A DNA stretch of 63,313 nucleotides, counting the filler, from Stramenopiles sp. TOSAG23-2 (Eukaryota), in NCBI GenBank assembly GCA_900128395.1. It is 9 parts of 9 records of this genome, joined end to end, with 100 filler letters (N's around TTAATTAATTAA, not from the genome) between each part and the next. Parts side by side here need not be neighbours in the genome. Positions count along the whole stretch, not along the records: positions 43,092 to 51,590 come from LT650198.1; 8 more parts are not named here. The stretch is one strand, 5' to 3'. Below, in pieces: positions 1 through 63,313 of this stretch; the stretch's first letter is position 1, and each line of letters begins with the position of its first letter. The position numbers and the translations under genes are program-made. Below the pieces are notes generated by a model, which saw only the letters and a list, made by a program, of their open reading frames with translations, had not been told where the DNA came from and did not search any database.

Positions 1-159
1 ACTTCGGACGTAAATGATGTCATACCGAGCTTCTTTCTGCTTTTGATGTAAAAATAGAAAAACGCGTCGTGTACTCGAAATCCATCATATAGAAAAATAA
101 TAAAATATTATTTAAATAACACTAGAAAAATAGAATTTTGTACATATGTGAGTATAAAT

Positions 160-271
160 TAAAATGCATAAACTTATTTTTTAATTTACTCATGATAATT
201 CCTACTCTCCAGAAAGAATACAATAACTGAGACAAATCTATCTCACTAAACTGAAAGATGGACAATGAATC
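160..271 (-). repeat. Copy of a dispersed non-coding repeat family (other copies at about 11200-11430, 11600-11635, 51989-52095)
   Basis: The reverse complement (gtgagatagattt..tcagtta..tattcttt..gagagtaggaattatcatgagtaaatta..) aligns by eye with 11300-11430. It shares cattgtccatctttca with 51991-52006. Confidence 0.7.
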
Positions 272-388
272 GTAACATTGCGATATATTATATTTTTTTT
301 AAAACACATTTATTTGTACAAGAAAATTAGAACATTAGCAAAAAATCGGTTCACAAAAATTAAGAGCAAAGTCACATTTAAAAATAAA

Positions 389-3300
389 TTACACCATTTC
401 TATTTCGACTTTATTTGTATGTTTACGTGTCGTAATTCCTATAGTAGATGCCTTACATCTGCGACTGCTACGTTCTAACTTTGAAACTTTATCAGCAATA
501 GAATCATCATTTACTGCAAATAATGGATTTGTAACTTCAATCTGTGTTTGTTCCTTGTTATTTTTTTTTATCTGGCATATACCAAATAAAAAGGCAGCAC
601 ACCTTGCAACAAGAGAGTCTTCAATGCTCCAAAGCGAATGTATGAAATGCATTAGAAATGCTAGATTAAGGAGAAAGAATAATAATTCAAACGCAACATC
701 ACTGAAGTTTTTGGATCGGTAAAACCCTGTCATTATAAATGATATAACTTGAATAATTATTGACGACCGTTCTAACTTCATTACCAAGAATGATGCATGT
801 GGGTTTACTGAAAAATCAGTTACCAGAGCTGCAACTAAGATCAACAAAATACAAGATATCTGGAAAGCCGCGCCGTAGGCATACAACATTGTGACACAAG
901 CAATTATAGCACTTTTGCGAAGCATTATTGTAACTTCCCACCAATAATATTTTAATTTATATCCATTGTACAGAATGCCTAAATATCGCCTTACCACAGA
1001 GTCATTTAATTGGTGTCTATTTACATACAACATCCAGCCGAAGATGATGGGGATGCCAACCACGTAAACTATGAACCCTGGTATTCCAACGCCGAAGGCC
1101 CATGCATAGTAAGATGGGACATAACATTGAATATCTAGATCGCCAAATAAAAAGTATCCCTCTGGCTCTAGTTGGCGACATTGCATAAGTTCGAATATGG
1201 CACGACAAACCGATGAATATACATAAAACATCACAATAATCATTGACAGTAACAACATTCGATTTAAAAAGTAAATTTTTCTGATTGGTTCACTAAAGGT
1301 ACTATTATCCACCCCCCGTTTCGCGTGTGCCTTTCTACAAACGTATAGGTAAATGTAAACATATGCATATATCATCATTATAAAGAAAACAGGAAGTATC
1401 ACAAGGACGACTGCTTTACAATATACATGACTAATATTTTTACATAAATTACTTAACATACAAGTATTACTTGTGAAAATTGTCGAGGCCAAAGATGATA
1501 TATCCCATATACTTTGGAACAACGAATATGAACTTCTCGTCCAAGGTAACACTAGAAATTGGGCAGAAGCAATAATTTGGATATGTGAAAAGAAAATTTT
1601 AGTTATAATAGCAGATTTATCTTGGGATTGAGAAGCAATTAAGTCTCTGTTGGTGGCAAAAAACTTATCAATAATTTTCTGGGAAAGTCCTGCTGTATTC
1701 AACTGATTTCGGCGAAAAATTAAACAACCCAGTGTGACTTTGAAATCTGACAAGATAGGAACCGCTAGCACTTCCTTAGTTTCCTGACGAAAAAATGAAG
1801 TGTATTTAGACAATCTTAACGGATCCCTGATTTGTGCAACATGTTGTTTTTCAATTACGTTTCTAATCTCAAATAATCTATTTACATTTAATGTAGAAGA
1901 TTGCAGATGAGTTTTTGATTTATGAAGGTGCCGCATTTTCCAAGAAAACATATCTAATACTTTTGTTTCTCTTCTTTTAATTCTTGAATTTTTGTGATTG
2001 CTTGTTGCATTCTTAATGATTTTGAGCAGGTCGTCAAAGCCTTCTGAATTTTGGTCGTGCGATTCTACTAAAAACGTAGGAACTTGCCAACTTTTGTGTA
2101 CTAACTCACTAAAAAATACATAGACTGAATCAACTTGAAGTTCCTTGCATAGCTCTTCAAGCACTTTTTCCATTATCGTAACTTTTACCACTGGCCCCTT
2201 ACTCGCCCGATAGGCCACAAAAAACAATATGCTAGTACCCAGAGCAATCAAACTTAGTACGACGGTGGTTGCGTATGGGCCACAAACTTCACAACTTCCG
2301 CCGATTGATTTTGCATATCCTTCGGAACAACTATTGCATAAGTTTCCGTGATAATTCGGTGCGCATTTTATGGCGCTTTTATATGTTTCATTCTTGGTAA
2401 CGTCTATACTCCATAATTTATCAGGAGAAACACCAAGGCAACTAGGTGAATATGGGCATTGGAATATATTATCAGGGTGTTGCTGGAACCTCCAGTGCCC
2501 ATTACTGACATACACCTTTCCCATGAAACAAAGACCATTTTTTGTACAAGGCAAACACCCTATGTCAGCATTTCCCTTACCTTGCATGCACATACATTGT
2601 TTTAACTCATTTGCACCAATAATAGCTGTTGTTGTTTTCGATGGGCAAGAAATGCAAGCATAACTTCCACTTCTGGGAGTATAGGTTTTTCTTGGACATA
2701 GTTCACATATATTTGAACCTTTAGGGGAATATGTGCCAGGTGGACACGGCTTACACTTCCCATGCACACCATAATGCCCTTCAAGATGATCGCATCCTTT
2801 TATCCACTTCCGCCAGTTGTTGCTGTTTTGTTGAATCCATGTTCTTGATATATGATTTAATGCAGAGTTGTTTAGCTGCAGTTCTTTAACCATACCGTAA
2901 ATATCACTATATGATATATGGAACTCATCAAGGAAAGAATATAACACTTCCGGTTTTTGTAATATCCGTTTACTTGTTGTGATGTAAACATTTTCAACTG
3001 GAAAGTCACAGTTGTAACCTCCTAAAAAACGCTTATTGTATGCATTTGTGGTTCTTGCTTTTGACATACAGGTTGTATGAAAAGCCGGTAATGTAAACCG
3101 ATTTTTATCCTTTGTTACCAGTATATCTTGTTCTGATAAATACAATATAATATACTTGCTGTTTTGCAAAGCTGTATCAAAAGTAGATTGATTGATATAA
3201 GTCAAAGCAAATGGTAAATTCAAATTCTCTATAATTTGTGCAAGAATAGACACGTGCGGTAAGTTTTGATATCCAGCTGAAATCAAAATTTCCCCACAGG

Positions 3301-6300
3301 TGACATTTTTATTGGATTTGCATTGGGGTGGAATAAAATGGCCTCCATCTTTGTCACCTCGAATACACCACCATAGACGACATTTTTCTGCATCCGCTGT
3401 ATAAGTTCCTAAAGGAGGCATCCATTTAACTAGTTCATCTGAATATAAGTAATGATTAACCAGTGACACAAGCGATGTCATCGATTCGGGTACGTAGAAA
3501 TATAGTCCCAGTTGTACATGAAAGCCTATATTAAAATTGAAAAACTGTAAAAATTCTTTCTCGCTAAATAAAGTTTGCCCCGTAACATATTTCATACCAA
3601 TGTAAATGTCTGCATGTCGTTTTGATATTTTGTCTCGAGCTTCTAAATCTCCAGATGAAGGTATTGTTATGACATTCATCTTTAGTTGTTTCTGTAATAA
3701 TTCTTGTGTAATTTTTGTAAGAATTACACTCATATGATTGTTTCGTCTATATGTTATTCGTACCAAGTTCTTCTCTATTTCGTCATCTGGAAGTAATGCC
3801 CACATTTTTTCCAAGTTTGATTGATTTTTGAGGAAAGCACAACAGTTTTCCCAACGAGTTTGCTTAGAATGTCGGGTTTTAGAAAGAAGAAATTCCATAG
3901 ATTCGCTTTCGATCTTAAATTTTTCTATAAACTTTAATACAGAAGCTGGTAAGCTACTTGTAGCGAATTTGCCTAATGTATCTTCGCGAAAATCGCATCC
4001 GCCTGTTGATTCAAAACTTTTTTCATCGAAAGGAGGCAAAATTAAACGCGTTATTTTCTCAGATACCACGAATGGATCTGGCTTCCACCAGTAAAATAAA
4101 TATGGAGTGGTCGAGTCTAAATATTTCAAGACTTCCGTTTTTAGGGCATTATTACCCAGCCATTTTACCTCTAGTTTTAAGCCGAGTGATTCAATTACCC
4201 TTTGAATTTGGTTTTTTGCATAGTTCGTCGAACCAGCAAATAGTGTACCACATTCAGTATCTTGACATATTTTACTTATATACTTTCCTGTCTTACTATC
4301 GCATAGATCTTGGCCTCCCGAACAATTTAATGGTTTTACCAGCCGGTCTAGTGACACATTTTGCATCGCCTCAATAATTTCTAATTTTCTATATGCTGCG
4401 TACAAATCTGTTGGAAAACCATTACGAATTGACTTAGAATTAATGTACAGACCATTCCGACCAGTATAGCCCATGTCGCCGGAAAAAAATATTTTTTTGG
4501 AACTATTTTCAAGCACATGTCGATTCATTGATTCATCGTGATGTTCATTTGTGTCCCATGCTTCCAAAAAAATATGGCAAGTTCCATTTGCTAGTAGGTC
4601 TAAATTATCGTGAGCGTTTTGTTCATCATCATGAAAATAGTGAGCAACTACTGGCCACCCAAAAAATTCTTTTGTAATGATCAAAAATAGTTCGCTTGCC
4701 AGTAGTTGAGACTCCCAATTGTTAAAACATACCCGAATAGTAGGGTAATCAACAACTGGGGTAGGCTTAAGATATTTAAAACATCGTTGAGATCCATCTA
4801 TATTGGTTAGAAATTGTACTCCAGATCCAAATAAAAGTTGCTGACAATTCGATCCAATACGCCCATGAGTACATATGCATTCATTATTCTGGCAAATGCC
4901 GTTACCCTCACAATCATCACTTGTTTTGCAATCTTGCAATTCCGAGTCGGGTTTCTTGCCATTCATTGTACTATAAAAAAACTTGCCACAATCATTATCA
5001 TCACGGCAAAACTCAAAATTTCCGTCGAGATCTAAAATGCCTCTTTCTTTCCAAATTACATCGTCTCCGTTTGGTGTTAATATAGAGTTATAAACAGAAA
5101 AATTGAAATTTTCATGAGACACACTCAACCTATTCCCTGCCTGATCGAAACCAAATTTGCCAGAGAATCCATTTACACGAAACGTTGAATCATGTAACTT
5201 TTGGAAAAGTCTTTTTCGTGTAACAGCATCAACGTTATCTTCAACTATCAATTCATGGTACGCTGTAGCAGCTGCTAGGATTGAGTCATACGCGTAAACT
5301 GCTGAATATGATCTATCACTATCATAATCATTGGGAAATGCGCAGGAGCGTGTGTTTTCACTCTTATCTTGTATCAAAAAAACCCTTTTTTCTGACTCAC
5401 TCAAACAACTGCATCGTCCATCTTTGTCACTATTGACGCAAGCATCTGTTCGTAAAAACGCACTTTTCATATAATCATTAAATACGGACGTAATATTATT
5501 CTTTGGCTTTAACGAAATAGCAAAAGAGCCATTAACAATACTTGGCAGACTTTTTATATCAAAAATAGTTTCTGCAAATACAAAGCAAAAATTTCTCTCA
5601 TTCATATTCTCTTCTGATTTTACAATCTTATTAATAACTGATAAAAAGTCTTTGAGTCTTCTTTTCGGCAATACAATGATAAGTAACCGTGTGTTTAGCC
5701 GCATCGCTGTTAGCATATCTCCATACCTAATTAATTCGTCCTCGAGAATAACGTCTAGGGAAATTTTTAGTGCAGCATTTTTTGCATGTTTCAAAATAGA
5801 CGAGCGATATGCGCTGCTATAACTTGAAGTATCACTGACTATACCAGCACTGTTCCAATGCATTGTCTTTTTCATAAATTCAATGATACGAAGAGCCAGA
5901 AAATCTTCATCAACAGCTGTTCTCATAAAATATGGGTATTTTTCCTTGTCCGACAATTGGGGGGAAGCTGCAGTTGGTGATATTTGTGCAATCTTTCGAT
6001 GCTTTACTATATTTTGGATTTCAATAGACATATCGGACGAAAAATCACCAATTAAAGCACTTATAGGTAGTTCTGCCATCTTGATAGCAGCTGTAACAGC
6101 TAAGTTATCGTCATTTTTTACGTTGATCCAAGTATATTTTATAGGAATGTGCGGTAATAAATGATCTAAGATTCCATCTGTTTTGTTGTTAATGTGATCG
6201 ACTGCAATTAACATTGCAAGAGTACCAACTGCTCCATTTTGGTCTACTACCATTGCTGTACCATTTGAGACAAGAGTGCTAGTTGCAATGCCTAACTGGA

Positions 6301-7870
6301 AACTGAATAGACTTTGATCTAGTTTTTTAGGAGGTGCGTTGGATTTAGTGTTAAACGTCAGGTATGGAAGACAGGTTAAACCCTCTCCATGCAATGCTGC
6401 AACAGAAGCTTGATCACATGTTCGAAGTATTTTTGAACCTACATCAAAAAATCCAACGTGAGCCAATGTTTCTTTTGTGTCATTCGATACCACATTGTTC
6501 CAAATATTCATCCCTATCCCATCCGGCGCTCGATCTCCATTTGCAGAAAGGCGTATATCGCCAGTCGCGCCAGCAGCGTGGAAAGAAGGGTCTAATGCTA
6601 TGCTGGAAAAACTCTTAGAGGGAGACAAATTAGATGAATTAGACGGATAACGCAGCTCGTGGTATACTGAAGCAACAAAGAGGACTGCATCAAAGCCAAA
6701 CGGCGTCGAATAATCTACGCGATCGTCAGAATTCGCGGCAAGGCAGGTTTTCCTTCCATTTTTTATACTACTACTGAAGAGAGACTTATTTGTCAAAGGG
6801 TTTACAATTCCATCCCCACAATTGCTACATTGTGAAGCATTAATAATTTTGTCATAACAAAAATCGAATTCACTTAGCTTCTCATTGTACATTTTTAAGA
6901 ATTTTGGCATAAAACTGCCGTTTCCATATACGCTTGCAGCAAATGTACCAGAGAACATTCTTTCGTATACATGTAACTCGTTTCGTTTTTGGAAATATGA
7001 TTTGTACGATTCCTTCGGGGATAAATAAATTTCAGGAAATATAACGGAGAATCCTGAGTCTAGAGAATCATAAGCTACCAAGGAATAATATAAGGAACGC
7101 AAAAACACTGGAATTTTATCGGAAAAGCCGAAATAAAAAAACAATTTTGATCCAGTTAGCACCATTCGATCAGTAGCTATATTCATGTCAGTAGCACCAC
7201 TTAAAAAATATTCCCTTTGTAAAATCTCTATTCCTTCTTTCCTTGACGCTTCTTCTAAGTTATTCCCACCGTTCATAGAAAACTCATCCGTCCCAGATAT
7301 AATACACGCAAAATTCCAACCGACAACATACTTTGCAAAGCGTACCATCCCTAAAGTCACTACATCATCGGCCGGGATTACACGCATAAAATTTTTATAC
7401 GAAGACAGAGACGTAGACGTTGAGAGTGGTGAAACCATTGGCAAATCGAAACTATTCAAAATCGTGGACAAAATAACTGAAATACTAGAAAATCCTGCCC
7501 CAACGATTATATCTGCACCTTTTCCACCAAAAGCGTCTGCGAGGATCGTCCCTCCCAGCACTGCCCCTTTTTTTTGATCGCCCATTGTATCGTAAAACTC
7601 ATATTCTAGCAGCGTATTTGGTAAAAGGGAATCGAAGAAACCATCGGTTTTATTATTAATTACCTCTATTGCTTGAGTGATCGCAAGTACACTCATGGTG
7701 CATAATTTGCCACAAGCTCCTCCAGGAATATCCAATGGTAACACAACTGCTAACCGAATAGACTCATTCTGAAACTTTCCTATACTTAAAGCAACTTGAC
7801 TCATCAGCACGTATGCTAGAATTAGAAGGGGCAGCAAAAAACATTTTTGTTCGTATCTCATGGGTTGCAT
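389..7870 (-). CDS. Giant membrane receptor-like protein: signal peptide, 2x Venus-flytrap (ANF_receptor/PBP1), EGF, 2x glycine-betaine-type PBP2, GCC2/GCC3 Cys-rich repeats, TM, GAF-like insert, C-terminal multi-TM (TRP-like) domain
   Basis: Intronless 2493-aa ORF. VFT motifs (IVGAGFSS..SPLSTSTSLS..FMRV; LIGDFSS..QISPTAASPQLSDKEKYPYFMRT; YAYD). EGF CEGNGICQNNECICTHGRIGSNC. PBP2 motifs NWESQLLASE and LFYWWKPDPF. CKPCPPGTYS-type repeats. TM-domain motifs KIFFSHIQI, GDLDIQCY, LGILYNGYK..YWWE..LRK. Confidence 0.8.
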   Translation of the reverse strand: MQPMRYEQKCFLLPLLILAYVLMSQVALSIGKFQNESIRLAVVLPLDIPGGACGKLCTMSVLAITQAIEVINNKTDGFFDSLLPNTLLEYEFYDTMGDQKKGAVLGGTILADAFGGKGADIIVGAGFSSISVILSTILNSFDLPMVSPLSTSTSLSSYKNFMRVIPADDVVTLGMVRFAKYVVGWNFACIISGTDEFSMNGGNNLEEASRKEGIEILQREYFLSGATDMNIATDRMVLTGSKLFFYFGFSDKIPVFLRSLYYSLVAYDSLDSGFSVIFPEIYLSPKESYKSYFQKRNELHVYERMFSGTFAASVYGNGSFMPKFLKMYNEKLSEFDFCYDKIINASQCSNCGDGIVNPLTNKSLFSSSIKNGRKTCLAANSDDRVDYSTPFGFDAVLFVASVYHELRYPSNSSNLSPSKSFSSIALDPSFHAAGATGDIRLSANGDRAPDGIGMNIWNNVVSNDTKETLAHVGFFDVGSKILRTCDQASVAALHGEGLTCLPYLTFNTKSNAPPKKLDQSLFSFQLGIATSTLVSNGTAMVVDQNGAVGTLAMLIAVDHINNKTDGILDHLLPHIPIKYTWINVKNDDNLAVTAAIKMAELPISALIGDFSSDMSIEIQNIVKHRKIAQISPTAASPQLSDKEKYPYFMRTAVDEDFLALRIIEFMKKTMHWNSAGIVSDTSSYSSAYRSSILKHAKNAALKISLDVILEDELIRYGDMLTAMRLNTRLLIIVLPKRRLKDFLSVINKIVKSEENMNERNFCFVFAETIFDIKSLPSIVNGSFAISLKPKNNITSVFNDYMKSAFLRTDACVNSDKDGRCSCLSESEKRVFLIQDKSENTRSCAFPNDYDSDRSYSAVYAYDSILAAATAYHELIVEDNVDAVTRKRLFQKLHDSTFRVNGFSGKFGFDQAGNRLSVSHENFNFSVYNSILTPNGDDVIWKERGILDLDGNFEFCRDDNDCGKFFYSTMNGKKPDSELQDCKTSDDCEGNGICQNNECICTHGRIGSNCQQLLFGSGVQFLTNIDGSQRCFKYLKPTPVVDYPTIRVCFNNWESQLLASELFLIITKEFFGWPVVAHYFHDDEQNAHDNLDLLANGTCHIFLEAWDTNEHHDESMNRHVLENSSKKIFFSGDMGYTGRNGLYINSKSIRNGFPTDLYAAYRKLEIIEAMQNVSLDRLVKPLNCSGGQDLCDSKTGKYISKICQDTECGTLFAGSTNYAKNQIQRVIESLGLKLEVKWLGNNALKTEVLKYLDSTTPYLFYWWKPDPFVVSEKITRLILPPFDEKSFESTGGCDFREDTLGKFATSSLPASVLKFIEKFKIESESMEFLLSKTRHSKQTRWENCCAFLKNQSNLEKMWALLPDDEIEKNLVRITYRRNNHMSVILTKITQELLQKQLKMNVITIPSSGDLEARDKISKRHADIYIGMKYVTGQTLFSEKEFLQFFNFNIGFHVQLGLYFYVPESMTSLVSLVNHYLYSDELVKWMPPLGTYTADAEKCRLWWCIRGDKDGGHFIPPQCKSNKNVTCGEILISAGYQNLPHVSILAQIIENLNLPFALTYINQSTFDTALQNSKYIILYLSEQDILVTKDKNRFTLPAFHTTCMSKARTTNAYNKRFLGGYNCDFPVENVYITTSKRILQKPEVLYSFLDEFHISYSDIYGMVKELQLNNSALNHISRTWIQQNSNNWRKWIKGCDHLEGHYGVHGKCKPCPPGTYSPKGSNICELCPRKTYTPRSGSYACISCPSKTTTAIIGANELKQCMCMQGKGNADIGCLPCTKNGLCFMGKVYVSNGHWRFQQHPDNIFQCPYSPSCLGVSPDKLWSIDVTKNETYKSAIKCAPNYHGNLCNSCSEGYAKSIGGSCEVCGPYATTVVLSLIALGTSILFFVAYRASKGPVVKVTIMEKVLEELCKELQVDSVYVFFSELVHKSWQVPTFLVESHDQNSEGFDDLLKIIKNATSNHKNSRIKRRETKVLDMFSWKMRHLHKSKTHLQSSTLNVNRLFEIRNVIEKQHVAQIRDPLRLSKYTSFFRQETKEVLAVPILSDFKVTLGCLIFRRNQLNTAGLSQKIIDKFFATNRDLIASQSQDKSAIITKIFFSHIQIIASAQFLVLPWTRSSYSLFQSIWDISSLASTIFTSNTCMLSNLCKNISHVYCKAVVLVILPVFFIMMIYAYVYIYLYVCRKAHAKRGVDNSTFSEPIRKIYFLNRMLLLSMIIVMFYVYSSVCRAIFELMQCRQLEPEGYFLFGDLDIQCYVPSYYAWAFGVGIPGFIVYVVGIPIIFGWMLYVNRHQLNDSVVRRYLGILYNGYKLKYYWWEVTIMLRKSAIIACVTMLYAYGAAFQISCILLILVAALVTDFSVNPHASFLVMKLERSSIIIQVISFIMTGFYRSKNFSDVAFELLFFLLNLAFLMHFIHSLWSIEDSLVARCAAFLFGICQIKKNNKEQTQIEVTNPLFAVNDDSIADKVSKLERSSRRCKASTIGITTRKHTNKVEIEMV

Positions 7871-8532
7871 TATTTCGCAAAGTTAGACTATGGATTCTAC
7901 AAACAATAGAAATAGTAGACAAAGTATAGCGTTGTCCAAGAAGTTAAGAAGTTTCCAAGATATATAAGAAAAAAGAAAAAAGAAGTGTCTAAGTCCTGGA
8001 AGTGTCGTAAACAAATATATTATTAATGCAACTGCTAAACGAATGTTCTATAAACTGTATTACCTATATTATTTCAAAATTATTTCATTTTTATAAAAAA
8101 TAATCATCTACTACATAATGTGTGTAAAAAAAGTACTTAAAATTTACTAACACTACTATTTTCGACTCCTATATCACCATAATATCAAATTAGTGGATTA
8201 CACTAAAAATCTCAAAAATGCCCGTTTGTGTCAGACGGGCATTAGCATTTTTGACAGCCCAAGGATTTTAATGCTGTGCAGTGTATATTTTGATGCAGTG
8301 ATTGATTTCATTGATTAATATAGTTATAGTTATTTATATAGCAATAGCATAGTGCTATTCTTGCTGTATGTGGTCAACAGATTTGCTCTCTCTTTTTTCA
8401 CTCCTTTCGATTTTTTCGATTTTTCGATTTTCGGCCTCTAACATTCCGTTTTTTACTCAACAGGGCATAGAAATTGGAATTAGAGTTAGAGGTTTTATCT
8501 TACCTAAGTATTATAATTTAATGCTGGTTAGT

Positions 8533-8632
8533 NNNNNNNNNNNNNNNNNNNNNNNNNNNNNNNNNNNNNNNNNNNNTTAATTAATTAANNNNNNNNNNNN
8601 NNNNNNNNNNNNNNNNNNNNNNNNNNNNNNNN
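8533..8632. other. Artificial contig spacer N44-TTAATTAATTAA-N44 (also at 17158-17257, 25772-25871, 34385-34484, 42992-43091, 51591-51690, 60190-60289, 61752-61851)
   Basis: An identical 100-nt spacer with stops in all six frames occurs 8 times. Contig lengths descend (8532, 8525, 8514, 8513, 8507, 8499, 8499, 1462, 1462). Confidence 0.99.
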
Positions 8633-9792
8633 TACGTGTTTGCGCCTGTGCTGGCCTAATGGAAGCCATCTTTATTATTCTTTTCTCAATAATATAGCAA
8701 TATATGAAGATTCAAATGTTGCGTTGCTTGATTCTATCCCCGCGAACTATGGATTTGTCATTCCAATAAGAGTTTTTTAAAGGTTTTGCTATTAGTATTC
8801 AATATTATAATATATATAATACTTGTATATCATTATGCATGCATGCATGTTGGCATGTACTAATACAGTAGGGATAGCTGGATAGCTGGATAGCAGATCA
8901 GCAGCAGCAGCAGCATAAAAAAGTCACAGCTACAGTATTATGAGGAGACACTATGACCATTACACCATTACAAAAGCTCAAAGCATAAGTTAAAGTAAAT
9001 AAGGGACAAGGAGTTATACGTTATACATATTAGTTAATACTACTATATTATACTGTATAAGGATAAATCGACGAAAAAGCATGTTTTCTTCGACACAAAT
9101 TGTAAATCGTTATAGTTAATCCAGGAAATCGAAAATGAAAAATAAAGAAATGAAATAATGCTGGAATGTGCAAAATCTTTCCCTGTTACTCCTTAAATTA
9201 CCTGATCAAGCAAATTATACTTTTAACATAAATTTAACTTAGCTGGCTGGGCTGGTTAGATTGAAGAATTATTTATTATTTTATTCCTTGTAATATCCCC
9301 GGATTTGCAAGTAGTCAGAAAGGTGCACTTCTCAATTATAGGCTTAGTAGACTACAGAAATTACATAGGATGTCACATGAATTTTATGAAATTATGGTAA
9401 TTTATGGTGGTGATAATATGTATTTATTAATTGTTGCAATTATTAAAATTATTCTTCTTATATAGTTAGAATAGTAGAATTATCTACTAAGTGCCTAAAT
9501 GAAGAAGAAAAAACTAGAACTGTATTAGAAGAAAAGATGATGGATAGTAAAGAATTATAGCATATATACATCTTTATTATTGCATTTTAGTAGAGCGACG
9601 TTATCAGTTATTTGTAACCATCGTATTTACGCCAAACTATATCAGTTAGGAGCATCTTATAGAAGATAGTTAAAGCAAGTGTACAATTAATGACAAAAAG
9701 ATAGACTGAAAAAAAAGATACAACAATATTCTAAAAATTAATTTGTAGAGTTCCAGAGATACCATATATTCACAATAAAAAATATTCACAAA

Positions 9793-10827
9793 ATGACATC
9801 TTCCTTGTCCGAACGTGAAGCTGCTGTATACGATAGGCAAATTCGTCTTTGGGGCATAGAAGCTCAAAAAAGATTACAAAGTTCAAAAGTTTTAATATGT
9901 GGAGCAAATGCGTTGGGTCTCGAAGTTGCAAAAAATTTGACTTTAGCTGGGTTTAGCGTTGCAATACAAGATAATGATATTGTCGAGGAGCGGGACTTAG
10001 GTGCAAACTATTTTATTACTGCTGAAACATTGGGAAGGAATAAAGCACAGGCAGTGTTGCCAAATTTAAAAGAGTTGAACCCGTTGGTAGAAACCAGTGC
10101 AGTTTCCATTCCTTTGACACAAGTTGGCGAAGCCATACTGTTGAAATTCAATTGTGTTCTTTTAGTGAATACACCAATGAGCGAAGCAATTCGAATTAAT
10201 AATATTTGTCACCAACACAATATCAAATTTTTCAATGGCAATACTTATGGCTGCCTAGGAACATTTTTTGCAGATCTTGGTACATATACATACGCTTTAA
10301 AAAAAAAAAAAAGTGTAAAAGGAGAAGAAAATTCTAGCCCGCAACCCGTGACAAAAATATTTTCTACCTTGGAGCAGAGCATGTTGACACCATGGTCAAG
10401 TCTATTGAAAGTACGATTTGGTTTTCCTGAATTATATTTTGGAACGCAAATTTTGGAAGAATATTGGACTACGTTGGAGAAGCACCCCAGAAAAGACCGT
10501 GGCTTTATTGCAACAACTGATTCTTTTCACAATGCGTTAAAAGTTGCAGAGCAAATGTCGGTAAAAAATGGTGGCGATAATAAACATTCTTTTGTACGGG
10601 AATCAACATTAAAAATACTGTTAGAAACGGGGTTAAATGAATTAAGTCCGGTATGTGCTGTTTTAGGTGGTCTTATCGGCCAAGAAATTATTAAAATTAT
10701 CGCAGGTAAAGGTCAACCAATGTGTAATTCAAATGGTGCGAATTGGCTCTTTTTTGACCCGATGTCTATTATTGACCCAAAAGGTGGTGCAATCGTTAAA
10801 TTTAATCCGCCTAAAGTAAGCAGTTAG
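9793..10827 (+). CDS. SAE1: SUMO-activating enzyme subunit 1 (SAE1/Aos1, ThiF family)
   Basis: EAAVYDRQIRLWG.EAQKRL, EVAKNLTLAG, LKELNPLV, ELSPVCAVLGG.IGQEIIK; 344 aa matches Aos1 size. Confidence 0.9.
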   Translation: MTSSLSEREAAVYDRQIRLWGIEAQKRLQSSKVLICGANALGLEVAKNLTLAGFSVAIQDNDIVEERDLGANYFITAETLGRNKAQAVLPNLKELNPLVETSAVSIPLTQVGEAILLKFNCVLLVNTPMSEAIRINNICHQHNIKFFNGNTYGCLGTFFADLGTYTYALKKKKSVKGEENSSPQPVTKIFSTLEQSMLTPWSSLLKVRFGFPELYFGTQILEEYWTTLEKHPRKDRGFIATTDSFHNALKVAEQMSVKNGGDNKHSFVRESTLKILLETGLNELSPVCAVLGGLIGQEIIKIIAGKGQPMCNSNGANWLFFDPMSIIDPKGGAIVKFNPPKVSS

Positions 10828-11081
10828 AAAGCATGTTGTTTTAAAAATAGTCCCTTTTTGCAGTTGACACGTTAGGTAACTTCTGTTCTGTTTCCATCAT
10901 CTTATTAAAAGAGCTTGCAAAAGTGAAATTTAAAAAGACTCCAGGATCGACAGAATCCAGGGAGCTTGCTGCCTCGAATTGGGTTAAAAACACATGTCGA
11001 GACATTCAAACAGCGGTTATTAAGACGTGTGCTTATACTAATCGTTATGTATTAAAATGTGCATTTGGTGAGGAATACAAT

Positions 11082-11635
11082 GAATTGTACCCTGGTACAA
11101 TTTATTCCCCACCCTCTTCAGTATTTTTCATCAACGGTAGGTTGATAACATCTATTTACCTCATCGGTAATTTCTGTTACAGAAATTATCGACACATCTT
11201 GTGAGATAGATATTAATATTGGCGCTACGTTATCCAGCCCTGGGCTAGCCAGTGGTGATATTTTTAGTAATATACGAATAATATATAGATAGATATTAAT
11301 ATTGGCTCAGTCACTGTATTCTTTTGAGAGTAGGAATTGTCACATGATAGATTATTTCAGTTATTTTACGAAGTATTCTTTTGAAGAATAGGAATTATCA
11401 CATGAGTAAATTATAAAAATAAATTATGCGTAAAGAAACTTCTTTAAATCATATATATATACGTATAATGATTTGTACCCTGGTACAATTTATTCTCCGC
11501 CTTCATATGATGTCCGTTTTCCATCAGCTATTATGAGTAGTTGATACTATCTATTTACCTTCATTGGTATTTTCGATTATGAGAATATCAACACACTTGT
11601 GTGAGATAGATTATTTCAGTTATTTTATTCTTTTA
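11082..11635 (+). repeat. Diverged direct duplication (about 11082-11210 and 11470-11610), each copy starting with a TTGTACC-CT-GGTACAA hairpin and running into the dispersed repeat
   Basis: Both copies contain ttgtaccctggtacaatttatt, tctatttacct and tgtgagataga. Confidence 0.75.
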
Positions 11636-11789
11636 TATATCATATGATACGAGTATATATCATATATAATATATATTATAGTCATATATACGTTCGTATA
11701 AGTAATAATGTGTGTGTGATATGCATACGAGTCGTGACATGCAGCAACAGTGTCAATATTAAAAAAACTCTTTTTCCTCTCTCTTCTTT

Positions 11790-14700
11790 TTATAAATCTC
11801 TGTGTCTTTCTCTTTGAAGTTTTTCCATTTTCTTTCGATTTGCAGCAAGCTCTTTTTGATAACGATCAGCATTTCGTGCATTATTTGCACCGATTTGGTG
11901 CATCTGCATTTGAAGTTGGGCCAACATTCGCTGGTTTGTTACATCAACATTCATCTGATTTTGCAATTCTACTTCCTTTTCTTTTAATTTTCGTTCTTTA
12001 TCTATACGCTTTTCTTCCCTTCGACGCCTTTCAGATACATCATAATAATTTGGACATAGACTTTCATTTGCACGGGTATGTCCCACCCGTCCACAATTCC
12101 CACATTTAGTTATTCTCTTCTTTTTTGCAGGTGCATTTTGAACATGTCTACCATTTCTACTAGCGTCACGCGATCTTTTTGCTTGATTACGGTTATAAGG
12201 AGATGTACTTGGTGTAAATGCAGTAGGTTGCCGATAATTATTGTTATTATTATTGTTGATATTGTTTCGATTATAATTGTTATCATTACTGTTGATATGA
12301 TTACCATAATTGTTGTTATTATTATTGTTCATATTGTCATGATACTGGATAGCATTTGGAGCTCTACTTGGTGTAAATGTAGGAGTAGATACCATCGATT
12401 TTTTTCTACCACTTGCTCCATTTGCCATATGATACCTTCTACGTTGCATTTCACGTACATCATCAAGCTGTTTCTTAATTGGATTTTTCGTATTACAGAT
12501 TTGACATAAATCTAAGTTTGCTGGATTACTCAATGTGCACATTGGACAATCCCAATCATTGGTACTACTTTTCTTTGATGAAATTCCTCCTCGTTTTTTG
12601 TTATTATTAGCCTTCTGTGATGTTAATGAAGATGATGATGTTGCATCATTTGTTATGGAATGAACAACTGTTGACTGCGGCGTGTTGCATAATTCACATA
12701 TTGTATTCATGTTGGTATTTTCAAATGTGCATTTTGTGCATACCCACTTGCTTGTTGCATTTTCTTGTTCTTGGCTTTCATCAAGCAATTCAATAATCGA
12801 GCTATTGCCTTTAACGCTAGTAATAATTTTACCACCTTTATTGTCTTCACCTTCATCAATGCTTTGATCTTGGCTTAACAAATCAATAATAGAATGCTCT
12901 TGATCATCAATGTCATTTGCACCATGGCTATTTTCTTGACTTTGACTTTCATCTAATAGACTAATTACTCTGCCAGTAACTGGAACATTCTTTTGTAATT
13001 TAACATTTTGAATAGCCTTGGTCTGTAATTGATCGTATTTGAAAAGTTCTTCATCATCAACACTTGATTCACTTTGTTTCTCATACATGCTCTTAGCTGC
13101 TGGGCTGTCGTTATTATTGCGGTGATGGCTACTACTGGTAGCATTACACATTTGACAATATGCATGTGCTTCATTTGCATCGGTTTTTTTCACGAATAAA
13201 CACCCCTTTTACAACTTGCAAATACAAGTTGTAAAAGCGAAAGATATACTTTGGCACCATTTTCATGGTCTCCATTCTTTGCTCGATGCCACGTTGTTGT
13301 AAATCATTCAAATATGGTGGATTTGTTGACTTCCAAATTTCTTGCATAGTTTTGCCAAAATTTTTTACAGCATCTTGAACACCATGTATTACAATATGTT
13401 CAGGAACTTGTTTAGCAAATCCACCACCAGTAACATCAACACTACTCCATTTTGACAAATACTCAGTTGCAGAATATGTAGTACATGGAAGACACTGCCC
13501 TTTGATGTACGGTGCAGTTTTTATATTCTTTTTCAATTCATCATATGTCAATCTTTGTTCTAAACATGCATCTACCTTTTCGAATTCTCCCAAGTTCTGT
13601 ACTATTTGTGTCAATTGGGTAAGCCATTGAATGCTGCCAGTAAAGTGTTCTGTTCTAATTACCATGAATCCATATTCAATTACAATACGATCGATAACTT
13701 TCTGTAATTCGTTAATATTAGTATCATGTCTTTGAGTTAATTGCTTGCAAGTTCTGCATAATTTTGCGTTCTTGCATGTGCAAGTAGGGCCTTCAACTAA
13801 TAACAATCGCCTTGATACTTTACTTGCAATCATCCTGCAGATTTGACAACGATTGCCACTACAAGATCCAAGTCTTTTACCAGGTTGTGCACAGTTAAAT
13901 CTTGATTTCTTCCTTGAATTTGGCATGAGACTGGCAGCTAAGTCATCCCAAGTTTTACGTTCAATTATTACTTGCTGGACATATTCTTTTTGAGATGATC
14001 TTGTAGTAGTAGTAGTAGTAGTTGTTGTTGTACCGCTACCATTATTACTAACATGATTATTATTTCTACGCCGCACAAATACATAATCTCCAACAGGCAA
14101 CTTCCTGGTTTCACAATTAATACCTCTTAATTGACAATGATTTCCAATGTTATTCTGATATTGCCTATCCTCAAACTCATCAACTAAAAGTACAAGTGAT
14201 TGTTCATCATCTCTCCAAACTTTTATTTTATGACTTAACGATGATGCTTGAACATATGATATACGCCTATATGAAAAGTGGGGAGCGCGTAGGGATGCAG
14301 AACATTGTTGCTCTAAGCCAGACTTCTTGTAATAATTATCATATGCTTTAAAAAAATCCATGCAACTTTTTCCAATTTTTGCACCATGATCAGTAAGCAA
14401 AAAACGCCTGTTTGCAAAATTAGTTTCACCAACATTTGTATGATCTACTTCAATGAGATTTTTTCGTAACATTTCGTTTGGATTGAAGGCAGAGAAATTT
14501 GTTGCATGCGCCACATTAAAAAGATCTGCACGACAAAATTTTTGTGCTTCAAATTTTAAATCATCTTCCGATATAGCTTGTCCTAATGAATTTGCTAATG
14601 CGCATAAAATTGCAAAAGGTCCACTTTGAAATTGTGGGACGTATGAAAGGGCGTTCCTGTTTTTTCTCACTTCTTTTTTTATAGTGGCATCAAGATCCTT

Positions 14701-16512
14701 CCACCTTGTTGGTTGATGATTTCTTCTTGCAGCAACCATGTGATTATCCCTAAAACAATTGTCGCAACATGGCTCCTTGAAGAAAGAACAATTTCCAACT
14801 AAACACATATGTGTAAATGCCTTTTCATTACAAAAAAGACACCTTTTTACGTATGATATATTTGGGACTATACTATTATTATTGTTATTCCTCACATGGT
14901 TCATATTCATCATCATCATATTGCCATTGCTATTATTATAATTACGATTGTTGCTGTTGCTCATCATATTGTTATTGTTGACATTGCTTGTAGATGCATG
15001 ATTTATTCTATCACTGTTATTGTTATTGTTATTAATATTACCAATATAGTTACCATTCATCATCATCATATTGCCATTGCTATTATTATAATTACGATTG
15101 TCGCTGTTGCTCATCATGTTGTTATTGTTGAAATTGCTTGTAGATACATGATTTATTCTATCACTGTTATTGTTATTGATATTACCAATATAGTTACCAT
15201 TCATCATCATCATATTGTCATTATTATTATTATATATGTTATTATTAAAATTGTGCATCGTATTATAATTATTATTATTATTACCATAGTTTGTGCTCAT
15301 CATATTGCCATTGTTATTATTATAATTATGATCATTGTTGCCATAATTATCATTACTGGTGTTATTCATCATAATATTATGATTAATGTAATTGTTATCA
15401 TGTGCTGAAGCGGCGCCATTTCCATTTGTCACACCTCCATTGTTATAATCATTTGCATTTCTGTGGTGGTTTCTTTGAATAGGTGTTATTGGATTGTTAT
15501 TCAATTGATCAATATGATTGCCATAATTTCCATCTACTTTCCAGTCATCACAAAAGCAAAACATACAAAACGCATTTCTAACATCTTGCTCAGATTGACA
15601 AGAAACACAACTTGCTGTACTGTAGCTATTGGTTGGTCCATTGGGTGTATTTGGGACAGTAACATTTGTACTATTAATATAATTGCTACTTGTTGCATAT
15701 CTTCTATCTCTGCTTCTGTTGCTGCCACTTCCATTATAATCATTGTTACTGCTACTCTGCCTGTTGTTGTTATTATCAAATGCCTGTGTAACCTTTTGCA
15801 TTTTAAGTTTGTGTGACTCTGATTTGGACTTTACAAAGAAGGTAATAGCATCGCGATGCTGATTTGATATTTGCAGCCAACTTTGATAATGTGCTTTGTA
15901 CATCCTCCAGAGTGTGGGTATCCTTTTACCATCATTTGTTTTTGGTTTGAAGGAACTTCGTGCTCTTCTATGCAACTTGTTACAACTTGAAATAAAATTG
16001 TACATTCCATTCATACTCTGAAATTCAGGAACATTGAAATGCTCAGTTGCATACCTTTTGCTCCTTTGAATTAAATTCTTGATTTGGCACATTGTGATCA
16101 TCCTTTGCTTTGTGCTTTCTTTATCCCAATTGGATGCACCACCACCAGCAATAGCATATTCACCAACAAACATACATATGTTATTTTCACTACGTTGTAC
16201 TTCAGGTATTTTTTCTATGACATTCATATCGTTTAAGACTGCTGTGCAGATTGCAGAAAACTCAGGATTACTGCATGTTTCCAATATATCACCATTGTGT
16301 ACACCACCTGCTGCCAATGTCTGTCCTGGTCTAAGCAAATTGCCATGTATATATATGCCATGATTATCATTTCTATCTAAGTATCTTAATAATACTTCAC
16401 CGACTGTGGTATTAGATTGCAATGGAGGTAAATTCACCAGTTTTCTTGGGTATGTCAATGCAACTGTTGGTCTCAACTTTAAATTGCTGATTTGTGTTGA
16501 GCCACGATGCAT
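11790..16512 (-). CDS. MUS81-like structure-specific endonuclease, split by a 1-nt frameshift in an A7 run (13184-13190): Ubl-like N-terminus, Asn/Met-rich LCR, B-box-like, winged helix, ERCC4, EME1-like ERCC4, SIMs, 2x RanBP2/NZF fingers, zinc knuckle, coiled coil
   Basis: MUS81 winged helix YVPQFQSGPFAILCAL..AQKFC..FLLTDHG. ERCC4 LLVD..LPVGDYVF..IIERKTWDDLAAS. ORFs 13171-16512 and 11790-13193 overlap and join as ..GVFIREKTDANEAHAY if one A is removed. WVCTKCTFEN, WDCPMCTLSN, CGNCGRVGHTR..CP. Confidence 0.75.
14900..15230 (-). repeat. Coding tandem repeat (about 2.3 copies of a roughly 150-bp unit) encoding NYNNSNGNMMMMNGNYIGNINNNN-SDRINH
   Basis: catcatcatcatattgccattgctattattataattacgattg recurs at about 14908 and 15058. 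Further partial copy at about 15190-15220. Confidence 0.85.
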
Positions 16513-17257
16513 GATTAGTTTCTATGTTGTACAAGTTTAATGTAATCTTTGTTCCTTTATAAAATGATACTATTCTTATAAATGAATCACATTTAGATCT
16601 ATATCTATCTATCTAGAATCTCTCTCTTGTATTTTTTTAATTTGTTTTTTAGTTTGTTTGTGATTTTATTTTAATTTATTATTATTTGTAGGCTAATGGT
16701 GGTATGTACATGCTAAAAAATCAAGATTATTTATCTTTTTTTTTTATTATATTTATTATTTATTTAACATCAAGGATCGCGCCAAATGGACATAGCTAAT
16801 AGTATCATAAGAATAGCACTATGAAAATGTCGAATGCGTTTTATGATAGCTACCATGATACAGGTACCTCAGTATGGCACATTGTTGAGCTGCTTGAGTA
16901 TTATAATAAATAGCATCAGTATGCACGTTAACGTATGATATATTAATATTATTTATAGCAGGCCACAGCAGGCTGGCTGGGCTGGCAGGCCCAGTCTGTG
17001 CATTAATTACTTCCGATAAATTTAGCGCTACACAGCACTAAAAACAAGATTTCAGGTGAAAATATTTATCGGAAGTTCCAAACTGACAATTATTGTATAT
17101 AATAATTTTATAAAATACAAAATATCCGAATAATTTATGATATAATTTATATCTAATNNNNNNNNNNNNNNNNNNNNNNNNNNNNNNNNNNNNNNNNNNN
17201 NTTAATTAATTAANNNNNNNNNNNNNNNNNNNNNNNNNNNNNNNNNNNNNNNNNNNN

Positions 17258-17725
17258 GAGATTACAATGCGTGCTTTATTTCTTCTTCTTGGCTCAGACT
17301 TGGAAGATTTATTAACATGGCAGAATATCCTTACTGAGATGAATCATACTGGTAGAGATAGCTTGAAGCGTCGAATTTCGACATTTGATGCAAATAAAGT
17401 CCCCAAACAAACTATAGAAAGAGTAGCAATGCTAATTTTAAGTGTTGATGGAATGCATATTCGACAAAAAAGCGAAGGAGCCGCAGTATTCTACAGATGG
17501 GTTCTACAACATGTGGACAACTCATTTGAAATATTGAAGGAAAAAGGAATACGTGAAGCGAGAAAAGCACCTGTTCCTAGCTATACATTATGGAAAAATC
17601 AGCAGGGTGTGGACCAAGTAAATGGCAATGAATCAGATTCTAGCGAGGATAGTTATCATGTAGAAGGTCATTTTGCAGAGTTACATGCACTTGCAGATGA
17701 GACAAATTTACATAAATTATTGTAA
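17258..17725 (+). CDS. 5'-truncated protein ending in a dynein microtubule-binding-domain-like region with an acidic tail
   Basis: MRALFLLLG...W.....SLKRRISTFD..KV......IRQKSEGAAVFYRWV resembles the dynein stalk MTBD. The frame is open to the contig edge. Confidence 0.55.
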   Translation, partial: EITMRALFLLLGSDLEDLLTWQNILTEMNHTGRDSLKRRISTFDANKVPKQTIERVAMLILSVDGMHIRQKSEGAAVFYRWVLQHVDNSFEILKEKGIREARKAPVPSYTLWKNQQGVDQVNGNESDSSEDSYHVEGHFAELHALADETNLHKLL

Positions 17726-18209
17726 AAAAAAAGAAATATGTACGCTTCGTAAAATAATACGAAGTTCGAGTAATATCAATATGCATTATATGATTATAAT
17801 ATGTATATTGCATTTACACCGAACGTTTTTTAAATAATATAAATAAATATTATGCTTCTCACACAAACACGCGGTGGACGTCGGGTATATTTATACGACT
17901 TCGTATTATATTTTTGTACTGCCTTATTCATCATTATATATATATATTATATACTACTCTCATTTTCATATTCTTCACACATGTGGTTCAATATATGTGA
18001 GGCAAAAGAATTTCAGCCGTCATACACAGCAGGCACTAAAAAAAAGCCGTGAAGATATAGGAAAATATAAGTACAATAAAATAGTATACTCTAGCATGTT
18101 TTAAATATAATATAAAAAATAAATATTAATTTATTATTTTATGATTAAAATTAATTTATTATTTATATTATTTTACCAGTATTTTTTTGATTATGTTGTC
18201 GCTTACCGC

Positions 18210-20006
18210 TTACTCACCAGAATCATCATACCCATCTAATGTTCTTAATATATCATGAGTGTCTGTACTTATTGAAAATTCATCAGGTGCACCACGTTTT
18301 GTTCTAATTTTAATTTCACTTTCAGTTTCTGCTAAATTGTAACATTCAGCATATTCTTTCTTTGGATTCCATTTCCAATGTAAATCGTTGCCATCTATTT
18401 TCTCAGCAAATATAACACCAACCAACCATGTATTTCTCTTACAATCCATTCGATCTTTTATGCCATTAATTGTATGGAACTCTTTCTCATTACCAACTTT
18501 ATAAAACTCGCCTTTTTTATACGGATTTTTGAAGGGCGGTTTCCAAATTTTAACAAGGTCGTAACATATTATAAGATTATTAATACGTGTTTCTTGCGGT
18601 ATTTCTTCATCTGGTAATGGAGAACAAAAGATCTTGCCAACAGTCAATGAATCACGGAACAATGTTTTTTCTTCGGTATTTTTTCCGTAACGCGGACCAT
18701 TAAATCGTTTCAGTGGACCAGTGTATGACTTATTTTGGCAAGTTTCCCGTCCATTCATGTCATTGCCTAAAACAATGTTTGGCCAGCAGTTATCTATGCA
18801 TACACATATACGTCTGCTGCAATAAAGTACATCACCTTCACGATTTATAAACATATCAAGTAAATTGGAACCTGGTATGGCAAAATTTTTTGGTTTAATT
18901 GCTCTATCAGATAGTAGAACAACATCTTTGTACTTACCGCTGTCTTCAGCAATTAATTTATTAAATTGCTTTTTACCATATTCAATATATAATATGGTGA
19001 CATGATCGATAGTACATTCACGGCGTATTGCATAATCTATTGTTGGTGTTGGTTGTTTATACTGATTATGTGCTAACTTGAAGTATTCCCATGCAAGATT
19101 TACAGTTTTTACACCATCAACGTTAAAAGTCTCTGGTAATGTAAGATTAAGTTTTGCCATTTTATTTTTGAAAACGAAGCCAAAACTATCATGCGGCCCT
19201 TTAAATTTGCTTACAATTGCTAATAAATGAAGAAAACGTATTCCGTACAGTTTAAACAGTTGGGCAAAATATTCAAATGCTTTACAGCCACGATATTGAG
19301 CTCTGCAACCATCAGTCAATAAAAACAAAATTGCATCTTCTTTCTTAATACCATTTGCGTGTAAATATTTCAGAAAAAATTCAATAATTTTACAAATAAA
19401 TGGAAAATGGAATTGAGCATTGTTGTCTTTGCCTTTGGATGATGTGTGACCAATACCATAAAAAACTTCTGTTTGATAATCTAGTTTTTTATAGTTTACG
19501 CCTGTTTTTTTATCTTTGACCGTCACTATCTTTGGATCATATATCAAAACACCTACTTCCAAAACAGCACCATTACTTGTTGAACAAACTAAATTATCTT
19601 GATTGGTAAAGACAATTCCAGCAGCAAAATCCATTAGCAATTTGCCGTGTCCTTTTTGCATCATCATTGTTGCTAATTTAACGTTTGCCAACCAATGACT
19701 GTACTCCCAATAATGAGCCATATAACAAAGAATGGTCTTGCGCAAATTTTCAAATAATTCTTTCACTGTCATTTTAACATCACGCATTTCTATTACTTCA
19801 TATCCGCATTCACGTGCAAATTTAACATACATACGAGCCGTAACTTTTCGATTTGATGCTTCTTGACGCTTGCAAAATTTCAAGTTGTTAATTTGACATT
19901 CTTCACATGCTGGTGTATGTGGTAACCATTCATTTGCATTTTCCATTGTTTTTGCTGTTACCGTCGCTGTTGAATTTGTCGTTGTTTCTGTTTCTCCATC
20001 ATTTGG

Positions 20007-20042
<36 letters not shown>

Positions 20043-21773
20043 ACGACGTTTTTTTCTTGGGCGCCCACGTCTGCGTTTAGCACCATTTGCACCATTATTC
20101 ATTGCTTGTTGTAATGCATCTGATGATGGATCTTTACCAGGTCCATGATATTGTTTGCAAAATAACTTCCCATGTTGACATTTACCTTCTTGCTTATGTA
20201 TACAACATCTGTAGCGATACAGCCAAACTTCTCCTGTATTTACTTCCCCATCTTCATTACCTGGGAGGGGTGACACACCTTCATATTCTTTATGTCGTGT
20301 TTTACAGCAAAACAATTTACGGATACCTTCTAAACCTCCACTCAAAAGATTGGTTATTTCATTATTACAACCACATGTGCATGTGCCTTGGAATTCTTTA
20401 CATTGTTGCAAATTCATATATGCATATTGCAGACTCATCATTGTTGCATCAATAGAATCGCGACAAGATCGCAAATCTGGCGGTTGCATACACTTACAAT
20501 ATCCATTCATAAATGTATCAACACCTAATGTTTTGTTTCTGTCGGTAAAATTCACTTTAAATTCATTTGACTTCTTAAACGCTTCCAAATATTCAGCACC
20601 TGTTTACAGCAATAAATGTTTCATATGCCGTCTCTTTTTACCTGTTTCTGGACAAGAACATGAATATGTACCGCCATTAGAGTCTTCACGGGTATTTTCC
20701 AACATCCAGTTATTTATTATACGCAAATCGACTTTATCACTTCGGATTTCACGTTCACAACGTTCATTTATTAAAGCGTCTAGGGACCGCGTATCAACGC
20801 CGTATGCAGCCATACTTGTGAATAAAAGACTCTTTATGGTAATATTTTGTTTTCTAATATTAAAAAATTCACATGCTTCTGCAATACTGGTAAACTGTTT
20901 ATTGATATATAACAGTTCTACAATAACTTTTAGCGTTTCTTGCATAATTTTTGCAGTCTTAGTTACATTCCCCCCTTTCTCTGGAGTGAGCATTGCCCAA
21001 AGCTCTTTAATAGCAACATAATCAGTTCCAACATCTTTTTTATTATTATTTGATCGTCTTGTCTGCGCCGATTTAAATGAACGTAAGGAACGTTTAATAG
21101 CTTCACTTATTTCCGCCTTTTTTGCTGCTTTATCTGCACGCTCTGCTGCTTTATCTGCACGGTCCGTTGCTAGTTGCGAATGCAGCATTATTTTTAACAA
21201 GAGTGCTTCTATGTCTAATAAATTTCCACGCGTCATTACCGGTATTACTCTATTTGGAGCTTTTGATGTACTACTACTACTACTTGAACTACTATTTTTT
21301 TTGCCGTTGGTATTATTATTTTTTTTTAATTTCTCTATATGCTTATGCTCTTTCAAAGCGCAGGCATTACATACTTTTATTGCGTTATCAATTGGACTAG
21401 TTGCTACTACTTTCTTTTTAACATTTGACGATACATCTTTCCATTTTTTACTTTTTATTGTTTGTTTTGCTTCGTCCCGTGTTATCATTTCTACACCACA
21501 TGCTACTTTTCTATCATCATTAAAAACGGTTGACGGACATAAACCTTTATTAACTTTCAAATGTATTACTGGTTTGATTTCACCTGATTCTTCTTGTTTA
21601 ACACGAGACTCTTTCATATCTTCATCAATATCTCTTTCTATAAATGTTAGTATATCACTAGCTTCATTTATACATTGTTTCTCTTCATTATATGTGTCGT
21701 TTGATTTGCAATGTTTCTTCAATAAACTTGTAAGCGATAGTGCAAACTCAATTTTAAAGCGTTCAATACTCAT
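18210..21773 (-). pseudogene. Sola2-type DDD transposase (about 1,187 codons) interrupted by one in-frame TAA at 20604-20606
   Basis: LLMDFA, FLLTDGCRAQYRG and KFKGPHDSFGFVFK match Sola2 DF-, DG..QYK, HGKGP.DG motifs. AT-hook RRRGRPRKK. The two ORFs are in one frame: HLLL*TGAEYLEAFKK. Confidence 0.8.
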
Positions 21774-21780
21774 ATTATAT

Positions 21781-22206
21781 AAAAATAATAATGCAAACCA
21801 GACGGCACGTGTATACTCTAATAACTCTTAGCGGGACGTCGCGGTACACGATGCGACAGTTACATTATGTTTCTAAAAATGTATATTGCCCTTCTAATGC
21901 TAAGTTTGCGTTGTGGAACTTTGATGAAAGATGACTTTTATGTATCTACAGATTTCTACAATTTATGTATTATTTGTTGTCGTAGTAGTGATAAAAATAA
22001 TAATCAAAATTAAACAACGGCACATGTATACACTAATAACTTTTGGGAGGCTACGGGAGGCAAGATGCGACAGTTATATTATGTTTCTATACATATATAT
22101 TGCCCTTCTAATGCTAAGTTTGCGCTTGGGAAATCTTGGGAAAGATAACTTTTATGTATGTAAAGATTTCTACGCTTCGTGTATGTGTTGGTTGTCGTTG
22201 TAGTGA
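21781..22206 (+). repeat. Two diverged tandem copies of an approximately 213-bp unit in the transposon 5' subterminal region
   Basis: acggcac.tgtatac, gatgcgacagtta and tattgcccttctaatgctaagtttgcg each occur twice, about 213 bp apart. Confidence 0.9.
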
Positions 22207-22708
22207 TATTACATGTATATATGTGTATAAATTATGCAATATTATTATTATTGGTCAATCGGTCTTCTAAATGCCAATAATCGAGGCAATATTTTGGGTA
22301 GAATATGGTATTAAATTGTACTTAAAGAATACTAATTAAAATGCTATGTATATAATTGTGTGCCTACCATGCTGTGGCGGCCTATTCACGGGTCATGACG
22401 GCTGAAATTCTTTTGCCTCGTGCCTTATATTTATTGATGCATATGAACATTATGAGATGATATCAAGCTTCTGTTGATGAAAAATGGGTATTATATGGAG
22501 GCGGAGAAAGAAAAATGTATGATACCCGAGTATTATTCATTAGAATCCTCACCAAATTCACATTTTAATGAATAACAAAACACTATTATATCATAAAAAA
22601 AACGTGCACATTTTATCATATTAATATATAAATTGCTTTTTGGATGTCCTGGCATGTTTATATATTTTAAATGTAATATATATACATTTATAATACCCAC
22701 ATTTTTTT

Positions 22709-23932
22709 TCACAAATCACTTTGTTCTACATTTACTTCTTCTTTGCCATCAACACACTTCATCTTCATCTTTTTTTCTTTATCAAATTTCTTCGATTTCA
22801 ACATTTTCTTATTCTCCACACCCTTACGATGTTTTCTCTTTTTTTTTCTCCTTCTCCTATTTTTATTACCATTTCCATTAAATTGTTTATGCATTTCTCC
22901 ATCTAAAAAATTGCTAAATTCTCGCGATTTATCACAAGTAAACCAAAAACTAAGTACATACCGAGTGCCAGACTTTACAACATTAACACGATGTGGATTT
23001 TCACGTCCAGATCCAAATACTATTAACCGTCCTGGTACTGGTGCAACCACTAGGGAGGGATCGCCAATAATTTTACATGGTCCAGGATGTTCTTTATCAA
23101 TAAATGGCATACAATCCAAATGATCATATTTGTAAAATTCTAAGCTGCCACCTGTAAAATCTTTGTCCTGCTCACTTAAATATATTAAACCAGAATAATC
23201 ATAATGCTTTGTATTGTTTTTATCTGAATGCACATGCCAATATTCATCATGCATTGTTTTTGCTTTCCAATTGCTATCACCGATTTCCCTGGTAATAAAT
23301 GTCGGTGCAGTGAAATATAGTTTTGATAAATGAAATTTTGTTTCAATAAATTTTTTTATCTTCGTTGTTACACGACGATAAAGATCATATTCTTCTTGTG
23401 TATAGATTTGCCCATTGCTATATATACTAGTTGGTCGATGAGAGCCACTTGGCAATACATACCCGGAATTTACATCCATTATTGTCGGCCCGGCTGGTGG
23501 AAGTAGTGCTGATTTATCGTTACTCTTTTTCTTCATTGTGGACTTTGTATATGTATTCATACCACGGTCAGCCATGGATAACAAGGTAGAAATTTCTTTT
23601 CCATTTAGAAAATTGTCTGTTACAATTCGATCGCACATACCACCTTTATGGGGTCTGCAAAACGCTGCAGCATTGTCGCTATCAACAATATTATTGCTGT
23701 TTGATTGGATCAAGTTCGCATCGTCATCTTTTTCGTAATGCGCAGAGCATTTTATTGGCCATGTTTGCTCCCGATTTATTTTTTCAGTTGTCACGCGTAC
23801 GATGTGACCATTATCGTCTTGTATATGCAAAGGAGTAGGAATTGCAACTGTATGATTCAATAATACCAATAATATACCAAATATGAATCTTATTAGACGT
23901 TTGTGATGTCGTAAGGTATGATAATGCATCAT
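22709..23932 (-). CDS. 2-oxoglutarate/Fe(II) dioxygenase, OGFOD3-like, with N-terminal signal/TM and basic C-terminal tail
   Basis: PTFITR..HDEYWHVHSDK..YSGLIYLS..DFTGG..P.PGRL..F.SG.EN.HRV..G.RY. HxD...H triad present. First ATG at 23932. Confidence 0.85.
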   Translation of the reverse strand: MMHYHTLRHHKRLIRFIFGILLVLLNHTVAIPTPLHIQDDNGHIVRVTTEKINREQTWPIKCSAHYEKDDDANLIQSNSNNIVDSDNAAAFCRPHKGGMCDRIVTDNFLNGKEISTLLSMADRGMNTYTKSTMKKKSNDKSALLPPAGPTIMDVNSGYVLPSGSHRPTSIYSNGQIYTQEEYDLYRRVTTKIKKFIETKFHLSKLYFTAPTFITREIGDSNWKAKTMHDEYWHVHSDKNNTKHYDYSGLIYLSEQDKDFTGGSLEFYKYDHLDCMPFIDKEHPGPCKIIGDPSLVVAPVPGRLIVFGSGRENPHRVNVVKSGTRYVLSFWFTCDKSREFSNFLDGEMHKQFNGNGNKNRRRRKKKRKHRKGVENKKMLKSKKFDKEKKMKMKCVDGKEEVNVEQSDL

Positions 23933-24344
23933 TTGATTGCCCAATTGTATAATTTTGTTAGAAAAATGTCAATGTTGGCGGTGTGTAAATGTTTGGAAAT
24001 TTTTTGTTTATATTGATTGTGTTATTGCTATAATACAATCAAATAAAATAATGTGTGGCATTTCCATCAGATTGCGATTCAGATGATCTCTTCTGTGAAT
24101 TTAGGTACGAAGAAAATCAAAACCATCCCCAAAATTCCGGAATTTTGGGGATAAAAATTCTGGGGGTGCTCAATCAGACTTTTAAAACTCTATATAATAC
24201 TTGCTCGATACCAGGCGAATAGCAATGGAAAATACCTGTGAGAAATCAAAACCATCGCCAAAAAGTGAACTTTTGGACATGCTTTGCAATAAAGCACCTC
24301 CACATTCCGAATAACAGGTGAATAGCAGGAAAAGCGGGACAGAT

Positions 24345-24495
24345 ATGATCGCCATTTTTGGGATTTTTTTGTTCCAAAATGGAAATCCGATTTTCAATAC
24401 TGGATAAGAAAGGCAAGGGAGGAACTACTGTATGTAACAGTGGTGATATTGTACCGAAATCGGATTGCCATTTTGGGGATTTATTTTTCCCAAAA
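24345..24495. repeat. Inverted-repeat (foldback) element; nearby 22-bp palindrome at 24128-24149
   Basis: ccaaaatggaaatccgattt (24374-24393) vs aaatcggattgccattttgg (24457-24476), 1 mismatch. Palindrome cccaaaattccggaattttggg. Confidence 0.7.
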
Positions 24496-25871
24496 AAAAA
24501 TTGTTCCTTTACTTTGTCTATGGTAAGACTTTTTTAGGCCGTCACAGCACTATTTTGTCCACATTTTACCTGCTATTGCAGCCTAATTAGTGGCGACAAA
24601 GCGCTAATGGTACTTTTCATATACTAATTATCAGCTTTTCCTATTTATTTTTTTCGATTAATTTTAGTGAACCCTTTGAACTTTGTATAAGGGAAAATGA
24701 ACAATGAAATCTATAATTTAAATTTTTTGATATGTTATTTAATGCTATTTAAATTTATATGTTATTTATATGCTAATTCTAGGAGATAGGTAGAAAATAC
24801 AATTGGTATATATGAATATGATATACTTGAAAGGAAATAAACTATAAATAAAGGAAAACCTTAGGTACAGAAAACACATGATAAAGCTAGACATTATAAA
24901 AATTTGACACCCATTTACACTTCAGTGAGCAAGGGAAGACGAGGCGTTTAGTGAAGGGATCGAGTAAGACAGAGGGATCTATCCAGGGATTTTGAAGCTT
25001 CTTTAAAATAATATAAGTGCTTTTCTGCTCCTCCTCCTGGAGGCTTTGCCAGTTTGCATATACCTTCTTTTTTTTTTTTCTTTTTTTTATGAAAAGAAGA
25101 AGAAACAACGTGCAAGAACTTTTTTAAATAATATAATAAATAAATAAAAATAATAATATAAAATTAAACTCTATATAGTACTTGTCATACACAACAACAT
25201 CCATACACAACAACGCTCATTCTGAAACAATTACACACTATGGCTTCAAAGCAAAAACAGTGTTGTATATGTGGAGCATGTACAGTTCAGGAAAATATAT
25301 TGGTAAAACAAGTATATAAAAACTAGGTATTGCATTATTAAGTTCCAGCTGCCGCACAGACGGCAAGGACCCCTGCCTTCGAGATAAAAATTAAGTGTTA
25401 TCAGGAAGTTATTTTGCCTATATAAAATTGTATTCTTTAAGTGAAGTACAGATTTGGTTGGTATGTGTCGATTGGTGGCGATGTTGTATAGTTACAATGA
25501 GGGTTCAGAATATATACTTTTTGGTATATACTATTGACACCAATGTTATGCCTTGTAAATGAGACGGCAGATCTCAAAATTTAAAACGTCGGGTTGGTGA
25601 TTTAGTATGGGAATAACAGGTGTTATAATTTAGTGCTGTGTATATGCTATTATGAGGAGAAGAGAAGGAAAATGATGAAGGAGTAGCAGTAAAAAAGTTA
25701 ATGCCTGTATTATTATTACACTAGGGGCAATAATTAAAATTCTGAAGTAGGTGTAGTTTTTAATGCTTCGANNNNNNNNNNNNNNNNNNNNNNNNNNNNN
25801 NNNNNNNNNNNNNNNTTAATTAATTAANNNNNNNNNNNNNNNNNNNNNNNNNNNNNNNNNNNNNNNNNNNN

Positions 25872-28060
25872 GCGCACAGGCCACGTGACCGTTCAAGTGA
25901 AATGGAACGCAAGCAGCAAGAAGCGGTACTGCCAGTTGAACAGGTTTATTTCGAGAGAGAACTAACTGGCTCAATGCTACAGCTGCATGAAACACTTTCT
26001 CGTCGTTATCATCGACGCCTGGTATTTTTGAATTTTTCTGATTATTATGCTTGTGTTTCTTTGTACCTTTCTTGTTATTGCTACGATTATCATCACAACT
26101 TTCAATTCTTATTTCTAATTTATTATTCAACCATTCGTTGAAATTCGTTTCAGATACGTTGCAAAAAATTGTTTTGTCAGAATTGCTTGATAAAGCGTAC
26201 GTCCCGTTCGATAATCGTTCCGCTAATGATCCATGGACCGAAAATTGATATTGTGCTTTTGATTCAGGAACATTGACAATTGACTTTGGAATAGTGATAT
26301 TTGTGAACCATACCATTGTTTTCATAGTACGAGGTGAAATATCTTTTGATCCCAATATCACAATGCGATCTATTTTGATATTTAAACGATTCACATTAAG
26401 TAATGCCTCTTTCATACTAGAGCCTAATTTGTCAAAGAGCGAGCCGTTTTGACTTTCCCCGGTCAACTGAATCAAGTCTTCCAAATCTTTATCTGTAATG
26501 TTGCTTTCCTGTGGAACCTCAATCAGTGCATCCAGTATTCCTGCATTCAATGCAGGTGGCACCACTGTTGCCTGAAAAGGATTAGCTGGATTAGTATCAT
26601 CAATCCTATCGCCAACAACTACAATGTTTGGCAGTGGTGCATTGGGATTATTATTATTATCAAAATTATGATTATACTTTGATGCTACGACCGGTGATGC
26701 CGTATCCATCGTTTCTCTTAACGCTTCAGCTCTATTTAATAATGTTTCTAGTATGCTCATAGTCTCACCATCTCCTGCTTTAATCGTAACATTTTCTAGC
26801 TCTTTCGATTCAGGATATTCCCTAATGCTTAAAAGGTTATTAACCTCATTGTTGCTAATATGATTCTGTAAATATTTTAATTTTCGTTCCACTTCTTCTA
26901 CTCCATTATTTACACCAGTCGTTACATTTGACGTTGCATTAGTTATACCTCTTATTGCATTTTGTGGTGTGTTCATACCGCTATTTACATTCATGTTATT
27001 GCTATAATTAGCATTTTCTGTAATATTTGTTGGTTTCCTATTATCGCTTTTTCTAATTTTTCGTTTATTTTTTGAATTGTTGTTGATTTTATTATATTTA
27101 TTATTTCTAGCATTAAAATGTTGTCTGACCCTTTCTTTGAGTTCTTTTTTACCTACCTCAACAACCCTCAAAGGGCTATTCCTCGATTTTCTGCCCAGAT
27201 TTTTTACCTACCTCAACAACCCTCAAAGGGCTATTCCTCGATTTTCTGCCCAGATTATCTTTATACTTGTTATTGTTATTATTATCTTGTTCCTCAGCGA
27301 AAATATTCGTAGCCGTTTTGCCTTCCATAAAAATGGCATCTACATCAGCCCATGAAGATCGCATGTTTGACTTGGAATTATTAGCCATCATATTATTCTG
27401 CGGATGGAACATTTCAGTTTGAGACATTGGCGATGCGGGCAATAAGTTATTACAATCGTTTTTAGCAACAACTTCATTTAGTTCGAATTCAGATAACATT
27501 GAGGGCAACAATAGGGTTGATCGGTGTGATTCATGATTAGCTTTGATGTTGATAATTTCTAATTTTTTCGTTTGTTCCAGTATTACTTTCTTCTCCACGG
27601 CTGTTAATGCTTTTTCAAAAAGACTATGTTGTCCCAAGCGTACTACAAGAGTTACATCTAAACTGCCAATTATCTTTTCATTTCCTACATCTGTGTCACT
27701 ACCACTATTCTTATTGTTACTATTATTATCATGGGTATGACAATCGCTATCATATAATTTAATAGAGCTACGAACAGCTAATATGTTATTTTCATCACAA
27801 ACTCTATCCAACGTATTTAAATTTAAGTTTCCTGTAGCAACGATTTTTAAAGTTTTTTCATCTATTATATCAAACCGCACTCCTTGTTCGTTCGCATCTT
27901 TGCAATACGATCTAATACTTTGCCATTTTGATCTTAAAGGATACAGTACTCTATTTGCTGACGTTATGCGAGTTACTTGCGGAGCGGCTTGTGGGGGGAC
28001 TAGGGGTGTTGTTACTTGATCTCTACATGTGTATTGCATTTCAACACGGTAAAGAGACAT
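25872..28060 (-). CDS. C2CD3-like centriolar C2-domain protein; partial (3' end at contig edge, 5' exons uncertain), frame broken by a 55-bp duplication
   Basis: RVLYPLRSKWQSIRSYCKD...IVATGNLNL resembles the C2CD3 N-terminal C2. Collapsing the duplication joins ORFs 27176-28060 and 25872-27171 (..RNSPLRVVEVGKKELKE..). Confidence 0.55.
27145..27254 (+). repeat. Exact 55-bp tandem duplication (likely assembly artefact)
   Basis: 27145-27199 is identical to 27200-27254. Confidence 0.95.
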
Positions 28061-29348
28061 ATATATTCTTCAATAATATGATGTCTTATTAATATATATG
28101 TACCTTCCTTTGAATAACTAATGTAATATATCCTTCTTACACCTACAGACAGTATACAAGGATACACACATGTGTATTTTACAATTTCTTTTTTAAATAT
28201 ATATAAAATCAATATAAAAGATTAATAAAATATGGAAGAAAGAAGAAGAACGAAAGAAGAAAAGAAGAAAAAAAAATTTGTACGAGGTATAATTAAGGTA
28301 TAATTGGAGTTTTCCCATCATCAAATATAATATATAAATAGTAAAAAAAATGGGGAAACATGGAAAAATCATATTTGTTAAAAGAATAAACATGTGTGAA
28401 ATGGTTTGCATGACATGATGATGATCCAGTAGACGACATCTCGGATACAATATATATAGAAGTAAACGTAAATTAAAAACAAATATAGTAATACATACGC
28501 GTGAAAAGTGTAATATAATATACAGTGTGTGTGTATATATATATTTCTATAAATTGTATACATTTTGTTGGAAATAGACACACGGAAAAAAAGCATTTGG
28601 TTAACTCATAAATATAATGCTGATGAAGTCTTGCAAGGAAAAGAAGCGACAGATACAAATGCAAATAGACAACATAAAAGTGTTGAAAGCGAATAATACT
28701 TCAATATATTTGGATATAAAAGCTATATAGGGATCTCTCGTAGATTCTAGGAAAGGTACTATAAAAAAAAATCTAAAATAATCTATATTCTATCTATATA
28801 TAGTCGTCTATTGTTACATTCGTTTTTAAAATTATTATCGGAAGTATATTTTAGTACTAATTTTAGTATACTTTGGAATTGTTTATTAATAGCTCCTTTT
28901 TGTAGTAGAAACCAAGATGCAAAAAGATCAGCTACAGCTACAGCGCTACAGCGCTACAGCAGCCTTTTTTTCGTCCTACCAAGTCTACCTCCTATCATAC
29001 CTCGTCGAAAAATTATATCTTTTTGACTGTACCAGTGTACTTTTAAATAATAGTCTAACTTGAACTACATAACTCTATCATTTTCTTCTTTTTCTCTTCT
29101 TCCTTCTTCCTGAAAAATACTGTAACTGTTATAATAATATTTATATTACGGTTTAGATTATTATATAGTGCATACCAGGCATACAGTACAGTATACACGT
29201 GCGTACAGAAGGTAGTAAAATAGTAAGATAAAGATGTATTTTATACAACTAATTACTAATAGTTTTATTCAGTTTTACATAACCTAGATCATGCCAACCT
29301 ATAGAAATATATAGATGTATACGCTCTGTGTAAGAATTTGCAATCATC

Positions 29349-32273
29349 ATGGCTTCAATAGATGTTGAGAAGATGGATTTGACGCATCTGCCGTCAAAAA
29401 TGGCACTGGAAATGTTTATGCGCACACCTGGCAACAACCAAAGAGCCATTGTTGATAGACTTCACCATTTAGCACACCACGCAAGAAGCGTTCATAATAA
29501 TGCATATCATGATCCAGTAGACGGGGACGAAAATTTGCGAGAACAGGAACCAAATACTAAATCTATTGTTCCTAAAAGAGCACATACGGCGCATTTTTGG
29601 CGAGATCATCATGTATTTGCCGAGTTAGACTGCTATAGAAATCAAGAATGGGTTCATACACATAGATGGAACCACGGTTTAGAAGAACAAGTACTACAAC
29701 GTATTTTAAAAAAAGATGATATTTTTAAAAATTTAAACACCCGGAAGATCGCTCCAGAAGGTGTAGTTGAGAAAAGTGGTGTTAAAATTAGACGAAGAAG
29801 TAGCTTTTTTGCTAAGAATTCTAGCAATTTTGATGCCTCTCGATGGGGCAAACCACACTTGCCTCAAGTTAGCGTATATGGTCTGGAACACATTGTTCAC
29901 CATCTGTCAAATCATCACATTATGTTAAACGTCCACGGTCTTACCTTTGCAAGTGTTGTTGAAAATATTATTGATACTGCTGTTAGTCGTAAAATTTTTC
30001 CAAAGAAAGCTAGAGATGAAGCTGTAAGAATGATTTGTGGCAATGAGCGGCGAGATAAGCAAGAAACTAGAGATGGCGTTAGCCCATGGGGAAAACACAA
30101 ACTAAAAATGTTAAAATTTGCGGAAGATAAAAAGAATAAGGAACTTCGAAGCAAACAGATTAAACATGATGTTATAGAACAGGATGTAACCGAAGAAGCT
30201 ATGTTAATTAAAGTCGCTGAAAGTGATATTATGAGATACCAAGATGTGCACGATAATATGTTGGATGATTTTGATTCCGATCATAGAATTATATTGTTTG
30301 CTAGGTTAGAGTACGCCGTTAATGTTGGCATGGATTTGCACGATGCGCGTTTTTTGGTAATTGTTCTTGGCGTCGATAAGTCTCAATCAAGACAATTAAA
30401 TATCGAAATAGGCGCATCCTTTGCAGCTTTAATGCAAGATGAAAATATTTGCGAAGCTGCATATAGCGCTATTGATCCCCCATCATTTCGTGAAGCTCTG
30501 GAAAGGGGTGTGCGTACCATCAAAATGGTACCAAAAATCCATCGTCCAACGAAACAAGGTATTAAGAAACGCGAAATACGAATGGGAAGAGAATTATTAT
30601 CTAAACTTGCACAAGAAAGTTCCCACTGGGCAAAATGGGAAAAGCGGCAACATATTAAACATAAATGCGAGACGTTTCCAGAGGTAATTGAAACTGCAAC
30701 TGTCTATGCATTGCCATTAATGTTTGGTATAATTATTGCGTTGTTTTGGGCAAACGTAGAGCCAACATCGTATTCGCGTATATTTGGTGCCGGTCATCAC
30801 GATGAGCATGCTAGTAGTACTGCTAGTAGCAGCATTAATGCATCACAAGCTACTCGAATGAGAAGGATGCTCTCCTCTTCGTCATCTTCTGCATGTGATG
30901 CAAAGACACCAACAATTTTGAATTTGCATTATAAACATGATGTTACCATAAATTTTGTAGTAAATGATATTTTTATGTGTTTCTTTTTCGGTTTAGCAGT
31001 CAAAGAAATTACAGAGGCATTATCAGTTGGTGGTAGTATGTATCCACCTCAAGAAAAGGCTATAAATCCATTATTAGGAACCTTCGGGGGGGTCTTCGGT
31101 CCAATAGTTTTTTACGTTATCTTCACTGTAATGTTTTATGAAGCTGACATGTATCCAGCATATTTAGAATTTAGCGACGTTATGAATGGTTGGGGAATAC
31201 CAACTGCGACAGATATATCATTAGCATGGGTAACAGCATTTTTTGTTTTTGGAAAAGGTCATCCGGCAATATTATATTTATTATTATTAGCCATCGTAGA
31301 TGATGGGCTCGGGTTGCTTATAATTGCATTTGCATATCCAGACAAGTCCCAGACTCCGAATTATGTATATCTAGTTCTTATCTTAATCGCAATGTTAATT
31401 TCGTATACATTTCGAAAACTAAATTTCACTAGCTGGAAACTGTATGTGATGATTGCGGGTCCATTTGCCTGGTTTGGTTTAATGGAAGCGTCACTTCATC
31501 CTGCTTTAGCATTGTGCTTCGTCGTCCCATTTATGCCTGGAGAAATTCATCATGGTGATCATGGGAAAGAGCAAGAACCTGAAGATGAACATGAAGAGGA
31601 AGAGCATAGTCATCATCATGCACCTTTACATGCTTTTGAACACGATTTGAAACCATTTGTTGATATTTTTGTCATGTTTTCTTTTGGTATTGTAAATGGT
31701 GGAGTACAAATGAAATATGTTGGTCCGATGACAATAACTATATTTGCAAGCTTAGTCCTTGGTAAAACCGTTGGTGTAGGCGTTATGAGTATAATTGGGA
31801 AACAAATTGGTTATCCTCCACCACCGGGTATCGGTACAAGAGAAGGTTTTATGGTTGGTTTTATTGCTTCTATTGGTCTTACAGTTGCCCTTTTTGTATC
31901 TGGTGTAGCCTTTCCATCATTTCCGCTACTTGAGGGGGAAGCTAAAATGGGTTCCTTACTATCCATCTTTTCAGCTGCTATTGCAATTGTATTAAGTAAA
32001 ACCGTTTGCAAATTTTCTTTGCCTAAAGAGAGCGGCGAAAAGCAAGGGCAAAGCATAAATGTTGATATAGATAGCGAAAGTGACGATGAAGCAGTCGATG
32101 AGATTTTAGTTTCAGCTCAATTAAGTACATTAAATTCGGTTGAAAAGAGTAAAAAGAAAGTTGAAAACTTGACAGGTATCAGGGAACTTGAATATGCAAA
32201 ACAAGAAGGTTTTTTAGGGCATGAGACGGATAAACAGAAAGTAACAACTGAAGTAACAACTGTTGATGATTAA
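29349..32273 (+). CDS. nhaA: Fusion protein: SLC4/Band-3 cytoplasmic domain + NhaA-type Na+/H+ antiporter
   Basis: N-terminal HVFAELD..W..T.RW..LEE, RWGKPHLPQVS, FARLEYAV..ARFLVIVLG..EIGASFAALMQDE. C-terminal ALFWAN, VNDIFM.FFF, GWGIPTATDIS, LLAIVDD, HPAL, NGGV, LGKTVG, IGLTVALF. Confidence 0.88.
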   Translation: MASIDVEKMDLTHLPSKMALEMFMRTPGNNQRAIVDRLHHLAHHARSVHNNAYHDPVDGDENLREQEPNTKSIVPKRAHTAHFWRDHHVFAELDCYRNQEWVHTHRWNHGLEEQVLQRILKKDDIFKNLNTRKIAPEGVVEKSGVKIRRRSSFFAKNSSNFDASRWGKPHLPQVSVYGLEHIVHHLSNHHIMLNVHGLTFASVVENIIDTAVSRKIFPKKARDEAVRMICGNERRDKQETRDGVSPWGKHKLKMLKFAEDKKNKELRSKQIKHDVIEQDVTEEAMLIKVAESDIMRYQDVHDNMLDDFDSDHRIILFARLEYAVNVGMDLHDARFLVIVLGVDKSQSRQLNIEIGASFAALMQDENICEAAYSAIDPPSFREALERGVRTIKMVPKIHRPTKQGIKKREIRMGRELLSKLAQESSHWAKWEKRQHIKHKCETFPEVIETATVYALPLMFGIIIALFWANVEPTSYSRIFGAGHHDEHASSTASSSINASQATRMRRMLSSSSSSACDAKTPTILNLHYKHDVTINFVVNDIFMCFFFGLAVKEITEALSVGGSMYPPQEKAINPLLGTFGGVFGPIVFYVIFTVMFYEADMYPAYLEFSDVMNGWGIPTATDISLAWVTAFFVFGKGHPAILYLLLLAIVDDGLGLLIIAFAYPDKSQTPNYVYLVLILIAMLISYTFRKLNFTSWKLYVMIAGPFAWFGLMEASLHPALALCFVVPFMPGEIHHGDHGKEQEPEDEHEEEEHSHHHAPLHAFEHDLKPFVDIFVMFSFGIVNGGVQMKYVGPMTITIFASLVLGKTVGVGVMSIIGKQIGYPPPPGIGTREGFMVGFIASIGLTVALFVSGVAFPSFPLLEGEAKMGSLLSIFSAAIAIVLSKTVCKFSLPKESGEKQGQSINVDIDSESDDEAVDEILVSAQLSTLNSVEKSKKKVENLTGIRELEYAKQEGFLGHETDKQKVTTEVTTVDD

Positions 32274-32907
32274 TGTGGTTTAAATTAATATGGTGCTTAA
32301 CTGTATATACATATATATGGCTATGACTATATTATATATTATATACCTTGGTTGGTATTATAATATCGTATCATATACGAAGCGCGAACAAGTTCAATTT
32401 ATAAAAAGTCCAAAACAAAAAAAATATATATTTGAGAGTACACGGTGCAACGAGCGAATTGTATATATATATAAACATACGAAAGGTTCGTATTAATTTT
32501 TTTCAATTTTATCAATACACACCGAGCTGACACGATTGATTTCCTTTTTCTCTCCTTTGCTCTCCGCTCTCTCTGGCTCTCTCTCTCTCTCGTTGATTGT
32601 ACGTACGTACTATATAAAGTGTTTTTACCCGCATCTAATACCTTTTATTTTTTACAAAGCGTATAGTCGTGAACTTTAAAAGCAACCAAACTTAAAATTA
32701 TAGCACTTGTGCACTTCTTCTTCTATTACCTGGTAGTATCAGCTAGCAGGGGTATAACACTACTCTTTTATTATAAATACTACTACAGTTCATGAATATA
32801 TCGATATATATATTAATATATACTATAATCCGATCAATTAATATATAAGTGACTTACAACCGGTTTATAATTTATGAAAACCAACAAAAACATATTGTGA
32901 AATATAA

Positions 32908-33279
32908 ATGATGGAGAGACGAAGTAGTAGTAATAACGATGAGACAAAGTCGTCGAATCAACAGAAAGGTTGGAAAATATTGAAAACTTTGAATAAACAA
33001 GTTTTTGATGCAAGTAATATATTTGTAAATAGCATGAGAGATTTTTTAGGTCCAAATTGTAGAGAGAGAATTATTAAAGTCCAAAATCATTTAGTGAAGA
33101 TACAGGTTAGTGAAATTGATAATACAAAAAATACTCTGGAGAAATTGGAAAACTCCATTGTTGTTGATAAAAATAATAGTGATGATGCTGATATTGCTTT
33201 AAAATCTTTGGAACAATCTAGAATCAATATTGACAAAATATTGCACCAGATTCAGGAAGGTAATGTTGGAAAAACGTAA
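32908..33279 (+). CDS. Hypothetical small coiled-coil protein
   Basis: ATG-initiated 123-aa ORF with protein-like composition; no motif recognised. Confidence 0.5.
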   Translation: MMERRSSSNNDETKSSNQQKGWKILKTLNKQVFDASNIFVNSMRDFLGPNCRERIIKVQNHLVKIQVSEIDNTKNTLEKLENSIVVDKNNSDDADIALKSLEQSRINIDKILHQIQEGNVGKT

Positions 33280-33471
33280 AATCAATTTAAAAAATACGTA
33301 CACGATGCTCGTATATTATGATAATGTACTCTTATATATGAAAATATATTTAATCTCCTCTCTACAGTGCCACACAATCACACACACAAATTAACGTCTA
33401 TTATTACACTTTATTATAATATATATATATATATATCAAATATTACATTATTATACACAATTATCATTCTT

Positions 33472-34128
33472 TCAAGATGTTTTCTGCTTTTTCTTATCCT
33501 TCTTTTTATTGTCTCTTTCTACTTTTAATTTCTCTTTCAAAATATTAATTTCTGTATTTGTTGGAGCTAATTTAATCAAATCATTAATATTTCCATTATC
33601 ACATGCAGATGGTAATTCTTTAATAGCTTTCATCGAATAGACATTCCCTGTATTCCATAAGAAACAAAATGGAATTTTGCCATTCATTGTGATATTAGTT
33701 ACTGGACATACCCAACATGTTGGTGGTGCTATATTAGTATTAGTATTTCCATCTTTTTTTTGTTGATTTTTTTTGGTATTATTATTATTATTATTAAAAT
33801 TATTATGTTTTTGAAATGTCAAATCTACAACATCTTTTAATTTACGTATATGTACAAATGCTTTACCATATTTCTCTTTTCGTGCTTTTTTATCCATGAG
33901 CAAATATTTAATAACTTCTTCTTTATTATACAAGTTACCAAGTTTGCAGCCAACAATTGGTTCCTTTAGCATATCTGTGCTCAAGGCACAAGTACTTAAT
34001 TTATTAATTATTGCCTCCGTAGTATTTTCCACACTATGATTTTCCCCTTCATTTGCTTTTCGTTTTCCTAATGCAGTTGTTCTTAAATATTTTCGTTTAG
34101 ATGAAATTGTTCCACCATCACCACCCAT
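33472..34128 (-). CDS. RTF2: Replication termination factor 2 (Rtf2 RING-like)
   Basis: MGGDGGTI..R, CALS..L.EPIV.C.LG.LYNKE.VI.YLL, HIRKLKDV, CPVT...MNG. Confidence 0.92.
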   Translation of the reverse strand: MGGDGGTISSKRKYLRTTALGKRKANEGENHSVENTTEAIINKLSTCALSTDMLKEPIVGCKLGNLYNKEEVIKYLLMDKKARKEKYGKAFVHIRKLKDVVDLTFQKHNNFNNNNNNTKKNQQKKDGNTNTNIAPPTCWVCPVTNITMNGKIPFCFLWNTGNVYSMKAIKELPSACDNGNINDLIKLAPTNTEINILKEKLKVERDNKKKDKKKQKTS

Positions 34129-34484
34129 CTTTTTCTTCTTAAGTATATATATATATATATATATACAACAACGTAATTATTTGTTCTCTCTTGTTTTTGT
34201 TGGTTATTTTTCTTCACGTACATGAACTTTTTTTTGTTGCTATAATATTATTTATTTGTTGCGCAGTTCATCAAGTGTTCAAGTGCACAAGTCCTAAAGG
34301 ATTATTAGTAAGTGGATTTCAAAATGGTTGTTAATTTAAGTACTAATGTAGTATACTAATTTATGCATATTTGATAGAGAGATANNNNNNNNNNNNNNNN
34401 NNNNNNNNNNNNNNNNNNNNNNNNNNNNTTAATTAATTAANNNNNNNNNNNNNNNNNNNNNNNNNNNNNNNNNNNNNNNNNNNN

Positions 34485-35348
34485 AAAGCGGCAGAAGAAG
34501 CAAAAAAGAAGGCGAAAGAGGAAGCGGAAAAGAAAGCGGTAGAAGAAGCAAAAAAAGAAGAGGATAAGAAGAATGAGGAGAGAAGGAAGAAAACGGAAAT
34601 TCATACATACGGTTGCGAAAGTAGAGCAAAGACGAAATCGTGGAATTATAAAACAATTATAAAATTCACTGTCACAGGAGCGGGTGGAGCTGATGGGGGA
34701 GATAGAGGCCATGCTGGTAATCCAAATGGTGGATCAGGACAAACGTTGAAAGGTAAAATTACAGTACCAGCAAATACCGAGGTAACTATGTATGTAGGAT
34801 GCAAAGGTCATACATCTAGTGGTAGAAAAGGAGGTGGTGGTGGTGGTTCATCTGCGATATTGGTAGGTGGCAAAGAAATGGTTGTTGCTGGAGCAGGTGG
34901 TGGTAGTGCAGCTGTTTCTAATGGAGTAGGTGGAAATGCTGGCTTCCCAAAAGGATCTAAAGGAGGTAAAGATGCGTGCGGAGGGTCCTCAGGTGCTAAG
35001 GGGGGGACAGCTTCATCTGGCGGAAACGGTGGCGGGGGTAATCGTGGCAAACCCAGTGGTGCAAAAGGAGGAAAGAAGAATGGTGGAAATGCTGGTGGCA
35101 GCGGCGGTGGTGATGGTGGATGGGGCTACGGGCGTGGTGGAAATGGCGCAAACAACCCAGGTGATGGCGGTGGCGGTGGTGGCGGTGGTGGATATTATGG
35201 AGGCGGAGGTGGTGGAACTGGTTGCCACGGTAACGGCGGTGGCGGTGGTTCTTCCTATTTTGGATCAGGAGTAACACAAAAGAGCAATAGTAATGCAAAT
35301 AACAGAAATAAACATGGAAAGATAGAGATTGAAGTAAAATTCGTATGA
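34485..35348 (+). CDS. 5'-truncated protein: EK-rich charged helix followed by an ALK/LTK-type glycine-rich domain
   Basis: Frame open from the contig edge (KAAEEAKKKAKEEAEKK...FTVTGAGGADG). YVG.KG, VVAGAGGG, GGGGGYYGGGGG, GGGGSSY, HGKIEI. Confidence 0.8.
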   Translation, partial: KAAEEAKKKAKEEAEKKAVEEAKKEEDKKNEERRKKTEIHTYGCESRAKTKSWNYKTIIKFTVTGAGGADGGDRGHAGNPNGGSGQTLKGKITVPANTEVTMYVGCKGHTSSGRKGGGGGGSSAILVGGKEMVVAGAGGGSAAVSNGVGGNAGFPKGSKGGKDACGGSSGAKGGTASSGGNGGGGNRGKPSGAKGGKKNGGNAGGSGGGDGGWGYGRGGNGANNPGDGGGGGGGGGYYGGGGGGTGCHGNGGGGGSSYFGSGVTQKSNSNANNRNKHGKIEIEVKFV

Positions 35349-35777
35349 GATTAACTTATGATATTATTTTATTAATTTTATAAATTAATATACTTCGTCG
35401 TATAATATATTTATTATATATTTCCAATTGTTATTAGTGTTATTTTTTATGTATATGATAATTTATCAAACTCAAACAATTAAAAATTAACATGGACACA
35501 TCAGCTGTATAGAAAGGATTTTTGCTAAAATTGGTTTTAAGGGCAAATACTACTCTTATATAGCTCTATTCTTATTACGGTACCCTGACAAGGAAAACTA
35601 GCTATATTATAGGCAAATACTATTGAAAAATAGAATTTCAGATCATATGAATTGGCTCAAACTATGAAACACACTATTATTCTTTTTGAGAGTAGTCGTC
35701 TAGTAATTGTCATGGGAAGAAATAAAAAATTTCAATATACTCGTACGACGCGTACTTTATTATTAATATGTAAAACC

Positions 35778-36560
35778 TCATTCTTTTCCGCCGTATTTTT
35801 CTTTCTCTTTTAAAAAAATTAAGCCCCCTAGCATTATCATTGATAAAATAATTTTTTGAACATGCCATGTTTTATTAGTATTACTCATAGAAGAAATTGA
35901 AATTTCTACATTTTTACCTTCTACAAGCAACGGATTATCTGAGTCCACCAAATCTCCATCATAAAACTTTGTTGGGTTGGAAGAATCATTGTGGTAACCT
36001 TTATATATAATATGACCCATCATGAATATGCAAATTAATACTGTCACAGTACCAGAAAAAATATCCATTAAACGTGCAATCATAATGTTCGTCGTTGCAT
36101 TTTTTAATAATATACATACAACAGCATTTTCGATAGCAGTAAGAACAGCAATCAACAGACTTATTAACATAACTTTGTCAAGATATGATAAATACGGAAT
36201 CAATGGGACTCTTGTAGAGATGGTATATTTTAACGCTATTTGAGTAAATACTATGGAAACAGTGAAACCAAGACGATCACTTATTGCAGTTGGTTCAATA
36301 AAATAAACAAAATTACCAAATATACATACACCAATTATCACTAAAAATACGTTCCAAGTATAATACTCTGAACGCCTACGTACCGGGAGATTAGCAGTGA
36401 ATTTTGGAAAAATTAAACCAGTCGGCGATATTAATACACCAGATTGAGACATTGGTTTCAATCTGCCTAATTCAGATTTCAGATTATCTTTAACATATAA
36501 ATAGCATTGTTTTTTGTTTGACTTACTTGTTACAGTACTTTTACAACAGTACTTTTTCAA
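35778..36560 (-). pseudogene. Pentameric ligand-gated ion channel TM domain (M1-M4) without an intact extracellular domain or ATG start; pseudogene or unresolved splicing
   Basis: VRRRSEYYTWNV, DRLGFTVSIVFT.IALKY.IS.RVP.IPYLSYLD. The ORF starts at TTG and upstream frames are closed. Confidence 0.65.
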
Positions 36561-37165
36561 CTTTAAAATTTTGTTTAATTATATTTATACTTCTTAGACT
36601 ACATTACGTGATAGGAAGTAATAGAACTTGGCTTTATTTTTTAAAGTTAGCGAAATTGACACCTTTTTCACGCCACATACGTAAATTACACAAACTCATA
36701 AGTATCGTAGATATTATATTTCTACGTATGAGCATGTAATAAAAATTGGAGCATAGATAAATTATATACCATTGAAATTAGTTTGACATGTAGCCACATA
36801 CCGTTTGGTCATAATCGCGCTCGACGTTATATTTTTAATGAGATAAGGCACTACAGAGAGGTAAAAAATAGCTTGATTTTTCATACAAATATCACAAAAT
36901 AGCATCGTGTGAGAACGAAAATTACAAATATTGTATTGTATGGTAGATAGTATTTCTTATATATATTGATATTATATCGCCAGTGTTATTTTATACATTT
37001 GACTCTATTTAATATCAATTCAAGACAAATATTGAAGATGTGTTGCATCATTATAGTGCTATGTTGATTGTATGCGAGTACTGGAAAAGTATTTTGCCAG
37101 ATTCAAGGGATTGACATGGTTAGGATTAGGGTCTTGGGCTATTTTCAGTGCTGTGTTAATGCTTT

Positions 37166-37600
37166 GAATTTAGGCAGGAAAGTCCTGCCTAATTTAGAAA
37201 AAATTTTAGCATTATATTAATGCTATCCCATGCTAGCCTTCAACAAAAATAGGTGAATAGAGTTAGCAAAATAACTAATCAAGCCTGTGTCATTGTAGCT
37301 ACCCTAATAAAACTTTATAATGGATAACAATGGGAAATTTGACTTGTAATGCTATTTCATGGACCGCTTTGATAGGAAAAAAACAGAGATTTATAAAAAA
37401 ATGAAAGCTTCCTATATCACACTAACAGAAAATTGTACTTATTTCAATATAACAAAAAAAATCACGTTTTTGACTTTTGGGCAGGAAAACCTGCCTAATT
37501 TCAAATAGCAGGCAATAAGCTTAGGATTGATTTTAGGCTTATTCACCTGTTAGAGCTAAATTTTGATGTATCAGCCTGCCTAATTCTTCTAGATTTAGGA
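37166..37600. repeat. Degenerate foldback/MITE-like region with repeated GGCAGG..CCTGCCTAATT hairpins
   Basis: ttaggcagga-aag-tcctgcctaa (37170-37192), ggcagg-aaaa-cctgcc (37480-37495), cctgcctaatt (37575). aggtgaata at about 37251 vs tattcacct at about 37540. Confidence 0.5.
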
Positions 37601-38167
37601 ATATAAATAGTATCATTACCTGTACTACGAGGATATAGGATATATGTATTAGAAATAGAAGGCAGAAAGCGGACAAAAGCACAAAATATTGTGCTGTGAC
37701 GGCCTAAGTGCCTAAAAAAGTGTCAGCGTCATTGATTTTCATTTTGTCACGTAATTAAAAATAAACCAAACATTTTTTAAAAATTTCAGAGCAAAAAAAC
37801 CAATTCCACAATAATAGCAAGGGAATAGTATTGGAGATAACAAGGTGTGTACAAACAACAACACACATATTATCAATATAGAAATATGTGGTCGGTGTTG
37901 AAGTTAAATAACGAAATATAATAATATGTTATATAGACTATATATGTACTCGGAATATTATATAGACACAAACTACTGCATTCATTACAGAAAGACAAAA
38001 ACATCATTCTAGTAATACAATAAGAGAATATTATTTATAATAATAATAATAATATATATATATACATTTACAACAATAATTGTATTGTTACAACATTTAA
38101 ATATACATTTTGTATAAGGGAGATATAATAATAATAATTTCAAGAAATTAGTCGATAATAAACAAAA

Positions 38168-40633
38168 ATGTATTTCATTTTATCCATTCTAGTTTTATTA
38201 TCTTCTGACTTTTTTCGCCAATTCTTGGAAGAAGTAATTGGTGTGAATTTCGTACCTTATATGGTTGATAATCCAATGCTTTTATTATTCATATTTATTA
38301 GTGTAAGTTCTTTCACTTATATATTGATAAAAGTCATTCAACAAAAAATATCCAAAAATATGATGAAAAAGGATGATGCTGAACAAGAACGTATGATGAA
38401 TACTGAACATTGCATATTAGTCGATGAAAATGACAATATTATTGGGCATGATTCAAAGAAAAATTGTCATCTAATGACTAATGGTTTGAAATTACATCGC
38501 GCATTTAGTGTCTTCCTATTTGATTCGAAAAAAAGGTTGCTATTGCAAAAACGTTCGCTTGATAAAATAACATTTCCCAACTATTGGGCTAATACGTGTT
38601 GTTCCCACCCTTTACACGTTGATGGAGAAACGGATGGTGTAAATGGTGTGAAAAATGCAGCAAGGCGCAAATTGGAACAGGAGCTAGGGATAACGCCCGA
38701 TCAAATTCCACTGGATAGTATGACATTTGTTACACGGGTACATTATCGAGCAAGCTGCGACAATAAGAAATGGGGGGAACATGAAATTGATTACATTATA
38801 ATTTGTCAACCACCAAAAGACGTTGTGATGAAGTTAAATCCAAATGAAGTATCAGAAGCAAGGTATTTCACTGAAAACGAGTTAATTGAGTTTATGGAAA
38901 ATGGAAACAAAACTACGTATGGTTCTGATTTAATTTCTCCATGGTTTTGCATTATACAAAATGCATTTCTGCATAAATGGTGGAAGAAAATATTGACAAA
39001 TAAATCTGTCATCGATGAAACAGATCGTTTAAAAATTTATCGTGGTGAAATGGAAAAAATACCAATGATCTGTAAGAAGAACGAGAAGCAACAACCGTTT
39101 GATCCATCAAAAAAACAAGGAAGTTATGGCAAAGTGAAAATACATAAACATTCCATATTTGCACAATTATTGCATCCATTGGAGATTGCAGCAGCGGTAC
39201 GTTACAAATTGAAAAGTAAACGAAGAGGACTGTTATGTGAATCTGCACCAAAAAATGCAAGGCAAGAAGATATTATATTTTGTGAAGATATTTTATCAAG
39301 TGTTTCGAGAAGTTTTGCAGGGGTTATTAAAGAATTACCACCATGCCTACGATTGCCAGTAGCCTTGTTTTACCTTGTATTACGTGCGTTGGATACTGTT
39401 GAAGATGAAATGGATTTAACGCGCTTTGAACCGTATGTTACGGATGAAATTCAAGACACATATGATGTAAAAATCAATATGTTGCTTCACTTCCACGAAC
39501 GGTTAATGGAAAATATCCCATTATCAAAATGCACGTCAACAGGAATTGGAGAAGGTGATGAGAGAAAACTAGTGGAAGAATTTGACAAAGTAAATCGCGT
39601 ATTTAATACCTTAAGCATTGAACAACAAAATGTCATTGCTGATATTACAAAACGTATGGCAAAAGGAATGTCTGATTTTGCTGGTAGAGATTTAGCAGCT
39701 GGTACCAAAAACCGTACAGAATTTGATTTGTATTGCCACTATGTTGCTGGTCTAGTTGGTGAAGGATTGACGCGTCAATTTGTTGCATGTGGTTTGGAAG
39801 ATAAATCTATCAAAAATGCAAAAGGTATGCAATTGGCTAACTCCATGGGGTTGTTCTTACAAAAAACAAATATTACCCGCGATTATTTGGAAGATCTAGT
39901 CGACAATCGATCCTTTTATCCTGCGGATGTATGGTCTCTATATCATAAATCACTGCCGGATTTACGACATGGTGATGATAAAGCAATTCAATGTGTGAAT
40001 CATATTATCACAGACACGTTGGAACATTCGCAAGATTGTTTATCATATTTGGATCAATTGCGCGATAAAGATGTATTTCGCTTCTGTGCAATTCCACAAA
40101 TCATGGCAATTGCTACGCTGTCTGAATGTTACAACAATCGTAAAATTTTCACGGGTGTATTAAAAATCCGTAAAGGTTTAGCAGCACGTATGATACAAGA
40201 TTGTGATAATATGAAAAGTGTGAAAAAATGGTTTGCAAAATTTGCATCGAAAATTATGAATAGTGTTGAGCGTGATGATCCAAATGCTAAACGGACGATT
40301 GAATATTGCCTAGATTTAGGTGCAAAAAAATATATGGTACCAAATAAGATGTTATTCACGATGAATATATTTGCAGTTGTCTTAGGCATATTTCTAGGCA
40401 GTCGTGTTTACCACAATCGTATTGTTGGTGGTAAAAACAATGGCAAAAATTTTATGCCAAAACTTACAGATACAATGGAAGTTGCTGAATTGGGAACGTT
40501 ATTTGTAGTTATCATTTATTTACTAGGTTTTAGCGGCGTGGTTGTTGCTGCAAACCTTTTAAATAGCAACAATGATGCCACTAGTAGCTTTGGTCGAAGC
40601 AATGCATTAAAAAGCAAAAAAAAGAAATTATAA
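38168..40633 (+). CDS. IDISQS: Isopentenyl-diphosphate isomerase / squalene synthase fusion (IDI-SQS)
   Basis: IDI: LHRAFSVFLF, NTCCSHP, WGEHEIDY. SQS: VSRSFA, YLVLRALDTVEDEM, YCHYVAGLVGEGL, MGLFLQKTNITRDYLEDL, FCAIPQIMAIATL. C-terminal TM segments. Confidence 0.95.
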   Translation: MYFILSILVLLSSDFFRQFLEEVIGVNFVPYMVDNPMLLLFIFISVSSFTYILIKVIQQKISKNMMKKDDAEQERMMNTEHCILVDENDNIIGHDSKKNCHLMTNGLKLHRAFSVFLFDSKKRLLLQKRSLDKITFPNYWANTCCSHPLHVDGETDGVNGVKNAARRKLEQELGITPDQIPLDSMTFVTRVHYRASCDNKKWGEHEIDYIIICQPPKDVVMKLNPNEVSEARYFTENELIEFMENGNKTTYGSDLISPWFCIIQNAFLHKWWKKILTNKSVIDETDRLKIYRGEMEKIPMICKKNEKQQPFDPSKKQGSYGKVKIHKHSIFAQLLHPLEIAAAVRYKLKSKRRGLLCESAPKNARQEDIIFCEDILSSVSRSFAGVIKELPPCLRLPVALFYLVLRALDTVEDEMDLTRFEPYVTDEIQDTYDVKINMLLHFHERLMENIPLSKCTSTGIGEGDERKLVEEFDKVNRVFNTLSIEQQNVIADITKRMAKGMSDFAGRDLAAGTKNRTEFDLYCHYVAGLVGEGLTRQFVACGLEDKSIKNAKGMQLANSMGLFLQKTNITRDYLEDLVDNRSFYPADVWSLYHKSLPDLRHGDDKAIQCVNHIITDTLEHSQDCLSYLDQLRDKDVFRFCAIPQIMAIATLSECYNNRKIFTGVLKIRKGLAARMIQDCDNMKSVKKWFAKFASKIMNSVERDDPNAKRTIEYCLDLGAKKYMVPNKMLFTMNIFAVVLGIFLGSRVYHNRIVGGKNNGKNFMPKLTDTMEVAELGTLFVVIIYLLGFSGVVVAANLLNSNNDATSSFGRSNALKSKKKKL

Positions 40634-40941
40634 AAAATAGTTTCTTCTATAGTTTACAATTATGCATATGAAAGTGGGCGACGAAATAAAAATTAAGTTA
40701 AAAAACAGACAAGAACGGGAACCAAGTGCGATAGAAACAATGCTTGCCAATGTAAAGATTGAAGCACTATGGCAAATACCGAAATAGTTTGTTAGAAGAA
40801 GCGTATAAAGCAAGAAAATATTTTTAAATAAAAATATTAATCACACATCATACATACACACGTAGATAAGAGTTCTCTCGTACTTCGTGGACCATTTTTA
40901 TCTCTCTCACGCTCTTTAAGTTGGTATTTGAAAAAAAGTCG

Positions 40942-42073
40942 TTATTCCTTGCCCAACGCCCAGTCATTTGCAAACATGTTTGATTCCACACGTATATTTT
41001 CCCTGGGAACATTTGTTCGTACTTCTCCATAATCAAAATGGATAACATATCCGTATTGCTCATCTATGCATACTTGTTTTATTCTACCTCTATAAAATAA
41101 AAAATCTAAATCTGGAACAGTTGCAAAAACTACAGTACCAACTTCCAACATTTTGTAAATCAGATGCGAAGGTATATCAGATACCATAGCATCATCATTA
41201 TAATGTACAGTATATAAATTATCATCTTCGTTTATATCGACAATCATTCCTGGGAAATATCCTTCCCATTCACTATTTCTCGTTTCCACAATATCATCAA
41301 TTTGAAAGGTGGATTGCAACGATCCAATAGGTGTATTAAAGACTATATTACTATACTCATTTTGCGTTTTTGCGCCGTTTTTTTTAGTTTCTTTTTTTTT
41401 GCGACTTTCAAAATGAACCACACAAGTTGCTTGATTTGTACTTTTGCTCTCTTTTTCACCCTTTTCGTCAAAATTAAAATGAGAAAATTTGCCATATTCA
41501 TATTTATGCGTTTGCATATTTAAAGCATGTACAATATCCCCTTTATGATAAACAATCCGCTCAATGCTGGCTGGCAAAATTTCTTCAATATTGCCATCAT
41601 CAAATTTTACCGTACATGTTAATTTGATATCATTAAGAGTCTTATCTAACAAAATTCCAGACATATGTTGAAACACCCCACTCGTTGTATTAAGCATGTT
41701 GATGTTACCGCATAAGACTCGATCATGCAATTCTAGTCCATCTGCTTGTTGTTGATTTTCATGACACTTTTTTACAAAGAAGTTATTAGCCTCTGATAAT
41801 AATGATTGTACATTATGAACCATACATTTACAACGATACATACGTACGATAGATTGAATCTTTACAACAGCTTCTTCCTCTTTCTCTTTTTCTATTTCTT
41901 CTTTTTGTTGTTCTTGTATGTCTTGATCATCATCATCTTTATTTACTGCGATGGTAGACTCATTCGTAGTTGATTCTATTGATACAGGTTCTTCTTCCTC
42001 TTCTTCTTGTTGTTCTTGTTGTATGTCTTTATCATCATAATTTTTATTTACTTCAATGGCGTGCTCTTCTTTT
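40942..42073 (-). CDS. 3' part of a gene with acidic repeats, an IQ motif and tandem Tudor/Agenet-like domains; joined to its own upstream part by an inversion
   Basis: IQ motif AVVKIQSIVRMYRCK. Tudor-like FQIDDIVE..YFPGMIVDIN.D..YTVHYND and YRGRI...YVIHFDYGE. ORF residues upstream of 42073 are antisense of the EF-hand gene. Confidence 0.65.
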
Positions 42074-42991
42074 AAAGTCAAACATACACGATGAAAATAT
42101 TGGTGATAGTGTTGATGGTGCATTAGAAGCCGAATTTGAATTAAGCATATTACAAGCATATATTGACTTAGTATGGATCAAATACGATACGGACGGTAAC
42201 GGCACGATATCTGTAGATGAAACAAAGCAACTGTTATCAGATATTACAGGTCATGAATCAATATCACATGAAGAATGTGAGCGATTTGTAAAAGCATTAG
42301 ATACGCAAGAAAAAATGAAAGATCATGAAATCAACCATGTAATTGACAAAGACGAATTTATATTTTTCGTTGATGATATGATGCAAATGTCAATAGATGA
42401 TAGAAATGAATATGCTACACGTGGTTCATTTCAACAAATATTAATGGACTTTGCAAATAGTATTGTTAACCAATTCAAAAAGTATCAAACAGAGACAATG
42501 GAATTATATAAACAGTTTTCTACATATATTTTTAATAATTATGCTGATGATAAAACTAAATTGACAATCAAAACATGTGCAGTATTATTACAAGATATAT
42601 CATCAGAGAATTCTATATCAAATGACATAGTTCAAGCATTTATCAATCAAGTAAGAAACGAAGATGGACATTTAAAGGATGATGAGGAAGAATCAGAATC
42701 AACTACATCATATGATATATCTGAAGATCAGCTACATGTATATATTGTAAAAGTAATGTGTATGGATAATGAGAAAAAGGAAATTTATGGGTCCCAAAGC
42801 TCATATCACGACTTTTTACTAAAAGTTTTCAAAGGTATTAATGCTAAATGGAAACTTTACAAAGAAGAGCACGCCATTGAAGTAAATAAAAATTATGATG
42901 ATAAAGACATACAAGAACAACAAGAAGAAGAGGAAGAAGAAGAAGAGGAAGAAGAACCTGTATCAATAGAATCAGCTACAAATGAGTCGCT
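42074..42991 (+). CDS. Internal gene fragment with repeated EF-hand modules followed by acidic repeats (partial at both ends)
   Basis: YDTDGNGTISVDE EF-hand; two homologous modules. Ends in KEEHAIEVNKNYDDKDIQ..EEEPVSIES, the same repeat that opens the minus-strand fragment. Confidence 0.7.
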
Positions 42992-43091
42992 NNNNNNNNN
43001 NNNNNNNNNNNNNNNNNNNNNNNNNNNNNNNNNNNTTAATTAATTAANNNNNNNNNNNNNNNNNNNNNNNNNNNNNNNNNNNNNNNNNNNN

Positions 43092-43439
43092 AAACCTCAC
43101 AAATCACTTCTTGATGATGATGGTGTTGGTGATGCAGTCGATGATATATATTTTTTATCTCCTAATTTCTTCCAATTTTGAATATAATAACTTGCTTCTT
43201 CCGTTGAACATGGTGTAAATTTCACACTAACACTTGTTAAACCAGCAAGTGCATTGACATTTAAATCAAATTCATGTTTATTTACATAATGTGCAACAGG
43301 TACTTTTAATCCATATTTCTTTAATACATCTTCCATACATTTTGCTGGTCTTATTTTGACATCTTTACTACCTAAAAGTACACGATCGACGTAATCAATA
43401 ACATTGTCTTTACACCATGATAAATGGACATCCCCATTG
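43092..43439 (-). repeat. 348-bp inverted copy of 47583-47930 (3' end of the EF-hand gene); probable MDA chimera
   Basis: Reverse complement matches with one visible substitution (KDN vs KEN); starts exactly at the contig end. Confidence 0.92.
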
Positions 43440-43970
43440 CCTGTATTTAAACTGTGACCTATTATAGATAACAGATAGGCGTGCTGTGTCAGTGCTATAT
43501 TAAACAATTTCATTAGCATAGGAATAGCACTTGTATCTTGAACCTCACAGCGTTTTGAATCTTCTTGCCAGCACACACTCTAATAATGCGAAATTGTTTT
43601 TCTCATATATTAAGGAAATATTCCAAATAAAACATAAGTATTTTTATCATATTGTAAACTAGCAATATTTACCTATATATATTTTGCAAATTAAATTTTA
43701 AAAATATTAAATACAATATATTCTGGCTTTCACATATCTCTAATATATATTAATTTATCCCTTATATATTACGTTTCCACAGGCATCTACGAGTTTTTTT
43801 TTTACTTTTTTTTAACACGCACCACTATTGAAACTATTGAAAAACTATTGAACCTAACTACTATTTTATACCCTTTATTATAAGTCTAATAAGAGATATT
43901 ATTTACAATTTACAACAAAAGACAACAAGCCTTATACAACAAGACAAGAATAAAAAACAATCTACATGTA

Positions 43971-46411
43971 ATGAAAAAGAAAAGGAAAGAAAACTTACAC
44001 CATTACAAAAACATGGGAAAATTACAACAAATATGTTCATTAATACTTGCAGCGATGTTTTTTATTTTAGGTTGTTATAATTATTTCACCGCATGGCATG
44101 GTAATTATTATAATAATCATGCTAATAATATTAATAATTATTATAATTTTTTGGTAAAAACAAAAATAAAAACGAGGAATAATAAGAAACAACAAACCTT
44201 ACGTAAACGAAAACGTGGTTTACATCCACATCCACATATGGAAAATTTTGTATCAACAACGACAACAAAAACTACAAATATTAAAAGTCATCGTATAGAA
44301 GAAGAAAATAAAAAAAGCAATAACAACAACAACAACAACAAATGGAAAGGTAAAATAGCTCATTATGGTAATGTTCCACTACAAGGATACGATATTCAAT
44401 ACAAAATGGAATTATTTATTGATAACTTCATAATAGAAACAATGTCCGATAATGTAGAATTTGTTAATTCACAAAAAATACGTGAATCAAAAGTAGTATT
44501 AAAATTAGAACATCCATGGGAACGTAGTACTGGTTTTTTAAATTATGCAACTGTTATAGAAGATGAACGTGATGGTAGTTTATTGATGTATTATCGATGT
44601 TATGCATATAGACTTGGTATTGATAAAAAACCAACAACAGCAACAAAAGCTTATATGTTAGATCGAAATTATTGTGTTGCTAAAAGTACAGATGGTGGCA
44701 TGACATTTATAAAACCTGAATTAGAATATTATACATGGGGTGCTGATAATAGAAAAACAAATATTATTGGTATAGAATTCGATGCATTTACACCAATATA
44801 TGATAATCGTCCAAATATATTAGAAAATGAACGATTTAAATCATGTGGTTCACATCGTCAAAATATTTGGAATATGTATGCATCACCAGATGGTTTAAAT
44901 TGGCATATCGTAAAAAAACAAATTGTAGATACACGTAATGTTATAAAGAAAAAAAAAGGTTTAATATATGCATATGATTCTACGATGAATTTAATATATG
45001 ATGATGTTGGAAAACGATTTTCATTATTTACACGTGGGGTGAAAAAATGGACTCAACGTACAGTCATGTCTGGCATTGCACAAAAACCTTCTTCTTCTGC
45101 TGATCTTAATAATGATTGGGCTACGTTTATTGATGAAGCAGATCAAACAAAACCAAGTGCAAATTTTGAATTAATTAAAATTCATCCACCATTTGAACCA
45201 TTTGAAGGATTATATAGTACGTTTCCACAAAAAGGTATTGGTGGTTCCAATGATAAATATACACAACATTTATGGTTTATGGCAGCTACAAGATACCATG
45301 GCGGGCGGTTATTTGTAAGTATAATATACATACATACATATATAAAGAAAACTTGAAAATAATAATAAATACTGCATTATATATATATACAAAAAACACG
45401 TTTGCTAACACACAAAATATTTTTTTTCAATATACATACACAAAAAAATTATATATCCTCTATCTATCTATGTATATATATATATACCAGCCGTTATGCC
45501 CAAACAAAAATATTTCAAAAAAAAATTATATACCATCATATTGTGAACTTGGTTTAACAGATGTTCAATTTCTATTTTCAAGGGATTCTCCATATAAATC
45601 CTCAATCGATAAACGGGGTATGGATTGGAGTCGACCTGTTGTAACTATGCCAATTGCAGATTTTGGTTCCCCTCATGATATTGTAACGAAAGATGATATA
45701 CATATTCGGCATTTTGAGCAAAGACGCACATGGGCAGTTGGTGGCATTCATCGTATACGAAATCAAGATGATTTTCAATTTTTTGTTTTACATAATTCAT
45801 GGTTACCATCTGTACATATTAAAAGATATGTTATGCCTCAATATAGATTTGGTGCCATTGCATGTAAAACAAGCTATAAAGGCCATGGTGGGGAAAAAGA
45901 AAAAATTTGTAATGTTGTTACAAAACCGATACATCTACATTTAGATGGTAGCCATAAAGATATAATATTAAACGTAAGAGTCACATCTATTTTTGGATAT
46001 GTTCAAGTTGGTATAAAAGATGCATTATGTCATGGACATAAAGATGATCAATGCAGAATAATACGAAATACAAATCATGGAATAAATGCTGACCAAAATA
46101 AAAAATTATCTAATGCATTTGGATATTTTACATTAGGTACGAATGAACGTATTATAAATGATGTTGTAAATAAAAAAGTAGAATATCAATGGTACGGGGC
46201 ACCAAAATGGTGGGATAAAAGAACATTTATTCAGAAAAATGGTAAAGAAGTTGAAAATATTGAAAGAAACACACAAAAACGGTATGGTCTATTACGTTTA
46301 GCAAAGTTATTGCGTAATATATTTCCAAAAGAAACCGGGAAAGATACATATCCAATTCAATTGACTTTTAATTTAAAAGATGCAGAGATATATGGTTTTC
46401 GATTTGAATAG
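43971..46411 (+). CDS. Type II membrane glycoside hydrolase-like five-bladed beta-propeller protein; exons 43971-45314 and 45491-46411 (754 aa)
   Basis: N-terminal TM. ELFIDNF, EHPWE, Y.TVI.D..G...MYYR, A.STDGG..F.KPEL, SPDGLNW, DVQ..FSRD, LNV..G.V.V, F.L.DA.IY.F.F. Phase-0 intron 45315-45490 (gtaagt..gctaac..ccag). Confidence 0.75.
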
Positions 46412-46419
46412 AAGATAAG

Positions 46420-46455
<36 letters not shown>

Positions 46456-46992
46456 AAGTAAAACAAGGGAATAATATTAATTTTCTTTACACCAGATAAA
46501 TAGAGAAATGCGGTTGTGTATAACAAGCTGCATGTGTGTGTAATTTTATAGACAACTATTATATTAATTGCGTGTGAGATTAAAGAGTTACGCTTTAATG
46601 TTCCATGCACTGGACGCACATTGCCCCAAGGTATTCTTCCGTTTAGCGTTTAGCATAAACACCCCTTTACGCTTTCCTTGAGTGAGAAATAGACATATAT
46701 ATTTGCCATTCATAAAGCGCTTTGTCTTTGCCCTTTTGTTCTTTTTGTGTTTGACATGTGTTGTGAAATTCAAAATATCGTTTGTTGACGACTGCACCAT
46801 TGGTCTTGGTTGACTTCTTTGGTTGACTTTTATCAATCGTTTTGATATAATATAGTATTCTTCGAAACAACGGTGTGATTTATAACTATATACAAAATAC
46901 AAAAAATGAATTTTGAATGGAATCAACAAAATAATACAAATTGGAGTAAGCTAATAAAAAAATATATAAGCTATAAACAAAAAATAACAATC

Positions 46993-47925
46993 ATGGAATT
47001 TCAATATTTATTACTCGTAGTATTCATAGTAATAAGCAATCATTTCATCATTGTTGTCTGTTCAATAAATGATCCAATATGTGCAATCAATAAAGAAACG
47101 GTACGTGAATGTTTATTTTTAAAAACAGATTTTAATCAAGACCAACAAATTACAAAAGATGAAATTAATAAAGGTATTTCAAAATATTTAAGTTATATAG
47201 CACAATTTACATTTAATCAAGTAGGTGGGGTTGATTATATCTTCAATCTATGCGATACAAATGGTGATAATGTTTTAACTAAAGATGAAAAAATGACAAC
47301 AGCATGTTTAAATAGTTGTAATATACGTGAAACCATTATATCCCAATTAAAATGTAATAATATTAATAATAATGTTAATGATAAAAAAATTAAAAAACAA
47401 GAAGCAACAAATACAAAGAAAACAACCACGAGAAAAGAGACGATGAAAAAAGTAGGAAATTCGCCATTATTATTTGAAGATGGTTTATATTGTGGTAGAA
47501 AAACATTGAATATGTGGTTAGTATCCTATACTGTCATTGCAACTGCACGTATTAAACAGAAAGCTTTATTTAACTTTCGTCTCAATGGGGATGTCCATTT
47601 ATCATGGTGTAAAGAAAATGTTATTGATTACGTCGATCGTGTACTTTTAGGTAGTAAAGATGTCAAAATAAGACCAGCAAAATGTATGGAAGATGTATTA
47701 AAGAAATATGGATTAAAAGTACCTGTTGCACATTATGTAAATAAACATGAATTTGATTTAAATGTCAATGCACTTGCTGGTTTAACAAGTGTTAGTGTGA
47801 AATTTACACCATGTTCAACGGAAGAAGCAAGTTATTATATTCAAAATTGGAAGAAATTAGGAGATAAAAAATATATATCATCGACTGCATCACCAACACC
47901 ATCATCATCAAGAAGTGATTTGTGA
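46993..47925 (+). CDS. Secreted EF-hand protein with an uncharacterised Cys-containing C-terminal domain
   Basis: Signal peptide MEFQYLLLVVFIVISNHFIIVVCS. EF loops DFNQDQQITKDE and DTNGDNVLTKDE. Confidence 0.7.
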   Translation: MEFQYLLLVVFIVISNHFIIVVCSINDPICAINKETVRECLFLKTDFNQDQQITKDEINKGISKYLSYIAQFTFNQVGGVDYIFNLCDTNGDNVLTKDEKMTTACLNSCNIRETIISQLKCNNINNNVNDKKIKKQEATNTKKTTTRKETMKKVGNSPLLFEDGLYCGRKTLNMWLVSYTVIATARIKQKALFNFRLNGDVHLSWCKENVIDYVDRVLLGSKDVKIRPAKCMEDVLKKYGLKVPVAHYVNKHEFDLNVNALAGLTSVSVKFTPCSTEEASYYIQNWKKLGDKKYISSTASPTPSSSRSDL

Positions 47926-48106
47926 GGTTTATAAGTGTGTGTAAATGCAAATGTTGTGTGTCACAAACAACTTGAGAGCATTTTGTGGGTAAATGGACAG
48001 AGAGTCTCTTTTTAAAAACTCTCAATTAATATTTTTTAAATTAGATCTTTTCCTAAATATACAAATATATTTCACAATAATTCACAATATCATATCATAC
48101 ATCATA

Positions 48107-51100
48107 TTACCTCCCTCCTTGATACAAATCAACGACTTCTTTACTAGTAGTAGCATTTTCAACGTTTTTATCATCACGTTCGCGAATTAAACGCGGAAAA
48201 CGCAATGCAACGCCTTTCTCATGACCAGTAAGATCTATCCCAGATGATACAAATCAACGACTTCTTTACTAGTAGTAGCATTTTCAACGTTTTTATCATC
48301 ACGTTCGCGAATTAAACGCGGAAAACGCAATGCAACGCCTTTCTCATGACCAGTAAGATCTATCCCAGATGTATGAACTGGTGATAATGATAATTCAGCA
48401 CCTTTTATTTCCCATACCACACTTGGTTTGAACCAAACATCGGGTATAGGTGTTGAACTACTTTCATGGAAACTATAATTCTCTGGAATCGTACTATTAG
48501 TTTGTGTTTGTAAATCTTCTTCGTTCTTTTCCTCTTGATCATCATGTTGATCATCGGCATCGTTTACCAACACTTCAAACGAATCATAAATGGATTTTAA
48601 TAGATCATCTGTAAAACCAGTACCAATTTTACATACCGTTTCATATTGATCATTCTCTGGGTTATACGATGCACATAAAAACGAACCATATACTTCATTT
48701 CGTTTACCTTTTCCTTTCCATGCTCCAATCGGTACAAGATCTAATGTATCTCCAAACCCATCGATATAATCATTTTTCAATTTTAACCATTTCGATGAAC
48801 GTTTGGATGGATTATATGTTGAGTGTAAATCTTTTAACATCAATCCTTCACAATTATTATTCACAGCATCTGTGATATATTGTTGCACAATAGATATAGC
48901 ATCGTCGTTGTCGTCGTGATTACTAGTATGAATTACTTCATTTATATCATCCGTATCATCATTATTCCCAATCTCTAAACAAACATGTTGTGATACTGAT
49001 GTCATAAATTTTCCATCAATATTTGTAAAATTACTTTCCAATATATTTCGTCTTTCTAAATATGTTTTATCTAACAATGATTCTCCATTATAATACAATA
49101 AATCAAATCCAATTGTTAATACTTGAATTGAAATATTGTCTTCTACAACGTTTTTACGTTGTCGTTTTGATAATGTTTGAAATGGTAATATTTCATTGGT
49201 ATTTACATCATATGCTACAATTTCACAATCCATTATGAATGATTTCGTCATCATTTTCATATTGTTATTGCTGTTGTTGTTGTTGTTGTTATCCATCCAT
49301 TCATTAGTATTTACATTATTTTTTATAAATGAAACAATATCAGGAAATCGACTTGTTGTATTTTCAAGATTACGTGAAAATAATTGTATATTAAATTTTG
49401 CATCATTGTCATCATCATCAACATTTATTATATCTGAGGTATCCTTTGTAAACATATGTAGTTGACATCTTTCACCATCATATTTATATTCACATGCAAA
49501 TTGTAATTTTTTATTATTAGTACTACCAGTAGTAGTAGTGGTGGTAGTAGTGATGGTACTACTTTCTGCTTCCACGTTTTCTTCTTCTTCGTTTTCAATA
49601 CTGGATATACCACTTTTACCATGTTGATTAGTTAAAATATCAATTGCATTTGTAATATTATGTGCTGGTCGAGATAACATTGGTTGTAATGGAATTCCAG
49701 GTCGTATGGAACATCGTTTTTCAACATTATCTATTGACATATGTATATTCCTATTTTCCATTAATGTTGATTCATTAACTAATGCTGGTATTAATATATC
49801 AAAACTTGGTGTTTTTGCAAATGCACTTTTTATAATTGATTGTGCATAATTAATTTCTTCTTGCAATTTTACATTTTTTCTTTTCCATTCTTTTTTTTCT
49901 TCACCATCTTCTATCTCTTCAATAATATTTATATTGTTAACATCTTCATAGTCCTCGTCGTCTTGATGTTCTTTTGATATCAAAACAAATGATTTTGCTA
50001 ATGCCATTAATATACTTTTATCTGCAACACCCATACGTAATTTACCTTCTAAACATCGTATTAAAAATTTAGCATCCATTTCATTCGAACATTGTTGTAA
50101 TAAATTGGCAATCATTGTTATTTTCAATGCTTGTGAATTTTTTCCAGTAGTCGTTGATATCGTTTGAAATGTTCGAAATACATCATTTATCGATAATACT
50201 GATATTGATGTATTTGTTTCAGTATTATATTTTTTAAATAATATCATAGCAACTTTTCCTAATTCTCCTTCAATTTTAAACATTTCATTGATTTCATCCA
50301 TATTGTCATCAATACATGTATGGTATGCTTCATAAATTGCTTTTTTAATCAAACCATTACCAACACCAGTTTCAATATTTTTAAATTGTGGTGCTAATTT
50401 ATTACATGTTAAATACACAATTTGTAATAAATTATCCGAAGGTAATGTATTATTATTGGATAGATTATTATCATTTTTCCAAACTCGTATGAAAAATGTT
50501 GATAATGTATTTACAATATCTAAACGACTATTTAATAATTCAATTTTATGAAATATATTTGTTAATTCGTTATATGGTATACTTGTACAACGATGCTCAT
50601 CTCGTTTTCGTTTACTTCCTGTTAAAAATGCTAATTGAAAATCTTTACTTAAATCGTTTGAAATTTCTTTTGTTGTAAAAATTTGACGGCCAGGTTGAAT
50701 TGCATTTCGTATTTTTGTATCAATATCTTCTTTGAAATATTCACATGTTTTAATTATATTTGATGTTTCAAATGCAATACCCCAGAGATACGTTTTATAA
50801 TCTAATTCTTCTTTTTGCATTTTTTCATTTAATTTCTTTTCATCAGGGCCAAATATTTCTAATAATAGACCACCATCATTACAGTAATAAAATAACTGTT
50901 CCGTACCTGGATATGATGATTTTGTAGATGCTAATATTAAACCAAAATCTTCTAATTCTTTTTTTACAAGGTTATTATTATTTGTACGAATAACTAAATG
51001 ATCGACTCTACTTACATGATTTGAATGAAGTATCATAGGTGGTGGTGATATTGTTGAATACAATTTTTCCTTTAATGGATCTATTTTGTAATTGAATAAT

Positions 51101-51540
51101 TTATTGTTGTTTGCATTATTGTCGTATTGATTTGTTATATCATACCAACTTAAACTGTGAATTGGCGAGGGTTCGTTATTATTATTATTATTATTATTTT
51201 GAATGTCATTATTATTATTCGTCTCATTATTGATAATTATTTGTAAATTTCCACAATTGATTATGTTATCATTGTTTACATGAAATCCAGCTTTTTGCCA
51301 TGCTTTTACATTGCTATTGATGGTTAGAAATAATAATTCCGGTTTGTTTGTATGGTTTGCTAAGTTTAAATAGTTTGAAAATGCGGTGGTTGGTTTGTTG
51401 CTTTTATTTGAGGATGATAATTTCCTACATTTTAAATGGTTAAATTTGGTAATTGGGGATTTGTGAAGATGATATTTTGAAAATGTTATGACGGATTGTG
51501 AAAGGAATCTATGGCGGTGTATATATTGTTGGAGATGCAT
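48107..51540 (-). CDS. DNA ligase I-family (Cdc9-like) enzyme with N-terminal glyoxalase/VOC-like domain and probable mitochondrial presequence; true stop probably at 48107-48109 after collapsing a 125-bp duplication
   Basis: FLIRCLEGKLRMG, PLQPMLS, CEYKYDGERCQLH, FSRNLEN, FDLLYYNG, EGLMLK, KWLKLKNDY, DLVPIGAW.G.GKR, CKIGTGF, LRFPR.IR.RDDK. N-terminal HSNHVSRVDHLVIRT..LLEIFGP..LWGIAF..AIQPGRQI. Confidence 0.9.
48121..48370 (+). repeat. Exact 125-bp tandem duplication at the ligase 3' end (likely assembly artefact)
   Basis: 48121-48245 is identical to 48246-48370; it changes the terminus from DLYQGGR* to DLYHLG*. Confidence 0.95.
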
Positions 51541-51794
51541 GATGTGGGACGTGGGTTGGGGGGGAAATTGGAAATGTTTTACGTATATATNNNNNNNNNN
51601 NNNNNNNNNNNNNNNNNNNNNNNNNNNNNNNNNNTTAATTAATTAANNNNNNNNNNNNNNNNNNNNNNNNNNNNNNNNNNNNNNNNNNNNATAAGAATCA
51701 CCATATTCAAGAGAAATTTAGCGATTTTTTAAAGAATTATCCTGGTTAGCCATATAGGTTAGCAGCAAAAACCGCTTTCAATTTCTGATACATG

Positions 51795-51871
51795 TAGTCG
51801 GAACACACGACGCTCAGCAATATAAATTTCTGAATTTATATTATTAATATGAGCGTCGTGTGTTCCGACTA
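51795..51871. repeat. Long hairpin: perfect 22-bp outer stem plus 10-bp inner stem
   Basis: tagtcggaacacacgacgctca (51795-51816) / tgagcgtcgtgtgttccgacta (51850-51871); inner aatataaatt/aatttatatt. Confidence 0.9.
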
Positions 51872-52276
51872 TTTCTGAATATGAAAAAGTTAACCAATAA
51901 TGAATATCTCAGAACAGTATGACGAACGTGTGCAAAACCCACTGCACAATACAAATATTAAAAAGTAGAGAGGATTTTTATCGGTGTTTTCATTGTCCAT
52001 CTTTCACTATTAGAGAGAGAGAGAGATTATTGCCTCAGTTACATTTTATATTCTTTTTGGTAGTATTAGGGATTATCTCATGTGTGAGCAAAATTTAAAA
52101 AAGATAAAAGTATTGCGTACAATTTGAATAGATATTATAAAATATTTTTTAAAGCGGACTTTTGTATTTTCTTGTATATATGTTTATACCGTTCAGGTAT
52201 ATCAGTTGCAAAGTCAAACAAAATATACGCGCCGTTGTTTTGATCATACTTTGTCGAAAATCCATTCGTCATTGGC

Positions 52277-53350
52277 CTAACATCTTTTAATCCAATGTAT
52301 TAGCGGTTTGCCTAACGTCTCTTCCCATCCGCTGTCAATGGCACAGTGCGCTTGTTTGGGCACACGCAACAGCTCAGCCCCAATGTAATGTGTGAGAAGC
52401 CAATTGGTGTGGGGTTCTGGGTAACACCGGTCATCTTCAAACTGTACAACAAGCAGTCGCTCTATACTGCCTAATCTATTGGGGACTTCTTTTCGACCCC
52501 ATTTGTATACGTTTGATACGTAAGTCGGCCATCCATCAGCAGGTCTCGCTCGAAGAAGTCGGAGATAATTTTGTATGGAAATGACCTTCCCTGTCACAGA
52601 AACCTCCGAAGTCTCAAAGTGGGCAAACATGGCTTGGAGTGCCACCACATCACCTGGAGGAGGGCTCATGGTAAGCACCATTCGCAAGTACGGTAGCCAT
52701 CCCGCACTGGAGACGACGGAGGAACGAACGCTTGACGCTGTCAGGTCCACAAGATCTTTTTGACCAAGGGCACCTGTTCCGAGAAGCACTGCGCCACAAA
52801 TAGGTGGGAGACTGGTGCTTGGCACTGTATGAAGTAAGTCCTGAAGAATGAGCCCACCTTGCGAGTGACCCACGAGCACGAGGCGTTTGCCCTGTGGCAA
52901 CGATGCCAGCGCCCCTGCGACGTCTTTCACGTGTTGGTCCAAACCTACCGTCAGGCCCGAGTTCAACGTTACAGCGTATGAACCGATGCCCTCGTCGGCC
53001 AACTTCTTTTGCAAGTCACGAAAATACCATGCACCGTGCCACATTCCATGTACAAAAACCACAGAGAGGCCTGGAGTTTCTGCCCCTTCTTTCCCCTTTG
53101 CTGCTGAAGTGCGTGCCCTTGGAAACACTTGGACAGCTGAGAGGGGACCAAGCCGAACACTACGTTCCCGGTCTACCGACTCGTGCAATACGAACGTCTT
53201 GAGGAGGTCCGAGGTCTCGTCCATAACTTTAGGTCGGCGAAGAAAATACCACAGCGCAGCTGCCGCAACTGCCGTCGCTGTTGCTGTCATAGCCGAAACG
53301 GGAAATCGGTGTTGTGAAAAAGGGAGTGCGTCTAGATTTAGTAAAGCCAT
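52277..53350 (-). CDS. Alpha/beta hydrolase (GxSxG esterase/lipase type) with N-terminal membrane anchor; GC-rich
   Basis: VFVHGMWHGAWYF, LVGHSQGG, EDDR and QAH catalytic triad candidates. Confidence 0.88.
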   Translation of the reverse strand: MALLNLDALPFSQHRFPVSAMTATATAVAAAALWYFLRRPKVMDETSDLLKTFVLHESVDRERSVRLGPLSAVQVFPRARTSAAKGKEGAETPGLSVVFVHGMWHGAWYFRDLQKKLADEGIGSYAVTLNSGLTVGLDQHVKDVAGALASLPQGKRLVLVGHSQGGLILQDLLHTVPSTSLPPICGAVLLGTGALGQKDLVDLTASSVRSSVVSSAGWLPYLRMVLTMSPPPGDVVALQAMFAHFETSEVSVTGKVISIQNYLRLLRARPADGWPTYVSNVYKWGRKEVPNRLGSIERLLVVQFEDDRCYPEPHTNWLLTHYIGAELLRVPKQAHCAIDSGWEETLGKPLIHWIKRC

Positions 53351-54057
53351 GGTCTACGATAATAATGGAACTTTACTATATACGGCACAATAATAATTAA
53401 AATGATTAGATACAAAGACTAAGTAAATGTTGTTCCTTTGAATCTTTTTTGTGCCAAATCCGTATGAAGCTTCCCTGGGTCATATAAAAGATGCCCTGAC
53501 AGTTTCACTACCATACACAATGTCTGAATACTTTGTTCAAGAATATTTTTAATTTTGATATATCCTCATGTAGTAATTATGGATATTGATTATGTTGAAA
53601 ATGATGAAATTTGATGGAAAATATGCGAGAATTAATCAGAAGTTTAATGATGTGTAGTTTTGAAGGAAAGATTAAGATGGAGTTAGTATCGAGACGAATA
53701 TGATTGATTTTTTACAAGTATTAATAGTAGTAAATACATAGACGTTATTTTATTGGCACATTGTAATTATTAATATTTATTTTTTTTATATATTGATCCA
53801 ATCCTTCTGCACTTCTCTCGTGTTGCTCGTCGTCGATGTGATTTATATATATATATAAATAAATATATAACATACTCCATACCACACATCGTGACATTGT
53901 CGCGTGTAATTAAAGTGGCAAAACACTGATCTCGTGGGAATTTGGTGATATTCATTTTTGTATATATATATTTTTTTGTATTTGTATCATTTTTGTATAA
54001 AAAGTTGCTGCAAACTGTCGTCGTAAATAAATTTGGTATAAAACAATTATAATCACG

Positions 54058-57000
54058 ATGGCAACATTGTCTGATCCAACGCAAACTTATCAAACTGGGT
54101 TTGATCCAAATACAGGTCTTTTTTTCTATTTAAACAATTTAACTGGCGAAACGTCGTGGGAAGAGCCAGAAGCATTACGACTGCCGCAAAATTATCAACG
54201 TGGCTTCGATGTAAATACTGGTAGAGTGTATTATGGAAATGCACTTACTGGTGAAGTTAGTTGGGAATTCCCAGTACAACAACAACAGCAAGAACGGGGT
54301 GGAGGAAGTGTATGGGAAGTCAATGTGGATGCAGATGGGGTAACTTTTTATTATAATACGATTACACAAGAAAGCCAATGGGATCCCCCCCCTGAATTGG
54401 CACAAGAACAGAATTTTTTTGACCAACAGCAGGACGCACGACCGTTATCACGCGGCTCAAGTGGACCACCTGGTTCCAGGCCTGGATCAAAGAGAAGACG
54501 ACGTCGTAGGAAACGAGCAGGTACTCCTGGTTCACAACAGGAAGATGAGGCGCCTATGCTGAATGATAATGATAATCCAGCAAATTGGGAAATTAATCAA
54601 GATGATGATGGGAGAACTTTTTATTATAATTTAATTACAGGTCAAACACAATGGGATGAACCTGAAGCATTGCAATTACCACCTGGTTGGGTCATGGAGA
54701 TCGATGAACAGTCGGGGAATGAATTTTATTTCAATGATAATACAGGTGAATCCTCATGGGAACGTCCCATGCGCAAACCCAGTGGAAATAATAGACGGAA
54801 AAAACGTGGCAGTGGAGGAAATGCTGGTAGTAAAATGGAAATGGACCGTTCAGAAATGACAGAAAAACAAATACAAGCATTAGATTGGGAAATATCAAAA
54901 GATGGAGCAGGGAATCCAATTTATATAAATATAAAGACCGGAGAAATGGAAATGGAGAAGCCTGAATGTTTAGTTAGTAGTGAAGATGAAAATGGGGAGG
55001 ATGAAGGTGAAGTAATATCGGAAGAAGAACAGGGTCTACGAGCTATGACTGAAGATGATTGGGAATTAGTTAGAGAAAATTCTGAAGTAACATTTGTTTG
55101 GGGAGATTGGGAAACATATATTCATTTAGGTAAACCGGAGAAATATGATGCTGTTCAAAAAAAGGAATATGAGAAACGGATTAAAGAAATGGAAAAAAAG
55201 CGAGAAGAAATGTTAAAAGTTCGGGCAAAGCGATTGAAGGATACAGAAAAGCGACGGGAAGAAGAAGATAAAAAAATGGCTAAAATGACATTGCGAATGA
55301 AACGGGAGTTAAAAAAGAAACGCGAGAAAGAAAATCAAGAGGAGGAAAAAATACAACAAGAAGAAGACGAGGCTGCTGTCCCTGATCCTCAAAAAAAATA
55401 TCCACCCGTCGTTAAAGGATTTAAATTTTGGTACCATATTAAAGAAGATCGTTGTACATATGAAGATCCAATATTACTTGGCTGGTCGGATGGCAGTACG
55501 GATGGAGATGAAAGTACAGATGCACCATCAGATTATGAAACAACAGAAGAAAAAACGAAGCGTGAGGAATTGGAAGCTGAATTGAGCGTTAAAATTGAAG
55601 AAGTGAAAGAATTAAATGAAGCGTTTGAAACAATTGAAAATGAAGAGGAAAAAGACGATTATGAAGATGTGGATGGAAAAGATGCAGAGAGAAAAAAAGA
55701 ATTATCTACTAAAATTGTTGAATTTAATAAAGAAATTAACGAAATTCATCAAAAAATCAAAGAAGTTAAGGAAGCATGGATACGTGCATTAGAAGAGAAA
55801 GAGGAACAAGACAAGCTAGCTGGGAAGAAAATGGAAGAGGAAGATGAAGGGAAAAAAAAAGAAGAATCCAAAATTGGGGAAGATGGAAAACCAATACGAA
55901 GACGAAGAATTAAACGAAGGGTACGCCGACGGAGAGATCATTATGGTGATTGGAGACCAATACCAAAACCTCCAATACGAAGAACCGATAAAAAAGTAAA
56001 TCGTTGTTTTTCACATCCACAACGATATTTAGATTTGACACGTCAAAATTTGATAAAATTACCGAAACGTATCTTGAAACAAACACATTCCGTTGTGAAG
56101 CATATAGCATTTGTCGGTAATAGCTTAAAAAAAATATCAAATGACGATATTAATAATATGTTTGTTCCTATGAGAAACATCAATGTATTAGACTTGAATC
56201 GAAATTTTTTGAAACACTTGCCATCGGATATTTATAAATTGAAAACGTTACGAGCTATATCTTGTGGATACAATAGATTAGAAGAGATACCAAATAGTAT
56301 ATTTCTATTGACAAATCTGACCGCGTTAAGTTTCAACCAGAACTCATTGCATAAATTTGATGCAGAATTGGGTGTACAAACTATGCGTGTATATAAAGTA
56401 TGGGAAATTAATATTGGTGGATTAACAAATTTAACAAGTTTAAATTTAGCAAATAATCACTTTAGCACACTTCCAACACATCACGAGTCGCAGCAAAGAG
56501 ATGCGCAATTTGGTGATTTGAAAGCTTTGACATATTTAAATTTCAGTGTTAATAAATTTGAACAATTGCCGGACGAAGAATTTTCACGCTTAGTATCATT
56601 AACAGATTTGAATTTTAATGAAAATTTATTTGAAACAATGCCGTCGTCTATATGTGAACTTCGATGCATGGAAAAGTTATATTTTGCATATAATAGATTA
56701 CATAGTATTCATGACAACATTGGAAACTTAAAGTATTTGAGAAAATTAATTTTAAAGAAGAACCAACTTGTTGAGCTACCAAATTCATTTCGTAATTGCG
56801 AATCATTAACATTGTTAGATGTAAGTTTCAATAATTTAACAGTCTTGCCAGATTTTGTAAAAATGGATTCATTAGTAGATTTAAATTTTCAAAATAACGA
56901 GATTGAAAGAATACCAGATTCATTTTCAGGATTAAAGTCGTTACAAATATTAAATGGTTCTCATAATAAACTTGAATGGATCTCACCTAAGATAAAAGCA

Positions 57001-58646
57001 ATGAGAAAAATTATAGATATCGATTTGTCATATAATACAATTGTTCATGATGGATTGCCAGCAAAATCATTTGAATCGATGATTGAATTGAAAAAGTTGA
57101 ATTTAACACACAATGAAATAAAGGAGGTACCAAATGGTAAGTAAGAACGATACATCTTTCCACCACATGCACATACGTACATATTGCATATGCAGACAAA
57201 ACATACATACAACATTAGATCTTAGCTAACTTATTACATACTCTTGTAACATATACTATAAATGTAATAGGTTGGGGCACAGCATTGACCAATCTAGAAG
57301 ATTTAGATGTATCCTATAATAACATTGAAAAAATTGCATATGATATTGGGGAAATGGCATCATTAACAAATTTTAATTTGTACAGTAATAACCTCACTGT
57401 ATTACCGACAACTATTGGAAATTTACCGAAGTTAATGACGTTAAATTTAGGTGTAAATCAATTGGAAGAGCTACCAGAGGAAATGCGGATGTTAGTAACA
57501 TTGCATGGGATACTTGATTTGAGTGACAATAAATTTAATCAACGTCCAGATTTTGTTTGGCATTTAAAGGGCTTAAAGCATGTAATAATGAGTGGAAATC
57601 CACTTCAAGTCTTGTCTACAAGTTTTACAGTACATATGGTACGCGCCGATACTGCATTTGGCGATGGTAACTACGAAGAGGCAATCATGCACTATACTCG
57701 AGTATTGGATGTAGATCCAAGAAATATTGAAGCGATTGGAAAACGAGGAATGATTTATCATCGTTTAAACCGTACTGACGACGCTATCGATGATCTGACA
57801 AGAGCTATTGATATAGAATTTCAAGATCCTAGTTTATTTTATAATCGCGGTATGTTGTATATTCAATTAGATAAGCCCAAGGAAGCTTTATTTGATTTCA
57901 TGCAAGCATTGGATCGAAATCCAGAGTTTCAATCTGCCATGTTAGGTCAAGCAGAGGCATATAATATGATTGGTCAATTTGATACAGCAATACAAAAATG
58001 CAAACAAGCCATGGGAGATTTAAAAGTATACGAAGATTGGAAAACGAGTGAAACAGTGACTACTTGCTTAGCTACATGTGGATATGCTTACTTTCGACGT
58101 GGTTCACCACCAAAAGCATTAGGTATGTTTGATAATTTATTGGAGCGGGGTTATGATAACCCACGTAAAATTATGCTATATCGTGGTTTATGCTTTCGTG
58201 ATATGGATAAATTTAAAGATGCAATAGAATGTTTTACGGAAATCATTTCATTTTACGATGAAAACCCAGAGAAATTAACGGACGGTGATGGTGAACATGT
58301 AAGGCCAGAAGAGGCACAAGAATCCTATCGAATGGCATTGTTAAATCGTTCAGCAACGTATGGTTCAATGAATAAGGAGAAGTTAGCAAATAAAGATTAT
58401 GAACGTGTATATCAAAGAGAACCAACGGAAGAAATATTAAAATTAGTTGAGGAGGCACGTGCGAAAAAAGAAGCGATAATAAAGAAAAAAAAGGAAGATA
58501 TGCAGCGCAGAATAGAAGCCCAAAATAAGCGTATTGAAGAACAAAAAGCAATAATGAGAAAAAGAGAGAAAGAAATGGATGGAGATAATCATAATAAGAA
58601 AAAACATGATGGAAAGCATCATCATAAGAAGCATCATAAAAAATGA
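54058..58646 (+). CDS. Multi-WW / coiled-coil / LRR / TPR scaffold protein; exons 54058-57136 and 57271-58646 (1484 aa)
   Basis: WW-like repeats (FYYN..TG.TQW..P), many LxxLxLxxNxL repeats, TPRs (AIMHYTRVLDVDP, YNRGMLY). Phase-1 intron 57137-57270 (gtaagt..gctaac..atag) gives VPN-GWGTALTNL. Confidence 0.88.
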
Positions 58647-59062
58647 TAAGAGATTAAAAATTTCTCTCGGTAAAAAATTCTGGATTTTAATTTTTCTAGA
58701 AGATAGAGATACATCATATGGTTCATAATTATGTTTATATACTCGTAATGTAACATCAAATCATATATATATATACTCGTATATATATATATATACTCGT
58801 ATATACGTCGTATATTATATACTTGGTAAAAAAATATTATATAAAAAAATACGAATATATTAATAAAATATTTTAAAATATTAAAAATATTGTTAATTCG
58901 TAAAAATTTGTCTCCAAAATATTTCAGTATATGTGTATATTAAAATAGTTTTTTTTTCCATCACACCGAACTAAATCAGCATTGCACAGTATCGTATTTA
59001 TTAAATTGGTCTTTGTTATGCTATATTTGTACACATGTATAAACAGCAACAAAATTGACATC

Positions 59063-59429
59063 TTAATCATTTTTCAAGTCTCCATTATCTTTCCCAACGT
59101 AATTACCATATTTATCGAAACAGTTTGCTTTACCACCATATGAACGAATGAGTGAAATAATATCATTTTTAATTGGACTATAACAATTATGTGCAATATC
59201 AAGGGGCAGCATATAATTTATTAATCATATCTTTTACACTTGTTCCGGTCGATTCATCATCATGTGCTAATACAAATAAGCTTACGTCAGTTAAATTCCC
59301 TTTTTCACATGCAGATAACAATGGTTCAGACCTTTTATTATATTTAATCTTTAATCGAACGATAACGTCATTTAATCCATCATGTAATGTTGTTAAATCT
59401 TTTTTCATGTTATCATATTCAATTTTCAA
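59063..59429 (-). pseudogene. Internally deleted, frameshifted ankyrin-repeat gene remnant
   Basis: PLLSACEKGNLTDV in one frame, then PLDIAHNCYSPIKNDIISLIRSYGGKAN...GDLKND* in another. No start seen. Confidence 0.6.
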
Positions 59430-59738
59430 TTTTTTATTATCATGTTGATAATATAAGAGGAAAATGCTGTTATCTTGTATCGCAATATATATGTATGTAT
59501 ATATAATAGTCTATAATATGTCTCTCTCTGGATAAAATGCTGTGAATACAAATATCAATGGAGCGGATATATAGTTATGTATATATACTGTATCACAACA
59601 AAATGAAATCGAATTACGATGTTTGGTCATACATCTGTTTTCTATCTTATGATATATAAATAAACAATCATCATTTTATATTATTTTCATTCACGACGAC
59701 GTCTGAATGTGATCTAGCATGGCAATAAAGTAGTATTA

Positions 59739-60007
59739 GAGTAGGTGACTTTTAAAATGAACAATTTCCACCTCCGCCGAGTTCACCTCTGACGAAGTAA
59801 ATTTCATCCAATTCTCATCTTTACCAAAATTTACTAAAATTAGTATATTTCATTCATTTTCTATCATATTACTCAATTAATACATGAAATATAATTATTT
59901 AGCATATTTTCGTATTTGGTCAAAAAAGTGTCTAATTTAAGGTAAATATCACGGCGGAGGTGAGCTCAGCGGAGGTGGAAATTGTTCATTTTAAATGTCA
60001 CCTGCTC
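59739..60007. mobile_element. MITE-like non-autonomous element, 269 bp, with about 56-bp imperfect TIRs starting GAG
   Basis: Left end gagtaggtgacttttaaaatgaacaatttccacctccgccgagttcacctc. Reverse complement of right end gagcaggtgacatttaaaatgaacaatttccacctccgctgagctcacctc. AT-rich core; no TSD seen. Confidence 0.8.
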
Positions 60008-60289
60008 CCACCCGTAAAATGACCTCCGCGCAGTTGTTTTAGACAAAAAAATACACGGTAAACGCACGATGTATTATTATAGAAACATCGAGATACAAAT
60101 ACAGAAAGAAAAGGAAGAAGAAGTAGATTATTGAAAGGAAAAAAATAAAGAAAGAAATATATAATACGAAATAAAAAATAATCTCATTTNNNNNNNNNNN
60201 NNNNNNNNNNNNNNNNNNNNNNNNNNNNNNNNNTTAATTAATTAANNNNNNNNNNNNNNNNNNNNNNNNNNNNNNNNNNNNNNNNNNNN

Positions 60290-61751
60290 ATGACGCATGT
60301 GCACAGCGATGACAACGATAATAACCAAGACAAACAGATGTTATTCAATACACTCTTGTCCATACAAACGTTTCTGCGGAAATGTGCACATACGCAGGAA
60401 CAAACACCTGATAATGCGTTGGAAACATTATTAATTTTAGCATTAGCATTAGGTGATATTAGTTCCTTACTTATGATTGCTACACTTTTTCTTGGAATAG
60501 ATAATGAAAAAGAAGTACAGTCAAAATCATTGATATTGCAATTAGTAGTGTGCTTTGATCAATTAGTGCATCGAATCTCCACAAAACGTGCGTTACGTAA
60601 ACAAGCTAAACAAAGTAGTAAATGGCAATGTGAAGTTTGTGGATGTTTAAGTCCAATGTCATCTCAAATATGTGAAATGTGTGCAGCGGCTAGAGTGGTA
60701 TCGGATGAGCAAGTAGAAATGCACGAGACGAAGAAACCGGAAGATAATTTACATATAATCAACAATTCCCTTGATTTGGTAAAAGAATTTAAAGAATTAT
60801 ATGCAAATGATGTTACATCGGATATGTTTAGATATGAAAATATAGGTAAATTATTATTTCAATTGATTAATTCACTTGCAATAACATATTTAATGGTTGA
60901 TGAAGATGTTGATCAAAATACATTCGAACCATTCATGATTAATTTGATTCCATCAACAACGGCAACAAGCAATAATAATGATAAAGTGAAAAGTAGTATT
61001 GGTATTTTTAACTTAATGAGTAAATTTTTCTCATTTCAAAGTGAACAGGATGATTGCAAATATTTTAATTATGACAATGTAGATATTTTACCACATTCAT
61101 TTCAGGATTATATGAACAGTAGAAAAAATAAATATATTGCAAATATTGTAATAATGTGTTGTCTGCATGTAGCAAAAGTAAATATACGCCGACAGGCATC
61201 CATATTCGAGAAAAATCAACGAAATAGCCAATTAACAAATTTATCATCACTTGAAGAAAAAACATCCAATACTAGCAATAATAAGCATACTGATACAAAG
61301 GAAATAGCATCATCGATGCTTGGAAAAGTATTAATGGATGTATACAACAGTAAGATCTTTGATAATGATGATAATTTACGTTCAGAAATTCTAGCAACTC
61401 GTTTGGAGTTAGACAAATCACAAGGTGTTAAAAAGGTTATAGAAATGATGTTAGATTATCCCTATAATCTATCATTGCAAGTTGGTGGTTGCCGTGCTAT
61501 ATTAGATCAATTGCAAGTAGATACTTCTTTACATGGTGGAAAAACCCATCAACGTAATCCTACATTACTAGCATTGATAGAAGATCATGGCAAAGGTACG
61601 AAATGTTTAATAAGTGCCATTAAATCATTTTGGAATGATTTTGCTGTCTTGAGACCTGCATTGGCAGTCTTATCACAAATACCAGAGATAATAATATATA
61701 TGACTGGAGCTACAGACATGAATAATGTGACACCCAATAGTGCCATAATCA
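60290..61751 (+). CDS. Internal fragment of a large helical-repeat protein with a RanBP2-type zinc finger (possibly a HERC/HECT-type giant E3)
   Basis: Open across the whole contig. WQCEVCGCLSP....CEMC. LETLLILALALGDISSLL resembles HERC-family N-termini. ARM-like C-terminal part. Confidence 0.55.
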
Positions 61752-62069
61752 NNNNNNNNNNNNNNNNNNNNNNNNNNNNNNNNNNNNNNNNNNNNTTAAT
61801 TAATTAANNNNNNNNNNNNNNNNNNNNNNNNNNNNNNNNNNNNNNNNNNNNTCAGTATTATTATCAGGTATGATTTTGCTCGCAAATAGAAAAAGTGCGA
61901 GAGTGAATATATCTCTGCAAATATACTAGTATTATAATATATGATAATACTTTTGGTAAATATATGTATTATCCTCTCTCCATATTATTTTTTCTTAAAT
62001 TTTATTTACAAAAAAAACATTTCACTCGCTCTCCTTCCCTGGTTTAAATATCTTGGTGTGCGAATTTTT

Positions 62070-63270
62070 TTATAAACGTGCAGTAACACCAAATGTCATG
62101 TTTGGTAATGCAGTACCACATGCATTTCTTGCTATGTTATCAGTCGCATCGTTTCTCATTGCATCCAATTGTGGTGGAAATTCAGGCCATACTTCCCAGA
62201 ATAATTGTAACATATTCATCGTACTACGTCGATCTGCTGTTTCATCGTATTCATTATTAAAACAATCTGGGCCTAATGCAAACCCATGTTGTACGTGTGG
62301 TCCATGTGTATTAATACGATATTCAATACCATTTTCTTCCATTTCTTTGAAGAATTTTTCTTTTGATCTTGCAGTGACAAGATGATCCGTTACAGCATTT
62401 TCAATCAATACTCTACAATGTTTATTGTAATTATTGATTGGTTTTTCACCATCTTTATACTCTTTACGTTTTCCACCTGGTTTATTTGGATTGAAAAAGA
62501 TTACCGTACCATCTTCATTATAATCGATATGCATTGCATTTGATTGAAGAACACCATGAAAGCTCACAATAGCTTGTATTTCACAACCATGCCATAAACA
62601 TTTGGAATTTGATGATAAAGCTTCTATCATTTCTTTAGAAACAATAACCAATACTTGCAACATAATGTGGATGTACCGATTTATGTTTTCTAGATTCTGT
62701 TAAATATAAATCCATCAATCCGCGCCAACTTTTTGGTTTACCCATCATGATATTCATCCTAGTAAATGAACCTTTCATATGTGCAATTAATTCTTCTTTT
62801 GAAGACGATGGTGTTGGTGCACGTATAGCACGTGGATAAATATAATCATCTTCATAAAGATCACATGATAGGCCAACGTATCCACATTTTGCAAGAAAAA
62901 CTGCTTGATCTACATCAAATTGTTTTTCTCCAGAATAATTTGGAAACACTAAAACAACAGGTCTCCGTGTTTGCACTTCTTCTTTTTGATATGCAATATG
63001 ACCAGTATATGTATACCCTTCAAATGTTATTGGGAATTCTTCAACAATAATATCAGACATATTACCAGAGGTTGAATTTAAAGACAATTTACTTTTATAA
63101 TAATATGTCGGATCATTTTCATTTGGAAAACATGTTAAATTACGTGATAACATTTTTCTATTTTGTATCATTAAATTTCTTGTTATAAAATCTTTGAATG
63201 GCTGAAGTATACTAATAATTACAATGTTGTCTCTTTCCTTGATGTATCGTTCATATATTACTACGTACAT
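62070..63270 (-). pseudogene. Dienelactone hydrolase family gene disrupted at the nucleophile elbow (pseudogene or chimeric assembly); start uncertain
   Basis: RPVVLVFPNYSG, A.FLA..GYVGL..DLY, ASIGYCF*, then in another frame HGCEIQAIVSFHG..VLIEN..D..HGF. The expected GG after GYCF is absent. Confidence 0.75.
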
Positions 63271-63313
63271 ATAGAATATCTTTTATACATACAGTATCTA
63301 ACTTCAATCAATT

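Follow-up and report, generated by a model that had tools for sequence, protein, structure and literature searches.

A single uninterrupted reading frame from Stramenopiles sp. TOSAG23-2 encodes a protein of 1101 amino acids (P0001) in which a basic, acid-free N-terminus is followed by a VOC-like domain of 240 residues, a linker of 12 residues and a complete Lig1-type DNA ligase. The VOC-ligase fusion is confirmed as real, and it gives a known enzyme a new arrangement of domains. We regard it as likely that this is a single-exon gene for a bifunctional protein, combining an organellar, PCNA-free ligase with a still functional VOC small-molecule domain in the same compartment. The frame lies at 48235..51540 (minus strand) of the window, i.e. 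the whole stretch of 63,313 nucleotides that was analysed (assembly GCA_900128395.1). The window is not contiguous, but consists of nine pieces separated by N44-TTAATTAATTAA-N44 spacers, and the fusion gene is contained within the piece 43092-51590. The features of the gene and its surroundings, listed from the N-terminus of the protein, are:

51591..51690, no strand: artificial spacer N44-TTAATTAATTAA-N44, marking the end of the fusion-gene contig
51385..51540, minus strand: presequence-like N-terminus, aa 1-52, acid-free, its start formally uncertain
51361..51384, minus strand: short motif AFSNYLNL, aa 53-60, from the alignment
51073..51339, minus strand: N-terminal half of the VOC-like domain, aa 68-156, from the W81..G85-F86 signature and the strands and helices of the model
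50614..51027, minus strand: C-terminal half of the VOC-like domain, aa 172-309, from the model, the structure search and conservation
50578..50613, minus strand: linker of 12 residues, aa 310-321, SKRKRDEHRCTS, from the last VOC strand to the DNA-binding domain, i.e. the fusion junction
49996..50577, minus strand: ligase DNA-binding domain (DBD), aa 322-515, PF04675 (DNA_ligase_A_N), E 5.4e-31
48775..49515, minus strand: adenylation (nucleotidyltransferase) domain, aa 676-922, PF01068 (A_M), E 1.5e-40
48292..48699, minus strand: OB-fold domain with motif VI LRFPRLIRERDDK, aa 948-1083, PF04679 (A_C), E 6.2e-18
48120..48369, no strand: exact tandem duplication of 125 nt in two copies, spanning the last codons of the ORF

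It should be noted that both ends of the gene require comment. The ATG is located 50 nt from the contig end, with no in-frame stop between; because the 48 in-frame nucleotides upstream run to the contig end without a stop, the start codon is formally uncertain. At the 3' end, the two copies of the duplication (48120-48244 and 48245-48369) cause a frameshift that leads to the stop TAG at 48235-48237; if one copy is ignored, the stop is TAA at 48107-48109. The low coordinate of 48107 given to the gene in the earlier note is therefore correct only for the duplication-free reading, and not for the sequence as assembled. The duplication alters only the last few residues (...DLYHLG as assembled, ...DLYQGGR without it), and the 99% identical protein P0002 ends in ...VVDLYRGGR, in agreement with the duplication-free reading and not with the shifted one. 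The source protist is AT-rich, and the GC content is equal on the two sides of the fusion junction (0.277 and 0.288). The assembly is fragmentary, with spacers between contigs of ~8.5 kb. Neither an Rfam scan nor a tRNA scan of the window gave a match.

The fusion junction is found in other sequences as well. Free-standing homologues of the VOC-like domain end at the junction, whereas P0003 and P0213 run on into the DBD: P0003 (1001 aa) shares 47% identity with P0001 in both halves, and P0213 comprises the VOC domain and the first part of the DBD. P0002 and P0005, from independent assemblies, are 95-99% identical to the window protein (99% for P0002) and also cross the junction. The continuous frame and the recurrence in these four proteins bear out the earlier reading of an in-frame fusion to an intact ligase, with P0003 and P0213 providing the same fusion in other species. 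A start of P0002 at Met170, considered as an alternative isoform, would split the VOC fold in two and is for this reason more probably a result of gene calling.

It is hardly credible that the fusion is an artefact, either an amplification or assembly chimera or a read-through of two adjacent genes. Such an origin might be suspected from the fragmentary assembly, with its ~8.5-kb contigs joined by spacers, from the exact 125-nt duplication at the 3' end of the gene, and from P0212 and P0004 (a third species), the nearest relatives of the VOC domain of the window, which both end exactly at the junction. The species of P0212 and P0004 could possess a free-standing VOC gene. However, in the VOC tree P0212 falls within the fused clade, as sister to the window domain (support 92, inside a 100* clade), so that for P0212 it is simpler to assume that the contig is truncated or that an intron lies at the junction. 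The same junction in P0003, P0213, P0002 and P0005, the continuous frame and the equal composition on either side of the junction also argue against an artefact. Since the junction is conserved across species, it is not the product of a chimera or of two genes joined by mistake; in particular, an MDA or assembly chimera is contradicted by the occurrence of the junction in P0003 and P0213 (47% identity) together with the 99% identical independent assembly. Among the papers listed in searches of open PMC and bioRxiv, judged by titles and abstract openings, none dealt with a VOC-ligase fusion.

As for the ligase half, PF04675, PF01068 and PF04679 all scored well above their cut-offs, in the order DBD-adenylation-OB, and TIGR00574 (dnl1) scored 379 bits (cut-off 218). 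The nucleotidyltransferase motifs I, III, IIIa, IV, V and VI were all located, using patterns that we take to be those of DNA ligases (KYDGER at 686, FIMDCEIV at 768, FDLLY at 812, EGLMLK at 898, WLKLK at 918 and LRFPRLIRERDDK at 1071), and the codon for K686, the lysine of motif I, occupies 49483-49485. The three Pfam domains and the full set of motifs agree with the intact DBD-adenylation-OB ligase with KYDGER that had been recognized before. The closest solved structure is human LIG1 (E 1e-95, compared with 5e-32 for LIG3 and 1e-22 for LIG4). A PIP-like motif (Q..[ILMV]..[FYW][FYWL]), already noted as missing, does not occur anywhere in P0001; it is present within the first 60 residues in 55 of 116 other LIG1 matches.

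The identity of the ligase of P0001 to the other sampled LIG1s is only 31-35%. In a tree of 40 rows, P0001 and P0003 grouped with P0094 and P0095 (SH-aLRT 100), apart from 36 other LIG1s, and the same four-member clade was recovered in a tree of 24 rows (UFBoot/SH-aLRT 100/100), apart from 20 other LIG1s. These trees were built without an outgroup, and two rows of the four-member clade are deviant in composition; the separate clade could be a long-branch effect. Both trees support the earlier proposal of a paralogue, in that the ligase belongs to a paralogue-like lineage apart from canonical LIG1. P0094 and P0095 are short ligases with presequence-like N-termini.

The VOC-like domain comprises aa 68-309 (50614-51339), in agreement with the span of about 50616-51340 first assigned to it. 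Its N-terminal half contains an insert rich in Asn, located at aa 105-125 (51166-51228), and its C-terminal half carries H172-x-N174, D180-H181, Q215-x-F217, E228, W253-G254 and Q282-x-G-R285. All the motifs originally quoted for the domain are present, and each falls on a conserved column of the family in 90 aligned rows (rows with the residue: W81 84, G85 84, F86 85, H172 82, N174 89, D180 88, H181 84, F217 89, E228 90, W253 84, G254 90, Q282 89, R285 85). Wherever a column of the family is conserved in at least 75% of the 90 rows, P0001 has the residue of the majority.

An AlphaFold model of the domain (260-aa query) had a pLDDT of 84.5 and a pTM of 0.85; the elements of the N-terminal half are at query residues 8-96, and pLDDT fell below 50 only at residues 54-58, inside the Asn-rich insert. 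A Foldseek search of the PDB with this model gave 262 matches at E<=1e-3, and all the matches listed were VOC proteins, with HPPD (1cjx_A, 2.2e-10, TM 0.54), hydroxymandelate synthase and methylmalonyl-CoA epimerase at the top. The language-model neighbours of the domain in the ESM Atlas were likewise VOC clusters (scores 0.92-0.94). Pfam returned no family at E<=10 for the domain itself, and Pfam and NCBIfam together returned no credible match over aa 1-320; a match to DUF5889 in that region (E 0.077) was judged to be noise. A phmmer search of PDB sequences with the domain gave only chance-level matches, such as spermine synthase (E 0.063). The predicted model thus shows a VOC fold, and the proposal of such a fold is borne out by the model, by the Foldseek search, by the Pfam glyoxalase matches of the homologues (see below) and by the language-model neighbours.

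A weak alignment to methylmalonyl-CoA epimerase (E 0.0038), which is the sole sequence-level link of the domain to a solved VOC enzyme, places H181 and E228 at positions that we take to be those of metal ligands, and W253-G254 at the position of a His-His pair. This suggests that the canonical four-ligand VOC metal site is incomplete, with half of it missing, and because the site looks incomplete, classical glyoxalase I activity of the domain appears doubtful. It is conceivable that the domain is enzymatically dead in the fusion and acts as an oligomerization module, or as a nucleoid or replisome docking module replacing the PIP box. VOC proteins commonly oligomerize, which is in favour of this idea, as are the apparently incomplete metal site and the absence of a PIP-like motif. 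However, the site appears incomplete throughout the family, free-standing members included, and a scaffold would be expected to relax the conserved residues, all of which are kept; we consider such a role unlikely. Since the fused domain retains all the family-conserved residues, we infer that it does what the free-standing protein does.

An exhaustive HMMER search (50% clustering) found 90 homologues of the VOC domain at E<=1e-3, ten of them at E<=1e-10. Most are free-standing proteins of 200-260 aa; for example, P0006 (240 aa) aligns with the domain from end to end (E 8e-16). In the alignment A1, which contains 55 rows (the window domain and 54 homologues), Glyoxalase_4 (PF13669) was matched in 21, Glyoxalase_3 (PF13468) in 13 and Glyoxalase (PF00903) in 8. 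All seven verified Actinomycetota loci are in one half of the family tree, and the fused domain is in the other, which also holds most of the proteins with presequence-like N-extensions; judging from these extensions, the free-standing proteins that carry them are presumably eukaryotic. The description of the domain as bacterial-like is therefore only partly appropriate: the family does have homologues in Actinomycetota, but the fused domain belongs to the half of the tree without verified bacterial loci. When a eukaryotic origin of these proteins was checked with P0042, the ESM Atlas, which covers only clusters of at least 50 members, gave exclusively actinobacterial clusters. A literature search on the Pfam model yielded nothing on function.

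Genome context was collected with P0044 as query. It yielded nine loci, of which seven were usable, all from Actinomycetota MAGs, with 67 ORFs, the nearest 42 of which were scanned. Two of the loci (L002 and L005) have the same gene order, with an SDR gene downstream and an MFS transporter gene upstream of the VOC homologue; beyond these two, no neighbour gene was common to the remaining loci of the seven, and genome context is therefore uninformative on function. There was no consistent DNA-repair neighbourhood in the seven loci, and no ligase or Ku gene nearby. In one of them (L006), the VOC homologue is located ~2 kb from a gene for an AlkZ-like DNA glycosylase.

This last gene is one of the points in favour of a DNA-directed VOC module, which might recognize or process damaged DNA ends, or lesions that carry vicinal oxygens or aldehydes, or else remove DNA-reactive dicarbonyls at the nucleoid. 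A clean nick would then be handed to the ligase on the same chain, by analogy with LigD, which carries end-processing domains; candidate ends are 3'-phosphoglycolate, 3'-unsaturated aldehyde and 5'-deoxyribose phosphate. The fusion is conserved with a linker of only 12 residues, its halves have diverged equally (47% each between P0001 and P0003), all the conserved polar residues of the pocket are kept, and the motif by which such a ligase is usually recruited is gone, all of which would fit such a module. On the other hand, the AlkZ-like gene is present in only one of the seven actinobacterial loci, which lack a consistent DNA-repair neighbourhood, and we consider a DNA-directed role quite unlikely. 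To the best of our knowledge, no VOC enzyme is known to act on nucleic acid. Among the papers listed in searches of open PMC and bioRxiv, judged by titles and abstract openings, none dealt with such a link. The suggestion in the earlier note that the fusion links dicarbonyl or strand-break chemistry to nick sealing is not supported by any of our results, and it appears improbable that the domain is the first of the superfamily to be directed at nucleic acid, sensing lesions or preparing oxidized or aldehydic DNA ends for the ligase to which it is joined. If the VOC half did act on DNA damage, the chemistry of the superfamily would be extended, some protists would own one enzyme able by itself to repair single-strand breaks in organellar DNA, and the homologues that stand alone, both in Actinomycetota and in other eukaryotes, would be DNA-repair factors that have gone unrecognized.

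The N-terminus of P0001 is indeed basic and acid-free, as first described: the first 40 residues include eight R/K, six H and no D/E, and the first D/E is at residue 68. An acid-free stretch of 40 residues at the N-terminus is also seen in 11 of the 116 other LIG1s. The leader is His-rich and has only three Arg. Its amphipathicity, by a crude score, is 0.45, and does not exceed the median of the other LIG1s (0.515). The leaders of P0213, P0003 (read from Met28) and P0095 are Arg-rich (six Arg in the first 40 residues of each of the first two, seven in P0095) and are more classically presequence-like than that of P0001. Following the leader, the motif AFSNYLNL (FSKYLxL) is conserved only in the fused and most closely related proteins, and is absent from the free-standing homologues. 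The mitochondrial destination proposed from the outset is consistent with the acid-free basic leader and with the Arg-rich leaders of the three related proteins, but gains no support from the amphipathicity of P0001; a mitochondrial location of the fusion protein is plausible on the strength of these leaders.

Alternatively, the protein might be nuclear or sent to another organelle (e.g. the plastid), and be a main or specialized nuclear ligase rather than a mitochondrial one. The atypical, His-rich leader and the sequence KRKR in the linker could be taken in this sense; however, KRKR is not kept in P0003, P0213 and P0212, in the orthologues and the sister ligases the folded domains are immediately preceded by leaders rich in Arg and poor in acidic residues, and no PIP-like motif is present. 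A destination other than the mitochondrion is, in our opinion, rather unlikely. KRKR was also considered as a nuclear localization signal in its own right, and was rejected because it is not conserved.

In the bifunctional organellar enzyme that we favour, the usual PCNA-binding, low-complexity N-terminal region would have been replaced by a targeting-peptide-like leader and a complete two-barrel VOC protein. The ligase half would seal nicks in the DNA of an organelle, probably the mitochondrion, independently of PCNA; organellar nick sealing is the most likely role because other members of the ligase lineage are short and have presequence-like leaders. The VOC half would most likely bind or turn over a small molecule, possibly with a metal, in a pocket presumably built around H172, N174, D180-H181, E228, Q282 and R285. 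The VOC family occurs as free-standing proteins in Actinomycetota and also in proteins that resemble organelle-targeted eukaryotic ones, and the fusion has presumably joined two proteins of the same compartment, co-expressed and tied by the 12-residue linker.

To our knowledge, an organellar nick-sealing ligase has been known for only a few eukaryotic groups. The proteins described here point to a dedicated Lig1-derived lineage with presequence-like leaders, one branch of which has captured a whole VOC protein. A conserved fusion is a rare clue to the function of an uncharacterized family; in the present case, it connects an unstudied VOC family with the sealing of DNA nicks or, at the minimum, with the compartment of the ligase. 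It also offers a concrete, testable protein.

Among known VOC enzymes, HPPD (4-hydroxyphenylpyruvate dioxygenase), hydroxymandelate synthase and methylmalonyl-CoA epimerase have paired beta-alpha-beta-beta-beta modules forming two barrels, as does the model of the VOC domain, but the identity is only 7-13%, and the domain has ~240 aa versus 330-390. According to the weak alignment with the epimerase (E 0.0038), the first strand of one module of P0001 would begin with a His and the fourth strand would contain a Glu, both at metal-ligand positions of the epimerase, whereas the second module has an invariant W-G where the epimerase has His-His. The family instead has a signature of its own (HxN, DH, Q.F, E, WG, Q.GR). 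The proteins of Actinomycetota annotated as 'VOC family protein' (PF13669, PF13468, PF00903) are true homologues, collinear over the whole domain with 25-35% identity; they are free-standing and 200-260 aa long, and the window copy, unlike them, reaches no Pfam model.

As a ligase chain carrying other enzyme domains (polymerase, phosphoesterase), bacterial LigD may be compared with the fusion by analogy only. It belongs to another ligase subfamily, has other accessory folds and lacks the DBD, and P0001 is not a LigD, scoring far below the cut-offs of the NCBIfam LigD models. Human LIG1 and yeast Cdc9/Cdc17 have the same DBD-adenylation-OB core and the same six nucleotidyltransferase motifs as P0001. 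Unlike canonical LIG1, P0001 has neither a PIP-like motif nor a low-complexity N-terminus, but a leader and the VOC domain in their place, and it falls outside the clade of the other sampled LIG1s (36 and 20 sequences). Organellar ligases of the nuclear type are likewise ATP-dependent and are directed to mitochondria by a leader, as may also be the case for P0001. Yeast Cdc9 and plant LIG1 have a mitochondrial form with a presequence arising from an upstream start, and vertebrate LIG3 has a mitochondrial isoform. In mammals, LIG3 is described as the only mitochondrial ligase (PMC4538836). The zinc finger and BRCT domain of LIG3 are absent from P0001. Compared with the isoforms of LIG3, Cdc9 and plant LIG1, P0001 apparently represents a dedicated gene lineage with an extra, enzyme-like domain.

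The VOC-ligase protein of the window (P0001; VOC, vicinal oxygen chelate) is encoded on the minus strand. Three ligase domains follow one another in the order A_N, A_M and A_C (Pfam), the general NCBIfam model TIGR00574 is matched at 379 bits (cut-off 218), and a pattern search recovered the complete set of nucleotidyltransferase motifs. Among solved structures the top match was human LIG1 (E about 1e-95), with LIG3 at 5e-32 and LIG4 at 1e-22. Residues 1-320 matched no Pfam or NCBIfam model.

Features of the VOC-ligase gene and its protein (aa, residues of P0001)
ATG 51540 to TAG 48235, minus strand: VOC-ligase ORF, 1101 aa
aa 322-515: DNA_ligase_A_N (Pfam, 5.4e-31), the DNA-binding domain (DBD)
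aa 676-922: DNA_ligase_A_M (Pfam, 1.5e-40)
aa 948-1083: DNA_ligase_A_C (Pfam, 6.2e-18)
aa 686: motif KYDGER
aa 768: motif FIMDCEIV
aa 812: motif FDLLY
aa 898: motif EGLMLK
aa 918: motif WLKLK
aa 1071: motif LRFPRLIRERDDK

The N-terminal domain was assigned through its homologues. With aa 61-320 as query, an exhaustive HMMER search yielded 90 representatives at E ≤ 1e-3, of which 10 reach ≤ 1e-10. Almost all are free-standing proteins of 200-280 aa, and some, such as P0006 (240 aa, E 7.9e-16), align with the domain from end to end. In an alignment of the domain with 54 homologues (55 rows), Pfam recognized Glyoxalase_4 in 21 rows, Glyoxalase_3 in 13 and Glyoxalase in 8; the P0001 domain itself matched none of these three. 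The AlphaFold2 model built from this alignment has a pLDDT of 84.5 and a pTM of 0.85, low confidence being confined to an Asn-rich insert and the last five query residues. Foldseek returned 262 PDB matches at E ≤ 1e-3 and, among those listed, all were VOC proteins, including 4-hydroxyphenylpyruvate dioxygenases (HPPD; 1cjx_A, E 2.2e-10, TM 0.54 by query), hydroxymandelate synthases and methylmalonyl-CoA epimerase (6bu2_B, TM 0.61 by target). The model therefore places the domain among two-barrel VOC proteins of the HPPD-like kind, and the VOC fold read by eye in the earlier note is upheld by both the structural matches and the glyoxalase models found on the homologues. The nearest language-model neighbours were Actinomycetota VOC clusters (0.92-0.94), at a query recognition value under the strong-evidence level.

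The same junction occurs in other proteins. When the search was limited to long proteins, the N-domain turned up together with the full set of three ligase domains in P0002, which is 99% identical to P0001, and in P0003 (1001 aa), which shares 47% identity over 95% of the N-domain and 47% in the ligase half as well. A search of short proteins added three more: P0213 (407 aa, 47%), whose frame breaks off after the VOC domain has passed into the DBD; P0005, an incomplete model, from the species of the window, that spans the junction; and P0212 (316 aa, 57% identity over 98% of the query). In the alignment, free-standing homologues stop at the residue from which the fused proteins go on through a short linker to the DBD. 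Either side of the junction, GC content is nearly equal (0.277 and 0.288). Judged from these sequences, the in-frame fusion proposed earlier is real, and it is conserved. A counter-observation, however, is that P0212 and a similar fragment, P0004, end a few residues past the VOC domain, as fission of a fused gene would also produce. P0212 is sister to the P0001 N-domain (support 92) inside a fused-protein clade with support 100, and its contig measures just 1264 nt; that the junction coincides with an intron or with the contig's end would be a simpler explanation of its ending than fission.

The window consists of nine pieces (8532, 8525, 8514, 8513, 8507, 8499, 8499, 1462 and 1462 nt) divided by eight spacers, so that gene neighbourhood across any spacer is without meaning.

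Spacers (each N44-TTAATTAATTAA-N44) and duplication
8533-8632: spacer
17158-17257: spacer
25772-25871: spacer
34385-34484: spacer
42992-43091: spacer
51591-51690: spacer
60190-60289: spacer
61752-61851: spacer
48120-48244 and 48245-48369: exact tandem duplication of 125 nt, 3' end of the VOC-ligase gene

The VOC-ligase gene lies inside the piece 43092-51590, and everything above 51590, including a GC-rich hydrolase gene, is therefore unlinked to it. Its ATG is 50 nt from the piece end, with 48 in-frame bases upstream that contain no stop, and the start of the ORF is formally open; Met1 is nevertheless plausible, because in the alignment the first Met of the homologues stands at comparable distances ahead of a common FSxYLxL motif. 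At the other end, the duplication causes a frameshift in the last codons, and the protein as assembled ends in ...VVDLYHLG. With one copy removed, the product has 1102 aa, ends in ...VVDLYQGGR and stops at 48107-48109; the independently assembled P0002 ends in ...VVDLYRGGR, which fits this reading and not the shifted one. The duplication alters no more than the last few residues and probably either arose in assembly or is very recent. The lower boundary of 48107 proposed earlier hence holds for the duplication-free reading, while the stop as assembled is at 48235.

Other ORFs of the window also deserve mention. The hydrolase gene (alpha/beta-hydrolase, 52277-53350, minus strand) has a GC of 0.52 and a GC3 of 0.49, where the other 21 ORFs range over 0.27-0.38 and 0.15-0.31, and its product is poor in Asn and rich in Ala; an AT-rich WW/LRR gene lies on the same contig, and the hydrolase gene could have been transferred or could mark a chimeric contig. 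Two further unusual single-ORF fusions, both on the plus strand, join NUDIX to squalene/phytoene synthase (38168-40633) and a Band 3 cytoplasmic domain to an NhaA-type Na+/H+ antiporter (29349-32273). An ERCC4-nuclease ORF (13171-16512, minus strand; 1113 aa, 15% Asn) and a 2493-aa ORF with ANF-receptor and ephrin-receptor-like domains (389-7870, minus strand) run without interruption, which makes the genome look poor in introns. On the ligase contig, the overlapping plus-strand ORFs 43971-45356 and 45272-46411, with no Pfam match, may belong to a single gene that a frameshift or a short intron divides.

Among the ligase matches listed, those next after P0002 and P0003 were P0094 (658 aa) and P0095 (695 aa), with 37% identity, the rest being at 35% or less. 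In a tree without outgroup of 40 of the 120 matches listed, picked as top-scoring and named, {P0001, P0003} and {P0094, P0095} formed a clade (SH-aLRT 100) apart from 36 LIG1s of fungi, animals, oomycetes, diatoms, red algae, heteroloboseans, Physarum and Guillardia, and a careful 24-row search gave the same grouping at 100/100. The paralogy suggested in the earlier note finds support here, although a tree without outgroup and with two rows deviant in composition does not distinguish an old paralogue from a fast-evolving one. P0094 and P0095, short Lig1-type ligases sister to the VOC-ligases, carry presequence-like leaders immediately before the DBD (MSVNSARLFATETPSRPRG... and MLQRLLQFSARRGLPRARAMVFRSL...) and are candidate dedicated organellar ligases of other protists.

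In P0001 the first acidic residue is at position 68, and the first 40 residues hold 8 R/K and 6 H; there are 6-7 Arg in P0213, in P0003 (from Met28) and in P0095, whose first acidic residues are at 34-35. A PIP-like motif, found within the first 60 residues of 55 of 116 other LIG1 matches, occurs nowhere in P0001. The most plausible location is organellar, probably mitochondrial, in line with the earlier note; the acid-free basic stretch and the Arg-rich relatives favour it. Against it, the amphipathic score of P0001 (0.45) lies under the median for those 116 matches (0.515), and 11 of the 116 are likewise free of D/E over their first 40 residues.

P0044, a VOC homologue, was matched at nine loci when bacterial and archaeal genomes were scanned, and all seven that were near full-length belong to Actinomycetota MAGs (Acidimicrobiia, Thermoleophilia, Actinomyces). 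In a 98-row VOC tree these seven fall in one half (41 rows) and the fused clade in the other (57 rows; split support 96), together with most proteins bearing basic, presequence-like extensions of 15-40 residues (P0026, P0033, P0038, P0042, P0043, P0052, P0053, P0062, P0069 and P0083). This shared half suggests that a putative eukaryotic, organelle-targeted, free-standing VOC form exists and was the fusion partner. Genes neighbouring the Actinomycetota homologues were uninformative. At the Actinomyces locus L006, an AlkZ-like DNA glycosylase gene (7825-9174, minus strand) lies about 2 kb from the homologue (5123-5797); no such gene was seen at the other six loci.

The best-supported account is that a PCNA-independent, organelle-targeted ligase of Lig1 type would have captured a complete VOC protein from the same compartment, both halves being constrained. 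The chemical link to nick sealing offered in the earlier note stands as a hypothesis. Among the papers listed by full-text searching of open PMC and bioRxiv, none dealt with such a fusion, and a search by Pfam model name found nothing on function; one passage of PMC7050145 does no more than name an ATP-dependent DNA ligase among a jakobid's candidate proteins for mitochondrial replication. In the VOC-ligase, a known enzyme has a new domain architecture.

P0001 carries the majority residue in every column at least 75% conserved in a 90-row alignment (P0004, P0005, P0071 and the 910-aa P0085 excluded), and the motifs picked out by eye in the N-domain turned out to be exactly these family-conserved columns.

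Conserved residues of the VOC domain (rows of 90)
W81: 84
G85: 84
F86: 85
H172: 82
N174: 89
D180: 88
H181: 84
V183: 90
F217: 89
E228: 90
W253: 84
G254: 90
A280: 88
Q282: 89
R285: 85

The family profile matched methylmalonyl-CoA epimerase 6xbs_A weakly (E 0.0038). In this weak alignment, D180-H181 fall on the epimerase DH and E228 on its Q/E metal-ligand positions, and W253-G254 stand opposite its His-His. It thus seems that one half of the classical site is retained in the family, which supplements it with polar residues of its own (H172, N174, Q282 and R285). This argues against a textbook glyoxalase I; it is no argument against a functional pocket, since the free-standing members have the identical pattern.
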